From: Pseudomonadota bacterium | GTDB taxonomy: Bacteria > Babelota > Babeliae > Babelales > CAIQNR01 | Assembly: GCA_027487215.1 (NCBI GenBank) | Contig: JAIYDZ010000006.1 | Span: 209,191-273,190 of the forward strand | Direction: 5' to 3' | DNA: 64,000 bases | Part shown: one piece after another, positions 1 to 64,000 of the stretch | Numbering within the stretch: position 1 is the first letter of the stretch | Layout: the number at the start of each line of letters is the position of its first letter | Notes under the pieces: model-generated | What the model saw: the letters and a program-made list of their open reading frames with translations, nothing else | Databases searched by the model: none | What the model was told of the DNA's origin: nothing | Position numbers and translations under genes: made by a program

Positions 1-95
1 ATGACCAATACAAACAGATGGCCCAATAAAATCAATTATGAAGTATTGGCTCTACCTGAAAACACGTTGAACTCACTAAAGTGTAATCTTTAAAA

Positions 96-125
96 AATGG
101 AGAATTATAATGGAGAATTATAATG
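96..125 (+). repeat. 13-bp tandem duplication (AATGGAGAATTAT x2) covering the RBS/start of the 123..677 gene
   Basis: Units at 96-108 and 109-121, followed by AATG. Confidence 0.85.
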
Positions 126-677
126 AAAAAAAATTTACTCTTTACCATTGCGCTTAGCGCACTTACCGTTACGGCACAGTTACACGCACGTTCAGAACTA
201 GAATCAATTACTCATAAACACATGAATAACTTAAAAGCTGAATGTATCGCCGCTGCACAATTACAAAAGATTCTTGAGCCCGCACCATCAGAACTTAAGC
301 GCCTTGAAAAAGATGCTCGCTGGAAAGAACTGAACGCAGCTTTTCCTGACCTGAGTACAAAAGTTCTGCATTGCTTATGGGCAGACACTGAAAAATCTCG
401 ACTCTCAAGTCATAGTTCAGTCCTTGACGAAGAAAGTAATTCACCACGTGATGGTGAATTTGCTGACAGAGCAACAGGAAGATGGCGAAAAGGTTCTACT
501 CATACATCACCATCCACATCAGGCTCAGAACTCAACCATCAAGATAGTAGTGGAAAACAATGGAAATCTCTGGCTAATGATGATAATAAAGATAGATCGA
601 ACTGGAACTCCTCAAGCTCAGAGTTAGAAAATAATGAAGTTTTTGAGAGCGAACAAGATGATGAAAGCTATATTTAA
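123..677 (+). CDS. Secreted hypothetical protein with Ser/acidic low-complexity C-terminus
   Basis: 184-aa ORF, GGAGA RBS, signal peptide MKKNLLFTIALSALTVTAQLHA. Confidence 0.75.
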   Translation: MKKNLLFTIALSALTVTAQLHARSELESITHKHMNNLKAECIAAAQLQKILEPAPSELKRLEKDARWKELNAAFPDLSTKVLHCLWADTEKSRLSSHSSVLDEESNSPRDGEFADRATGRWRKGSTHTSPSTSGSELNHQDSSGKQWKSLANDDNKDRSNWNSSSSELENNEVFESEQDDESYI

Positions 678-829
678 ACTACTTTAAGGTTAAAAACAGC
701 TAACTGGTACTGTAACTAAAATTACACATCATTGAGCTTGAGTCTTTAAGATTTAAGGTTAGTTAATTTACAGCATTGAAAACAACAGCTCAGACGTGTT
801 ATTATAAAATTATGAGGAGGTTATTAACG

Positions 830-2086
830 ATGAAAAAAAATAAATTTTCTTTAGTATTATTGCTTTCACTTATGGGTGCTAGCTTAAGAGCTGAACAAAC
901 AGATCTACCTACTGATGATCTTACAGATTCAATCAGTCAAGCTATCGACCTTCAAGACAAAAAATTACCTGAAGATAATAAAATATTAGAAAACAATCAG
1001 GAAGAAGCAGAAACAAATACTAACCAAATCTCACGCCCTTCTCTAGAAGAACAACCAGAACTTCAGATGTTTGAAAAAGACATTGAAGCTCCTCAAGTTA
1101 TCAACAACACTCTTTCTGATGAAATGAAATCAACACTTTCACTTGATCAAAAAGATGCCCCAGAAAAAGAAGATTCTGAAAAAACTCAACCTGAAGAAAT
1201 AAAAAGTGCTGAATCTCAGCCAGAAACAGAAAAAACAGTTACTGTAGTTGAACATACACCTGATATTTCTTTTTTACCTCAAGCAAAAATTTATGGTGGA
1301 TGGGAAGGTATTCCTGCCGATCAGAAAAAAGAAATTAAAGCTTCTGATGTGTGGAAAGAACTAAAAGCTGATCATAAAAGTGCAACTGATCCAGAGCTTT
1401 ATCGATTATATATTGCTGAGACTACAACATCGCAAAAAGCAGACAAAACTCCAGTAGCACCTGAAAAAAAGAGCGCTACCGATGATAAAACTAAAAGTAC
1501 CGATTCAAAACACAAAGCAACACCCGAAGAACTTTATATCCATGTGCTGCGCGAAGCTCAACCAAACGCTTCACACGCTCAGTTTGAAACTGCACTTGAA
1601 GAGTTTCGTAGCGCAATGGCACAGTATGTAAAAGAATTTTCTCACTCAGATAAAGTTGATGAGTTTTCTAATAACATATCTGTGGCTCCTGAAAAACCTG
1701 TTATTAAAGAGCTGGTCAAAGAAGAAAAAACAGAACCTGCAGCTCAAGTTGAAAAAGCAAAACCAGTAGTAAACACTGAGCAAATGACTGCACCAATTCA
1801 AGTAGAACCTGTTAATCCAGCGACTGAAGAAAAATCTCTTGAGCCTGAAGTTCCAGCCGAAAAGCAACCAGAAGAACAAAAGTCTTTAAAAGAAGAAAAA
1901 ACTGAAAACGCTCCAGCAGCAAAAGAATTACTTGAAATAGAACCCGCTGCACCGGCACCAGAAGTAGTTTTACCAATGACACCAAAAGATCCTGTTGCAC
2001 CACAATCTCAAGAAATAAAATTACCAACAGATACTACTCAAAAAGCTGAAGCTCCACTTCTGGATCTTCCTGAGCCACAATTTTAA
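830..2086 (+). CDS. Secreted acidic/Pro/Lys-rich, largely disordered hypothetical protein
   Basis: AGGAGG at 815-820 before ATG 830; signal peptide MKKNKFSLVLLLSLMGASLRA; E/K/P/T-rich. Confidence 0.8.
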   Translation: MKKNKFSLVLLLSLMGASLRAEQTDLPTDDLTDSISQAIDLQDKKLPEDNKILENNQEEAETNTNQISRPSLEEQPELQMFEKDIEAPQVINNTLSDEMKSTLSLDQKDAPEKEDSEKTQPEEIKSAESQPETEKTVTVVEHTPDISFLPQAKIYGGWEGIPADQKKEIKASDVWKELKADHKSATDPELYRLYIAETTTSQKADKTPVAPEKKSATDDKTKSTDSKHKATPEELYIHVLREAQPNASHAQFETALEEFRSAMAQYVKEFSHSDKVDEFSNNISVAPEKPVIKELVKEEKTEPAAQVEKAKPVVNTEQMTAPIQVEPVNPATEEKSLEPEVPAEKQPEEQKSLKEEKTENAPAAKELLEIEPAAPAPEVVLPMTPKDPVAPQSQEIKLPTDTTQKAEAPLLDLPEPQF

Positions 2087-2114
2087 TAGTCATAAATTTC
2101 TGTTAACACTGTAG

Positions 2115-2142
2115 AAAAGGGAACACACTGTTCCCTTTTTTT
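2115..2142 (+). terminator. Intrinsic terminator
   Basis: AAAAGGGAACA-cac-TGTTCCCTTTT followed by T tract. Confidence 0.8.
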
Positions 2143-2284
2143 ATGCCTTTAAGCGTACGGCTCAGAGTGCCTCCTGTTGCCGCAATAGCGATATGTAATC
2201 TCACATAGACCTGCTCTTTTATTTTTGTTAGGATACTGTCAAATTTCTTACCATTTTCACCCATCATGAAAAAGGAGCTCTTTA

Positions 2285-3739
2285 ATGACACGTCATACAA
2301 AGGCTCAAAGTATCCAAGCAATTATCCTTGCTGCAGGAGCATCTTCACGCTTTAAAACTGGTCGTACTAAATTAGTAGAAAAAATTTGTGGTCGTTCAAT
2401 GGTTCTCTATCCAACCGATATTTTTGTGAACCTCAACATTCCCACAGTCATGGTTGTCGGCTTTCAAAAAGATATTCTTGAAGAAGTAGTAAAAGAAGAA
2501 TTTGGAAATAAAGTTACGTTCATTCATCAACAAGAACAACGTGGAACTGGTCACGCAATTCAATGCACACGCGATTCATGGCACGCTGACACTATTCTAG
2601 TAATAAATGGTGACATGCCCTTAGTCACTCAAGAAAACATCGAAAAATTAATTAAAAAACATCACGATAACGACGCTACTATTTCTTTTGCAACCGCACA
2701 TCATTGTGATCCTGAAGCCATGTATGGCCGTGTTATTCAAGGTGACGACTCTATCAAAATTATTGAAGCCAAAGATTTTGAAGGCGATTTAAGCGAACAG
2801 TGTTGTATCAACGCTGGAATCTATCTTATTAAGCGTTCATTTTTAGAAAACTATTTGGACAAACTCCAACCAAGCGCAGTAACCAAAGAATGGTACATCA
2901 CCGACCTTATTAATATTGCAAGCGCACATAAACTTACCGTACAAACGGTTGCTGTTCCTTTTGACCGGATCCGTGGAGTGAATGATTTTAAAGAATTGTG
3001 GGCAGCAGAACAGATCAAAAAATCTGAAATCATTCAACACTGGATGAGCAATGGTGTTCGCTTTGCCGTAGCTCACAATGTGCAAATTGACTGGAATGTA
3101 ACGATTGAATCAGGTACTTCAATCGGATCTGGTGCACAACTTCTTGGTAACACAAAAATTGGAAAAGATTGCGCCATTGAAGCTTTTACCTGTTTAAAAA
3201 ATGCAATAATTGGTAACCGAACAACTGTGTATGCAAACAGCGTTATTGAGAAATCTGAAATTGGCGCAGACTGTTTTGTCGGACCCTTTAGTTTTATTCA
3301 CGGCAACTCAACACTTAACAACAATGCAACCATCGGCAGCTTTGTTGAGGTTAATCGCAGTGAAATTGGTGCATTTAGCAAAGCAAAACACTTGTCATAC
3401 CTTGGCGACACTACCGTTGGTCAAAAAGTAGCACTCGGTGCTGGACTTGTTACCTGTAACTATGACGGCATCAACAAACATAAAACCATCATTAAAGACA
3501 ATGCGTTTATTGGTGGAAATAATACCATTGTGGCACCTGTAGTTATTGACGAATCTGCAATCACTGCGGCCGGTTCAACCATTACTGAAAATGTCCCTGC
3601 GCATGCACTTGCAATTGGCCGTGCACGACAAATAAATAAAGAAGGATATGCTGACAAAGTCAGAGCTAAACAGACTATTAAACCATTGGCTTCTGCCATG
3701 ACAGAAGCTCTTAAAACAACTTATGAATCACAACAATGA
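2285..3739 (+). CDS. glmU: Bifunctional UDP-GlcNAc pyrophosphorylase / glucosamine-1-P acetyltransferase
   Basis: IILAAGxxSRFK, QRGTGHA, NGDMP, EWYITD, hexapeptide repeats, KAKHLSYLGD, TCNYDG. Confidence 0.96.
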   Translation: MTRHTKAQSIQAIILAAGASSRFKTGRTKLVEKICGRSMVLYPTDIFVNLNIPTVMVVGFQKDILEEVVKEEFGNKVTFIHQQEQRGTGHAIQCTRDSWHADTILVINGDMPLVTQENIEKLIKKHHDNDATISFATAHHCDPEAMYGRVIQGDDSIKIIEAKDFEGDLSEQCCINAGIYLIKRSFLENYLDKLQPSAVTKEWYITDLINIASAHKLTVQTVAVPFDRIRGVNDFKELWAAEQIKKSEIIQHWMSNGVRFAVAHNVQIDWNVTIESGTSIGSGAQLLGNTKIGKDCAIEAFTCLKNAIIGNRTTVYANSVIEKSEIGADCFVGPFSFIHGNSTLNNNATIGSFVEVNRSEIGAFSKAKHLSYLGDTTVGQKVALGAGLVTCNYDGINKHKTIIKDNAFIGGNNTIVAPVVIDESAITAAGSTITENVPAHALAIGRARQINKEGYADKVRAKQTIKPLASAMTEALKTTYESQQ

Positions 3740-4977
3740 TCAAAGTTATCCATACTGCAGACATCCATTTCGGGATGGAAAATTACGGCAAGATTGATCC
3801 AAAGACGGGTATCCACTCCCGTCTTTTGGACTTTGAAAAAGCACTTAATTTTTGTATTGATGTAGCACTTGATCAAAAAGTCGATCTCTTTCTTTTTTCA
3901 GGGGACGCTTACAAAACTGCCCATCCAACTCCTACTCAACAAAAGCTTTTAATGCAGTGCTTGTTACGTTTACATAAAGCTGGCATACCCATTGTAATGG
4001 TGGTCGGTAATCATGATAACGCACTCAGTTTTGGTAAAGCACACAGCTTTGAAATTTTTGGTGATATGCCCCTTGATGGGTTTCACATTATGGCCAAACC
4101 AGAATGTATCACTCTTTCAACCAAAAATGGACCGCTACAAGTAGTGGGAATTCCGTGGCCCACACGAAATACCATCAGTTTAAAAACAAAAAATATTTCA
4201 ATGTCTCCCGAACAGATTACTCAATATATTTCGCAAGCAGTAACAGCAATTGTTAAAGACTTTGCACAGAAACTTGATCCACAAATTCCGTCGATTTTAG
4301 CAGGTCATTTAACAGTAAGTTCTGGAGTGTTTTCAGGTTCTGAAAAACGTGCAATTTATGGAAACGATCCAGTATTTTTACCTTCACAACTTGCTATTGA
4401 ACCATTTGATTACGTAGCGCTCGGGCACCTTCATCGCTATCAGGATCTTAATAAAAATGGCTATCCTGCACTTGTCTATTCAGGATCTATTGAACGGGTT
4501 GATTTTGGTGAAAGAAAAGAACCAAAGGGATTTTGTCTGGTTAATATTGCACGAAATGCAACAACTCATAAATTTATAGAAGGCCCAATGCGCTCTTTTA
4601 TTCAGATAGAAGTAACCTTAGATGAAACGGATGACAACCATACTGCCCAAATCTTAAAAGAACTTCAAAAACATACAATTGCCGACGCGGTCTTAAAAAT
4701 TCTTTATCACGTACCTGCTGGCAAAAAAGACATGGTTGATTTAGCAACAATTGAACGCGCATGCATCAACGCACAATATCTGGTCGGCGTTATTCCCCTA
4801 CGAAAAACATTACAACGAGAAAAGCGTATTGGCGTAAATGTTGAGATGGATATTGAAACACTGCTAAACAACTATTTTGAAAACAAACCAGAATTAAAGG
4901 CCCGTAAAGAAGAACTCGTGCAACACGCTTTATCTCTTTATCAGGCCTCGCATAATCATACTGAATGCGGCGAGTAA
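3736..4977 (+). CDS. sbcD: SbcD/Mre11-family exonuclease subunit
   Basis: HTADIHFG, SGD, GNHD, DYVALGHLH, YSGS..DFGE motifs; ATGA overlap with glmU. Confidence 0.92.
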   Translation: MIKVIHTADIHFGMENYGKIDPKTGIHSRLLDFEKALNFCIDVALDQKVDLFLFSGDAYKTAHPTPTQQKLLMQCLLRLHKAGIPIVMVVGNHDNALSFGKAHSFEIFGDMPLDGFHIMAKPECITLSTKNGPLQVVGIPWPTRNTISLKTKNISMSPEQITQYISQAVTAIVKDFAQKLDPQIPSILAGHLTVSSGVFSGSEKRAIYGNDPVFLPSQLAIEPFDYVALGHLHRYQDLNKNGYPALVYSGSIERVDFGERKEPKGFCLVNIARNATTHKFIEGPMRSFIQIEVTLDETDDNHTAQILKELQKHTIADAVLKILYHVPAGKKDMVDLATIERACINAQYLVGVIPLRKTLQREKRIGVNVEMDIETLLNNYFENKPELKARKEELVQHALSLYQASHNHTECGE

Positions 4978-4978
4978 A

Positions 4979-6010
4979 CTACTTTACGTACACAATATCA
5001 TAAGAAGACAAAAGCTTTGCATGATATTCATCGAGCATTTTTTGATATTTTGGAAAACGTAATTGATCAGCAATTTCACGACGTCTTTCATCAAGTGTTT
5101 TTGCATGTTCTTTTTTACGTTTAACGAGTCTAATGGCCTCATATCCTTCTTCAGATTCCAGTGCACGAATCTCGCCTGGTTTCATATCGACAATGAATTT
5201 CCTGTCGTCTGCAATTTCATCAAGCTCAAGCCAATAAGTAACACCCCATTGCACGCGTTCTACGTACTGACCATCATACATAAGCGCATCAATCTCTTTT
5301 TGTGTCCATTCATCTTTAAGTAATGTGCCTTTTTCAATTCGAAATGCAGCAGGTTCTATTACAGGATTTTTTTTGTAATACTCTTCAATTTCCTGTTCTG
5401 TAACAATGAGTTTGCCAATAATCAAATGCTGCATTAAATCGCCAACTACATAAGAAATGGCAAGTTCTTTTTTACCTTCTTCAAGCGAATAGCCTTCCTT
5501 TGCAAACAGCTCCTGAATCTGTACATCACTAATTCCATGCACTTCACGCAAAGAAGTTAAATGTTTTTCAACACGCTCTTCAGGGTAAGGCATGTGATAG
5601 ACCCCAAGCCCTTCTCCATAACATTTAATACGATCAAGAATAACTTCTTGCTCAGTGCGTTCTCTTCCGTCTAAAGACTTACGAGAAAGATCAAGCGACG
5701 TAATAATAATAGGGTCCGTGTGACTGCTGTAAATAACGATTTTAATTTGATTAACCAGACTAAGTGCAGGTTTTGCGGGTTCTTTCTTAACAGGTTTTGG
5801 CGTAGCTACACAAGGAGTAACAACACTTTTAGAGACATCCGCCTCTTTTACAGCTGGTGTGGCAAGATCTTTAACTGCATTAACTTTTTTTGACACAGAC
5901 GCAGACTCAACCAGCTCTTTTTTTTCAGTTGATTCCTGTTGCCCGCGTACTACAGCTACACATGAAAGTACTAGAAAGATTTTTAAACCAAAACGTTTCA
6001 TACTGTGCAC
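4979..6010 (-). CDS. SurA/PrsA-like periplasmic foldase with degenerate parvulin domain
   Basis: Signal peptide, IIITSLDL N-domain, VTEQEIEEYYKKN, MKPGEI..GYEAIRL, TLDERR.EI..QL. Confidence 0.65.
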   Translation of the reverse strand: MHSMKRFGLKIFLVLSCVAVVRGQQESTEKKELVESASVSKKVNAVKDLATPAVKEADVSKSVVTPCVATPKPVKKEPAKPALSLVNQIKIVIYSSHTDPIIITSLDLSRKSLDGRERTEQEVILDRIKCYGEGLGVYHMPYPEERVEKHLTSLREVHGISDVQIQELFAKEGYSLEEGKKELAISYVVGDLMQHLIIGKLIVTEQEIEEYYKKNPVIEPAAFRIEKGTLLKDEWTQKEIDALMYDGQYVERVQWGVTYWLELDEIADDRKFIVDMKPGEIRALESEEGYEAIRLVKRKKEHAKTLDERRREIADQLRFPKYQKMLDEYHAKLLSSYDIVYVK

Positions 6011-6266
6011 TCCTTATAATCAACTCTTATGCGTAATTTCTAACAGAGCGAGCAATGAGCTCAAACTGCTTATAATCGTATTGTTTTTGTGTAAGTATGC
6101 ACTGTATTTTTAAAATAGTCTTTATCTTAATAAGTCAAAAAAATGTCTGGGGTAATAGATTTGTTATAATTTTTTGAGTACACGACTCTTTTTTACAAAT
6201 AAATTACGCCCAGACAGCATTTACTAACAAAAAAAGCTAACGCATTTTTTTAGTAGTAATATAAAA

Positions 6267-6449
6267 CTACTCTACATCAGATGTAGGAGCTTCTACTTCT
6301 ACACCAGCTTCTGCAGCCATATCTGCAACTGATTCTACTGGAGCTGCTTCATGTGTTGCGCCACAGCATGGTTTTTTGCTAAAAAATTCACAACCGGTAA
6401 GAACTACTGGTAATGCAATAACCAAAAGGTAAAAAGATAATTTTTTCAT
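6267..6449 (-). CDS. Small lipoprotein
   Basis: MKKLSFYLLVIALPVVLTGC lipobox; CC motif; acidic Ala-rich tail; AAGGA RBS. Confidence 0.75.
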   Translation of the reverse strand: MKKLSFYLLVIALPVVLTGCEFFSKKPCCGATHEAAPVESVADMAAEAGVEVEAPTSDVE

Positions 6450-6570
6450 AGTGAACGATCCTTTCATTAAGTAAGTCATTTAAAATTGACTTATTTTTTC
6501 ATCAGGTTATAAACAGTACCATAGAATGGTTAGGTATGCAAAAAGACACTAAAATGGAGTCCTTTAATCT

Positions 6571-7260
6571 ATGCGCCCAAAATATATCGCTTTTATTATC
6601 CCGCTCATTTTGACCCTCTCAACATCTCTTATAAGTAAACCAGAAAATGAAATTTCCTCAAAAACCCCTCAGCTTTTTAATGAAATCCAAAAATCTTTAT
6701 TTTTAAATAATAATGAAAAAATACAAGAAATTATTGAAGACGACCCCAATCGTTTATACAGTATTCATCAAGAAACAACTCCCGTAGAATATGCCATTTA
6801 CTTAAAGGCATGGCATGCCACCGAACTCCTTCTTGCGCTTGACCAAAAAGAGCCCCTGATTACTCACCACGGATATAAAGGCAATCCACTTATACATATG
6901 ATGATTGAACAAGGTGCACCCTATTGGCTTTTAAAATCAGCCTTACAACTACAAGCTGACTTCTGTTCTGTTCTTAATCCTCAAAGACAAACAGCCCTTG
7001 AAATACTTATTGAAAATAGTGATAACCCTGATTGTGCAGGAATGCTTGCAATTGCCGGTTCGCAAGTAACTCCAGGACTTATTAAGTTCGCACTGGAACA
7101 CAAAAGAATTGAAACCGCAGATATTCTTTTAGAATTTTATCGTGAAGAACTTGAAAAGCATCCAGAAGGAAATCTACCTGAACAAAGTTGGTCGAGCGCC
7201 GACAGCGCCGATCAGCCCACTGGGTCTGAGCCCGAGGAGTGTCTTGAAACAGACATCTAA
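6571..7260 (+). CDS. Secreted protein with degenerate ankyrin-like repeats
   Basis: Signal peptide; TPVEYAI..ATELLL, GNPLIHMMI, QTALEIL helix pairs. Confidence 0.6.
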   Translation: MRPKYIAFIIPLILTLSTSLISKPENEISSKTPQLFNEIQKSLFLNNNEKIQEIIEDDPNRLYSIHQETTPVEYAIYLKAWHATELLLALDQKEPLITHHGYKGNPLIHMMIEQGAPYWLLKSALQLQADFCSVLNPQRQTALEILIENSDNPDCAGMLAIAGSQVTPGLIKFALEHKRIETADILLEFYREELEKHPEGNLPEQSWSSADSADQPTGSEPEECLETDI

Positions 7261-7830
7261 CGTGGCGCCCGTAGTCGCAACATCATCAACTAACAAAATA
7301 GTTTTACTCTTATAAAACTGAGCTTCTGGTGAAAGAATAAAAGCATCTTTTACGTTTAAGATTCGTTTATCTGCAGAAAGTTTTGCTTGATAATCTGTTT
7401 TTTTAACACGTTGTAAAAGGTGCACAACCGGCTTACCACTCGCTTTACCAATCTGTTGTGCAATAATGTCTGCCTGGTTAAACCACCGCCATGCATAGCG
7501 GGTCCAATGTAAAGGGACCGGAACGATAATATCAAAGGAGACGTGTTTTAAATCAGTTTTTTCCCATAACAGATGTCCTAAAAATACACTTGCAATCGGA
7601 TCTCTTCTTTGTTTTGCAAGAACCAATGAACGCAAAGGATCCTGATACAGCCCTATGGCATACACCGGAACTGCGTGCGTCTTAGTGATATGCAAGGTTC
7701 TTGTTACAACCGGCACAATCTCTAAAATACAAGAACTACATAAAAATTGATTGTCGTTTAAAAACTTCTGACACTGAGTGCAATAAGACGGTGCAATAAG
7801 TTTTTTAAACCAGATAAAAATCGATTTCAT
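7174..7830 (-). CDS. comF: ComF family phosphoribosyltransferase-like competence protein
   Basis: CxxC..CxxC zinc finger, VPVPLH..R..R.FNQA, LLVDDVATTGATL; ATGA overlap with pgpA. Confidence 0.9.
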   Translation of the reverse strand: MKSIFIWFKKLIAPSYCTQCQKFLNDNQFLCSSCILEIVPVVTRTLHITKTHAVPVYAIGLYQDPLRSLVLAKQRRDPIASVFLGHLLWEKTDLKHVSFDIIVPVPLHWTRYAWRWFNQADIIAQQIGKASGKPVVHLLQRVKKTDYQAKLSADKRILNVKDAFILSPEAQFYKSKTILLVDDVATTGATLDVCFKTLLGLRPSGLIGAVGARPTLFR

Positions 7831-8315
7831 AACAGTTGATACGCAACAAGAACGTAAACACATCCACATGCCAGCAATGCTGCATAACAGTCATCAAGCA
7901 GTACCCCTGTTGCTCCAGGTAGCGTTTCAAACCAGGAAACCCCGCACCATTTAGTGATATCAAAAAAACGATAAACCAGAAACCCAATCAGTGCAGTTTT
8001 TAAAGTAAAAGGCACCACCACAAAGATAAGTGCACAGCTGACCACTTCATCAAGAATAACTTCTGAAGGATCTTTTGATTTAAAATATGGTAAAGCCGCA
8101 TCAATAACAAACCAAGAACCTAGTGTTGCGCCCACTACCACCACGGGATACCACCAATAAGAAGTACCAAAAAACGCACACAGCAAGCCTACTGCAGCTC
8201 CCCATGTGCCCGGTGCGGGCAAATATCCAAGGGGTCCCACCGTTGAAAGAAATACACAACATTTTGAAGTATTACTCTTCCATGACATATTCATACACCA
8301 TAATGCACACCCCAA
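7827..8315 (-). CDS. pgpA: Phosphatidylglycerophosphatase A (true start may be ATG 8288/8294)
   Basis: GYLPAPGTWG, KDPSEVILDE, RFFDITK, GVLLDD. Confidence 0.9.
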   Translation of the reverse strand: MGCALWCMNMSWKSNTSKCCVFLSTVGPLGYLPAPGTWGAAVGLLCAFFGTSYWWYPVVVVGATLGSWFVIDAALPYFKSKDPSEVILDEVVSCALIFVVVPFTLKTALIGFLVYRFFDITKWCGVSWFETLPGATGVLLDDCYAALLACGCVYVLVAYQLL

Positions 8316-8736
8316 CAGTGATTGCTATATCAGCAAGGTTAAAGGTAGGAAAAGACCAGCCACCAAAAGAAATACTAATAAAATCAGTAACTGCACCCAC
8401 TCGTAGACGATCAACTAAGTTTGCAAAGCCACCAGCAAGAATAAGCGTTGCTCCTACAACAGAATATCCTTCTTTTTGCCGCTCAGTGGTCTGATAAGCT
8501 AACAAAGCAAGAACCGCTGTAGTCACGACACTAATAAGAGCCCATCCTAAAAAGTACTGTGTCGAGAACAAACTCCAGGAAATACCATAGTTGTAAGCCA
8601 ATTTAAAAGTTAAAAAATCGGCAACTTGAAAAGGTTTTCCAGTCAAAAAAGCTTCTGCACATACCTTAGTTATATAATCAGCAATAAAAACTTCCCAAAA
8701 AATCTGACTTCTATACCACAAATTGAGACTTCTCAT
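8272..8736 (-). CDS. lspA: Lipoprotein signal peptidase II
   Basis: DYITK, NYGISWS, GGFANLVDR, VTDFI, FNLAD. Confidence 0.93.
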   Translation of the reverse strand: MRSLNLWYRSQIFWEVFIADYITKVCAEAFLTGKPFQVADFLTFKLAYNYGISWSLFSTQYFLGWALISVVTTAVLALLAYQTTERQKEGYSVVGATLILAGGFANLVDRLRVGAVTDFISISFGGWSFPTFNLADIAITVGVCIMVYEYVMEE

Positions 8737-11045
8737 CTGATAACTGCTCCTTGTTGTGCAACTGCTTTGTGAGCAGCGCTATAGGCAGCATCAATATCTT
8801 CTTTAGAAAGTGTCTTATTATTGTCTCGCAAACCAAATCGCATAGTGACTGACTTCTGGTCATTCCATTCATCTTTTTTAAAAATATCAACCAGCTGGAC
8901 TTCAAACACGCGTGAATCTGAAGCTTGTAGCGCGCTTGAAAGCTTTTCAACCGTGACTGATAACGGCACCATCATACTGATATCAAGCCAGGTTGATTGG
9001 AATTTAGGAAGTGCTGTAAAAATTTTATCGGGCAGTTCGCTGTTTAAAAGCGCATCGCCATCAATCTCAAAGACACACGCATCACCGCCACCAAGAAGTG
9101 ACATAATTTTCTGTGAAACTTTTGCAATATGTCCCAATGGTGTGCCTGCGTACTCAACGGATGCACACTGATATTTATGCGCCCATGGCACTAATGTATC
9201 TGATTTTTTAAAGGTAACAGGCATCGCTAGTGATTCAAAAAGACCGGTGATCTGTTCTTTGACTTGATAAAAATCAACCGATTTTTTATGAAAGAAAATC
9301 CCTGCAAGACGGCGAGTTTCTTTAACTTGTCCCTTGTGCATTGACCAATCACGCGCCCATTCAAAAAATCTCAAGGTATCATGGTCAGCTGATGAACTAT
9401 GTACGTTTTGCAAAAGATGCGGAACTAAACTGGTAACTAACGTACCGCGTTGTTCTGATAAAGAGTTTGCAAGCGTAACTCCCTCAACAAGATCCCAACA
9501 TATTAATTTTAAGAAATCGTTGTCATAGAGCATGTAATTTTCAACTTCTGACATACCTGCATGAAATGCTAAATACTGCTTTAACTTACGAACCGCAAAG
9601 ACCGATCTGCGTGGCGCTAAACCTGGCTGCAGGCGCGGCAATGAAAGAGGAATATTATCAAATCCATAAAGGCGCAATAACTCTTCAACAATATCTTCAG
9701 CAATGGTTATATCTTTTGATGATCTAAAAGTTGGAACCGTAACTTTGTACTTTTTACCCACGGCTGCAACAGTCATACCAATTGAAGTAAGTGACTTTTT
9801 AATAAATGTAGGAGCAAGTGTAATACCCAGTCGTTGTTCAATAAATTCATGACTTAACTGGATCACCGCTGGTTTTGGTTCTTTACCCAAAGAAACGATT
9901 GTTCCTGAGGTCGTAAACTGAATTTTTTCATCTTTTAAAATTTGTATATATCGCTGTAATGCACGAGTGTTTGCAAGTGGATCTAACGTTTTTTCAAAAC
10001 GGGCTGACGCCTCGGTACGTTGTTTGTGGCGTGTTGCCGTGACACGAATAGTAGTCGCATCAAAATGAGCTGCCTCTATAATAAGACTTTTTGTGAAGGC
10101 TGAAACACCAAAACCTTTACCACCCATTACTCCGGCAAGCGCTAACGGCTTTATGCCATCAGTAATAATCAGGTCGTCCTGAGAAAGTTTTACAGTCGTA
10201 CCATCAAGAAGCTGTAACTCTTGTCCGGTCTTTGCCATCGATGCTTCAAGCGTTGAACCAAACGTAGCTGAATCAAACGCATGCATTGGATGCCCACCAT
10301 CAAGCATCACATAATTAGTTGCATCAACCAGCAGATCAATCGGTTTTGAATTTACACGTAACAAACGTGTTGCCATCCCAATTGATGAGGGACGATTTTG
10401 AATAGAATCAATATAAAGCGCAGCAAAGCGATTACATGCTTTTGGCGCACTATTTTTAAAGGTATACGGAGTTTTTTTGGTTGGTTTAAAGGTAGATGTT
10501 TCTGGTTTAACTGGAACTGCTGCTAAAAGCTCTTTCTCAGGAATAAGGGTCAGCCCAAGCAAGGCCGCAACTTCGCGAGCAAACCCACGATGTCCCCACA
10601 GATCAGGACGATTAGTAATAGACTTATTATCAATATCTAAAATGCAGTCCTCAGTTTCAACCAGCTTTCTCCATCCACCAGCACATACCTTTTTATCTGC
10701 AAAAACTGCGGGAACCAGGCCATCTTTTTGAGCACCCCAGTCAGTACATTGTGACCAAAGAACCTTATCACCCTGTTTTTTGATAAAGTAGACACGCCCT
10801 ACTGTTGCCCCTTCACGGACAGAAAGCGTAAAAGTTTTTTTCCATTCGGTAGATTCAACCGTCACATTCTGCTCATCAACACCAATGACTGTTGCAAGCG
10901 TATAATTACTTACATCAAGGCTTACTGACTCTATACCGTCAATTTCAGCAGTTGAGGAGCTTATCTTTTTTACAATTGCATCAACGCCGACCTTTTTTAA
11001 ATCAGCGCGTATGTGATCGAACATCCACCGTACGGATAATTTCAT
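8733..11045 (-). CDS. pheT: Phenylalanyl-tRNA synthetase beta subunit
   Basis: MKLSVRW, ITNRPDLWGHRGFARE, VDATNYVML..GHPMHAFD, ALAGVMGG, ASARFE, VPTFR..DI, FDX-ACB C-terminus. Confidence 0.95.
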   Translation of the reverse strand: MKLSVRWMFDHIRADLKKVGVDAIVKKISSSTAEIDGIESVSLDVSNYTLATVIGVDEQNVTVESTEWKKTFTLSVREGATVGRVYFIKKQGDKVLWSQCTDWGAQKDGLVPAVFADKKVCAGGWRKLVETEDCILDIDNKSITNRPDLWGHRGFAREVAALLGLTLIPEKELLAAVPVKPETSTFKPTKKTPYTFKNSAPKACNRFAALYIDSIQNRPSSIGMATRLLRVNSKPIDLLVDATNYVMLDGGHPMHAFDSATFGSTLEASMAKTGQELQLLDGTTVKLSQDDLIITDGIKPLALAGVMGGKGFGVSAFTKSLIIEAAHFDATTIRVTATRHKQRTEASARFEKTLDPLANTRALQRYIQILKDEKIQFTTSGTIVSLGKEPKPAVIQLSHEFIEQRLGITLAPTFIKKSLTSIGMTVAAVGKKYKVTVPTFRSSKDITIAEDIVEELLRLYGFDNIPLSLPRLQPGLAPRRSVFAVRKLKQYLAFHAGMSEVENYMLYDNDFLKLICWDLVEGVTLANSLSEQRGTLVTSLVPHLLQNVHSSSADHDTLRFFEWARDWSMHKGQVKETRRLAGIFFHKKSVDFYQVKEQITGLFESLAMPVTFKKSDTLVPWAHKYQCASVEYAGTPLGHIAKVSQKIMSLLGGGDACVFEIDGDALLNSELPDKIFTALPKFQSTWLDISMMVPLSVTVEKLSSALQASDSRVFEVQLVDIFKKDEWNDQKSVTMRFGLRDNNKTLSKEDIDAAYSAAHKAVAQQGAVIR

Positions 11046-11677
11046 AGCATTATACCTTTTAATAAGCTTACACAGGGCCTGACAGAAGCATACGGGAATT
11101 TAGAAAAATCTGCAATTGTGCCAATTTGCACGCATTACAATAATTCCTTTATCGATTTAAAAATCTTTTCTAAATTTAGATCTTTGTGGATTCTACTTAT
11201 TTTTTTACAACTTTTTTATTTTGACTTCTAGCTAGAAAATTTCTACCCACACCGACCCAAAAAGGTCTTTTTTACTATACGTGTGCACTTCAGGCTTATG
11301 TAAACTTTTTACACACAATTTGCTTTTAACAACTCAGATAGTTTCAGTTTATATCCGTAGCCATAGACTGATTAATCGACTCTTACTGTTAATTTTTAAA
11401 AAGATTATGAATTGAAGATAATTAAATTAAAATATTTTATCAGGTTAAATTAAGCCTGAAAAGACCTTTCAATAACTGTTAATACCAATTTAAGCGTACA
11501 TTAAAATTATTAAAAAAGTTAACAATCTTTAATAAGCTCTGAAAAACCTTAAAACTACAATCAATTAATAAGCATAGTCGCATTAAACAGACTTTATACA
11601 TTTTTGTAAAGTCGTGACAAAGTCTTAAAAATATATAATAATCAATATTATTAATTATATTTTATAAAGGAAAAACA

Positions 11678-12031
11678 ATGAAAAAACTGTTACTTGTTGC
11701 TTCAATTTTAACCATTAATTTTCCAGTATTTTGTGCTGAAAGTAATCCAACATTGACTGATGAAGAATTAAGAACAATGCTAGCTGGCACAATTAAACTG
11801 ATAGATCGCAATGAAGAAGTACTACTTATCAACACACCTATTAATCCAACCACTGAAGACTCTTATGTAGTGGTAGATAAAGAAGATGAGAAAGAGGTAA
11901 TAGAACCGATTTGCTTTAATGATCCAAAAGATGCTGCAGTTGTTTTTGTTGGCGCACAAGTTCAAGAGGGCAATTATTGTGTTACTGAAAATGGCAATTT
12001 TAAACCGGTAACTAAAGAATCTGATAAATAA
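11678..12031 (+). CDS. Small secreted hypothetical protein
   Basis: AAAGGA RBS; signal peptide MKKLLLVASILTINFPVFCA. Confidence 0.7.
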   Translation: MKKLLLVASILTINFPVFCAESNPTLTDEELRTMLAGTIKLIDRNEEVLLINTPINPTTEDSYVVVDKEDEKEVIEPICFNDPKDAAVVFVGAQVQEGNYCVTENGNFKPVTKESDK

Positions 12032-12036
12032 ACTAA

Positions 12037-12118
12037 TAGAGTGTACATATTTTTTAATATTAATTCATGATAGTTAAAAAAACACCATCAAGTGTTATCA
12101 GAAAATATGTACACTCTA
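12037..12118. repeat. 17-bp perfect inverted repeat with 48-nt spacer
   Basis: TAGAGTGTACATATTTT (12037-12053) / AAAATATGTACACTCTA (12102-12118). Confidence 0.85.
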
Positions 12119-12318
12119 ACTATAAACACTCAGTCTATACGTTTTTAAACTATTTAATTAATTCTATTACACCCCCATGATAATTTTTTACTTAGAACTA
12201 CATACAAAATTAGAACAGCCACATCAAAATTTATGCGATTAAATATAAAAAATTATCAAGAAAATTTTACCTTATGATAAAATTTTTAAAAGAATTTTAA
12301 TCTTTTTAAAAGGCGACC

Positions 12319-13233
12319 ATGGGAATAATTCTTCTTTATTACAAATACGTCGATATTGCTGATCTTGAACTTATTGCAAAATGGCAAAAAAAGCTGTGTA
12401 AGTCTTTGGAGCTGACCGGCAGAATCATTCTTGCACAAGAGGGCATCAACGGAACGGTAGGAGGATCGCAAGAAGCAACTGACGCTTATATTGCAGCCAT
12501 GGAAGCTCATCCGCTCTTTGGGGGCATCGATTTTAAAACTGCACCGGGCGATAATAACTATTTTCCCCGCATGCGTATCGTTGTTAAAAATGAGATTGTA
12601 AACCTAGGGCTTGATACTCAAAAAGTAAAAGCTGTCGATGGTGGAATCCATTTAACTCCTGAACAAGCGCACGAACTCATGAATAATTCGCCAGAAGATT
12701 TGGTTATTCTTGATGCACGCAATAATTACGAGTCACGCATTGGCACTTTTAAAGGTTCATTAACTCCTGATATTGAAAATTTTAGAGATTTTCCTGAGTA
12801 TGTTGATAAAAATTTAGAAACGTTTAAAGACAAAAAAGTTCTCATGCACTGCACCGGCGGAATCCGTTGCGAACGTGCGTCTACGTACCTTAAACAAAAG
12901 GGTGTCGCTCAAGAAGTGTATCAAATTGAAGGTGGCATTCATCGTTATGTTGAAAAGTTTCCTGAAGGACATTTTCGTGGGTCAAACTATGTGTTTGATG
13001 CGCGTATTGCCCAAAAAATTAATGATGATATTTTAAGTCACTGCGATTTGTGCAAAATACCGTGTGATCATTACACTAACTGTGTAAACGCTCGCTGTAA
13101 CAAACAGTTTCTTGCGTGTCCTGCATGCATCACAACATACCAAGAATGTTGTGGTAAAGAATGTTTTGATTTGGTACAAGCTGGCAAAACTGTTATTCGC
13201 AAAAAACCTCTCAGACCTCATCTTCACGCTTAA
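12319..13233 (+). CDS. trhO: tRNA uridine(34) hydroxylase TrhO (YceA, rhodanese domain)
   Basis: LYYKY, GRIILAQEGINGTVGG, DARNNYESRIGTF, CTGGIRCE, GGIHRY, YVFDAR, Cys-rich C-terminus. Confidence 0.92.
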   Translation: MGIILLYYKYVDIADLELIAKWQKKLCKSLELTGRIILAQEGINGTVGGSQEATDAYIAAMEAHPLFGGIDFKTAPGDNNYFPRMRIVVKNEIVNLGLDTQKVKAVDGGIHLTPEQAHELMNNSPEDLVILDARNNYESRIGTFKGSLTPDIENFRDFPEYVDKNLETFKDKKVLMHCTGGIRCERASTYLKQKGVAQEVYQIEGGIHRYVEKFPEGHFRGSNYVFDARIAQKINDDILSHCDLCKIPCDHYTNCVNARCNKQFLACPACITTYQECCGKECFDLVQAGKTVIRKKPLRPHLHA

Positions 13234-13249
13234 GCAAGAAAGGGACGTG

Positions 13250-14203
13250 ATGAAACTTATGATCCAAGAAGATGTTTCGCTTAAAGATAAAGTATGGTTC
13301 CGCACTGGCGGCAACGCGCGTTATTTTTGTGAACCCCTTACCGTTCAAGAGTTTCAAGAAGCGTTTCAGTTTGCACACACTCATAACTTACAAGTGTTTG
13401 TGTTAGGGCATGGTGCAAACGTTTTGGTTTCTGATGAAGGATTTGATGGACTTATTATCCATCCCAAAAAAGGTTCTCTTTCTATGAGTGAGCACTCTGA
13501 TGATTTTGCATTAGTCACTGCTGATGCAGGTGTTTTGATGGAAGAGGCTATTAAGTTCACGCTTGATAATGGACTTACTGGATTTGAAGTGTTTAGCAGT
13601 ATTCCAGGAAGCATTGGCGGATCAGCATTTATTAATCTCCATTACTTTGATGCACTCATGAGTCACTTTCTTGTACACGCTCAAGTTATTGAACGTGAGA
13701 CTGGAAAATTGCTGACTGTTGATAATGCATGGTTTGAGTTTGGATACAATCAATCAAAATTAATGGAACGCAAACATATTCTTATCAATGCAACGTTTAA
13801 ACTTAAAAAAAGCACTGATGTAGAAGTTGCGTTTGCACGTGGACGCAGTATGGAAATTTCCCGTCACAGACTTTCACGTTATCCGCATGCTTACACCTGT
13901 GGAAGCTTTTTTAGAAACTTTCATCCTGATGAAGTTACGTTAGTAAAAAATGGTAAAAAAATTATTTGGGTTGCCTATTATCTTGATAAAATCGGCGTTA
14001 AAGGGGCACTTTCAGTCGGTGGCGTTCAAGTTTCTTATCAACATGCAAACATGCTGGTAAGCAGCGATCAAGCAACCTCAACCGATATTGTTAACCTTGC
14101 GCGCACAATGCAAGAAATGGTCAAAGCTGAATTTGGCATAATACCCCAACCAGAATGTATCTTTGTAGGATTTAAAGAACACCCTCTCCATCTGACATCA
14201 TAA
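13250..14203 (+). CDS. murB: UDP-N-acetylenolpyruvoylglucosamine reductase
   Basis: FRTGGNA, VLGHGANVL.SDEG, IPGSIGG, CGSFFRN, VS..HANML, ...PE; ATG 13250 after the trhO stop. Confidence 0.92.
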   Translation: MKLMIQEDVSLKDKVWFRTGGNARYFCEPLTVQEFQEAFQFAHTHNLQVFVLGHGANVLVSDEGFDGLIIHPKKGSLSMSEHSDDFALVTADAGVLMEEAIKFTLDNGLTGFEVFSSIPGSIGGSAFINLHYFDALMSHFLVHAQVIERETGKLLTVDNAWFEFGYNQSKLMERKHILINATFKLKKSTDVEVAFARGRSMEISRHRLSRYPHAYTCGSFFRNFHPDEVTLVKNGKKIIWVAYYLDKIGVKGALSVGGVQVSYQHANMLVSSDQATSTDIVNLARTMQEMVKAEFGIIPQPECIFVGFKEHPLHLTS

Positions 14204-14231
14204 CTAAAAGAAAAGAGATCTTAAATTCTTA

Positions 14232-14681
14232 TTATGTTTGTTTGGCAAGATTCTCTAAGGTTTTTATTGTACACTGATTTATTGATTCCTGAAATTCTGG
14301 GGATTTAACAATTGGTTCAAACTTATCTGCATGACCAATTACAGAATACATATTCATCATAAACTCTTGAGCGTCCTTATTGCTTATCTGCTTACCTTCT
14401 TGTACCTGTTTTAAGAGCTCTGCCGCTTTTTCTTTCATGTTTCCCAACACTTGAGGCATTACCGATGCCCATACTTTTTTAATTGCTGGATGATTTTCGA
14501 GCATGTGTTGATAACACTGATTTAAAACGTCTGAAACTAATAAAAAAGCTTCTTTATCCAAATCTGTTTTGGGAGCGTTTTTGCCCAAAGGCAAATTCGC
14601 CAAAAGACTATCAACACAAAGAACTGTTGATTGAAATGAGATACCAGTCATAAAGATTAATAACCATATGTTTTTTTTCAT
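14232..14681 (-). CDS. Small secreted helical protein directly downstream of the giant ORF
   Basis: 13-bp gap, AAGGGG RBS, signal peptide MKKNIWLLIFMTGISFQSTVLC. Confidence 0.75.
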   Translation of the reverse strand: MKKNIWLLIFMTGISFQSTVLCVDSLLANLPLGKNAPKTDLDKEAFLLVSDVLNQCYQHMLENHPAIKKVWASVMPQVLGNMKEKAAELLKQVQEGKQISNKDAQEFMMNMYSVIGHADKFEPIVKSPEFQESINQCTIKTLENLAKQT

Positions 14682-14694
14682 TATAATCCCCTTA

Positions 14695-17600
14695 TTACTT
14701 TACCGGTGTAATAAAATTTTTAATAACTTGGTCAGAAATCTTGAAATTACCAGACTCTTTAAATTTAAACATTTCATCTCTGAAAGTTTTAATAAAATCT
14801 AAAGAGTCGCCCAAATCACTTAAATACTTATTAAAACTAGCAAAAATTGGTGGCCCCTCAGCTGTTCGTGTTGCCATATCAACATACGTACCAAATTGCC
14901 TTACAGTAATAGTATCTAAATATTGACTGACTGCTTTTTGAATTTCATCAGCAGTAGGATTAACAACTTTTTGTTTATCTAATGCTAAACCTACGAGTTC
15001 TGTTTCAAACCTTTCACGAATCAATCTAGTCTGAAATTGTTTTAATGAATCGATATTATTAACATCTACTACTACATTTTTTAATCCATACTGTTTAGTC
15101 AACGTTTCAACCTCAGCCTTTAAAGCTTCCTTTACTTTAACCGGATCTTTAGCTTTTGATGCTGCTTCTTGCGCTGCTTTTTGAGCTGTAAGTTCTGCAG
15201 CTTCTTTTTCGGCTTTCTGAGCAGCTTGTTTAACTGCAACATCTGCAGCTTCTTTTTCTTTAACTAAAAACTGAGTAATCTCATCAGGGCTACTTAAGCT
15301 GTTTAATTGTTGTATTCGAGTTACATCATTTTTTAGTTGACTGACAAGTTCTGCATTATGTCTTTGTAAAGCTGCAGCTGTACTTGAATTTTTGGCAAGA
15401 TTGGTACTAATGTCAGTATCAAGTTTCGTAAGAACTTGAGGGTCTAAAACATCTATTTTAAGTTCTGGAGTTAGTCCTTGTACTTTTTCTAAATGCTCTT
15501 GAACTCTTTGTAGTAAATTTTTTATCTCTTGATGATCTTTAAGAGCACCTGTAACTACTATTAAATTTTGAGAGGGCCTGCCACTAATAACAAGCGGTTG
15601 GGGAAGCTTAGCAGCAGCCTGTTTTGCTGCCGTCTCTGCTAGTTCTTTTGCCACTTTATCAGCAGCTTCTTGTGCCGCTTTTTTTGCAGCCAGATCAGCG
15701 AAAAACTTATTGATGTCTGGTGATTGGTGTGCTTCGCGTAAAATATAAAGATCATCTTTTAATCCACTTAATGTGGTAAATATTTGCTTCTGCTGTTGAG
15801 GATTTATTCTAAGTAGTTCTAATTCTTTGGTCATAATAGTATCTAATGCTTCAAATGCACTCGGCTCTAAAGGATTAATTTTTGCTGCAAGCAAACTACT
15901 TTTTTGAGCTGCTGAATGACCTACAGTTTTAATAAATGCTGCCTGCATTTTACCTATTTTACCGTCAATAGTTTCTAACACAGAAACCATGCCTGGATGA
16001 TCTGTTGCTAAAGTACCAGGAACTACAACCACATTTTGTAATTGTCTTACTTTTCCCTCTACAGTCATAATCTTAATTGGTTGTGGAAGCTTTGCAGCCT
16101 CTTGAGCTGCCTTTGTTTGGGCTGCTTCTGCTGTTTCTTTTGCAAGTTTTTGTGCCACTTCTTGTTCAGCTTTTAAAACCGCTCCAATATCCTCAGCTTT
16201 ATTTAAAATTTGTAAGCGTTCTACATCTTTTTGTAGTTGTGGCATCAAATCATCCACAACTTTTTTAATTGAAGAATCTTTTATAAGAGCAGTCTCTGTT
16301 GATAATTTACTTAATGCTTTTGGATCAAGAGGATCAATTTTGAATCCGCTACCATCAAATACTTTACGACCATTGCCAGCCATAATTTGATCAACGGTAT
16401 TTCTTCCTACCAAACTATCTCGGTTAACCCATCCTTCAATTGTCTTTAATTTTGTATTAACCTCACCCAATGTTTTAATAATTTCTTGATGGTCTTTGAT
16501 AACAGCTCCATTAGAAGGAAGTATGTTGTCATAGGTTGTTCCTTTAAGTGTCAATGACTGTTGTGCTGGTTTAACTGAAGCCTCTACTGGTTTTACTGTA
16601 ACAACTTCAATTGGAGCCGGTTTTGCAGCTTGTTCTGGAACGTTTGCAGGTTTTACCGTTGGAACTTCAGAAGTAACAGGTTTTGCGGATGTAGAATTAT
16701 TTACTGATTGTTTTGGTGTTTGAGCTGGTTGTTTTTCTAATGAAGTCGAGGTTTGACCATTATTAACTGGTTCTACTCCTGGACGTTTAACATCTGGAGT
16801 TTCTGCTTTTTTGCGAACAGTTGGTTGTTTTGAATAATTTTTTTTGTAATTTGCAAGTTGTTTTTCATGCAAAACTTTCATTTTTGGATTAAATTCTTCA
16901 AGCATAAATTTAACATCGGATTCTTCAATTCCCATTTTTTCAAAAAGCTTTGAATTACCTCTTAAATAATTTTCATCAAACCCAAAGTCAATTCCTTCTT
17001 TAGTAGATCTTCTTTCAAACGAAAATACAGCATTATACTTGACAATATCTTCTTCTAATTCTTTAATTAAACCCTCCATTAAATCTTTATAAAATTTTTC
17101 TGTTGATGCTTTATTTATAAATTCTTCAACTGTTTGAGCAATAGTTGCCTGACCTGGAGTATTTGACAATTGCGTTTTAATCAACTTTTGAATCTTAACA
17201 TTAAGACCTAGGTCAAAAAGTTGCTCCGAAAGAGGTTTACCATTAAGAACAATTGTGGGGAGACTCTGAGGATCAGCACCATATTGAAGTAAAAGATTTC
17301 GTATACTTCTAACTTTAATATCTTGTAGCTTTTCCGTTAGTTGTGTAAATTTAGCAGCATCTTCTCCAGATAAACCGTTAATTAAATTCTTTCCAGAATT
17401 ATCCTTGAATAAGTTTTTAAACTTGTCTTTTACTCTTGTAAAAAAACTTTTTGATGACTCATTTTTTGGCACACCTGGGTCATATATAGAACCATCACTT
17501 GCTGCATAGATAGATTTTTGAGGTCTAAGCTTATTAAGTTCTTCTGAAAAAGGTCCTAGAATAGGAGGTTCTTTAGAACCTCCTATTGGCACCTCTTGTC

Positions 17601-20600
17601 TACCTCCAAAATGTACTTTTCTGTCAGTAGTAGTAGGGGTACCGCTGCTTTTAACGGGTTCAAATCGAGTGCTTTGATCATTGATTCTTACTACGTTATT
17701 ATTAGGTTGTTCACTCATAGTTTTAAATCCTGCAACTTGATCTTTTCCAACTTGTCCTAATTTTTTTGGAGGAATTTTCATATCGTTCCGAGAAACACCT
17801 CCAAATCCTTCGGCACGTCCTAGTCGAATGTCATCTCGATCAGGAAGTTTTACTGGCGGTTGAGCAGGACGATCTGTTACAGGCTTAGGTTCAGGTGATT
17901 GAGGTAGAACTTCGGTCAATGGGTTACCAACTGATTCAAATTCTCCTGTAGAGTTTTTTAAAGCCTGTGTCACAGTTTGATTGCTTTTGTTAACATCTGT
18001 AACAGTAGTAGTAGAAAATCTTTCTTCTAAAGCCTTTGATGTATTGTAATTTTGATCTCCTAATGTAAATCTCTGTACTGCTTCTCTATACGTTGGGTCA
18101 GTATTTTCATTTATAATTTCCTTAAAGCTTTTGTGCTTAACAATGGTAGCTTTTTGCTCAGCTATACCAGAAAGAGATTCTCTTAAAGCTTTCGAGTCCT
18201 TGTTCGTTGAGGTTTTAATGTGTTGTACAATGGTATTTAAAGCTTCATCGGTTTGAACCTGTGCTGTTTGTAATTCTTTAACGAGCTTAGCTGGAGGATT
18301 ATCCTCTAAAAATGTTTGTAATAAAGTTTGATTATTATTTCCAATTCCTTTACCGCTTAAAGCCTCCTCTAATTCTTTCCATTTTTTATTTTTAAGATGA
18401 GCTTTTATTTCACCACTGAAGTTAAGTCCTTCAGGGATTTTCTTAAAATGTTCTCTCAAGATATCATCAGGTAATTCTAATTTTGATGCTGCTTTTATTG
18501 ACGATTGATCTACACCCAATACTTTCATTTGCTTAACAAAATCATCTTCTTTCAATAAACTTCTAACTTTTTGATATAAATCGTCTTCAAAAAACTGTGC
18601 CTTTAATACTTCAAAGTCAATGCTTTTTAATTGAGTTACAAAATCCCCAATTCTGTCTAACCCCGCTAATTCTCGAACCTGTTCGACCAATAAGCCGAAC
18701 TTTTCCTGACCAACCTCTGCGGTTGACTGATTTAATCTTCTAAGAGCTGAAGAATCAAGAGGATTAGTTGCTGAAGTTGCAGCTTCCACAGAGCTTAGTG
18801 TCCTATCTTTTTCAAAGAAAATAGTTCTATCTTCAGGAAGTGCTTTTTTACTAGATATCTGAGGACTTTTTCTCAGCTCTTGATTATAGGCAAAAGCATG
18901 AGGATTATCTGCCTTAGTAGGTACCACACCTGTTACAGACAAAGGTTCTTCCATAACAACTTTAATACTGCCGCCCTCTGTCTTGGTAAGAATAAGGTCT
19001 GCATTATTTTGAAAAACTTTAACGTCAGAGTTTTGAGCAATCTGTGCTGATGACTTTTTGGGATTAATTTTTTGCTTGAATCTTTCAAACCACGATAAAG
19101 GTTTTTCTTGAGGTAAGGATTTTTTTTGACCCACAGGTTCGCTTGATGCAATTTTGCTTGGTGCAGGGTTTGATTGATTAATAGCACTATTAACTTTTTG
19201 ATACTCTGTAAATAAAGCGTTTAAATCTTCTGGAAGATTATGTTTTTTTATAAAAGATGCAATGTCGTCCTTAGTTTTTAAAATACTTTCACCTTTTTCA
19301 TTGGTTCCCAGTTGCCTAAAGAAATCTAATGCATCATCAACTTCTTTTTGATAACGAGTCAGCGCACTAAAATTCTCTCCCTGTTGATCAATTGTTTCGA
19401 AAAACTCAGAAAGTTTTCCGGTAAACCCTTCTTTCTTTGCCAAATCAACCAACTTCTGATCAATAAGGGCATTTCTAAGATTTTCAATTGAATCTACATT
19501 CTTAATAAAATCATCTGCTGTTTGTAAGTCATAAATCTTCTTAAGATCATCTGAAACCTGATATTTCGTAATAAGTTCTTCAAATTTAGTTTTACGCAGT
19601 GTATCTATCTGTTTTTGTAAATTACGCAATTTCATTTCCTGTCCAGCAGTAGGAATTTCATCTAAGAAAGCAAGAGGTGGTTTCTCTCCGATTTTTATTG
19701 GATCGGTTTGCGTATTTGGTCCCTCTTTGGGTGCAGTAGTAGTTTCAACTTTTTTTCCACCACTGGTTGGCCCGTCAATGTTATTTCCTACAGAAGGATT
19801 ATCAAGTGTTGTTTGATTAGGTAGACTATTGGAAGGTTTTACAGATTTTTCTGCTAATAAAGTCGGCGACGCTGGACTATTATCAACTGGTTTTACTGAT
19901 GTTTTTGATTCGACAAAACTTTTTTGTAGTGCTTCATACGCTCCATAGTCTTTTTCATTAAACATTTTCTGGAAAGCTAGTAACTCCTCCTCAGGAATTA
20001 CCTCTTTATTAACTTTACGTGCTTTTAATTTTTTAAGTGCTTTTTTTACGTCAGGATTTTTGATTTGTTCTGGTTTAATATCAAGAGAGCGCACTTTTTC
20101 ACCAAAAGCTTTTTCCAGAGTATCATCAAATTCATCTAAAGGATCCAAAGCAGATGGTTTAGAATTTTTTGGTAAACTTTTTGCCCTTTTTGATTGCTCT
20201 AATAGGTTTTTTGCTCGGCTATGAATTTCTTCAGGTGTTAAAGGGGTATCCTTAATAATGCTACTATTTTCGCGCGCCACAAGATCTGATCTTAATTTAT
20301 CATAAAGAGCTCGATCTTGAGGATCAATTGTATCGGCTAAAGCGTTTTGATAAGCTGCTCTTCTACCAGCTTGCTCAGCAATTTCCTTTGCGAATAGTTC
20401 AACAGCCTCTTCTACTACTTCTTCACCTACCTGCTCTATGATTTCTTTTGATCCTTTAGAAACTCCTGCTTCAGCTGTATTTTGTGTTGCTTCTCGTAAA
20501 AGTTGTTGAGCTCTTTGTGCGATTTCAGAATTAATTCGCATCGCTGATTTTTTAGTAAGACTCTCACTAGTTTCTTGAGTTATTAGTGCTGAGGCTTTGA

Positions 20601-23600
20601 CAATACTATCAGCTACTTCCTTTGCAGATCTTTCTGCAAATTCCTCTGCAAGTTTTTTAGTTGCATATGCCGTCGTAGCCTCAAGACCTTCTTTTACAAT
20701 AACTTTGCTTCCTGCACGTAAAAAAGCCTCAACCCCTTCCCGTGCCATAAATTCACCAATATTTTCAAGAGCCTCTAGGGCAACTCCTGAACCGGGTGCT
20801 AAAAAGTTCATTGGGTCTAAAAGCATGTTAACAATCAAAGAAGTTACAAAAAGAGCAGTGTTCTTAGCAGCATCTTCTGCAAAAGATTCTGCTGAATCTT
20901 TAACCATGTTTCCCACTCGAGAAAAAAAGTCTTTGGCGCTTTTACTTTCAGATGCCGTAACAGCAGCAGCTCCATACATACTTACATACATTTCAAGCGG
21001 ATTCATTAAAGGAACAGGTGAGAAACGTTGAACGTCTTCAGGTAATACCTCTTTAATAGCACTGAGCGCTATAGAATTTTGCATTGCACCGGGACCTGTA
21101 AAAAGTGAAATTCCTGGCATATAAGTAGAAAGTGGATTAGGCATTCCTAGTGTTAATGCCTGGACCATAAACCCTGAATTGTTTCCCCACCATTCTTTAA
21201 AACTTCCAGCATGCCAAAATGTTTTTCTAAGTGGAGCAGTAAGACCTGTATAAATACTCATAAAAGTCTTTTCAAACCAGTTTTTTTCAGGCTCAGGAAT
21301 ATCAAACTTAGAACGCAATGTCGCAATATTACCGCGTACTATCTGAATAACATTATCCCACGACTGATCGTACACTTTATCTATCGATTTTTTGTCTTCT
21401 TTAAAACTTTGTTTAAAGTCTTTTAGGATGCGTGACGTATCTCTTTTTATATTATTAATACGGATTTTATAGTCTAACTCAATCCCCTTAACATCTCGAT
21501 CAACAAGAAGCTCAAGTTCTTTAAGTTGACTATTAAATAAATCTTTTGAAAGTTTTGCACGCCGTGCAACAAGATCAGCTTTACTCTTTTCAAACTGTTT
21601 TTTGCGCTCAGTAATTTTTGACTTCATTTCATTTTCAAGACGAATTCGTTCATTCTTAAGATCTTGTTTTTCTTGCTCAGCTACGGTGGTAAATTGCTGA
21701 TCTACTTTGGTAGCAATCTCTTTTTGTTTTTCCTTAACTTCACGGACAAAACTTTTACCATCAGGACCTTTAGCAATTTCAGCCTGGTTCTTGAGGTATT
21801 CTGCTCGCTCATCAGATTTTGTTTTGTAGAATTTTGCATACGCTTGATTAATAGCCGCTTCAAGATCTTTTTTAAGTTTATTTATCTTATTGTTTTTATA
21901 AGCAACGTAATCTTTTTCTGCTAAAAAAGTTCGCTGTTTGCCTTCATCGTCAACAAAACTCGTTTGACCATATAATTGTAATTCAAGCTTTGATCGACGA
22001 TGTTCATACTCCATTAACTGAACAGTTTCTTCAAACCCTCTTCTTACAATATCTACTTCTTTTTCAATAACCTGCTGTGCACGTTCTTTGTCATAGTTGT
22101 AATCAAGTTTGTTTTCTATCTCTTTAAGCTTCTTTGTTGAATAATCTCTTCGCAAATCTTGATAAATTTGACGCTCAATTTCTTCTTTTGCTTGGACGCG
22201 TTTAATAAGATTGTCACCTTGAGTTGCTTCCATAGTTAAAAGAACATCTCTAATTTTATTTTGTTCTTCAATCAAACGTTTATATTTTTCAATTTTAGTA
22301 CTCAGTTCAAGAGCATCTACAGAATTTGAACGAGCATTTTTACTTTTTAAAAAGGCAATAAGCTCTGGTTTTTTATTTCTAGGTGCATCCAAGTAGCCTC
22401 GTTCTTGAGCATAATCTAGTGCAGTTTTATTTGCCCTATCAGTTTCATTAACAGGAATGCCTTTTGAAAGAAGATATTCAACTAAAGGTAAAAAACCATA
22501 CGCTGTTGCATAATGAAGTATCGAGCGATTATTATCATGGTAATTTCTAATATCAGCAGCACCGATTGTTTTTTTAATCTGCTCGAGCAGCGTTCCATCC
22601 CAAGTTTTTGCAATTCTGACTAATTGCTTGAACTGTTCCTGCTGAATCTTATTTAAAGAAGGAGAAGGATAATTCATTTGCCGATCGAAAGCTGCTTTTT
22701 TTAATCTTGCTTTTTCTTCTTTTATTTTATTTGAAGCTGCTTTCTTTTGAGACTTTTCTGCATTTATTAATGGAGTATAAGCGGCTCGGTCTTTATAAAG
22801 TTGTGTTTTTAAATTTGCAATATCTTTTTCAACTTTTTTTTCAAGATCTACTTTCTTTGTCTTTACAATTCCTTTTACTCGAACAATTCCTTCATTAAGA
22901 ACACGGTCAGCATCCTTGATTGCTTGTTCGTAAGCTACTTTTGCAGCCTTCTCTTTATTGTTATAAGAAACTTTTGCTGCATAAACATCATCCTCGTATT
23001 TTTTGTCCGCTTGATTATCTGCAACGTTATACTGCTTTTTTGCATTATTAATGCCTTGCTTATATTGAGTAGAGGTAATTTTTTTCTGATCGAACTGTTC
23101 TTGTAATTGTTGCACCTGATCTTGATAGGCGATTTTATTATTATAATCAGAATTTGTTTTTTGGAGCTTAAATTGTGATAACTGAGCGTTACGCTGATCT
23201 AAAGCTTCTTGAAGTGTGGTTTGATAAGTTTTTTTAAGAGAACCGATTTTTGCACGATACGTTTCTTCAATATCTTTTCTTGTAGTTTCATACTCAGCTT
23301 GTGCTGCTGCTACATCGCTATGATATTTGGCCTCAGCATCTACTCTTTTTTGAGTATAGGCTTTTTCAAAAGCTTCTTTTTGACCTACTGCACTTGACCA
23401 AATGGCACGAACAGCCTGATCAGCTTCTTCTTCAATTTCACCCTGACTTTTATAGTCAAACTCCTTAAAAGTGTCCATATTTTGATTAAGACGTTGGGCG
23501 CCTTCCTCAAACTTCTTATCAAAATACTCTGCATGCTCAGCTTCCAGCTTGTCTATTTGCTTTTGAGCGTTCAAAAGAGCATTCTTACTTTCAAGGACTA

Positions 23601-23703
23601 CCGCTGACTGATTTGCCCATAACGATACACCAGGCAAACCGATAGAAAAAATAAATCCAATTAAAAGTAAGTGGACTCTTTTTTTTCCCATTGCCAACCT
23701 CAT
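14695..23703 (-). CDS. Giant (3002-aa) secreted protein: coiled coil, ankyrin pair, hydrophobic central block, C-terminal repeats
   Basis: Uninterrupted 9-kb ORF; signal peptide (start probably 23691, GAGGT RBS); ankyrins SILHYATAYGFLPLVEYLLSKG / KTALDYA at about 22390-22545. Confidence 0.85.
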   Translation of the reverse strand: MRLAMGKKRVHLLLIGFIFSIGLPGVSLWANQSAVVLESKNALLNAQKQIDKLEAEHAEYFDKKFEEGAQRLNQNMDTFKEFDYKSQGEIEEEADQAVRAIWSSAVGQKEAFEKAYTQKRVDAEAKYHSDVAAAQAEYETTRKDIEETYRAKIGSLKKTYQTTLQEALDQRNAQLSQFKLQKTNSDYNNKIAYQDQVQQLQEQFDQKKITSTQYKQGINNAKKQYNVADNQADKKYEDDVYAAKVSYNNKEKAAKVAYEQAIKDADRVLNEGIVRVKGIVKTKKVDLEKKVEKDIANLKTQLYKDRAAYTPLINAEKSQKKAASNKIKEEKARLKKAAFDRQMNYPSPSLNKIQQEQFKQLVRIAKTWDGTLLEQIKKTIGAADIRNYHDNNRSILHYATAYGFLPLVEYLLSKGIPVNETDRANKTALDYAQERGYLDAPRNKKPELIAFLKSKNARSNSVDALELSTKIEKYKRLIEEQNKIRDVLLTMEATQGDNLIKRVQAKEEIERQIYQDLRRDYSTKKLKEIENKLDYNYDKERAQQVIEKEVDIVRRGFEETVQLMEYEHRRSKLELQLYGQTSFVDDEGKQRTFLAEKDYVAYKNNKINKLKKDLEAAINQAYAKFYKTKSDERAEYLKNQAEIAKGPDGKSFVREVKEKQKEIATKVDQQFTTVAEQEKQDLKNERIRLENEMKSKITERKKQFEKSKADLVARRAKLSKDLFNSQLKELELLVDRDVKGIELDYKIRINNIKRDTSRILKDFKQSFKEDKKSIDKVYDQSWDNVIQIVRGNIATLRSKFDIPEPEKNWFEKTFMSIYTGLTAPLRKTFWHAGSFKEWWGNNSGFMVQALTLGMPNPLSTYMPGISLFTGPGAMQNSIALSAIKEVLPEDVQRFSPVPLMNPLEMYVSMYGAAAVTASESKSAKDFFSRVGNMVKDSAESFAEDAAKNTALFVTSLIVNMLLDPMNFLAPGSGVALEALENIGEFMAREGVEAFLRAGSKVIVKEGLEATTAYATKKLAEEFAERSAKEVADSIVKASALITQETSESLTKKSAMRINSEIAQRAQQLLREATQNTAEAGVSKGSKEIIEQVGEEVVEEAVELFAKEIAEQAGRRAAYQNALADTIDPQDRALYDKLRSDLVARENSSIIKDTPLTPEEIHSRAKNLLEQSKRAKSLPKNSKPSALDPLDEFDDTLEKAFGEKVRSLDIKPEQIKNPDVKKALKKLKARKVNKEVIPEEELLAFQKMFNEKDYGAYEALQKSFVESKTSVKPVDNSPASPTLLAEKSVKPSNSLPNQTTLDNPSVGNNIDGPTSGGKKVETTTAPKEGPNTQTDPIKIGEKPPLAFLDEIPTAGQEMKLRNLQKQIDTLRKTKFEELITKYQVSDDLKKIYDLQTADDFIKNVDSIENLRNALIDQKLVDLAKKEGFTGKLSEFFETIDQQGENFSALTRYQKEVDDALDFFRQLGTNEKGESILKTKDDIASFIKKHNLPEDLNALFTEYQKVNSAINQSNPAPSKIASSEPVGQKKSLPQEKPLSWFERFKQKINPKKSSAQIAQNSDVKVFQNNADLILTKTEGGSIKVVMEEPLSVTGVVPTKADNPHAFAYNQELRKSPQISSKKALPEDRTIFFEKDRTLSSVEAATSATNPLDSSALRRLNQSTAEVGQEKFGLLVEQVRELAGLDRIGDFVTQLKSIDFEVLKAQFFEDDLYQKVRSLLKEDDFVKQMKVLGVDQSSIKAASKLELPDDILREHFKKIPEGLNFSGEIKAHLKNKKWKELEEALSGKGIGNNNQTLLQTFLEDNPPAKLVKELQTAQVQTDEALNTIVQHIKTSTNKDSKALRESLSGIAEQKATIVKHKSFKEIINENTDPTYREAVQRFTLGDQNYNTSKALEERFSTTTVTDVNKSNQTVTQALKNSTGEFESVGNPLTEVLPQSPEPKPVTDRPAQPPVKLPDRDDIRLGRAEGFGGVSRNDMKIPPKKLGQVGKDQVAGFKTMSEQPNNNVVRINDQSTRFEPVKSSGTPTTTDRKVHFGGRQEVPIGGSKEPPILGPFSEELNKLRPQKSIYAASDGSIYDPGVPKNESSKSFFTRVKDKFKNLFKDNSGKNLINGLSGEDAAKFTQLTEKLQDIKVRSIRNLLLQYGADPQSLPTIVLNGKPLSEQLFDLGLNVKIQKLIKTQLSNTPGQATIAQTVEEFINKASTEKFYKDLMEGLIKELEEDIVKYNAVFSFERRSTKEGIDFGFDENYLRGNSKLFEKMGIEESDVKFMLEEFNPKMKVLHEKQLANYKKNYSKQPTVRKKAETPDVKRPGVEPVNNGQTSTSLEKQPAQTPKQSVNNSTSAKPVTSEVPTVKPANVPEQAAKPAPIEVVTVKPVEASVKPAQQSLTLKGTTYDNILPSNGAVIKDHQEIIKTLGEVNTKLKTIEGWVNRDSLVGRNTVDQIMAGNGRKVFDGSGFKIDPLDPKALSKLSTETALIKDSSIKKVVDDLMPQLQKDVERLQILNKAEDIGAVLKAEQEVAQKLAKETAEAAQTKAAQEAAKLPQPIKIMTVEGKVRQLQNVVVVPGTLATDHPGMVSVLETIDGKIGKMQAAFIKTVGHSAAQKSSLLAAKINPLEPSAFEALDTIMTKELELLRINPQQQKQIFTTLSGLKDDLYILREAHQSPDINKFFADLAAKKAAQEAADKVAKELAETAAKQAAAKLPQPLVISGRPSQNLIVVTGALKDHQEIKNLLQRVQEHLEKVQGLTPELKIDVLDPQVLTKLDTDISTNLAKNSSTAAALQRHNAELVSQLKNDVTRIQQLNSLSSPDEITQFLVKEKEAADVAVKQAAQKAEKEAAELTAQKAAQEAASKAKDPVKVKEALKAEVETLTKQYGLKNVVVDVNNIDSLKQFQTRLIRERFETELVGLALDKQKVVNPTADEIQKAVSQYLDTITVRQFGTYVDMATRTAEGPPIFASFNKYLSDLGDSLDFIKTFRDEMFKFKESGNFKISDQVIKNFITPVK

Positions 23704-23882
23704 CTTTAAAAACCTACAACAATTTGCTCTTTACTTATCAGTATAAGAGATAAGAGTCCTACTAAATCAACACTCTCGAAAAAAATATTTCTATTAGGCT
23801 TATTTTAAGTTAAAAAATGAAACTATGGTTATTCTATTTATGACCACAGTAAGCTTTTGGAAATTAAAAAAGGAAAAATAAT

Positions 23883-24827
23883 ATGAAAACAGCTTTTTAT
23901 GATCTTTTAGAGTGGGAAAAAAACTATCTTATAAGTCGTTCTCAAGAATTTGAGTATCCAGAAAATTTAACGGGTGGACCTTATGAAATTGTTTCAACGT
24001 TTATTTCAACTCCCATTGATTGCTGTTTTTTAGAAAAGTTTCCTGATCTAAAACTTATCCAAACACGCAGTACCGGATTTGATCACATTAATCTTGACGC
24101 CTGCAGAGAACGGGGTATTGTCGTCAGCAATGTTGCGTACTATGCACAAACTACGGTTGCTGAATTTACTTTTGCACTCCTTTTAAACCTTTCTCGAAAA
24201 ATTAATTACAATGTGCAAGCTGTCAGAACTCAACACCCTACCACCGTAGAAGATTTAGAAGGATTTGATCTTTATGGAAAAACAATCGGTATTATTGGCA
24301 CAGGCGCTATAGGCTCACAGGTTGCTCAGATTGCTCATGGTTTTGGGATGCAGGTAATTGCTCATGATACTCGCCAAACTTTACCACTCACCTATACCTC
24401 CCTTGAAACGGTCATGCTTGAAAGCGATTTCATTAGTTTGCATGTTCCTTACACTCCTGAAACTCACCATATTATTAACAAAAACACACTTGGACTGGTT
24501 AAACCTCATGCAATTATTATTAATACTGCTCGCGGCGGACTGATTGATCAACAAGCACTTCTTGAATCACTTAACAATAAAAAACTTGCGGGCGCGGGTC
24601 TTGATGTTCTGGAAGATGAAGCTTATATTCTTTCTTCCATTAACCAGGCACTCATTAACCATCCAGGCGTAACTGTCACCTCCCATAATGCTTATAATAG
24701 TCGCGAAGCCCGCATCAGAATGCTTGATGAAACTCTTAAAACAATAGAAAGTTTTAAAACGGGAATTCACATCCATCCGGTAAAAACGGTTAAAAATTTC
24801 AAATCGGCTGAGTCGGGCTTGCGTTAA
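23883..24827 (+). CDS. D-isomer-specific 2-hydroxyacid (D-lactate-type) dehydrogenase
   Basis: TRSTGFDH, VAEFT, GIIGTGAIG, SLHVP, INTARG, GLDVLEDE, H-NAY. Confidence 0.92.
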   Translation: MKTAFYDLLEWEKNYLISRSQEFEYPENLTGGPYEIVSTFISTPIDCCFLEKFPDLKLIQTRSTGFDHINLDACRERGIVVSNVAYYAQTTVAEFTFALLLNLSRKINYNVQAVRTQHPTTVEDLEGFDLYGKTIGIIGTGAIGSQVAQIAHGFGMQVIAHDTRQTLPLTYTSLETVMLESDFISLHVPYTPETHHIINKNTLGLVKPHAIIINTARGGLIDQQALLESLNNKKLAGAGLDVLEDEAYILSSINQALINHPGVTVTSHNAYNSREARIRMLDETLKTIESFKTGIHIHPVKTVKNFKSAESGLR

Positions 24828-24843
24828 CTTTTGTACATTTTTG

Positions 24844-24900
24844 GTGTACACTCACTGGCTGAGTATTGAAAGCATAGTACTAAGCAGTGTAGGAGTACAC
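24844..24900 (+). promoter_or_regulatory. Imperfect hairpin sequestering the AGGAG RBS of yhhQ
   Basis: GTGTAC/GTACAC, CACTG/CAGTG, GCT/AGC, AGTA/TACT nested pairings; AGGAG at 24891-24895. Confidence 0.4.
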
Positions 24901-24903
24901 ACA

Positions 24904-26792
<1,889 letters not shown>

Positions 26793-26917
26793 GCTTAAAA
26801 AAACTCAAATCAAGCTTACTAGACAATAAATACCCACAATCTCTTGTGAGGTACAAATCTCTCATGATAAATTTAAATTCAAAGAGAGTTATTGTTTTTA
26901 ATGAGTGGGGGAAGTCT

Positions 26918-28525
26918 ATGAAAAATTTTAAAAATATTATATCAAAAACACTATTAACCATCCTGATAGTAGCTACCCATGGAGCTCTCAATGCAAAACC
27001 TTGTCCAGCTCCAGCACAACCACTTTCAATTCATTCAATTGACCCTCAGTCAAAAGATTCAATCGATAAAGCAATTATGGATTATGCTCCCATTCTCTAT
27101 TTAAGTAAAAAAGAAAAAACATGGGTAGAAAAAGCAGCAAGCAGAGCAAAAGTATGGGAAAAATACGACAGCTGGAACCGTGAACCCTATTTTCCAATGA
27201 CTTTCGAATATTATCTAGCACAACCAGAAATCCGTGTTTTATACGGACACAAAAAACGTGAAGTTGTTCTTGATAAAGGCCAAGTAACCATGGAAGCTCT
27301 TGCATCAATTGATTATGAAAAATACATTAATCCTGAAACACATCTTTTTATAGAAAACAATAACTGCACTGATGCCGGTGACAACCCTCAAACAAAATAT
27401 ATAACTCCTGAAGGAACAGTATTTACCTCATGGGAAAAAGATCATAAAGGAAACCAAATCATAAGAACTCCGTATTACGCCATTTTCACTTCACAAGGTG
27501 GACATGACTACATTCAATATATATTCGTATATGGCTATAATGGTGACTACCCAATTATTACAGGGCTTCCAGGGGTAGGGACCCACAAAATGGATGTCGA
27601 ACATCTCATGCTACAATTTGAAGGTGGAAGTATTACAAAAGGTACTCCAAAGCTTACTCGCATCTCTTTCCCTGCTCATGGTTCTGGTGAAGCAAAGTGG
27701 CTTGATGCTGACAACCCAGATCTTACCTATGAAAATGGACACGTTGTTGCCTACTCAGCCTACCATGGACATGGTCTTTATCCTCAAATAGGAACCTATG
27801 TGAGAATCTGTGGGTTTGGAACAGAAACTACTGATGCTGGAAAAAAGTGGCAACCACATGCAGTTATCCGTGTTGAATATCCAGGACGAGCTGGATTTGA
27901 TAACAAAAAGATGGGTATATTTGCATTTTTAGGAGATCTCGGGCCAACAGGTGTAGCAGGATTACCAAAAAAAGGATGGTTTGGATTTCCTAACAAAGAA
28001 GATGGTGGAATAAACTATAAAGCAAACTTCTGCCCTAAAGGCAAAGTATGTAATACCCTACAAGAAAGCTTTAACACCTGTAAAGCTCCCGAGAGTATGC
28101 AAGTGCTTTATGAAGGTGACAATATATTCACAAAATCAACCCTTCCTGCTCAAGAAGCAAAAGTAAAAGTAGGAAGCACTTTTCACATTCTTAAAAACTC
28201 TGAAGAGAAAGTTAAGGTTGCACGCAAAGGAGCAAAAACTGAAAAAGAACAAAAAATAAAAGATTTTATTTCTTCTGTAAGTGTTGATGGAAAAGCTGAA
28301 GTTACTGAAGATGATGATAAGTTTACTATTGTTTTTAAAACTCCAGGCAAAGTGCATTTAGAATTCAGTAATATTGTAACTCCAGAAGACACTAAACCCG
28401 ATACTGATAATTCTGAATCAGAAACTGAGGATTTTGATAATGAAAAACCAGTTGCTCTTGAGTCAAGCTCAACTCCTAAGGAAAAAGTCCAAGCAGTTGA
28501 AACAACTATATCGGTTGTATATTAA
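26918..28525 (+). CDS. Secreted Vps62-like domain protein with C-terminal beta-rich domain
   Basis: Signal peptide; YAPILYL..E.YFP, YIQYIFVYGYNG, GTHKMDVEHL, SFPAHGSG, HVVAYSAYHGHGLYP resemble Vps62 (PF06101) motifs. Confidence 0.7.
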   Translation: MKNFKNIISKTLLTILIVATHGALNAKPCPAPAQPLSIHSIDPQSKDSIDKAIMDYAPILYLSKKEKTWVEKAASRAKVWEKYDSWNREPYFPMTFEYYLAQPEIRVLYGHKKREVVLDKGQVTMEALASIDYEKYINPETHLFIENNNCTDAGDNPQTKYITPEGTVFTSWEKDHKGNQIIRTPYYAIFTSQGGHDYIQYIFVYGYNGDYPIITGLPGVGTHKMDVEHLMLQFEGGSITKGTPKLTRISFPAHGSGEAKWLDADNPDLTYENGHVVAYSAYHGHGLYPQIGTYVRICGFGTETTDAGKKWQPHAVIRVEYPGRAGFDNKKMGIFAFLGDLGPTGVAGLPKKGWFGFPNKEDGGINYKANFCPKGKVCNTLQESFNTCKAPESMQVLYEGDNIFTKSTLPAQEAKVKVGSTFHILKNSEEKVKVARKGAKTEKEQKIKDFISSVSVDGKAEVTEDDDKFTIVFKTPGKVHLEFSNIVTPEDTKPDTDNSESETEDFDNEKPVALESSSTPKEKVQAVETTISVVY

Positions 28526-28535
28526 GCAATCTCAA

Positions 28536-28567
28536 GAGGGAGCCTTCAGTGCTCCCTCCTTTATTTT
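28536..28567 (+). terminator. Intrinsic terminator
   Basis: GAGGGAGC-cttcagt-GCTCCCTC followed by T-rich tail. Confidence 0.75.
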
Positions 28568-28621
28568 ACAGATTATTTTGTAAATATTTCTATCGCCTTT
28601 ATACTGACTATAGAGGTACCC

Positions 28622-29365
28622 ATGAAAATAATAGAATCAGTCGCTAACGAGATAGTAAAACAGACCGTAAAACTTCACACATCCCAAGGCAGAAAAGAGC
28701 AAAATGCTTTTATTGCAGAAGGTAAACGTACGTGCCAAACATTTATTGAGCACGAATACATACCTCTTGAGCTGTTCATCACCAAAGACCACACTTCATT
28801 TGCTAAGTTGGTTCCGTCAGAAACTATTGTTACAATGGTATCTGAAATTGTTATGAAAAAAATGAGCACCGCCTCAACTCCTAGCGGAATTTTATGCGTA
28901 TTTGAGATTCCCAAAAAACCTGAAGTCGCTCTTTCGTCAGGTATTGTACTTGCAAACATTACCGACCCAGGAAATATGGGAACACTCATTCGTTCAGCCG
29001 CAGCTTTTGGATTTAAAACAGTTGTTATTGTTGAAGGATGTGATCCTTTCTCTCCTAAAAGTCTTCAAGCCAGTGCCGGTAGTCTCCCACTCATAAATCT
29101 TTATCAGTGGAGCTGGAAAGAGTTAATGAACCATAAAAACAAGGTTCATCTTGCGGCCCTTGTTGTTGAAAATGGCACCACTATTGAAACACTCCCTTCA
29201 TCAAATGTACTTTTTGTGGTGGGAAACGAGGCTCATGGACTGCCTCAAGAATGGGCAAACTCCTGTCATAGTCACATCACTATCCCCATGTCATTAGAAG
29301 TGGACAGCTTAAACGCAGCAATTGCTGGAACCGTTGCGCTTGCTCTCTATCGCAATAAACTATAA
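28622..29365 (+). CDS. TrmH/SpoU family RNA 2'-O-methyltransferase
   Basis: FIAEG, DPGNMGTLIRSAAAFG, VGNEAHGL, IPM..VDSLNAAIA. Confidence 0.92.
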   Translation: MKIIESVANEIVKQTVKLHTSQGRKEQNAFIAEGKRTCQTFIEHEYIPLELFITKDHTSFAKLVPSETIVTMVSEIVMKKMSTASTPSGILCVFEIPKKPEVALSSGIVLANITDPGNMGTLIRSAAAFGFKTVVIVEGCDPFSPKSLQASAGSLPLINLYQWSWKELMNHKNKVHLAALVVENGTTIETLPSSNVLFVVGNEAHGLPQEWANSCHSHITIPMSLEVDSLNAAIAGTVALALYRNKL

Positions 29366-29483
29366 TTTCTGATCTCAATCATATACGTTATACTCCTGAG
29401 AGCTTGTAAAAAAACAGGCGCTCACTAGTATGGAAAGATACTTATTTTATTTGAAAAAACGTTCTGCTCAGGAGAAGTTGTTC

Positions 29484-30785
29484 ATGTCAAAGTCTTACTC
29501 TCTCTCACTGCCTGCTGCAATTTTGGTAAGCATTAATATTATGTTTGGCACCGGTACTTTTATCAATACGGTAATTGTCGCAAAACATACCGGTGCATTG
29601 GGTGGTGGACTTTATCTTCTTGCAGGCGTTTTAATGTTGCCTCTTATTTTGTGTATTGCACGACTGAGTAGTATGCATGCCCAAGGTAATTTTTATAACT
29701 TTGGCGCAATGATAAGCCCGTTTTGGGGATTTATGAGCACCTGGATTTATTTTATTGCAAAGCTTGCTTCAGCTTCACTTTCTATCCATGTTTTTGTAAC
29801 CTTTTTACGGTTTATTATTCCGGCACTCCATACAGTTCCCCATATTTTTCTTGATTACCTTATTGTGATGTTTTTTGTGCTGCTTAATCTACTCAACACC
29901 AAAACAGGCACACGTATTCAAGCTTTTTTTGTCACTGCAAAAGCGACTCCTTTATTGTTTGCTATTGGGACAGGTCTTTACTGCTCAAATATGATCAACC
30001 TTGCAGCACCTCACCTTATCTGGACAGGCATTCCTGTTGCATTACCACTCGTACTTTTTTGTTGTTTAGGATTTGAAGCAAGCTGTTCTTTAAGCCGTGT
30101 TATTGAAAATTCAAAGGTAAATGCGCCACGAGCAATTGTCATCTCATTTAGTATCGTTATTTTACTAGCAGCACTTTACCAGTTTCTTTTTTATGCTTCT
30201 TTGGGAACAACGCTGAGCGACCAAACTAATTATGTCGGTGCCTTTCCTGCCTTACTTGAAAAAATTGCTCCATGGCTTAAAGACTCTCTTGCTCCGTTAT
30301 TTTCACTGGCAATTGCCTCTTCTGCATTAGGTGGTGCCTATGGAATTATGTACAGCAACTCCTGGAATCTTTTTTCGTTGGCAGAGCAGCCGCATTTACC
30401 TGCACTTCATTTTTTAAAAACTTTTAATCGTCACCACATTCCTTATTTGTGTGTCATTGCAGAAGGTCTTGTCTGTTTCTTCTTTTTAACACTCACTCAA
30501 GGACAACAGATTCCCTTACAATACACGGCAACACTGGGAAGCATCTTAGCGTATACGATCAGCATTGTTGCACTGTACACCGCTACTAAGTCAGCATTGA
30601 GTATGCTTGGGTTTGCTACGTGTATCACGCTCTTATTAAGCACTATTAACGCTTTTATGAGCACAAGCGTGACCCCACTTTTTATCTTTGCCAGCATTGT
30701 ACTGAGCGGTGTACTATTTTTTGCAACAACACACACGCTTAATAAAAGCACTCAATCATCTAAAAAAGTTTCTAGCTCATCATAA
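29484..30785 (+). CDS. APC-superfamily amino acid permease
   Basis: About 12 TM segments; INIMFGTGTF, GFE, NAPRAIVIS; AGGAG RBS before ATG 29484. Confidence 0.85.
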   Translation: MSKSYSLSLPAAILVSINIMFGTGTFINTVIVAKHTGALGGGLYLLAGVLMLPLILCIARLSSMHAQGNFYNFGAMISPFWGFMSTWIYFIAKLASASLSIHVFVTFLRFIIPALHTVPHIFLDYLIVMFFVLLNLLNTKTGTRIQAFFVTAKATPLLFAIGTGLYCSNMINLAAPHLIWTGIPVALPLVLFCCLGFEASCSLSRVIENSKVNAPRAIVISFSIVILLAALYQFLFYASLGTTLSDQTNYVGAFPALLEKIAPWLKDSLAPLFSLAIASSALGGAYGIMYSNSWNLFSLAEQPHLPALHFLKTFNRHHIPYLCVIAEGLVCFFFLTLTQGQQIPLQYTATLGSILAYTISIVALYTATKSALSMLGFATCITLLLSTINAFMSTSVTPLFIFASIVLSGVLFFATTHTLNKSTQSSKKVSSSS

Positions 30786-31800
30786 GAAGTGTCAAAGTAA
30801 TTGCTGAAAGCACAAAAGAAATAAGAGAAAATCTGAACGTAATTTTTGTTTCTGGCCATCCTAGCAGTTCATAATGGTGATGAATTGGCGCCATCTTAAA
30901 AAGACGCTTACCACGATATTTTACTGACCATACCTGAAGAATCACTGAAAGCGTTTCAGCTACAAAGATTGCGCCCACTAAAGGCAACAGAAGCTCCTGC
31001 TTGAGTGCAAGCGCCATAAATGCCAAAAGTGCGCCTAATGAGAGCGATCCAACATCACCCATAAAAAGTTGAGCGGGATGAGCATTGTATCTTAAAAATC
31101 CAAGCAATGCCCCTACGACTGCAGCACTTAAAACAGCAAGCTCTGCAGAAGAACCACCAGCAAAAAATGCCACTGTCCCAAAGAATGCAAAAACTGGAAT
31201 TAAACAACCTGTGGCAAGCCCATCAAGACCATCGGTTAAATTCACCGCGTTACTGGTGCCAATCATGACAAACATTGCCCACGGAATGTATAACATCCCT
31301 AAGGTCAAATAAATGTCTTTAAAAAAGAGAAAAGAAAGATCGGTTGAAGGGGCTATAAAGTAAATCCACGAGGTTGCAACCAAAGCTGCCACTACCATTT
31401 GGGCAATAAACTTAGTCCGCGCTGTTATACCCTGTTTTTTGGTAATCTTACCCCAATCATCCCATCCGCCAATAAGCCCAAATCCTATCATGCAGCCTAA
31501 AGCAATAAGCAGAAACGGATTGGCCAGATCACTCCAAAGCAGGCATGAAGCGGCTACTACGGCTATAATAAACACGCCTCCCATGGTAGGAGTATTATTT
31601 TTTGCTTTGTGTGATTCTGGGGTCCAAGCACGCGACTGGGAACGGAATAACCGTTCTGCGGCCTTTACAAATGATTTTCCAAAAAAAAGCGATAAGCTTA
31701 ATGAGCTTAAAAATGCTCCTAAAATACAAATGTTAGTATAACCAATAAGGTCAAAAAAAGGCGCACTAGGCTTAAAAAAACTACCAATCAGAGCTATCAT
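30772..31800 (-). CDS. mraY: Phospho-N-acetylmuramoyl-pentapeptide transferase
   Basis: TPTMGG, GGWDD, NAVNLTDGLDGLA, FMGDVGSL, MAPIHHHYEL.GWPE. Confidence 0.96.
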   Translation of the reverse strand: MIALIGSFFKPSAPFFDLIGYTNICILGAFLSSLSLSLFFGKSFVKAAERLFRSQSRAWTPESHKAKNNTPTMGGVFIIAVVAASCLLWSDLANPFLLIALGCMIGFGLIGGWDDWGKITKKQGITARTKFIAQMVVAALVATSWIYFIAPSTDLSFLFFKDIYLTLGMLYIPWAMFVMIGTSNAVNLTDGLDGLATGCLIPVFAFFGTVAFFAGGSSAELAVLSAAVVGALLGFLRYNAHPAQLFMGDVGSLSLGALLAFMALALKQELLLPLVGAIFVAETLSVILQVWSVKYRGKRLFKMAPIHHHYELLGWPETKITFRFSLISFVLSAITLTLLMMS

Positions 31801-31954
31801 TCGATCCCTTAGTTTTTACTATTTGAAACTATTTTAAACAGCTTTAAGCTCACTTTAGCATACACTAGAACCCCTTTTGACTCTAGCTCCTAATAGGTTA
31901 TGCTAGTAGAAGAGTCTCAGATTAGGGGGACACTATAAAGTGAAAGGACAATTT

Positions 31955-32602
31955 ATGAAAACTCTACTTAAAAGAAACATCTTCATATCGTTGATGTCTT
32001 TAGGGCTTATAAGTTCGATAACTGCAAATACTCCTAAACCAATGAAAGATCTCGCCCAAGATTTTAAGATCATGATTATGGACCCTACTAAAACAGTAGA
32101 AGATGCTACCGCAATCTTAATACAGCATGGACGCCAAGAACTTGCTGATCTGATTATAGAATTATCAGAAAAGATCTTTGCTCTGGCTGATGAACTTGGT
32201 ATTGATCTTACTCTTGAACTCTCTCTTGAAGACAGTGATATGTTAGGCAGAAAACTGGGCGCAATGACTCACGCAACTGCGTACATTGCTCTTAAATGTC
32301 CTGCTGTAAAAAAACTGCGTTTGCTTGGTGAACTTGCACAACTTAAGCCAATCCTCTCTCAAATTGCAAATAACCAACGCGAATCAGACAGAATTTTACA
32401 TATGTCATTACTTCGTCGTAAAGATAAAAAACAGGTCAAAACAACTCAAGTAGTTCATGTTAATGAAAACTTTGACTTTACAACTGGCAGCTCAGATCAA
32501 GGTAATTTAACTGAACACCATGTAAACGTACATGGCGATTTGACCGTTGAGCACACTGCAACTACCGCTGTTAAAGCTGCAGACAAAAAAACAAACAGCT
32601 AA
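31955..32602 (+). CDS. Secreted hypothetical protein
   Basis: Signal peptide MKTLLKRNIFISLMSLGLISSITA; no recognised domain. Confidence 0.7.
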   Translation: MKTLLKRNIFISLMSLGLISSITANTPKPMKDLAQDFKIMIMDPTKTVEDATAILIQHGRQELADLIIELSEKIFALADELGIDLTLELSLEDSDMLGRKLGAMTHATAYIALKCPAVKKLRLLGELAQLKPILSQIANNQRESDRILHMSLLRRKDKKQVKTTQVVHVNENFDFTTGSSDQGNLTEHHVNVHGDLTVEHTATTAVKAADKKTNS

Positions 32603-32660
32603 AATTTACTTCTGGTAACAGATCAGGACTCGTTGATAACAACGATATAATCAGATATAC

Positions 32661-32698
32661 TAAAGCCCTCGGTAATTTCTGGGGGCTTTATTCTTTTT
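32661..32698 (+). terminator. Intrinsic terminator-like hairpin
   Basis: TAAAGCCCTCGG...CTGGGGGCTTTA followed by TTCTTTTT. Confidence 0.65.
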
Positions 32699-32712
32699 AA
32701 ACGGGAAATAGT

Positions 32713-34518
32713 GTGGTGAGTAACTTACTAAAATTTGATGTAGTCGTTGTAGGTGGCGGACATTCAGGTGTTGAAGCAGCGTATGCTGCAGCACGCATGG
32801 GATCAAAAACTGCGCTTATCTCTCTTGATTTAAAACGAATCGGCTATATGCCCTGCAATCCTGCTATTGGTGGAATTGGTAAAGGACACATCGTATTTGA
32901 AATTAGCGCACTTGGTGGATTAATGCCCCAACTGTGCACTAAAACCTACCTACAAGCCCGTATGCTTAACACCAGCAAAGGCCCGGCGGTTTATGGGCTA
33001 CGTCTTCAAATTGATAAAGTTTCATATGCTCAAGAAAGCCAAAAGTATCTTCAATCAGTAGAAAATTTAACGCTCATTGAAGCGATGGTAAAAGAGATAC
33101 TTACTAATCAAGACGGTCACATTTCAGGCGTTATGCTCAATGACGGCACACGCATTGAAACCCCAACACTTGTGCTTACTACCGGCACCTTCTTAAACGG
33201 TCTTGTCCATATGGGACATACCAATTATGCTTCAGGTCGTGAAAATGAAGCTGCAGTTGTAGATCTTTCTACCAGTATTAAAAATTTAGGGATAGAAATG
33301 GGACGGCTTAAAACCGGTACCCCTCCACGACTCCTGCGTTCAAGTCTTAACTTTGATGTCATGGAAAAACAGGAAGCAGATAACCTTGACTATCTGTTTG
33401 AATTCTATCCGCATAGCACAACAACCAAACGTGACTGTTACATTACCCACACCAACGATAACGTACATCAAATTATTAAAGACAATGCGCACGTTTCTCC
33501 TATCTTGTGTAAAACATTGACCGGAATTGGGCCACGTTATTGCCCTTCAATTGAAGATAAAATTACTCGCTTTCCTGATAAAACTGCACATCAAATTTTT
33601 GTTGAGCCTGAAAGTTTATCAACCGATTGGATTTATCCGAACGGCCTTTCAACATCACTTCCTGTCGATATTCAAGAAAAATATATTCGAGCAATTAAAG
33701 GTTTTGAAAACGCAATTATTGCACGTCCCGGTTATGCAATTGAATATGACTTTGTTTTTCCAAACCAACTGAAGCACTCACTTGAAACCAAAAAGGTTCC
33801 AGGACTCTTTTGCGGTGGACAAATTAACGGAACAACTGGATATGAAGAAGCTGCTGGACAAGGTATTATGGCAGGTATTAACGCTTCGTTAAAGGCTTCT
33901 GGCAAAGAACCATTTATTCTTGATCGTACCGAAAGTTATATCGGTGTCATGATTGATGACTTAATCACTCTCAGCGTTGATGAACCATATCGCATGTTTA
34001 CGTCACGCGCGGAACACAGACTCATGTTACGTCAGGACAATGCATTCTTACGATTGACTGAAAAAGCTTATAACATCGGATTGATCAGTGAAAAAATGTT
34101 TGAAGATTTCAAACAAGAAAAAGAACTCATTGAAACAACCATTGCTGAACTTAAAGCAAAATATCGCACCACAGACCTCCTGAGAGTTTTTGGGGAAAAT
34201 CAGTGCACTCCTGCAATGATTAAAGAATTGACCGGTAAGGATATTCCAGCACGAAGCTGCCAAACGATTCAAGCAACGATTAAATACGAACCATACCTGG
34301 AACGTGAAGAACGAGAAATTGCACGACTTAAAAAATATCAAACTATGAAAATCCCTACTGCGTTTAACTACTCAGAAATAGAAGGACTTTCAATTGAGTT
34401 GCGCCAAAAAATGACAAAACATAGACCAGAAACGATTGCACAAGCAACTTTGATTCCTGGCATGACACCTGCAGCACTTTCATTATTGATTGTAAAAGTT
34501 TCACTCATTACACGCTAA
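32713..34518 (+). CDS. mnmG: tRNA U34 5-carboxymethylaminomethyl modification enzyme (GidA)
   Basis: VVGGGHSGVEAA, MPCNPAIGGIGKG, RLKTGTPPR, GPRYCPSIEDK, GQINGTTGYEEAAGQG, EPYRMFTSRAE. Confidence 0.97.
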   Translation: MVSNLLKFDVVVVGGGHSGVEAAYAAARMGSKTALISLDLKRIGYMPCNPAIGGIGKGHIVFEISALGGLMPQLCTKTYLQARMLNTSKGPAVYGLRLQIDKVSYAQESQKYLQSVENLTLIEAMVKEILTNQDGHISGVMLNDGTRIETPTLVLTTGTFLNGLVHMGHTNYASGRENEAAVVDLSTSIKNLGIEMGRLKTGTPPRLLRSSLNFDVMEKQEADNLDYLFEFYPHSTTTKRDCYITHTNDNVHQIIKDNAHVSPILCKTLTGIGPRYCPSIEDKITRFPDKTAHQIFVEPESLSTDWIYPNGLSTSLPVDIQEKYIRAIKGFENAIIARPGYAIEYDFVFPNQLKHSLETKKVPGLFCGGQINGTTGYEEAAGQGIMAGINASLKASGKEPFILDRTESYIGVMIDDLITLSVDEPYRMFTSRAEHRLMLRQDNAFLRLTEKAYNIGLISEKMFEDFKQEKELIETTIAELKAKYRTTDLLRVFGENQCTPAMIKELTGKDIPARSCQTIQATIKYEPYLEREEREIARLKKYQTMKIPTAFNYSEIEGLSIELRQKMTKHRPETIAQATLIPGMTPAALSLLIVKVSLITR

Positions 34519-34521
34519 AGG

Positions 34522-35301
34522 ATGTCTATGTCTCCACAACTGTTTCATCTGTTTGGCGATATTTCAATCCATGCGTATGGACTTTTTATCGCGCTTGGAC
34601 TTACCGCAGCTTCATTTCTTTTATATCGCGACAAACCTTTACAAAAAATTATTGTATTTGATGATCTCCTTTCTATTATTTCATGGTGCATTATTGCAGG
34701 AATACTGGGAGGAAGAATGTTATGGATGATTGAAACATGGCCTCATCACTCATGGATTGAATTTTTTAAACTATGGACACCCGGTTATTCCATTCTGGGA
34801 GCAATGACTACAGCAGTTATCGCTCTTTTTATCTTACTCAGTCAAGCAACAAAACAACCCTTTGCGGTACTTGATAGGCTCGCTATTTATGCACCGCTTG
34901 CCCAAGCAATCGGAAGAGTAGGATGTTTTTTTACGGGGTGCTGTTACGGCGCTGTTACCTCATTGTGGTGCGCAGTAACCTATACTCATCCTGATTGCCT
35001 TGCCCCTCTTGGCGTCCCACTTCATCCAACACAACTTTATAGTTCAGTTCTTGGAGTGACTTTATTTATTTTTCTTTACTGCACTCAAAAATGGTGGACC
35101 AAAAGTGGACAGCTTGCAGGGCTTTATCTTATCGGAGCAGGACTTGAAAGATTCTTAGTTGACTTTTTGCGTGCTCCACGCAGACTCATAGGTGACACTA
35201 TTATTTCACGTTCACAAGTGCTTGCTGCAATAGTTGTAGTAGGCGGGTGTGTTATTTTTTACGTAGCATGGTATGCAAAAAGACAACACAAACATATTTA
35301 A
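34522..35301 (+). CDS. lgt: Prolipoprotein diacylglyceryl transferase
   Basis: YGLFIALG, GGR, QAIGRVGCFF.GCCYG, HPTQLY, RFLVDFLR. Confidence 0.92.
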   Translation: MSMSPQLFHLFGDISIHAYGLFIALGLTAASFLLYRDKPLQKIIVFDDLLSIISWCIIAGILGGRMLWMIETWPHHSWIEFFKLWTPGYSILGAMTTAVIALFILLSQATKQPFAVLDRLAIYAPLAQAIGRVGCFFTGCCYGAVTSLWCAVTYTHPDCLAPLGVPLHPTQLYSSVLGVTLFIFLYCTQKWWTKSGQLAGLYLIGAGLERFLVDFLRAPRRLIGDTIISRSQVLAAIVVVGGCVIFYVAWYAKRQHKHI

Positions 35302-37051
35302 CTTTATTAAAGATCGCGCACCAATTTTAAACGTAATTGGTGAACATGTTGTACTTAAAAAAGCTGGCCTTTATTGGAAAGGCCCGTGTCCTTTTCACGA
35401 TGAAAAAACTGCTTCATTTACTGTCAGTCCGTTAAAAGAAATCTTTTATTGTTTTGGATGTCATACTGGCGGAGATGTCATTACCTTTGTTGCAAACATT
35501 GAACATTGCACTCCCATTGAAGCAGCAAAACATCTTGCTGATCGTTATAACATCGCAATCCCTCAAACGGTATCTCGAGAAGTTTCAGAACAAAGCATTG
35601 ATGACAAAAAACGCTATTTTAATCTCTGTGAGTTTTTTGCACGCTGGGCACACAAAGAATTAGAACGTTATCCCTCAATGACCAGTTATTTGCTCAAGCG
35701 TAGGTTTAACCAAGAAAGCATTAATCAATTTTTAATTGGGTACTTTCCAGGCGATGAACGAGCAATGAAAGAACTTATTAAAGAAGCAAACAAACATTCT
35801 TTTATTGCAAAAGACCTCCTTGACGCTCATCTAATTGAACAAGGAAAAACAAATCTCTATTCCCCTTTTGAAGACCGGATCATGTTTCCTATCCGTGACC
35901 ACCTTGGTCGCTTTTGTGGATTTGGCGGTAGAGTCGTTAAAAAAGAGGATGAGCGTTCAAAATATTACAACTCACGTGAAAATAATTTTTTTCAAAAAGG
36001 TAGTATTCTTTTTGGTCTTGATCTGGCCAAAAAATCAATCCAAAAGGCAGGGTATGCTTTTTTAGTAGAAGGCTATACTGATTGCATTGCGATGGCACAA
36101 CACGGACTGCACAATACGGTTGCAACCTTGGGTACTGCCTGCACTCTTGAACACTTAAAACTCCTTTCCTATCATGCCCATACAGTTTATTTGGTGTATG
36201 ACGGAGACGCTGCCGGGCAAAAAGCGATGCTTCGTCTTGCTGAACTCTGTTGGCAGGTAAACCTTGAGCTTAAAACTATCTTTTTACCCGAAAGTCAGGA
36301 TCCAGCCTCTTTTCTAGAAACAGGGGGTGACATGAGTGCTATGGTCCCTCATGCACGAGATATCCTTGATTTCTTTCTTTCTAACTTAGGGCAAGAATTT
36401 GCCGCTCAAAACCTCCAACAAAAATTAGAAAATATTAAAACCTTCCTTGAGGTCCTTAAGCGATTTGACGACCCAATCAAGCAAAGCATCTTTTTACAAA
36501 AAGCTTCAGAGACTTTTGGACTACCTCTTGAGGTTCTTAAAAAACAGCTTGAACGAACTGATCGTGTGACTCAACCTTCGCCCAAAAAAGAGGAAATTAG
36601 CCCGTCAGAACCACACTTATTTGACGGCGTAACTGCTGTAGAAAAAAAATTAGTGTGTGCTATACTAAACAATACTCTGCTCCTACAAAAGGACGAGGTA
36701 GCTCGACTGATCGAATATATGCCCTCAGGGCTCCAGGCGATCATAAAGAAGCTCCAAAATGCAGAGAGTGTGCATGGGCAAAAGGTATTCACGCATTTCT
36801 TTGAGACTCTTGAATATCCTGAAAAACAGTTAGTAAATAGACTGCTTTTAAGTCAGGATGAACACAGCGAACTGGAAGATGTTGATCAGCTTTTGCTGAT
36901 GGTGGAAAAAAAGTATTGGAAAATGATTGTGAACGGCACAAAACAAAAAATAGCACAAGCACAACAAGATAATGATGCGCACAAAGTTAATGATCTGGTA
37001 GTTTCATTCCTGAAATTAAAAGACAAGCTGATACGTAGGGGACTTATATAA
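35273..37051 (+). CDS. dnaG: DNA primase
   Basis: [16 protein letters not shown] zinc finger, RIMFPI, GFGGR, KYYNS, VEGYTD, YDGDAAG, DP. Confidence 0.96.
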
Positions 37052-39399
37052 TGGTAATTGGAAAAATTTTGGACACACTTCTTGGCAGGAAGCCCTCTGC
37101 CGCAAAAAAGAAAAAGAAACAAGTAAAAGTAAGTTCAAAAAAAGTGACTAAAAAAAAGACACTTAAAAAAACTGTTACAAAAAAAAGTACTCCTAAAAAA
37201 TCGGTAAAGGCTGTTGCAAAAAAAATTGCAACAAACAAAGCCCCCAGCCGTTCAGCAGCAAAAACTGCTCCACGCACTAAAGCAGTTCCTCTTTCTCGCC
37301 CTGCAAAAACAGTTGCTACCCAGATTGGTAAAAAAACTGTAAAACAGGCTCCTCAAAAAAATATTGCTGCAAAACCAACACCTAAAGCTGTTGTTAAAAC
37401 CGCAGTGGCTAAAACTTCTGTCATAGCAAAAAAAGCTCCAGAAAAAGCTGCTCCTTCTATACAGCCTAAGGTTGTTGCTTTGGTTGCAGCACCAACTGCT
37501 CAAAGAGCTACTACCACTAGTTCTAAAAAAATTGCTCCAAAAAAAGCCACTACCAGCAAAGCCACAGCAAGCGGTAAAGAATCAAAAAGCATCGATCTTA
37601 AAAATGAAAGTATCGAAGCGCTCATTGAAAAAGGCAAAGAGCATGGAATGCTCAGTTACGAAGAAATGATCGCTTTCAATGAGGCCAACCATCTTTCAGA
37701 AAAAGAAGCAAACGACCTTCTCAAGCTTCTTGAAAAAGAACACATTGAACTTGTGATGGAAGATGAGATTGATTCGGCTTCTGTTGACCTTGCTTCTACT
37801 GAAAAAGAGCCTGGAGTTTCATCGAATAAATTCCAAGAACAATTATTACTCCTTGATGAAACCAATGAACAAGATGAAGATGAAAACGAAGAACAGGACG
37901 AAGAAGAAGAACGTCCCGTTGCGGAAGCAACCAACATCACTGACGGGGTAAAATGTTATCTTCGTGATATTGGTAAGATTCCACTTCTTAACAAAACAAC
38001 AGAAAAAGCTATTGCTGACAAGATTGCAACAAGTAAGCATCTGTCTATTGAAGCAATTGCAAAGTTCCCGTTTGTTCATAAAGAGTTTGTAATACTTGGT
38101 GATCGTGTTGCAAAAAACACAATGCCTCTTAAAGATCTTATTCAATTTGCTGAATTTGACGAAGAAAACATTCCGAAAATCGCAGAAGAAAAAGATGCGC
38201 TTCTTGCAACGATTAATACTATTGCAAACTTGATCAAAAACGAAGAAAAAATTTACGCAAGTTATCGCGAACAACTCTCTTCTTCTGCAAAAAAGAAAGA
38301 GATGCTTGATAAGGTTAAAGAGAATAAAGAAGAAATCTCAAAAACTATTCAATCTATACGTATAACAAACAAACTTATTCGCAAAATTGGTAAGAAGATA
38401 GAAAAGTTTCTTCTTAAAGTACGTGAACGCGAAGTTGCTATTAAAGAAGCTCAAGTACAGGTCACTGCCCTTTCAAAAGCAAAAAATCCTTCTGAAATCA
38501 TTCGTAAGGAAATTGAAGAACTTGATGTGACCATCCGTGCGTCGCAAAAAGCTATTAAAAAAGTTGAAGGCGAAGCTGGATTACCGCTTGCTGAAATTAG
38601 AAAACAGTACGATCAGTTAATGCGTAGCTTACGCAATGACAAACGAGCAAAGGATGAACTTGCAAAAGCAAACCTTCGCCTTGTTGTTAACATTGCCAAA
38701 AAATACGTCAACCGCGGCCTTCACTTTCTTGATTTAATTCAAGAAGGAAACATCGGTTTGATGAAAGCTGTAGAAAAATTTGAATTTGAACGTGGTTATA
38801 AGTTCTCAACCTATGCAACCTGGTGGATCCGTCAAGCAATCACCCGTGCAATTGCTGACCAATCACGAACCATTCGTGTACCGGTTCACATGGTTGAAAC
38901 ATTAAACAAGATCAACAAGATTAAACGTGTATTTGTCCAACAAAATGGACGCGAACCATCATACACAGAACTTGCTAAAGAATTAAATCTTGACGAAAAA
39001 AAGATAAAAAATATTATCAAAATCTCTAAAGAACCGATTTCACTTGAAACACCGGTTGGTGATAGTGAAGATGCGTTCATTAAAGATTTCATTGAAAACG
39101 AAAAAGACTGCTCTCCTGCTGACTCAGTAGCAAACGCAGACCTTAAACAACGAGTTCGTGAAATCTTAAAAACGTTGACTCCTCGTGAAGAGAAAGTTCT
39201 TAAGATGCGTTTTGGTATCGATGTGGCCTCTGAACACACTCTTGAAGAAGTGGGTAAAGACTTCTCTGTGACGCGTGAGCGTATTCGTCAGATTGAAGTG
39301 AAAGCATTGCGTAAACTACGCCATCCTTCAAGAAGTAAGAAGCTACAATCGTTTTTTGAAAAAGAATTTGATAGTCTTCCTGGAGAGGCTGGCGAATAG
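37051..39399 (+). CDS. rpoD: Primary sigma factor sigma70 with long Lys/Ala/Thr-rich N-terminal extension
   Basis: [75 protein letters not shown]; follows dnaG. Confidence 0.97.
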
Positions 39400-39428
39400 T
39401 AGTTTATTCTTGGTAAGGATGTAAATAC

Positions 39429-40730
39429 ATGGACTCACTGCCCCAGGGGATCTGGTTTAAAGTTGCTGGAGTTGGTTTCGCATTGTTTTCTTGTGCACTG
39501 TTTTCTTTTATGGAAACCGCGATCACCGGATTGCGGCTTTTCAACCTAAAAGAACTTGCCACAAAATCAGGAGCTCGTTATACAACACTTTTCTCGGTTC
39601 TTGAAAAAGAGCCGCAACGAGTGCTTATAGCGATTCTCATTGCAAGTTGTTTATCTAACGTGGTTGCTGCCGATTTAATCACAGATTCAATTGAAGCATT
39701 ATTCATCTATCTTGGAGTACCAAGTGGGTGGAACTTCTTTGCAGGAGTTTTTAGTGCGACAGCTGCAATCTTGGTTTTTGGTGACATCATTCCTAAGAAT
39801 GCTGCACAATCACGTGGTGAAAGCATCCTGCCTTCTATTTTGTGGTTAACCAATATAACATTTCACAGTATGGCACCACTGGTTTCTTTACTCTCTCGCA
39901 TATCACAGTTCTTTCTTTCATTTGTTCGCACAGAACAGACCAATAGCGAAGGAATGGTCTCTGAAAAAGAGATTCAGTTTCTTATTGAGTACGTGAACAG
40001 TAAAGGACTGATCGATCGCGAAAAATCAAAGATGCTTCATAGTGTTTTTGATTTGGCAGACACTACTGTTAAAGAGATTATGGTTCCCATTACTGATGTG
40101 GTCATGATTAATATTGAAACCTCTTTAGAAGAAATTCAAAAAGTGTTTTCAGAATCTCACTACTCACGACTTCCTGTGTACGAAGGAACCATTGACAACA
40201 TTGTAGGCATGGTACACCAAAAAGATCTCTTTCTCTTGCTGACCAAAAACGAGCGTCGTACTCTTAAAGAACTTTGTCGACCAATTTTATTCATTCCCGA
40301 AAGCATGCGCGCAAATCAACTACTTGGCCAGTTCAAAATGCAAAGACAGCACATTGCTATGGTTCTTAATGAATATGGCGGCATTGTAGGGCTTGTAACA
40401 CTTGAAGACACTATTGAAGAAATTGTAGGCGATATTAACGATGAACATGAATCAATTGCTGATCGTATCATTCCTCTTGAACAAGGAGGATGGTTGGTGT
40501 ACGCAGGGATTGAGCTTGAAGCGTTGGGAGAAATGCTCAGCCTGTCGTTTGATGCAGAAGATGCTATTAGTTTAGGCGGCTTTTTAACAGAGAAGTTGCA
40601 ACATCTTCCTCGTAAAGGCGAACAGTTTCTGTATAGCGGATATGTCTTTCAAGTACAAAAAGCAACACCAAAGCGAGTGATTCAAGTACTTGTTTTTAAA
40701 GAAGACGCAAACATAGAAGAAATCCAGTAA
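39429..40730 (+). CDS. HlyC/CorC (CNNM + CBS) family transporter-associated protein
   Basis: FSFMETA, VFGDIIPK, EIMVP, YSRLPVY, NEYGG..GLVTLED.IEEIVGDI.DE, CorC_HlyC C-terminus. Confidence 0.92.
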   Translation: MDSLPQGIWFKVAGVGFALFSCALFSFMETAITGLRLFNLKELATKSGARYTTLFSVLEKEPQRVLIAILIASCLSNVVAADLITDSIEALFIYLGVPSGWNFFAGVFSATAAILVFGDIIPKNAAQSRGESILPSILWLTNITFHSMAPLVSLLSRISQFFLSFVRTEQTNSEGMVSEKEIQFLIEYVNSKGLIDREKSKMLHSVFDLADTTVKEIMVPITDVVMINIETSLEEIQKVFSESHYSRLPVYEGTIDNIVGMVHQKDLFLLLTKNERRTLKELCRPILFIPESMRANQLLGQFKMQRQHIAMVLNEYGGIVGLVTLEDTIEEIVGDINDEHESIADRIIPLEQGGWLVYAGIELEALGEMLSLSFDAEDAISLGGFLTEKLQHLPRKGEQFLYSGYVFQVQKATPKRVIQVLVFKEDANIEEIQ

Positions 40731-40844
40731 TAATTTTTTTAAAGAACATCGTTTTCTTACCCTCTTTGCCTCTGCTGTAGTATAGCAGGACTTAATGTGG
40801 CAGAGAGGGTTAATTTTTCTCATAGTTTTTAAAAAAGGAAACGT

Positions 40845-41273
40845 ATGAAAGCATTTGGTATCAAAAAATTGATTGTTAGTTTTTTGGCAGCAGCATTAAT
40901 TCTGAGCGCATTTTCTCTGTATGCTCCTGCAACCGAGCGTAGCAAAAAAAACAAAAAAGATGATGAAGAGACTGCGATAATAATCCACAACATCTCCTCT
41001 CTTTTTGGAGGGTTTGCACAGTTAGCAAAAGATCCTGAAGATGGTGATAATGTCAGAGAATCAATAGGCCATATGGTAGGATCTATGTTATCGCTAGTAG
41101 CTGGGGTCCCTAAACGCGGCACCTCTGATTATGATAAAGCTTTAGATGATGCTCTTAACGCTGAACGCTTAGAAGATCAGTTCACACGCTTTTTTAATTC
41201 AGAAGAAGGAAAAGAACTTCTCTATAAGATGAGAGAACAGTTCTCTACGCCTTGTCATAGACTCCACACATAA
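40845..41273 (+). CDS. Secreted hypothetical protein
   Basis: AAAGGA RBS; signal peptide. Confidence 0.7.
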   Translation: MKAFGIKKLIVSFLAAALILSAFSLYAPATERSKKNKKDDEETAIIIHNISSLFGGFAQLAKDPEDGDNVRESIGHMVGSMLSLVAGVPKRGTSDYDKALDDALNAERLEDQFTRFFNSEEGKELLYKMREQFSTPCHRLHT

Positions 41274-41393
41274 TTTTAACGCCACCCTTTTTCTGCCACT
41301 TCCACTGACTCATTATTCTCTGCCCTTGATTTCTTTTTTAAAAAAAAGGTAAATTTTTTACAAAAGGATCTTTAAATCAAGGAGAGTAGTACT

Positions 41394-41573
41394 ATGGAAT
41401 TACAAAAAATGTTGCACTTAATCGCAAAAAAACCACCTGAAAAGATACACAAATTCTCATCTGAAATATGTGTATCTTCTTTTCTCATTTCATTTTTCGT
41501 CTTTGTTTTTTCTGTCAGATTCACGTCCACACACGTCGTCTGCCGCACTTTTTTGCCAGCCTCATGGCTCTAA
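41394..41573 (+). CDS. Candidate 59-aa small protein with one hydrophobic segment (not in ORF track)
   Basis: AAGGAGAG RBS then ATG 41394; MELQKMLHLIAKKPPEKIHKFSSEICVSSFLISFFVFVFSVRF... Confidence 0.35.
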   Translation: MELQKMLHLIAKKPPEKIHKFSSEICVSSFLISFFVFVFSVRFTSTHVVCRTFLPASWL

Positions 41574-41637
41574 AAAAAATTTAGCAACTTACCCATTTTT
41601 TAACTGCCAGACTTTTTTTATGTCTAAGGAGTCAACC

Positions 41638-41775
41638 ATGCGTATGACTGCGCACGCTTTTTTTGGTGTATTTTCATGCTTTCTTGCAACCTTCTTGAAT
41701 GTCATCCTCTACTACCAAAGGATCCGATCACATGTCGACTCTTATGCAAGCGCTTATGATACTTGTAGGATGTAA
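41638..41775 (+). CDS. Candidate 45-aa single-TM small protein
   Basis: TAAGGAG RBS 6 nt before ATG 41638; MRMTAHAFFGVFSCFLATFLNVILYYQRIRS... Confidence 0.45.
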   Translation: MRMTAHAFFGVFSCFLATFLNVILYYQRIRSHVDSYASAYDTCRM

Positions 41776-41804
41776 ATACGCAGCTTTGTTCACCCTTTTA
41801 TTAT

Positions 41805-43172
41805 TTACAATGGTAAAAGCTGATCATCAAGAACAATCATTTGATCTCGCTCAGGACCAACCGAAACAAAGCTGATAGGCGCCCCGGTCAAAAGTTCTAT
41901 TTTTTTGACAAATGCACGCGCTGCCTCTGGAAGATCAGAAAGTGATCGTGCGTTACGCGTTGAAGTTTTCCATCCAGGCATTGTGATATAGCGAGGTTCA
42001 ATCTTTTTTGCATGATTAATCATTGGTGGCAAATAATCATAATTTTTCTTATCCAGAACATAATCATAACAGATTTTAATTTCATCGAGTGTATCAAGCT
42101 CATCAAGCTTACTAATCGCTAATGAATCAATACCATTAATCAGAATAGCTTCACGAATAAGTACTAGATCAACCCATCCATAGCGCATATCTTCAATTTC
42201 TTCGCAGTATCCACTGTGAGCTTTTTTAAGTTTATCAAGCACCTTTTTATCTTTAATTTCTGCAGGCATTGGGCCTTTACCAATAAGCGTATTATATGAT
42301 TGCACAATACCTAACACATGGCCTACATTGCGAGGACCAACTCCAGCACCAGTAATAATTCCTGACGTGGTAGTACTTGAAGAACTTACATAAGGGTAGC
42401 AACCCATTGAAATATCAAGAAATGCTCCCTGGCACCCTTCAAAAATAACTGCTTTACCCTGAAGAATCAATTTATTGAGTTCTATCTCTAAATCATGCTT
42501 TACATAAGGTCGAATGCGATTAGCATATTCGCTATATTCTTTATAAACTTCTTCAAATACAAAAGGTTTTTCTTCAAAAATTTTTGTAAGTAACTGATTA
42601 GCAAAATCAACCGAATCGCGAAGAACTTCTTTAAACCGTACAGGGTCAATCAAATCTGCAACACGAATTCCAATACGAAGTCGCTTATCAGCTGCAGCTG
42701 CACCAAGACCTTTACGAGAACCTTCATCGGTACCGTTACGATACCAACGAGCAATAAGTTCATCTAATTTTTTGTGATACGGCATTATCACCTGAGCACG
42801 AGATGATATCCATAACCGACCCTCAATAGATTTATTTTTTGATTTGAGTAACTCAATCTCTTTAAATAAAATCTCAGGATCAATTTCCATGCCAGCAGTT
42901 AAATAACATTGAGTATTTTTTCTAAGTACGCCTGATGGAAGAATCATAAGATTGAAACCGTCACCAGCACGACGAATAATATTATTACCCCTTCCCTCAC
43001 TCAAGCTCTGAGAACGAACAACAATATGAGCACGTTCTGCTAGGTAATCGGTATATTTACCTACCCCACCAGAATTCCAGCCCAAAGAAGTAATAACTAA
43101 GCTGCGTGGTATCCACGCTTGCGCTGAAAACATCAAACAACATAAAACAAGTAATACCTTAAGCTTCTTCAT
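41805..43172 (-). CDS. Adenylosuccinate synthetase (PurA)-like protein with signal peptide and degenerate active site
   Basis: Full PurA scaffold (LPSGVL, IMPYH, GIRVADL, FEGCQG, YPYVSSS, GWVD, SKLDELD, MPGW, VSVGP.R); CAGGAG RBS; signal peptide MKKLKVLLVLCCLMFSAQA. Confidence 0.85.
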   Translation of the reverse strand: MKKLKVLLVLCCLMFSAQAWIPRSLVITSLGWNSGGVGKYTDYLAERAHIVVRSQSLSEGRGNNIIRRAGDGFNLMILPSGVLRKNTQCYLTAGMEIDPEILFKEIELLKSKNKSIEGRLWISSRAQVIMPYHKKLDELIARWYRNGTDEGSRKGLGAAAADKRLRIGIRVADLIDPVRFKEVLRDSVDFANQLLTKIFEEKPFVFEEVYKEYSEYANRIRPYVKHDLEIELNKLILQGKAVIFEGCQGAFLDISMGCYPYVSSSSTTTSGIITGAGVGPRNVGHVLGIVQSYNTLIGKGPMPAEIKDKKVLDKLKKAHSGYCEEIEDMRYGWVDLVLIREAILINGIDSLAISKLDELDTLDEIKICYDYVLDKKNYDYLPPMINHAKKIEPRYITMPGWKTSTRNARSLSDLPEAARAFVKKIELLTGAPISFVSVGPERDQMIVLDDQLLPL

Positions 43173-43209
43173 TCTCTCTCCTGCCAATCGGTTATCACCA
43201 CTCGTGGAC

Positions 43210-43238
43210 ATTGTGCCCCAAAAGAAAAAAACTGTAAA
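43210..43238 (-). promoter_or_regulatory. Candidate sigma70 promoter of the PurA-like gene
   Basis: Minus strand TTTACA-N17-CACAAT. Confidence 0.45.
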
Positions 43239-43287
43239 TAAAAAATGGTGAACCTTGTCATGAACAATGATTCACCATTTTTTATTT
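43236..43287. terminator. Bidirectional terminator (17-bp perfect inverted repeat) after the SPFH gene
   Basis: AAATAAAAAATGGTGAA / TTCACCATTTTTTATTT. Confidence 0.75.
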
Positions 43288-43345
43288 TTATATCTTAAAA
43301 GGGGTAATTACACCGAGTTACACCTTCATAACTGATGCATAATTA

Positions 43346-44326
43346 TTATTCTTGTGTCTTTTCAAAAATCTGCTTGATAGTACTTAATGAACCAAGCAAT
43401 GCAGACGCTTCATAAGGAACAAGAATCATCTTACCATTTTTATCTTTGGTAATTTCAGGTAACGTTTTAATATATTCACGTGCAATCATATACGGTAACG
43501 GATCACGTCCAGGTACTGACTTTTGTAATATTTCAATTGCCTCAGCTTCTGCACGAGTAACTTGTAAACGTGCATTTGCTTGACCTTGCGCTTCAATGAC
43601 TTGTGATTCTGCAATACCACGAGCTCTTAAAATACGTGACTCACGTTCACCTTCTGCTTGTAAAATAGCAGCGCCTTTTTCACCTTCTGATTCAAGCATA
43701 ATAGCACGACGATCACGTTCTGCACGCATCTGTTTTTCCATCGCGCTACGAATATCTTGTGGTGGATTAACTTCTTGTAATTCAACACGATTGATTTTCA
43801 CACCCCATTTATCAGTTGCCTCATCAAGAATAATTTGCAAGCGTTCGTTAATATGATCACGAGAAACGAGTGATGCATCAAGATCCATTGACCCAATAAC
43901 ATTTCGCAACGTTGTCTGAGTCAATTTTTCAATTGCTTCAGGAAGGTTTGAAACTTCATACACTGCAGCTTTTGGATTGGTAATCTGATAATAAAGGAGC
44001 GCATTAATTTCCATTGTAACGTTATCTTTAGTAATCACGTTTTGTTTTGGAAAATCATACACTGCCTCACGCAAATCGATTCTACTAATCTGTTTTATAT
44101 AACGTATATACTTACCATATTCATTTTGACGAACAAAGGTCCACACACATGAAAATGGTGCATCAAGTAACGGGTTTACCAAATGTAATCCCGGAGTTAA
44201 CGTTTTATGATAACGACCTAAACGCTGAATAACCAACGCTTCCGCTTGATTGACCAAATACACTGATTTGCTCAAAAAAACTAAAAATACAATGAGGGCT
44301 GCCCCAAAAAGAACTAATGAGATCAT
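43346..44326 (-). CDS. SPFH/band 7 (stomatin-like, QmcA-type) protein
   Basis: N-terminal TM, IDLRE..DFPKQNVITKDNV, QTTLRNVIG, WGVKINRVE, MEKQMRAERDRRA. Confidence 0.94.
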   Translation of the reverse strand: MISLVLFGAALIVFLVFLSKSVYLVNQAEALVIQRLGRYHKTLTPGLHLVNPLLDAPFSCVWTFVRQNEYGKYIRYIKQISRIDLREAVYDFPKQNVITKDNVTMEINALLYYQITNPKAAVYEVSNLPEAIEKLTQTTLRNVIGSMDLDASLVSRDHINERLQIILDEATDKWGVKINRVELQEVNPPQDIRSAMEKQMRAERDRRAIMLESEGEKGAAILQAEGERESRILRARGIAESQVIEAQGQANARLQVTRAEAEAIEILQKSVPGRDPLPYMIAREYIKTLPEITKDKNGKMILVPYEASALLGSLSTIKQIFEKTQE

Positions 44327-44368
44327 AATAATCTCCTTTCACATACATAATTTCTTTTATTTAAAAAA

Positions 44369-44836
44369 TTAGGTAGAAACTTTTTCTACCACCAACTGAG
44401 TACCTATCACATTTTTAATAATAACAAGGTCACCGGCAGAAACTGTTTGACCATGGACTGACTGAGCACGCCACGTTTCACCACCGACACGCACAAGCAT
44501 TACTGCCTGCTCGTTTTTTATCACCACCACTTTTTTACCAATCAAAGCATCAACATTACTGTGTTGACCCACGTGAGTGGTTAGTACCTCTTTAACAGGA
44601 AAAATAAAACGGCGTATACCATGCATTATAATAAGACAGATAATAGAGCTTCCTAAAAAAATCCACGCTTGCTCAGTTCCTGACAAAGCAGGAAAATATG
44701 CGGCCACACCAGCCGTACATACAGCTCCCAAAGCAAACGATAAGAAATACAACAGGCCCGGATGCCCAGCCTCTACAATTACACATACCAATGCAACGAG
44801 AAACCAGAATTGGACGATAAGACTGAGTGTCATCAT
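44369..44836 (-). CDS. NfeD-like (YbbJ-type) membrane protein
   Basis: TM N-terminus, NVDALIGK, VRVGGETWRA OB-fold; upstream of the SPFH gene. Confidence 0.9.
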   Translation of the reverse strand: MMTLSLIVQFWFLVALVCVIVEAGHPGLLYFLSFALGAVCTAGVAAYFPALSGTEQAWIFLGSSIICLIIMHGIRRFIFPVKEVLTTHVGQHSNVDALIGKKVVVIKNEQAVMLVRVGGETWRAQSVHGQTVSAGDLVIIKNVIGTQLVVEKVST

Positions 44837-45082
44837 AAGACACCCCCTTTCAAATAGAACAGCAGTTAAAAAAATTACTGTTTAGTCATAATACCATATA
44901 CAAGGCTTTTTTCAACGTACCCTCACCACAATAAGCCTTTTTAAAGAGCACAAAACAAAAAAGAGCTGCTCTTGGAATCCTATGACTCCACAACAACTCT
45001 TTTAATTTTAATTATTACATTTCTGATATGTAACAATTATGCTGTTTATTCAAACCTTCCTAACAAAATCTTACACTTATTA

Positions 45083-45973
45083 TTATTGTCGTAAGAGGCT
45101 TATTATCTCTTTTCTTATCACTGAATCAGTAATATCACGAGCTACATCATCCGCAGTTTGTCCTTTTTTATCTGCACGATCAACCTCAGCACCATTCTCA
45201 AGAAGAAGTTTTACCATTTCAATGTTCCCATTACTAACTGCATAAAAAAGAGCTGTTTTCCCATTACTATCTTGCACGTTAACCAAAACTTTCACGGAGC
45301 CAGTCACATCTACGCTTGTCATTAAATAAGGAGAGTCTCCTTGATTTGAATAAACGGTTTTTGCATGATCTAATAACACTGAAAGTGTTTCAAAATCATT
45401 CAATTCAGCAGCTTTATGCAATGGTGTATTTTCATCTTCATCAAAAACGTTTATATCAAATTCTGGCTTTTCATTTAAAAATCTTTTCACCCCTGCGCTA
45501 TCACCCTTTGCAACAAAAAGCATTAAGGTAGTAAGTGAAAGATTATCGTAAGAACCCTCTTTCCCTCCTTCTAGCTCAAGTTCATCTACAAGTTCATAAA
45601 TCTCTTTTTCCCCTGCATTTGCATAAATAAGTTCTTTTTTTGCCAATTGACTTGCTGAACTCGCTCTGCGAGCAGGTACAGGAGGAGGCAGCTGTTGATA
45701 AAGTTGGCCCGACCCTTGGATTGGAGAAATACGCACAGGCGATGCTGATGAGCCTTTTTTGTCAGGACTTCTTGGAGGCAATGCTGGTGCCCCTTCACCG
45801 TGATCATAGCTCTGGTTCATATAAATTGGTTCTTTGCTAGCACGAATTCGTGGTGGTAATGCTGGCGCAGATTGACCAGCTGGTGATAGATTTCCGTAAA
45901 TAGGCTCTTCTGCCGGTTTAAGCTCTGTAACTATTAAAAATAAAAATAACGTATATAAAAATAATTTCTTCAT
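45083..45973 (-). CDS. Secreted ankyrin-repeat protein with Tyr-motif/Pro-rich N-terminal region
   Basis: Signal peptide; ankyrins NTPLHKAA, GKTALFYAVSNGNIEMVKLLLENGAEVD, GQTADDVA; GGGAGG RBS. Confidence 0.9.
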   Translation of the reverse strand: MKKLFLYTLFLFLIVTELKPAEEPIYGNLSPAGQSAPALPPRIRASKEPIYMNQSYDHGEGAPALPPRSPDKKGSSASPVRISPIQGSGQLYQQLPPPVPARRASSASQLAKKELIYANAGEKEIYELVDELELEGGKEGSYDNLSLTTLMLFVAKGDSAGVKRFLNEKPEFDINVFDEDENTPLHKAAELNDFETLSVLLDHAKTVYSNQGDSPYLMTSVDVTGSVKVLVNVQDSNGKTALFYAVSNGNIEMVKLLLENGAEVDRADKKGQTADDVARDITDSVIRKEIISLLRQ

Positions 45974-46108
45974 GATAACCTCCCATGTTTAAATTCTCCA
46001 TTAATTTAATCATACTCAAATGAGATGATATAATGCAATCAAACCGAGTCTAGGAGCTTATTTTAAAAGGTTTTAAGAAAAAAGTTATTACATACAGCGA
46101 GAAATAAG

Positions 46109-46903
46109 ATGGAAACTAAAAAACGTATTACTATTTTTATTCATGGCACCTATCATGCCCACCTGCTTATTCCGTCATTTTTTAAGCGTATGTATCAATT
46201 TGTCTATCACCCGGTCGGACTTTTTCATTCAAGTGTCATGCTTCAAAATTATGTTTTTGCTCGAACCCTAACCAGCTTAACGAGCCTTAACCCAAAAGAA
46301 TTTCCGGCTGAGCATGCGTTTTTATATGTATGGAATGGAAAACTCTGTCCTTTACATCGCCATGCCGCTGCGCACGATCTTCACCTTGAACTTAAAAAGC
46401 TTAAACAAAGTTATCCTGAATGGGAGCTTACCCTTATTACGCACAGCCATGGAGCAAACGTTGCCCTTAACCTGGCTCATCATGCAACACCAGAAGATTA
46501 TGTGGTTGATAGACTTATCGTGCTTGCATCACCAGTACAACATGTTACGCGAGACTTGATCGACTCTTCCCTTTTTACCCAAATAATTGCACTCTATTCA
46601 GCTCGAGATATTCTACAGATTATTGATCCCCAAGGGGCAATGCATCTTTTTACACGCTTTACCTCTTTGCTTACTAAAAAACCTATCGTTGCTGTTCCTT
46701 TTTTTTCGGAACGTATTTTTACAAGCAAAAAAGTAGTGCACATTCTTATTACCAGTAATGGATGGGGGCTGCTTCACCTAGAATTTATCTTACCTCCTTT
46801 TTTACAACGCATGACGGACCTTATAAAACTTGCAGACAGTTTACCGCAAGGGACACATACAACTTTTGATATCGTAAAAAATAAAAATAAGATTTTATAC
46901 TGA
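46109..46903 (+). CDS. Alpha/beta hydrolase fold protein
   Basis: IFIHGT oxyanion motif, ITHSHGANV nucleophile elbow, LIVLASP, YS..D, late His. Confidence 0.7.
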   Translation: METKKRITIFIHGTYHAHLLIPSFFKRMYQFVYHPVGLFHSSVMLQNYVFARTLTSLTSLNPKEFPAEHAFLYVWNGKLCPLHRHAAAHDLHLELKKLKQSYPEWELTLITHSHGANVALNLAHHATPEDYVVDRLIVLASPVQHVTRDLIDSSLFTQIIALYSARDILQIIDPQGAMHLFTRFTSLLTKKPIVAVPFFSERIFTSKKVVHILITSNGWGLLHLEFILPPFLQRMTDLIKLADSLPQGTHTTFDIVKNKNKILY

Positions 46904-47020
46904 AAATAAAGGGTTTTTTAATTTTTCCATCCCCTATCAAAATCTAAAAAAGTATTTATACTACACTACCCAACTTAAAAGTTTGGGTAAAAATGTAATA
47001 TCAATTTTTGGAGGTTTGCT

Positions 47021-47530
47021 GTGAAAAAACTAGTAGTATTTCTGTCACTTTTAACATTCACCATACACTCTGGTGAAAATAAAAACCCTTATCCAGCATA
47101 CCTAGAAGAACCAGCTGCTGAGAATATAAGCTCTTCTTCTATCAACAAAAAATCATCCACTCAATGGTCCAATCCTTTTACTCGTTTTTCAAACATGTAC
47201 GAACAACAAAGATATTTTGCCTTTAGTCCTCATCCAACGCTTCCTATTGCTGCATATGCAGGTTATTTTGCATACTTAATTCTTAAAAATGCTCCTCAAC
47301 ATAAAAATATTTTATATACCGGAGTTACAATTGGCGCTGGACTTGGAATGTGTTCTGGTTTGAAAAACATGAATATTAGATCTACAAAAAAAACACCTTT
47401 TGATTGTAGTCATGTAGCAATTGGAGCCGCTCTAGGAATGGTAGGAATATTTACAGCTTCACAGATTGTTAAAAACACTACTGAACTTTTTTCAACCTTA
47501 TCTGAATCTTTTAAACCTTATCCTCTTTAA
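47021..47530 (+). CDS. Hypothetical secreted/membrane protein
   Basis: GGAGG RBS; signal peptide; three Gly-rich hydrophobic segments. Confidence 0.7.
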   Translation: MKKLVVFLSLLTFTIHSGENKNPYPAYLEEPAAENISSSSINKKSSTQWSNPFTRFSNMYEQQRYFAFSPHPTLPIAAYAGYFAYLILKNAPQHKNILYTGVTIGAGLGMCSGLKNMNIRSTKKTPFDCSHVAIGAALGMVGIFTASQIVKNTTELFSTLSESFKPYPL

Positions 47531-47702
47531 ATAATTAAGAATACAAGCAATTTTTGTAGTCTCTTATTATTAAAATCAAGAGCAGATCAATTAAATGACT
47601 GCTTTTTTATTTTTTATATACAGAGTACTTTCCTCGTAAAACATAAATTGCCTATACTTTTTCTGAATAAAAATAATCACTCCTAAAAAAAAGGGATGCA
47701 TA

Positions 47703-48347
47703 ATGAAAATTTATCTCTTTGCCCTTTCGCTTTTAACTGTTACAGGATCTCTGTATTGCGCACAGTACAACGAAAAATCAATTTCTTCTGATGAAAGATC
47801 TGAATCTGAAAAACAATTTTATAAAGCCCTCACAGAGTTTAAAACTGCTCAATGGGCACTCCCTGCATTACATACAAAACACGAAGAATATAAAAAAAAC
47901 CCTGACTCTCAACTAGAAAAAGACATAGACGAACGATTAGGCGAATTACAAAAAACTTTAGAAGGTCCAATTTGTAAAGATAAACTAGAACAACTTTTTC
48001 AAACAAAAGTGAGAGATCCTAAAAAACCTTCTGCGTTTAGTAGTCCTGTAACGCAACTTAAAATTGGAGAATTAAGATCGCAAGTTTTGGCAAAGCAACT
48101 TATTGAAGAATACTTAATACCTCTTGCTGAAAAATCTGAACAAAATGACAGTGCGTCGTCAAGCCAAGCACTACAAGCCCGTTTAAGCAAAGTTGATAAG
48201 ACAGTAGTTAGTCGTTTGATTGAATTAGTTAAAGTTAACCAACAACCCAAAGCTTATCAAATATTGTTGGGTGCGCTTACACAGCTTCCGGGAGCCCAAC
48301 CTCTATCCGATGCAACAACTCCTGAATGCAAAAAAGCAAAAAACTAA
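47703..48347 (+). CDS. Secreted helical hypothetical protein
   Basis: Signal peptide MKIYLFALSLLTVTGSLYCA. Confidence 0.72.
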   Translation: MKIYLFALSLLTVTGSLYCAQYNEKSISSDERSESEKQFYKALTEFKTAQWALPALHTKHEEYKKNPDSQLEKDIDERLGELQKTLEGPICKDKLEQLFQTKVRDPKKPSAFSSPVTQLKIGELRSQVLAKQLIEEYLIPLAEKSEQNDSASSSQALQARLSKVDKTVVSRLIELVKVNQQPKAYQILLGALTQLPGAQPLSDATTPECKKAKN

Positions 48348-48375
48348 GTAAATTGTAGTTTCCACAGTACAGTTC

Positions 48376-48417
48376 AAAAATAGACAAAGAAATTTATTTT
48401 CTTTTGTCTATTTTTTT
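48376..48417. terminator. Intrinsic terminator
   Basis: AAAAATAGACAAAG...TTTGTCTATTTTTTT. Confidence 0.7.
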
Positions 48418-48494
48418 GAAACACACTCTGTAAAGTCTTTTTTTATTAATAATGACCAGGTTAAAGTAAAAGCGCTACTTTTTGAAACAAAGGA

Positions 48495-49787
48495 ATGCTT
48501 ATGAAACCAGTCTTTTTTACTCTTATTATCTTATCGCTCACTTGCACCATCCTATACGCACCCTTTAAAGATCAGTTTAACGGGACCACTTATACACGAT
48601 TGGCAGCACTTTCTCTTAAAAACTCTTGTATTAAAGAGCTCGCTGCACAGGCTCAATCAGAATCTGATAAAATGTATACAGAGTGGATAGCACTTTCATT
48701 TGCTCATACTTTCCCTACTGACCTTGTTAAACAAACAACCACAGGATCAGGAACACTCTCACAGTCTCAAGGACTGCTTACTGTTTCATCTGGCACCCAA
48801 GTTACTGCAACTGCCTCCTGTTTTAGTCGACCTGCAGTTCATAGCTGCCCAGGAAAAACAGTTATTGCTCAGTTCACTGCAGCTTTTGGTGCGACAAGTT
48901 CACACGGAACAGCAACACAATATTGTGGTCTTTTATCACCCCAAGATGGATACGCCATAGGATATCAAAATAATAGCTTTGGAATTATACATCGCAAAGG
49001 TGGACAACAGGTTGCTTTTATTGCACAAACAGCTTTCAACATTGATACACTCGATGGAAAGACAAACAGTGGTTTTATACTCACTCAAACAAACCTTAAT
49101 TACTACCGAATTTCTTGTGTAGGACTCGATACAGGGCCGGTGATATTTTCTGTCATGAATAATAATGGAACCTGGATTGCTTTTCATCAAATACAAGCAA
49201 CTACTTTACAAACTACACCACTCATCGCAGCCGCATCGCTTCCTCTAGCAATTGAAATTACTAAAAGTACAAGCGATGCAACACCTCTTTCTATTAAAAC
49301 TACCTCCTGGAGTGCAAAATCTGAAGGTGCAAACATTCCTACACGAATTTGGTCTTCCCAGGTAAGCGACAAACGTATTAATGGCAATACAAACCAACAC
49401 GTACTGACTATACGAGTAAAAGAACAGTTTAAAGGAAGCCTTAATTTTGGAAGACTCCGTATGCTTAGAACCGTTAGCTCAACAAGTGAAACTAATAAAA
49501 TTTTCCAAATTGAGTGTATTAAAAATGCTACGATCACCGGCGCTATTTATACTGATATCAACACAAATTTTTCTATCACAGAAGTCACTACCACAGGCAC
49601 TATTTCAGGAGGAATTTCACTTTTTAAATTAAACGGCTCAAGCACCTTAGCCAGTTCTTTTAATTTTCCACCAGATCAAATGATAATAGATCTTTTTCCA
49701 GGAGAAACTATAACCCTAGTTGCCTCAGAGAACATAGCTGGTGACATAAATATAAATGCTAACTGTGCGTGGCAAGAATATTACTAA
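48495..49787 (+). CDS. Secreted Thr/Ser-rich beta-sandwich (lectin/ConA-like) hypothetical protein
   Basis: Signal peptide; beta-strand pattern; FTAAF..GYAIGY..FN.D.LDG; C-terminal WQE. Confidence 0.6.
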   Translation: MLMKPVFFTLIILSLTCTILYAPFKDQFNGTTYTRLAALSLKNSCIKELAAQAQSESDKMYTEWIALSFAHTFPTDLVKQTTTGSGTLSQSQGLLTVSSGTQVTATASCFSRPAVHSCPGKTVIAQFTAAFGATSSHGTATQYCGLLSPQDGYAIGYQNNSFGIIHRKGGQQVAFIAQTAFNIDTLDGKTNSGFILTQTNLNYYRISCVGLDTGPVIFSVMNNNGTWIAFHQIQATTLQTTPLIAAASLPLAIEITKSTSDATPLSIKTTSWSAKSEGANIPTRIWSSQVSDKRINGNTNQHVLTIRVKEQFKGSLNFGRLRMLRTVSSTSETNKIFQIECIKNATITGAIYTDINTNFSITEVTTTGTISGGISLFKLNGSSTLASSFNFPPDQMIIDLFPGETITLVASENIAGDININANCAWQEYY

Positions 49788-49792
49788 ACAGC

Positions 49793-51397
49793 TTAGGATG
49801 GAATTGCTCGTTCAATAATCTCGCTATTTTCAAACTGACTCATTGAGCGTAGTTCCGTAAGTTCCGTTAAGTAAGCAACACACACTGGAAAAGCATTTAC
49901 GTTATCGTAAGGCGAAAGCTTTATATCATAGTTATTAAAAGAAAGACCATTGGCTGAACCATTACGATAGGCAAAGTTACCAATAAAACAGGTTACACTA
50001 GAATCTGAGATGTCTTTAATTCCATACCCGTTAACACCGGTATTGAAAAGTAGCTTAGTATCACGCACCACACATGAACTTGCACCATCTAACAGAATTC
50101 CATAAGCATTTGCACCTGGAGAATTTTGTCCAGAACTTTCTGATTGAACAACAGTGCAAAACGACTCACCGCCAGTCAAATAAAATCCGACAGCATTACC
50201 TGTCTGAGAGCCACTTTTCATTCCTCGAGCACTACATTGACTAAAAGAATTTCCCGTACAATTGGTAGTATAAAATCCATACGCATTGCCAGAGGTCCCT
50301 GTACTTACATTGGCACGCGCTTGGCACTCATTAACAGAACAAGAAGCAAGACTGTCAAAACTCATACCATAGACTGTTTGAGAGCTTGAGTTATTAACAA
50401 CAACAGACCGATCAATACGATGACCGCCTAAATTCTCAAGGCTGCTTGATATACATTTAATTCCATAGAAAGCACCTCCACGAGCACTATTATTCGATAA
50501 AGAACATTCAGTTATTGTACATCCATCAACATTGTCAAAAACAAACCCTGAAACCTCTCCACTGAAACTTTTATTGCAATGAGCTTGGCATCGAGTAAGT
50601 TCATTACTTGAACCCCCCACAAATCTCATTCCATACGCAGAGCCCGTTGTACCAGCCTTATTACAATCTGCCGAACAATCAACACACTTTACATGTGTCG
50701 ATCCGGTACAATAAAAGCCAGTCGCATTGCCAGCTCCAGCAGTCTCATTACGATTAAAACTACAATTTTCAAGTTCTATATTTTCACTATCAACCACCAT
50801 AAGCCCAATTGCACCATTGACCGCTTGCGTACTTGCACCGTTACAACGGCTTATTTTAACATTTTTAAGAACAACATCTTTGCAATTGGCATCAACCAAC
50901 ATTCCCATTAATGAACATTTATCAATTGTCATGTTTTCTAAAGCAATACCAGTACATCCCTGACCCACAATAATCCCCGTGCCAGAAGTACCAGAAATAA
51001 CTCCATTTAAAATTCTAATATTACTCAGTCCTGAAGCTATTTTTATAATGGTTCCACCGGTTGCAGTTCTTCCACTGGTTATAGAATATCCACGCAAATC
51101 AACCGTCACATTACTCGAGGTAATTTCAAGAAACGTAACATTGTTGTTAATCGGATCAATTGAAATGTTTTCAATAAAATAAAAACGGAAATTGGTAGAA
51201 ATAGTTTTCATAGACACATTAGCAAGCACAGCATTATTTATATCGCGCATACTAACAACATTATTAAAGGGTCTACCTACATCATCAGTAGAACCCCAAG
51301 TCACCATGCGATCAGACACATCTACACAATGCATTGCTGCGCTATATACCAATCCGATCAAACCAATTGTTACCATTAACTTCTGAAATATTTTCAC
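49793..51397 (-). CDS. Secreted right-handed beta-helix (pectin-lyase-like) protein
   Basis: Signal peptide; NVTVDLRGY, repeated N/C..I..C...N..G..YGF rungs. Confidence 0.8.
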   Translation of the reverse strand: MKIFQKLMVTIGLIGLVYSAAMHCVDVSDRMVTWGSTDDVGRPFNNVVSMRDINNAVLANVSMKTISTNFRFYFIENISIDPINNNVTFLEITSSNVTVDLRGYSITSGRTATGGTIIKIASGLSNIRILNGVISGTSGTGIIVGQGCTGIALENMTIDKCSLMGMLVDANCKDVVLKNVKISRCNGASTQAVNGAIGLMVVDSENIELENCSFNRNETAGAGNATGFYCTGSTHVKCVDCSADCNKAGTTGSAYGMRFVGGSSNELTRCQAHCNKSFSGEVSGFVFDNVDGCTITECSLSNNSARGGAFYGIKCISSSLENLGGHRIDRSVVVNNSSSQTVYGMSFDSLASCSVNECQARANVSTGTSGNAYGFYTTNCTGNSFSQCSARGMKSGSQTGNAVGFYLTGGESFCTVVQSESSGQNSPGANAYGILLDGASSCVVRDTKLLFNTGVNGYGIKDISDSSVTCFIGNFAYRNGSANGLSFNNYDIKLSPYDNVNAFPVCVAYLTELTELRSMSQFENSEIIERAIPS

Positions 51398-51409
51398 TAC
51401 TGTACCTCT

Positions 51410-64000: not shown

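Follow-up and report, generated by a model that had tools for sequence, protein, structure and literature searches.

Here, we describe a PurA-like protein (P0001) of a bacterium that most likely belongs to the Babeliales (Dependentiae), encoded by an uninterrupted, full-length PurA-fold open reading frame on the minus strand of the window, which is the whole 64,000-nucleotide stretch of DNA that was analyzed. The explanation that we prefer, with middling confidence and on the basis of sequence comparison, is that this protein descends from PurA but is catalytically dead, exported by the Sec pathway, and probably homodimeric, and that it would serve as a guanine-nucleotide binder at the meeting point of parasite and host. 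As an enzyme homolog that appears to have lost its catalytic residues under purifying selection, it has the hallmarks of a pseudoenzyme. All 13 sampled genomes of its family, and 1 of 138 genomes from elsewhere in the phylum, were found to encode an ortholog. In the 13 family genomes the reading frame is uninterrupted, the corC and SPFH-NfeD neighbors are conserved, and the closest pair (G008 and G016) gave a dN/dS of 0.056 at a dS of 0.53. A decaying pseudogene was rejected on the basis of this distribution and dN/dS, in agreement with the sequence-only reading of this DNA, which had argued for selection rather than decay.

Two ATG codons might open the frame, an upstream one (41805..43211, 468 amino acids) and that of MKKLKV, which we adopt here (Table 1). 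All 13 family genomes have a Shine-Dalgarno sequence ahead of the MKK start (AGGAG in ten; GGAG, AGGA, or GAGG in three), bearing out the earlier claim that the gene has its own ribosome-binding site, and in-frame starts downstream of it lack such a sequence, save one TTG with GGAG in G099. A start at Met14, without a Shine-Dalgarno sequence in front, was rejected, and the concern that translation might begin downstream of the signal peptide was resolved in favor of the MKK start; the signal-peptide segment is thus predicted to be translated, with the true start upstream of it. The hairpin proposed to insulate the gene from the upstream unit was likewise substantiated, as it folds with -25.1 kcal/mol (z -7.45; 0 of 200 shuffles fold equally well) and is followed by a U-run. 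The proposed promoter TTTACA-N17-CACAAT is present, but its significance was not upheld, since the region holds 8 promoter-like sites against 8.0 +/- 2.9 expected from shuffles. A terminator-like site at 41886-41867 falls within the PurA-like frame and was disregarded, and no convincing terminator was found on the minus strand downstream of the stop codon. A search among sequencing runs for RNA sequencing data on the gene found none; DNA of its source is listed in freshwater metagenome runs, which says nothing about expression.

Table 1. Features of the PurA-like gene and its surroundings (window coordinates; residues in E. coli PurA numbering unless stated otherwise)
Feature	Coordinates	Strand	Evidence or remarks
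PurA-like protein CDS (P0001)	41805..43172	-	455 aa + stop; PF00709, AlphaFold2 model, Foldseek
Signal peptide, P0001 residues 1-19 (MKKLKVLLVLCCLMFSAQA), predicted cleavage after AQA	43116..43172	-	Translation, rule-based heuristic, model
Shine-Dalgarno AGGAG, 5 nt 5' of the MKK ATG	43178..43182	-	Equivalent site in 13/13 family genomes
Promoter-like TTTACA-N17-CACAAT	43210..43238	-	9/12 matches; weak evidence only
Intrinsic terminator (hairpin and U-run) of the upstream SPFH/NfeD unit, insulating the PurA-like gene	43236..43287	-	Folding versus shuffles
Degenerate P-loop GWNSGGVGK (10-18)	43056..43082	-	D13S, K16V; G15, G17, K18 kept
Switch region SQSLSEGRGNN (33-42)	42981..43013	-	N38G, H41N, T42N; one residue inserted
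Remodeled IMP loop and dimer helix DEGSRKGLGAAAADKRLR	42675..42728	-	T128 deleted, T129S, R131K, Y137A; R143 kept
Replaced aspartate loop AHSGYCEEIEDMRYGW (294-309)	42174..42221	-	T300E, T301E, R303E, R304D, R305M; only R306, G308, W309 kept
Guanine-specificity motif SKLD (K331, D333), kept	42102..42113	-	Alignment to E. coli PurA
Guanine-pocket motif SVGP (S414, G416, P417), kept	41853..41864	-	Alignment to E. coli PurA

That the scaffold is a full-length PurA, as first read from the sequence, is well supported. Pfam PF00709 aligned to residues 27-446 over profile positions 2-416 of 416 (E 2.4e-115, 386 bits), and the AlphaFold2 model (pLDDT 89.8), in which the N-terminus forms a helix (residues 2-16) followed by a low-confidence linker, matched solved bacterial PurA structures in Foldseek with TM scores of 0.88-0.93 at 34-37% identity. 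We mapped its residues by HMMER alignment to the E. coli PurA chain 1cg1_A. Relative to this chain, G12N, D13S, K16V, N38G, H41N, T42N, T129S, and R131K are replaced and T128 is deleted, and the aspartate loop carries T300E, T301E, R303E, R304D, and R305M, whereas K18, R143, Q224, K331, D333, S414, G416, and P417 are kept. The IMP site combines the conservative changes T129S and T239S with retained Q224 and R143, the latter from the partner subunit, the missing T128, and R131K. We take Asp13 and His41 to be the catalytic base and acid of E. coli PurA; a literature search for mutants of these two residues found no open paper, and PDB titles among the Foldseek matches name the PurA mutants K16Q, R143L, and R303L. 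The alignment confirmed all substitutions that had been proposed for the P-loop, the His41 motif, the IMP loop, and the aspartate loop, with Asp13, His41, Thr129, Thr301, and Arg303 mapping to S, N, S, E, and E, respectively, as well as the retention of both guanine-specificity motifs.

With 43 orthologs aligned, a different picture emerged from that of a rebuilt active site with targeted substitutions, which the sequence-only reading had drawn. D13 is kept in 16 of 43 orthologs and N38 in 1, and T301, R303, and R305 occur together in none, compared with 36 of 36 canonical sequences in each case; H41, although lost in P0001, is kept in 36 orthologs. Measured by the frequency of the top residue, conservation is lowest at the catalytic and substrate sites (0.48, versus 0.60 for the rest of the protein), and the nucleotide pocket reaches 0.82, with D333 in 40 of 43, S414 and G416 in 43 of 43, and the P-loop K18 in 38 of 43 orthologs. 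Of the canonically invariant sites, 26 became variable and only 3 were fixed on a new residue. This pattern is one of relaxation, and at the level of sequence the active site is abandoned on a conserved scaffold (overall conservation 0.60, versus 0.66 in canonical PurA), with no redesigned pocket. One genus of the family (G101, G008, and G016) also lost K18, K331, and D333 under equally strong selection, and guanine binding is therefore not a function common to the whole clade.

These data bear on the possibility, to our minds a slim one, that P0001 remains catalytically active but with altered chemistry, as a GTP-dependent ligase or kinase that has retained the PurA scaffold and replaced IMP and aspartate with another acceptor or nucleophile. 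The PurA family is known to switch substrates, PurZ and DgsS being among the distant matches of P0001; some orthologs (e.g., P0011, P0015, P0023, and that of G135) keep D13, K16, and H41 together, and the motif GSRKGxGxAAADK, which holds two of the three newly fixed sites, is newly conserved in the P0001 subclade. However, P0001 itself lacks all three of these residues, no class of positions in the clade varies more than the catalytic and substrate sites, the few newly fixed sites stand against the many that turned variable, and the aspartate-loop region differs among orthologs in sequence and in length, with insertions of tens of residues.

P0001 is probably a homodimer, judging from structure modeling. 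Its homodimer prediction scored 0.92 against 0.37 for the best control, in a benchmark where 20 of 30 homodimers of known structure and 1 of 23 single chains attained the mark, and at least 96% of contacts agreed across three runs, with a partner pLDDT of at least 87; because PurA dimers have already been solved, this pass reflects likeness, not binding. The helix AAADKRLRIGIR at the dimer interface shows high conservation in the ortholog alignment, and interface positions are slightly better conserved than the rest of the protein (0.66 versus 0.60 among the 43 orthologs). It is conceivable, albeit unlikely, that this interface serves a partner in the protist host. P0001 would then be a secreted effector pseudo-subunit that pairs with host ADSS, where R143 might complete the IMP site (activation) or the dimer might be poisoned (dominant-negative), and host IMP flux would be rerouted. 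The conserved interface and the predicted dimer, the retention of R143 in P0001 and 29 of 43 orthologs, the many signal-peptide-bearing eukaryote-type proteins (ankyrin and WD40) encoded in the genome, and the precedent of a microsporidian hexokinase with a signal peptide, as described in the accessible part of PMC5113988, are consistent with such a role. Nevertheless, R143 is replaced by Gly in one subclade of 11 sequences, and the predicted interface is no nearer to the canonical consensus than the remainder of the protein (0.44 versus 0.43).

The N-terminus MKKLKVLLVLCCLMFSAQA comprises an n-region (MKKLK), the core VLLVLCCLMF (11-12 residues hydrophobic), and an AQA|W site, and thereby has the features expected of a Sec (SPase I) signal peptide, namely a positive n-region, a hydrophobic core of 7-15 residues, and small residues at -3 and -1. 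By a rule-based heuristic, 41 of 43 orthologs but 1 of 18 plain PurAs are signal-peptide-like; these calls reflect our own rule set together with conservation, not a standard predictor. A conserved Sec-type N-terminus is thus supported by the sequences and by the predicted translation of the segment; a Sec-type signal peptide had been claimed initially. A lipoprotein, which LVLCC in the core might suggest, was rejected, since Leu occupies position -1 and orthologs do not conserve the Cys. A literature search turned up no account of a PurA that bears a signal peptide or is a pseudoenzyme. The genome encodes two secretins, and about a third of its crude open reading frames (302 of 875) are signal-peptide-like. 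Other metabolic enzymes in the same genome also have an exported look, and signal-peptide-like N-termini occur on GuaA, GuaB, and Prs. The accessible parts of PMC4776705 and PMC6561590 report type II secretion in TM6/Dependentiae and state that 44% of the C. destructans coding sequences carry signal peptides.

PurA paralogs with intact motifs and signal-peptide-like N-termini occur in other Babeliales and in Chlamydiae (P0122, P0128, P0127, P0150, and others), and a literature search for such paralogs found no paper. All 18 relatives of this kind keep D13, K16, N38, H41, T129, R143, T301, R303, and R305, and carry, in front of the domain, about 22-30 additional N-terminal residues of hydrophobic character. 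Two Chlamydiae genomes (G151 and G152) encode a signal-peptide-like PurA alongside a plain cytoplasmic paralog. The divergent clade is monophyletic (SH-aLRT 100) in a tree from a "quick" IQ-TREE search that retained one very long row (P0030), and it is nested within a 99-supported group with the intact-motif, signal-peptide-like relatives. These data suggest, but do not prove, that an exported active PurA was the ancestor of the divergent clade. Because the sister group of this clade is a polytomy, we infer, rather than read from the tree, that the signal peptide came first and the decay later.

One of these relatives fits poorly with the idea that such proteins are fully exported. The only PurA of G147, with intact motifs, bears a similar N-terminus; its gene belongs to a purine operon, where it neighbors purB and purM, the products of which lack such an N-terminus. 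This raises the alternative, which we regard as improbable, of an uncleaved inner-membrane tether that holds the PurA-like domain on the cytoplasmic face, for example near nucleotide transporters, without export. In addition to the G147 case, the orthologs of G135 and G047 have a signal-anchor-like arrangement of an 18-residue hydrophobic stretch followed by a linker of 40-50 residues, and the large share of signal-peptide-like frames in the genome fits a tether as well. According to the positive-inside rule, though, a Lys-rich N-flank such as MKKLK directs an N-in, C-out orientation. Furthermore, the short core with its AQA site is typical of a cleaved signal peptide, and a signal-peptide-like version beside a plain paralog, as in G151 and G152, is as expected for a differently located copy.

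As an adenylosuccinate synthetase, the PurA-like protein is very unlikely to function, judging from its sequence and genomic context. Its scores lie below both NCBIfam PurA equivalog cut-offs (387.3 against 402 for NF002223 and 367 against 395.55 for TIGR00184), whereas plain PurA reached 606 bits and three intact-motif relatives (P0122, P0128, and P0150) reached 549-577; of six other divergent orthologs, five scored 266-401 and one (P0011) just attained the cut-off of 402 with 403.0. The PurA-like gene is the sole PurA homolog in its genome of about 1 Mb (G000, 94% complete), where the suggested check for canonical purA and purB elsewhere found no canonical PurA. PurB (PF00206) had no match in this genome or in any of 16 family genomes, compared with matches in 14 of 14 reference genomes used as a positive control. 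A BLAST search of the genome with eight purine enzymes of G147 found only the PurA-like gene and Prs; the IMP-producing pathway is absent. We therefore rejected an ordinary PurA on the grounds of residue losses, sub-cut-off scores, and the missing PurB. PurA domains have been linked to DarT-like ARTs in other taxa and operons (bioRxiv 10.1101/2024.07.30.605764, accessible part); P0001 matched none of the PADLOC families, and a role as a PurA-like component of a defense system was rejected on this basis. That P0001 is an ordinary synthetase or a functionless decaying relic can hardly be credited, since the public annotation of ortholog P0016 as "adenylosuccinate synthetase" and the marginal score of P0011 are outweighed by the replacement of D13, K16, N38, H41, T301, R303, and R305 in P0001 and by the scores and missing PurB given above, and a relic by the intact frames, low dN/dS, and near-canonical overall conservation. 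Considering this annotation and scores at the equivalog cut-offs, AMP synthesis may be wrongly credited to these uncultured parasites in metabolic reconstructions.

We thus return to an exported, catalytically dead nucleotide binder as the favored explanation. The protein would leave the cytoplasm for the periplasm, or might be carried further, by type II secretion or in vesicles, as far as the host side. In that location, going by the residues that it retains, it may bind a guanine nucleotide without turnover, although G12, D13, and K16 of the P-loop are changed, and the remodeled GSRKG loop perhaps accommodates a second phosphorylated ligand. Its role might lie in purine-nucleotide capture, sensing, or manipulation for a parasite that steals ATP and nucleotides, and its likely ancestor would be an exported intact-motif PurA of the kind still present in other Babeliales and Chlamydiae. 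It is tempting to speculate, at low probability, that protist-infecting Babeliales and environmental Chlamydiae raise the supply of importable nucleotides by exporting a purine and nitrogen enzyme toolkit, which would reach the host or a compartment that the host feeds. PurA, GuaA, GuaB, PRPP synthetase, and perhaps glutamine synthetase would belong to this toolkit, and the exported PurA of one Babeliales family would have become a dead regulatory subunit that pairs with host adenylosuccinate synthetase and retunes it. P0001 would illustrate how an enzyme fold can be preserved in nature for a non-catalytic use. It is predicted to be exported and dimer-capable and to retain its nucleotide pocket, and the lineage to which it belongs depends on nucleotides stolen from the host. 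Together with GuaA, GuaB, and Prs, the signal-peptide-like PurA paralogs point to unstudied host-parasite purine economics.

With canonical PurA (EC 6.3.4.4; PF00709, TIGR00184/NF002223), P0001 shares the fold, the guanine pocket (K331, D333, S414, G416, and P417), K18, R143, Q224, and the predicted dimer type, but differs in its signal peptide, in D13S, K16V, N38G, H41N, and the replaced aspartate loop, in sub-cut-off scores, and in lacking a PurB partner, an IMP supply, and constraint on active-site positions among orthologs. The intact-motif paralogs of Babeliales and Chlamydiae have in common with it the N-terminal extension, the 99-supported group on the Chlamydiae/Babeliales branch of the PurA tree, and the host lifestyle; in contrast to P0001, the catalytic and substrate residues are intact in all 18, and the three tested reached 549-577 bits. 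PurZ, PurZ0, and DgsS of the phage 2-aminoadenine pathway are likewise PurA-family members diverted from AMP synthesis; however, they are active, aspartate-using, cytoplasmic ligases. P0001 scored 81.6 bits against the cut-off of 300 for the PurZ-type model NF038379, and Foldseek related it to PurZ and DgsS with TM scores of 0.55-0.63. An ESM Atlas search with P0001 returned only generic PurA clusters. Pseudoenzymes, such as "prozyme" regulatory subunits, combine a conserved scaffold and interface with lost catalytic residues and purifying selection; unlike these, P0001 is predicted to be extracytoplasmic. The microsporidian secreted hexokinase, proposed in the accessible part of PMC5113988 to act on host metabolism, is comparable in being a normally cytosolic metabolic enzyme that carries a secretion signal in a nucleotide-stealing intracellular parasite; it belongs to another fold and kingdom and is thought to be active, whereas P0001 has lost its catalytic residues.

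The clade that contains P0001, the PurA-like protein encoded on the minus strand of the window, is rated here as a conserved PurA subfamily, predicted from sequence to be exported and non-catalytic. A full-length PurA scaffold, as claimed in the sequence-only reading, is borne out: PF00709 matched residues 27-446 over profile positions 2-416 of 416 (E 2.4e-115, 386 bits), and the AlphaFold2 model, made with a 37-row alignment (mean pLDDT 89.8, pTM 0.89), starts with a helix at residues 2-16, which a linker of low confidence joins to a complete PurA fold. Top Foldseek PDB matches were PurA structures only (TM 0.88-0.93; 34-37% identity to bacterial entries), and the matched entries include the PurA mutants K16Q, R143L, and R303L. 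Homodimer prediction with two copies of residues 22-455 in three runs gave a score of 0.92 (best control, 0.37), passing a mark that 20/30 solved homodimers and 1/23 single chains had attained. Contact agreement was at least 96% and pLDDT of the partner at least 87; the predicted interface comprises residues 157-170, including R166, the R143 equivalent, and 254-286. Since solved PurA dimers exist, the passing score suggests an interface that looks intact rather than proving dimerization. Such an interface might also serve a pseudo-subunit pairing with host ADSS; the runs concern self-pairing, and we regard pairing with the host protein as improbable.

Mapping by HMMER alignment of P0001 residues 25-450 to residues 4-427 of the E. 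coli PurA chain 1cg1_A, whose numbering is used here, confirmed every motif substitution listed earlier. The changes are G12N, D13S, E14G, and K16V in the P-loop; N38G, H41N, T42N, T129S, R131K, and T239S, with T128 deleted, elsewhere; and T300E, T301E, R303E, R304D, and R305M at positions 300-305. G15, G17, K18, D21, G40, R143, Q224, R306, K331, D333, S414, G416, and P417 are unchanged. We take Asp13 and His41 to be catalytic, and Thr301, Arg303, and Arg305 to be aspartate-binding, in E. coli PurA. P0001 scored under both NCBIfam PurA equivalog cut-offs (387.3 versus 402; 367 versus 395.55); that it works as an adenylosuccinate synthetase is very unlikely.

Three sets were aligned: 43 divergent P0001-type orthologues, 18 plain PurAs, and 18 intact-motif relatives that have an N-terminal extension. 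The canonical PurAs, 36 in all, retain without exception G12, D13, E14, G15, K16, G17, K18, N38, G40, H41, and T42 as well as T129, R143, T239, T301, R303, and R305. Losses in the divergent clade are not uniform: D13 is kept in 16/43, H41 in 36/43, K18 in 38/43, N38 in 1/43, R143 in 29/43, D333 in 40/43, and S414 and G416 in 43/43, and T301, R303, and R305 occur in one sequence each, never all together. In the divergent clade, 26 positions with 95% or higher conservation among canonical PurAs lack a majority residue, and a different residue has become conserved at only three positions (Q10G, T128G, Y137A). Mean top-residue frequency in this clade is 0.48 at catalytic/substrate positions (22), 0.82 in the guanine pocket (7), 0.66 at the predicted interface (72), and 0.60 over the rest (322). 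The former active site, described as rebuilt in the sequence-only reading, is by these alignments the least constrained region of an otherwise well-conserved protein and has been abandoned instead. Several groups of orthologues carry lineage-specific insertions of ~45-70 residues in or beside what was the aspartate loop (alignment A1, L012-L014). An enzyme with new chemistry, to which the three newly fixed positions might belong, seems unlikely beside the 26 that lost their majority residue.

The N-terminus of P0001 has a Lys-rich n-region, a hydrophobic core of 11-12 residues, and AQA directly before W, in agreement with the Sec-type signal peptide proposed earlier. By our own rule set, applied to N-termini, 41/43 divergent orthologues are signal-peptide-like, the remaining two appearing N-terminally truncated, compared with 11/18 intact-motif relatives and 1/18 plain PurAs; ahead of the conserved glycine of the P-loop stand a median of 36, 40, and 14 residues, respectively. 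In the closest orthologue pair, dN/dS is 0.61 over the first 22 codons versus 0.04 over the remainder, which matches the usual behavior of signal peptides, constrained in composition only. A hydrophobic N-terminus would also suit a membrane-tethered protein facing the cytoplasm, a reading that, set beside the AQA site, we consider quite improbable.

Start codon assignment relies on AGGAG 5 nt 5' of the MKK start, the proposed RBS. Equivalents precede the MKK/MKR start by 5-8 nt in 13/13 family genomes (AGGAG in 10; GGAG, AGGA, or GAGG in 3), and in these genomes no comparable site was found at in-frame ATG, GTG, or TTG codons downstream, except one TTG with GGAG in G099. The terminator hairpin, whose folding energy was matched in 0/200 shuffles, closes the upstream SPFH/NfeD genes (Pfam) and insulates the PurA-like gene, as had been claimed. 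The claimed promoter is present as a sequence match, but such sites occur at chance frequency (8 found, 8.0 +/- 2.9 expected in shuffled sequence).

The genome holding the window (994,875 bp, 7 contigs, 94.2% complete, 38% GC) has a single PF00709 match, the PurA-like gene; PurB (PF00206) had no match there and in 0/16 family genomes. BLASTP of its six-frame ORFs with eight purine proteins of a related genome as queries (purL, purM, purA, purB, purC/E, guaB, guaA, prs) recovered the PurA-like gene and prs only; no canonical purA or purB was found elsewhere. Among 151 phylum genomes sampled, PF00709 occurred in this genome and 12/12 others of the family, and in 1/138 of other families (G147). 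A protein database search added ~30 divergent-type cluster representatives at 70-42% identity; named homologues are 'Candidatus Babeliales bacterium'. In most relatives the gene is flanked by corC/CNNM and SPFH-NfeD (1.5-kb flanks: corC 9/12, SPFH 7/12). Nei-Gojobori dN/dS was 0.056 at dS 0.53 for the G008/G016 pair and 0.06-0.24 in four more distant pairs, where dS is saturated. The gene is old, vertically inherited, and under selection, in keeping with the selection argued for earlier, and P0001 is not a relic; an ordinary enzyme or a relic, taken jointly, is highly improbable. A convergent 142-aa ORF is not a conserved partner because a weak homologue occurs at only 1/12 related loci.

A quick IQ-TREE search on PurA (LG+C20; 79 rows, 452 columns) recovered the divergent sequences as a monophyletic clade (SH-aLRT 100) whose stem is long (0.72). 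The clade nests among Chlamydiae-type and signal-peptide-bearing PurAs, in a group with support of 99, where a polytomy stands in place of a single sister. At least 18 PurAs that combine intact motifs with N-terminal extensions came from a second database search, among them P0150, named Ca. Babeliales, and two from Chlamydiae/Simkaniaceae MAGs (G151, G152), each of which encodes a second, plain PurA with intact motifs and a short N-terminus (L097/L098 versus L099/L100). Equivalog bits are 549-577 for the intact-motif relatives P0122, P0128, and P0150, 606 for plain PurA, and 266-403 for six divergent orthologues. G147, the sole non-family genome with PurA in the phylum sample, encodes one with all canonical motifs and the N-terminus MKRMKIMSVVVCALVVSLSVGATS, in the order purL-purM-purA-purB-purC/E-guaB-guaA-prs. 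Its PurA, GuaB, GuaA, and Prs have a 22-31 residue hydrophobic, signal-peptide-like extension before the Pfam domain; PurM, PurB, and PurC/E of this cluster have none. The simplest history would be that PurA acquired an export signal first and that catalysis was lost later in one Babeliales family.

We propose, at about even odds, that Sec would export the PurA-like protein out of the cytoplasm, where it would, probably as a dimer, hold a guanine nucleotide but not turn it over, and serve to acquire or manipulate purines where parasite and host meet. Two counterpoints to this proposal are the strongest. The genus represented by G101, G008, and G016 additionally lacks K18, K331, and D333, yet has the lowest dN/dS; with these residues lost under strong selection, guanine binding is not the clade-wide function. 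The other is the operon-encoded, signal-peptide-bearing PurA of G147, apparently active as read from its motifs.

Coordinates of the PurA-like gene and of other features discussed (C, contig)
Feature	Location	Strand	Remarks
PurA-like gene, longest ORF	window 41805..43211	-	468 aa
PurA-like CDS (P0001), second ATG	window 41805..43172	-	455 aa; N-terminus MKKLKVLLVLCCLMFSAQA
Terminator hairpin 5' of PurA-like gene	window 43236-43287	-	-25.1 kcal/mol, z -7.45, then U-run
Promoter-like TTTACA-N17-CACAAT	window 43238-43210	-	sequence match
142-aa ORF	window 40845-41273	+	signal-peptide-like N-terminus; no Pfam match
Ankyrin-repeat protein	window 45083-45973	-	signal-peptide-like N-terminus MKKLFLYTLFLFLIV...; proline-rich repeats; two genes upstream of PurA-like gene; candidate secreted host-interaction protein
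Giant ORF	window 14695-23703	-	3002 aa; signal-peptide-like N-terminus
Putative RpoD (labelled by eye)	window 37051-39399	+	directly downstream of DnaG primase gene; ~200-250-residue N-terminal extension rich in Lys, Ala, Thr, Pro, resembling a histone-H1-like tail
ComF-like ORF	window 7174-7869	-	weak match
PRPP synthetase (P0228)	G000:C2:23699-24715 (L101/L103), outside window	+	signal-peptide-like N-terminus
Glutamine synthetase	G000:C5:95117-96607	-	signal-peptide-like start; AAGGAG before upstream start
PLP-dependent enzyme	G000:C3:153104-154228	+	signal-peptide-like N-terminus
Three tandem GT2 glycosyltransferases	G000:C4:194549-198348		signal-peptide-like N-termini
WD40-repeat protein	G000:C4:67457-68854	+	signal-peptide-like N-terminus
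C11 (clostripain-like) peptidase	G000:C7:72367-73647	+	signal-peptide-like N-terminus
Four tandem nucleotide-transporter (TLC/NTT) genes	G000:C4:56477-61695, outside window	-	fit energy/nucleotide parasitism
G147 PurA	G147:C41:4086-5420 (L016)	-	1.5-Mb Babeliales genome
G147 GuaB	G147:C41:8413-9918	+	
G147 GuaA	G147:C41:10085-11668	+	
G147 PRPP synthetase	G147:C41:12818-13864	-	

The PRPP synthetase of the genome under study (G000) begins with MKQISLILLFFSSILNA, its domain starting at residue 24. The distribution of this paralogue is patchy: a few genomes of other Babeliales families carry it at 57-66% identity, and none of the 12 other genomes of the family does; an N-terminal extension is present in 7/7 examined proteins of its type versus 1/9 ordinary Prs. 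Apart from its PRPP synthetase, G000 gave a single phosphoribosyltransferase-like match, the weak ComF-like ORF, so no obvious cytoplasmic PRPP consumer was seen there. Extracytoplasmic ATP- or GTP-dependent enzymes are sensible only with host nucleotides at hand; a site of action in a periplasm fed by the host, or on the host's own side, would suit this. The broader pattern of exported-looking purine enzymes is a more interesting lead than the PurA-like protein itself. In full-text literature searches, no paper describing a PurA that bears a signal peptide or is non-catalytic was found. By a crude test, 302/875 ORFs of G000 are signal-peptide-like at the N-terminus, and two secretins are encoded. 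One report describes TM6 genomes as lacking nucleotide biosynthesis and possessing ATP/ADP translocases and a type II secretion system (PMC4776705), and another, on Chromulinavorax destructans, finds that 44% of its CDS have a putative signal peptide and proposes secreted effectors (PMC6561590). Given these traits and the names of the homologues, we assign the source organism to Babeliales (Dependentiae). A published analogue of exported-looking metabolic enzymes is the microsporidian hexokinase with a signal peptide (PMC5113988).

Follow-up and report, generated by a model that had tools for sequence, protein, structure and literature searches.

What would an ankyrin protein of an uncultured, genome-reduced bacterium do with a row of tyrosine and proline motifs that resemble docking sites for eukaryotic signaling adaptors? 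The question is raised by a gene in a 64,000-nucleotide stretch of DNA (the window), whose product, P0001, had been read in an earlier note as an ankyrin effector that mimics a Grb2/Src scaffold. P0001 consists of a signal-like N terminus, a low-confidence (disordered) arm of about 120 residues, and four ankyrin helix pairs (Table 1). The reading that we favor, tentatively and at a little less than an even chance, is that P0001 is an exported, host-directed ankyrin effector of a freshwater, Dependentiae-like energy parasite and that its arm serves as a docking strip for SH2 and SH3 domains.

Layout of P0001

The P0001 frame corresponds to G000:C4:254273-255163 in its own genome (G000). Upstream of the gene, promoter-like matches numbered 7, against 4.7 +/- 2.3 in shuffled sequence, and so were not in excess.

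TABLE 1 Features of the P0001 gene, in positions of the window; residue numbers are those of P0001
Feature	Position	Strand	Description	Basis
Whole gene, P0001	45083..45973	(-)	296 codons + stop	Sole long frame there
Shine-Dalgarno-like GGGAGG	45979..45984	(-)	6 nt 5' of ATG	Read from sequence
Residues 1-21, signal-peptide-like	45911..45973	(-)	MKK, 13-residue hydrophobic core, TELKPA	Sequence; cleavage site uncertain
EEPIYGNL (Y26)	45887..45910	(-)	Y-x-N; P0002 EPIYQNW	Motif scan + alignment
PALPPR (37-42)	45848..45865	(-)	Class II SH3-ligand-type P-x-x-P-x-R; APALPPR identical in P0002	
KEPIYMNQ (Y51)	45812..45835	(-)	Y-x-N; P0002 QEPVYVNI	Motif scan + alignment
PALPPR (63-68)	45770..45787	(-)	Then conserved [ST]-P-x-K (69-72); P0002 PVVPPR	
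QLYQQL (Y92)	45689..45706	(-)	Y-x-x-L; P0002 ETYSSL	Motif scan + alignment
PPPVPARR (96-103)	45665..45688	(-)	Then conserved R-R-x-S (102-105); P0002 PPSVPPRR	
ELIYANA (Y117)	45614..45634	(-)	Y-x-N, in low-confidence helix 106-119; P0002 VKYQNT	
KEIYELV (Y126)	45587..45607	(-)	Y-x-x-V, acidic surroundings, low-confidence helix 122-131; P0002 NPIYQAV	
GSYDNL (Y142)	45539..45556	(-)	Y-x-N, adjoins first ankyrin helix; P0002 GEYDNV	
Ankyrin-repeat domain, residues 144-296	45086..45544	(-)	Four helix pairs, loop insertion ~210-222	Pfam + model

Three to four ankyrin repeats had been claimed for the C-terminal part, and both lines of evidence bear this out. Pfam Ank_2 scored 75.5 bits (cutoff, 27.3; E 4.9e-21), and Ank_4 (54.5 bits), Ank (53.0), Ank_5 (52.2), and Ank_3 (47.5) likewise exceeded their cutoffs. 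An AlphaFold2 model based on a 30-row alignment placed four helix pairs in residues 144 to 296, mostly at pLDDT >90, with the first ankyrin helix starting at residue 144 (mean pLDDT of 82 for block 141 to 150); a run on the single sequence of P0001 gave a mean pLDDT of 46, too poor for use. Foldseek searches returned at least 500 matches at E <= 0.001, the top ones being designed ankyrin proteins.

The region preceding the repeats looks quite different. In residues 21 to 140, 10-residue blocks of the AlphaFold2 model have mean pLDDT values of 41 to 64, regular structure is absent before residue 106, and disorder-promoting residues make up 70% of the arm versus 42% of the ankyrin part. Low pLDDT and composition thus agree, as predictions, with the disordered region of about 125 amino acids that had been proposed.

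An array of tyrosine and proline motifs

The arm contains all of the motif strings quoted in the earlier note, at the kinds stated (six tyrosine motifs, PALPPR twice, and PPPVPARR), for a total of four Y-x-N, two Y-x-x-[LV], and three P-x-x-P-x-R motifs. A direct count also shows that four of the six tyrosine motifs do fit Y-x-N. Each of the arm's four Asn residues stands at Tyr+2, and a seventh tyrosine, Y56, falls outside any motif. Because Y117 and Y126 lie in weakly predicted helices and Y142 adjoins the folded domain, these sites may be poorly accessible.

Motif density was compared with 200,000 composition-preserving shuffles of residues 21 to 145 of P0001. Y-x-N was observed 4 times against a shuffled mean of 0.22 (P about 5e-6) and P-x-x-P-x-R 3 times against 0.09 (P 2e-5), both counts being reached jointly in 0 of 200,000 shuffles, so that both motifs lie above the shuffled background, with the caveat that they were picked after the sequence was read. 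Moreover, P0001 is the sole frame with at least two P-x-x-P-x-R motifs among the 1253 ORFs of at least 70 amino acids in its genome. Modules 1 and 2 of the arm are an internal duplication, and the motif counts are therefore not fully independent. The two modules share 12 of 13 motif residues, 8 of 12 with different codons, and have unrelated spacers; the duplication is, by all appearances, old and under selection.

Conservation of the motifs could be assessed in P0002, the sole homologue found by phmmer in 1.84 billion representatives (E 2.3e-20; 47% identical), which is encoded on a 6,061-bp contig. The identity of 47% argues against P0002 being a chimeric or contaminant copy of P0001. Within residues 21 to 145, P0002 matches P0001 at every one of the 21 core motif positions, versus 30 of 104 (29%) other positions (hypergeometric P 3e-10), a result that rests on one comparison because the family has two known members. 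In 300 realignments with a shuffled P0002 arm, the mean number of core matches was 5.7 and the highest was 10 of 21. The P0002 arm is also enriched in its own right, with P values of 9e-5 for Y-x-N and 3.4e-4 for P-x-x-P-x-R in 100,000 shuffles. By residue type, Y (6/7), N (4/4), P (13/16), and R (4/6) are conserved in the arm, and A (3/14), S (4/14), G (2/11), and Q (0/7) are poorly conserved. P-x-x-P-x-[RK] aligns between the two proteins at four sites, all in the low-confidence segment, if PRSPDK, with its Lys, is counted. The view that the motifs are under selection is supported by these sequence comparisons.

A functionless chance pattern within a low-complexity region containing proline and tyrosine is therefore strongly disfavored, to the point of being hardly credible. 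Such a pattern would draw some help from the choice of motifs after reading and from the duplicated modules; nevertheless, it sits badly with the shuffle statistics of both arms, with 21 conserved core positions where realigned shuffles gave at most 10, and with the synonymous differences at 8 of the 12 motif codons shared by the duplicated modules.

How the tyrosines might be read is suggested by the residues that follow them. Y-x-N is kept at 4 of 4 sites in P0002; Asn+2 is invariant, while positions +1 and +3 vary. The +3 residues of P0001 and P0002 are L/W, Q/I, A/T, and L/V, hydrophobic in both proteins at 1 of the 4 sites. Such a pattern, with Asn+2 fixed and +3 variable, would be better explained by a reader of pY-x-N than by sorting through Y-x-x-hydrophobic.

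The Asn residues could also be explained as N-glycosylation sequons (N-x-S/T) that operate in a secretory or vacuolar compartment of the host. N28-L-S and N53-Q-S conform to the pattern, as do the aligned N-W-S and N-I-T of P0002, and N144-L-S does so in P0001 only. However, N119 forms no sequon in either protein, N144 forms none in P0002, and neither the invariant Tyr two residues upstream nor the EPIY context would be accounted for, which makes this explanation very improbable.

A weightier alternative, although still an unlikely one, is that P0001 is an exported effector whose array is selected but works free of phosphotyrosine, through SH3 binding and with the tyrosines, unphosphorylated, acting as Y-x-x-hydrophobic signals recognized by sorting adaptor complexes, as Atg8-interacting (LIR-like) motifs, or as ligands of some other host domain. 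It counts against the phosphotyrosine-based reading that several of the Tyr motifs also appear to fit such nonphosphorylated classes. Scanned as simplified regexes, Y-x-x-[LMVIF] aligns at 4 sites (one being Y7, within the signal peptide, and the other three belonging to the arm) and a LIR-like pattern aligns in P0001 and P0002 at 2 sites, and both EIYELV and PIYQAV have acidic surroundings. Also, no tyrosine kinase would be needed in the host, and SH3 domains are common to all eukaryotes. What this alternative fails to predict is the invariance of Asn+2 at 4 of 4 sites and the lack of a consistently hydrophobic +3 residue at the Q/I and A/T sites; moreover, Y-x-x-hydrophobic motifs alone are only weakly enriched (4 versus 1.2; P 0.017), and two sites retain the EPIY context (Glu at -3, Ile/Val at -1), which is in line with the preferences of kinases.

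Export, and proposed delivery and host partners

For the docking strip to meet a host, P0001 would have to leave the cell. The signal peptide claimed for it is putative: the basic start (MKK) and a hydrophobic core of 13 residues, within the usual 7 to 15, are present, and residues 2 to 16 are helical in the AlphaFold2 model, but the c-region, TELKPA, places Lys at -3 and Pro at -2 ahead of Ala21 and so offers no canonical cleavage site with small residues at -3/-1. P0001 could, as a result, remain attached to the inner membrane of the bacterium. We considered, as quite improbable, that it is an envelope protein with an uncleaved inner-membrane anchor, in which the proline-rich arm is a spacer across the periplasm and the partner of the ankyrin domain is bacterial. 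Residues 1 to 20 are unusually conserved (14/20 identical in P0002, versus 29% of the arm positions that lie outside motifs), and periplasmic bacterial ankyrin proteins exist (reference 30 of PMC6561590, as cited in the available part of that paper). Against this explanation, the hydrophobic core is short for a membrane span, and a spacer fails to explain Y-x-N and P-x-x-P-x-R motifs that stay invariant and in fixed order amid drift. Also, unlike an envelope component, the gene is an accessory insertion in otherwise conserved synteny: two relatives lack it at this site, and a search of 260 further genomes from the group did not turn it up.

The genomic setting is more in keeping with the host-directed effector that we favor. 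The genome, about 1 Mb in size and 94% complete, carries four ATP/ADP translocases and looks Dependentiae-like on its gene content. All 14 of its ankyrin ORFs have signal-like N termini, and P0001 is the only one of them with a long arm and with any P-x-x-P-x-R; in most of the other 13, ankyrin-type sequence directly follows the signal, as seen in their first 40 residues. The likeness to Chromulinavorax destructans, a cultured relative of the lineage, as described in the available text of PMC6561590, lies in a signal-bearing ankyrin protein and a reduced, ATP-importing genome: 78% of the 98 ankyrin proteins of Chromulinavorax carry signal peptides, and the bacterium is within the host cytoplasm by 3 hpi. 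The motif-bearing arm, by comparison with the Dependentiae-type ankyrin ORFs of the same genome, belongs to P0001 alone.

Two secretins and a T2SS-type ATPase are encoded in the genome. Neither the T3SS marker (FHIPEP) nor the T4SS marker (CagE/TrbE/VirB4) had a match in this 94%-complete genome, and the delivery route thus differs from that of the EPIYA effectors with which P0001 was earlier compared. No match was found in the same genome for a PK_Tyr_Ser-Thr kinase, an SH2 domain, or a classical tyrosine phosphatase; with such a kinase missing, any phosphorylation of P0001 would come from the host.

We propose the following sequence of events. P0001 would be exported by Sec and released through the secretin/T2SS-type machinery or in outer-membrane vesicles, presumably reaching the host cytosol. 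[quoted passage not shown] The phosphorylated motifs would be read by SH2 domains, those of the Y-x-N type by SH2 domains that, like Grb2-type ones, demand Asn+2, while the C-terminal four-repeat ankyrin domain would hold a further host partner. In this way P0001, acting as a small docking or adaptor protein, would rewire the signaling or the cytoskeleton of its host.

With the docking sites of eukaryotic SH3-SH2-SH3 adaptors, P0001 has in common the Y-x-N and P-x-x-P-x-R consensus. PPPVPARR and its P0002 counterpart PPSVPPRR are very similar to the Sos-type proline motif, and Y-M-N-Q-S of P0001 is like a receptor-tail Grb2 site. The likeness is confined to motifs, as phmmer over 1.84 billion representatives found no homology of P0001 to eukaryotic proteins. 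The Grb2/Src-mimic reading is therefore partly upheld: selection on the motifs, a genome rich in export-signal ankyrin ORFs, and the invariant Asn+2 speak for it, and so do the cytoplasmic location and the mostly signal-bearing ankyrin proteins of Chromulinavorax, whereas the delivery route differs from that of the EPIYA effectors named in the note.

A more specific form of the proposal, which we regard as doubtful, is that P0001 is a Sec/T2SS-type-secreted mini docking protein that is phosphorylated by its host and captures an adaptor of the SH3-SH2 type in a freshwater protist through its alternating pY-x-N and P-x-x-P-x-R sites, in place of an injected effector. Grb2-type adaptors are undocumented in known Dependentiae hosts, and this is an argument against the effector reading. 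For Acanthamoeba, 22 PTKs and 48 SH2 proteins are reported in the genome paper (PMC4053784), whose available text contains "Grb2" 0 times; Grb2, Crk, Nck, and adaptors are likewise unmentioned in PMC4342544. If adaptor capture were true, P0001 would be the first EPIYA-like effector outside the Proteobacteria/Chlamydiae and outside animal hosts, and the phosphotyrosine/SH2 signaling of unicellular hosts would be an old target of bacterial parasitism.

Comparison with tyrosine-motif effectors

The known tyrosine-motif (EPIYA-type) effectors belong to a few animal pathogens, which inject them. As set out in the available text of PMC3593179, they are proteins unrelated to one another whose tyrosine motifs lie in disordered regions, and what defines the class is delivery by a T3SS or T4SS along with demonstrated phosphorylation and SH2 binding. 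P0001 shares with CagA, Tarp, Tir, BepD-F, LspA, LI0666, and AteA its E-P-I-Y-type repeats, a disordered segment, and duplication; outside the motif, members of the class lack homology to one another (PMC3593179, available text). P0001 differs from the class in that its genome has no T3SS/T4SS marker matches, that its phosphorylation is putative, and that its tyrosine motifs, with Asn at +2, alternate with SH3-ligand motifs.

The strings themselves bear on how far the EPIYA label applies. EPIYG and EPIYM of P0001 are of the EPIYA type and are accompanied by LIYA, EIYE, QLYQ, and SYDN. At the known EPIYA sites tabulated in PMC2999339, position +1 is mostly Ala, Glu, Asp, or Thr, and Asn never occurs at +2 in that table. 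Because the known sites differ at +1 and +2, the resemblance of the P0001 array to EPIYA is limited to the positions before the Tyr; the earlier description of an EPIYA-like array holds for the conserved E-P-I-Y part and fails for the residues that follow it.

Among the closest parallels is Anaplasma phagocytophilum AnkA, also an ankyrin protein of an intracellular bacterium with several E-x-I-Y-type motifs in a disordered region next to the repeats (available text of PMC3593179 and PMC2999339). AnkA is a protein of 160 to 190 kDa with about 11 N-terminal repeats, C-terminal motifs, and VirB/VirD4 T4SS delivery (PMC3593179), and its motifs, as tabulated in PMC2999339, lack Asn at +2. P0001, in contrast, has 296 amino acids, with the motifs first and four repeats last, a Sec-type N terminus, and no VirB4 match in its genome. 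A sequence relationship between the two is absent, since the arm of P0001 matches P0002 alone.

No paper connecting EPIYA-type motifs to Dependentiae came up in the literature searches, and a 2026 review leaves SH3, Grb2, amoebae, and protists unmentioned. The novelty here would be the combination of EPIYA-type logic with SH3-ligand motifs on an exported ankyrin protein, in a parasite of microbial eukaryotes that is uncultured, has a reduced genome, and lacks injection-system markers. From the array, the host would be predicted to possess tyrosine kinases along with an SH2 domain specific for Asn+2. Should the motifs function as proposed, they would offer a handle on the role of the many secreted ankyrin proteins of Dependentiae and on whether parasites target the phosphotyrosine/SH2 signaling of protists.

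Distribution of the family

Searches for further members returned the same pair throughout. A profile of the N-terminal region, run against 261 related genomes, matched only G000, plus G226 at E 0.009, a match that was rejected because the frame is broken by stops. Word-indexed searches found self alone, both for P0001 residues 1 to 145 (1/2387 candidates) and for P0002 residues 1 to 140, and a two-row profile run against longer proteins found P0001 and P0002 alone among 8000 scored candidates. Two further phmmer matches, P0003 and P0004, are long, repeat-rich proteins that were judged on reading to be low-complexity matches. The ESM Atlas gave no usable match.

Ankyrin-level similarity is, by comparison, common. 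With whole P0001 as the query, 41 relatives gave ankyrin-level matches only, among the matches listed; the best non-self one of these had an E of 1.9e-12 over residues 161 to 280, and two weak ones reached back to residues 60 and 104. A search of genome contigs gave 10 loci that matched P0001, all within residues 127 to 296. A metagenome scan produced 596 pattern matches, of which 0 were confirmed as family members, 0 of 60 metagenome loci with the GKTALFYAV-coding pattern had an N-terminal match, and 0 of 29 pattern matches in viral contigs were confirmed.

Short EPIY-type patterns also occur in unrelated genes. As a DNA pattern, EP[IVM]YxN is present in 192 of 261 genomes; in the 8 loci inspected, 9 matches represented FEP[IV]YGNG, a motif from a family of secreted proteins about 470 to 600 amino acids long, and the common EP[IM]YKN matches, among those listed, fit a ribonucleotide-reductase motif seen in L045. 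Neither group was accepted as related to P0001. Paired EP[IVM]Y within 30 to 150 nt occurs in 4 of 261 genomes, versus 8 matches of a reversed control pattern, and the 3 non-self matches were rejected for their in-frame stops.

In sequencing data, an RNA-library run (X9) contained one 565-nt contig, from a relative about 95% identical, that covers positions 45230-45572 only (residues 134 to 248); being that of a relative, outside the motif region, and open to DNA carry-over, it does not prove expression of P0001. The gene occurs in freshwater metagenomes; the DNA contigs of three sequencing runs (X4, X5, and X6) are identical fragments and hence carry no variant information. The composition of the gene is native, with a GC of 0.386 versus 0.381 for the genome.

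Architecture and motif content of P0001

The gene under study, the sole long frame at its locus, encodes the 296-aa protein P0001; GGGAGG lies 6 nt upstream of its ATG, and it terminates in three consecutive stop codons. Its G+C content (0.386) matches the genomic value (0.381; mean 0.388 and standard deviation 0.026 across 391 long ORFs), so the gene is no recent import of foreign composition. The N-terminus (MKK, a 13-residue hydrophobic core, and then TELKPA) is Sec-signal-like without the usual small residues at -3/-1. Five ankyrin families of Pfam pass their cut-offs. Structural modeling (AlphaFold2, 30-row alignment) yielded four helix pairs at residues 144 to 296, with pLDDT mostly above 90, and the Foldseek matches for the model are designed ankyrin proteins. 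The preceding residues 21 to 140 have block-mean pLDDT values of 41 to 64 and lack regular structure up to residue 105. One alternative holds that P0001 is a bacterial protein anchored in the envelope, with this proline-bearing region as a spacer, which we consider improbable.

The motif strings quoted in the earlier note are all present (9/9) in the arm, residues 21 to 145: six around tyrosines (EEPIYGNL, Y26; KEPIYMNQ, Y51; QLYQQL, Y92; ELIYANA, Y117; KEIYELV, Y126; GSYDNL, Y142) and three proline motifs (PALPPR at 37 and 63; PPPVPARR at 96). The arm's one other tyrosine, Y56, lies outside every motif; each of its four asparagines is at Tyr+2. Two EPIYxN ... APALPPR units, modules 1 and 2, have the same residue in 12 of 13 paired motif codons but different codons in 8 of those 12, and the spacers between their motifs are unrelated.

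With the limit that the motifs were picked post hoc and that modules 1 and 2 are an internal duplication, which weakens both the shuffle and the genome-wide tests, motif density exceeded that of 200,000 shuffles of residues 21 to 145 (Y-x-N, 4 versus a mean of 0.22, P = 5e-6; P-x-x-P-x-R, 3 versus 0.09, P = 2e-5), and neither the E-x-I-Y count of 3 nor the joint motif count was reached in any shuffle; of the 1,253 ORFs in the 995-kb genome that reach 70 aa, only this gene has at least two P-x-x-P-x-R motifs, and it alone has a 125-residue window with at least two Y-x-N and at least one P-x-x-P-x-R. Y-x-x-hydrophobic is mildly enriched in the same shuffles (4 versus 1.2, P = 0.017). Such sites belong to an alternative in which the same effector operates without phosphotyrosine, through SH3 binding and sorting-type or LIR-like tyrosine use, a possibility that we regard as unlikely but worth weighing.

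Coordinates of the ankyrin gene and associated features (window positions unless prefixed G000, the organism's own genome, or L, a locus in a related genome)
Feature	Position	Strand	Remark
Ankyrin gene (P0001)	45083..45973	-	296 codons
Residues 1-21	45911..45973		signal-like N-terminus
[ST]-P-x-K, S69-K72	45758..45769		
R-R-x-S, R102-S105	45665..45670 and 45659..45670		
PurA, adenylosuccinate synthetase	41805..43211	-	Pfam E 2.7e-115
PurA, related locus L044	5767..7134	-	
PurA, related locus L045	11268..12692	+	
Hydrolase-transketolase gap	47021..51397		
3002-aa ORF, ankyrin match	~22384 (G000:C4:231574)		Ank_2 E 5e-9
Four tandem ATP/ADP translocase (TLC) genes	G000:C4:56477-61695		outside window
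Tandem ankyrin ORFs	G000:C4:287492-291824		

Conservation in the homologue and the search for relatives

A phmmer search of 1.84 billion cluster representatives with residues 1 to 145 recovered one true relative, P0002 (296 aa, E = 2.3e-20), represented by a single sequence, which lies on an ENA contig of 6,061 bp; two further matches, long repeat-rich proteins, were taken as low-complexity matches. The two homologues are 47% identical overall and at 51 of 125 arm positions. We defined 21 core positions, namely, Y and N of four Y-x-N motifs, Y and +3 of two Y-x-x-[LV], and P, P, and R of three P-x-x-P-x-R. Every core position is kept, versus 30 of 104 other arm positions (hypergeometric P = 3e-10), which confirms the tyrosine/proline array as a feature under selection and speaks against a chance pattern, a very unlikely explanation. 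Retention is high for Tyr (6/7), Asn (4/4), Pro (13/16), and Arg (4/6) and low for Ala (3/14), Ser (4/14), Gly (2/11), and Gln (0/7). As a control for aligner artefacts, the P0002 arm was shuffled and realigned 300 times, giving a mean of 5.7 core matches and a maximum of 10/21. The P0002 arm is also enriched on its own in shuffles (Y-x-N, P = 9e-5; P-x-x-P-x-R, P = 3.4e-4), and the nine motifs are collinear, running EPIYQN, APALPPR, EPVYVN, PVVPPR, TYSSL, PPSVPPRR, KYQN, PIYQAV, and EYDNV in P0002.

At the four Y-x-N sites, the +3 residue varies (P0001/P0002, L/W, Q/I, A/T, and L/V), indicating that selection maintains Asn at +2 rather than hydrophobicity at +3. N-glycosylation sequons would offer another reason to conserve these asparagines, and N-x-S/T is kept in both proteins at 2/4 of them; this reading seems to us highly improbable. 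Also conserved are [ST]-P-x-K immediately after the second proline motif and R-R-x-S immediately after the third, candidate proline-directed and basophilic kinase sites, respectively, that could possibly switch SH3 binding. Residues 1 to 21 are identical at 14/20 positions, with ELKPA invariant, versus 29% for the arm outside motifs.

Word-indexed searches with the N-terminal parts of P0001 and P0002 recovered the query alone each time, and a two-row profile of both found no new member among longer proteins. No member of the family was detected in 41 relatives searched with whole P0001 (ankyrin-level matches only, among those listed), in a genome contig collection, in metagenome contigs (two different patterns), or in viral contigs. 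Across 261 genomes of the group, an N-terminal profile found the own genome alone; a match in the related genome G226 (E = 0.009) has its frame broken by stops. A DNA pattern of two EP[IVM]Y within 10 to 50 codons matched 4/261 genomes, versus 8 matches of the reversed control, and the three non-self matches each contain in-frame stops. The single EP[IVM]YxN matches inspected elsewhere are in folded housekeeping or envelope proteins. FEP[IV]YGNG.H is invariant in a folded region of a secreted ~470- to 600-aa family spread across the group (loci L108-L115; genomes G003, G149, G148, G137, G058, G129, and G127), which may be an outer-membrane protein family and is related to the ankyrin gene by the tetrapeptide alone.

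A proposed docking-motif effector compared with EPIYA proteins

The best-supported reading makes P0001 a secreted effector: its disordered arm would be a row of eukaryote-type docking motifs maintained by selection, and the ankyrin domain a putative further binding module. EPIY-type upstream context suits tyrosine-kinase preference, and the motifs resemble Sos-type proline motifs and receptor-tail Grb2 sites. The host may phosphorylate the arm tyrosines, whereupon SH2 and SH3 domains would read the arm as an adaptor mimic. This leading hypothesis is suggested by the invariant Asn at +2, the presence of three class II SH3-type motifs, and the Glu-Pro-Ile/Val that precedes two of the tyrosines. 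The earlier note's narrower claims of a Grb2/Src mimic and of translocation have no support other than motif resemblance.

P0001 is best filed as a variation on the EPIYA-like effector idea, for which the lineage is new. As in EPIYA effectors, which the available text of one source describes as mutually unrelated proteins, tyrosine motifs are duplicated within disordered regions (PMC3593179). Unlike in EPIYA effectors, proline motifs are interleaved, the delivery route differs, and downstream specificity differs, since the known EPIYA sites tabulated in another source have no Asn at +2 (PMC2999339). That the host possesses tyrosine kinases is plausible. [quoted passage not shown]

Genomic setting and export context

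The gene order is PurA, SPFH/Band 7, NfeD, the ankyrin gene, an alpha/beta hydrolase-like gene, four genes, and transketolase. In two genomes of the same family (G003 and G005), NfeD is next to the hydrolase, with ~160 to 190 bp between; the ankyrin gene is thus an accessory insertion at a variable spot of conserved synteny. Even the nearest genomes available for this comparison are distant (hydrolase orthologues 41 to 42% identical). In G003, the hydrolase directly adjoins transketolase, and the four genes of the corresponding gap, whose products are two small orphans with signals (169 and 214 aa), a third orphan (430 aa), and a right-handed beta-helix protein (534 aa), are missing from that site; the gap is a second accessory insertion beside the ankyrin gene. 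In 3/3 of the related genomes inspected, PurA has a basic-hydrophobic, signal-like N-terminal extension, an unexpected feature in an enzyme of the cytoplasm.

The genome (7 contigs, 94% complete) carries two secretins and a T2SS-type ATPase; searches of it found no match to FHIPEP or VirB4, nor to PK_Tyr_Ser-Thr, SH2, or classical tyrosine phosphatase. Together with the four ATP/ADP translocases, these secretins, the T2SS-type ATPase, and the lack of matches to T3SS/T4SS, kinase, SH2, and phosphatase markers fit Dependentiae, as does the finding that the phylum-level and order-level genome sets are the same 261 genomes. According to the available text on the cultured relative Chromulinavorax, 44% of its CDS have signal peptides, as do 78% of its 98 ankyrin proteins; outer-membrane vesicles are shed, and by 3 hpi the bacterium lies in the cytoplasm of the host (PMC6561590). 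Vesicles and a cytoplasmic position suggest that a Sec-exported protein could reach the host cytosol without an injection machine.

Freshwater and lake metagenomes from several studies contain the ankyrin gene, and its fragments from three sequencing runs are identical. All 14 ankyrin ORFs of the genome have a basic-hydrophobic N-terminus, with P-x-x-P-x-R and the motif arm found in P0001 alone. The 3002-aa ORF is signal bearing, as are at least five ankyrin ORFs (176, 545, 208, 228, and 210 aa) in a tandem cluster ~14 kb past the window end.
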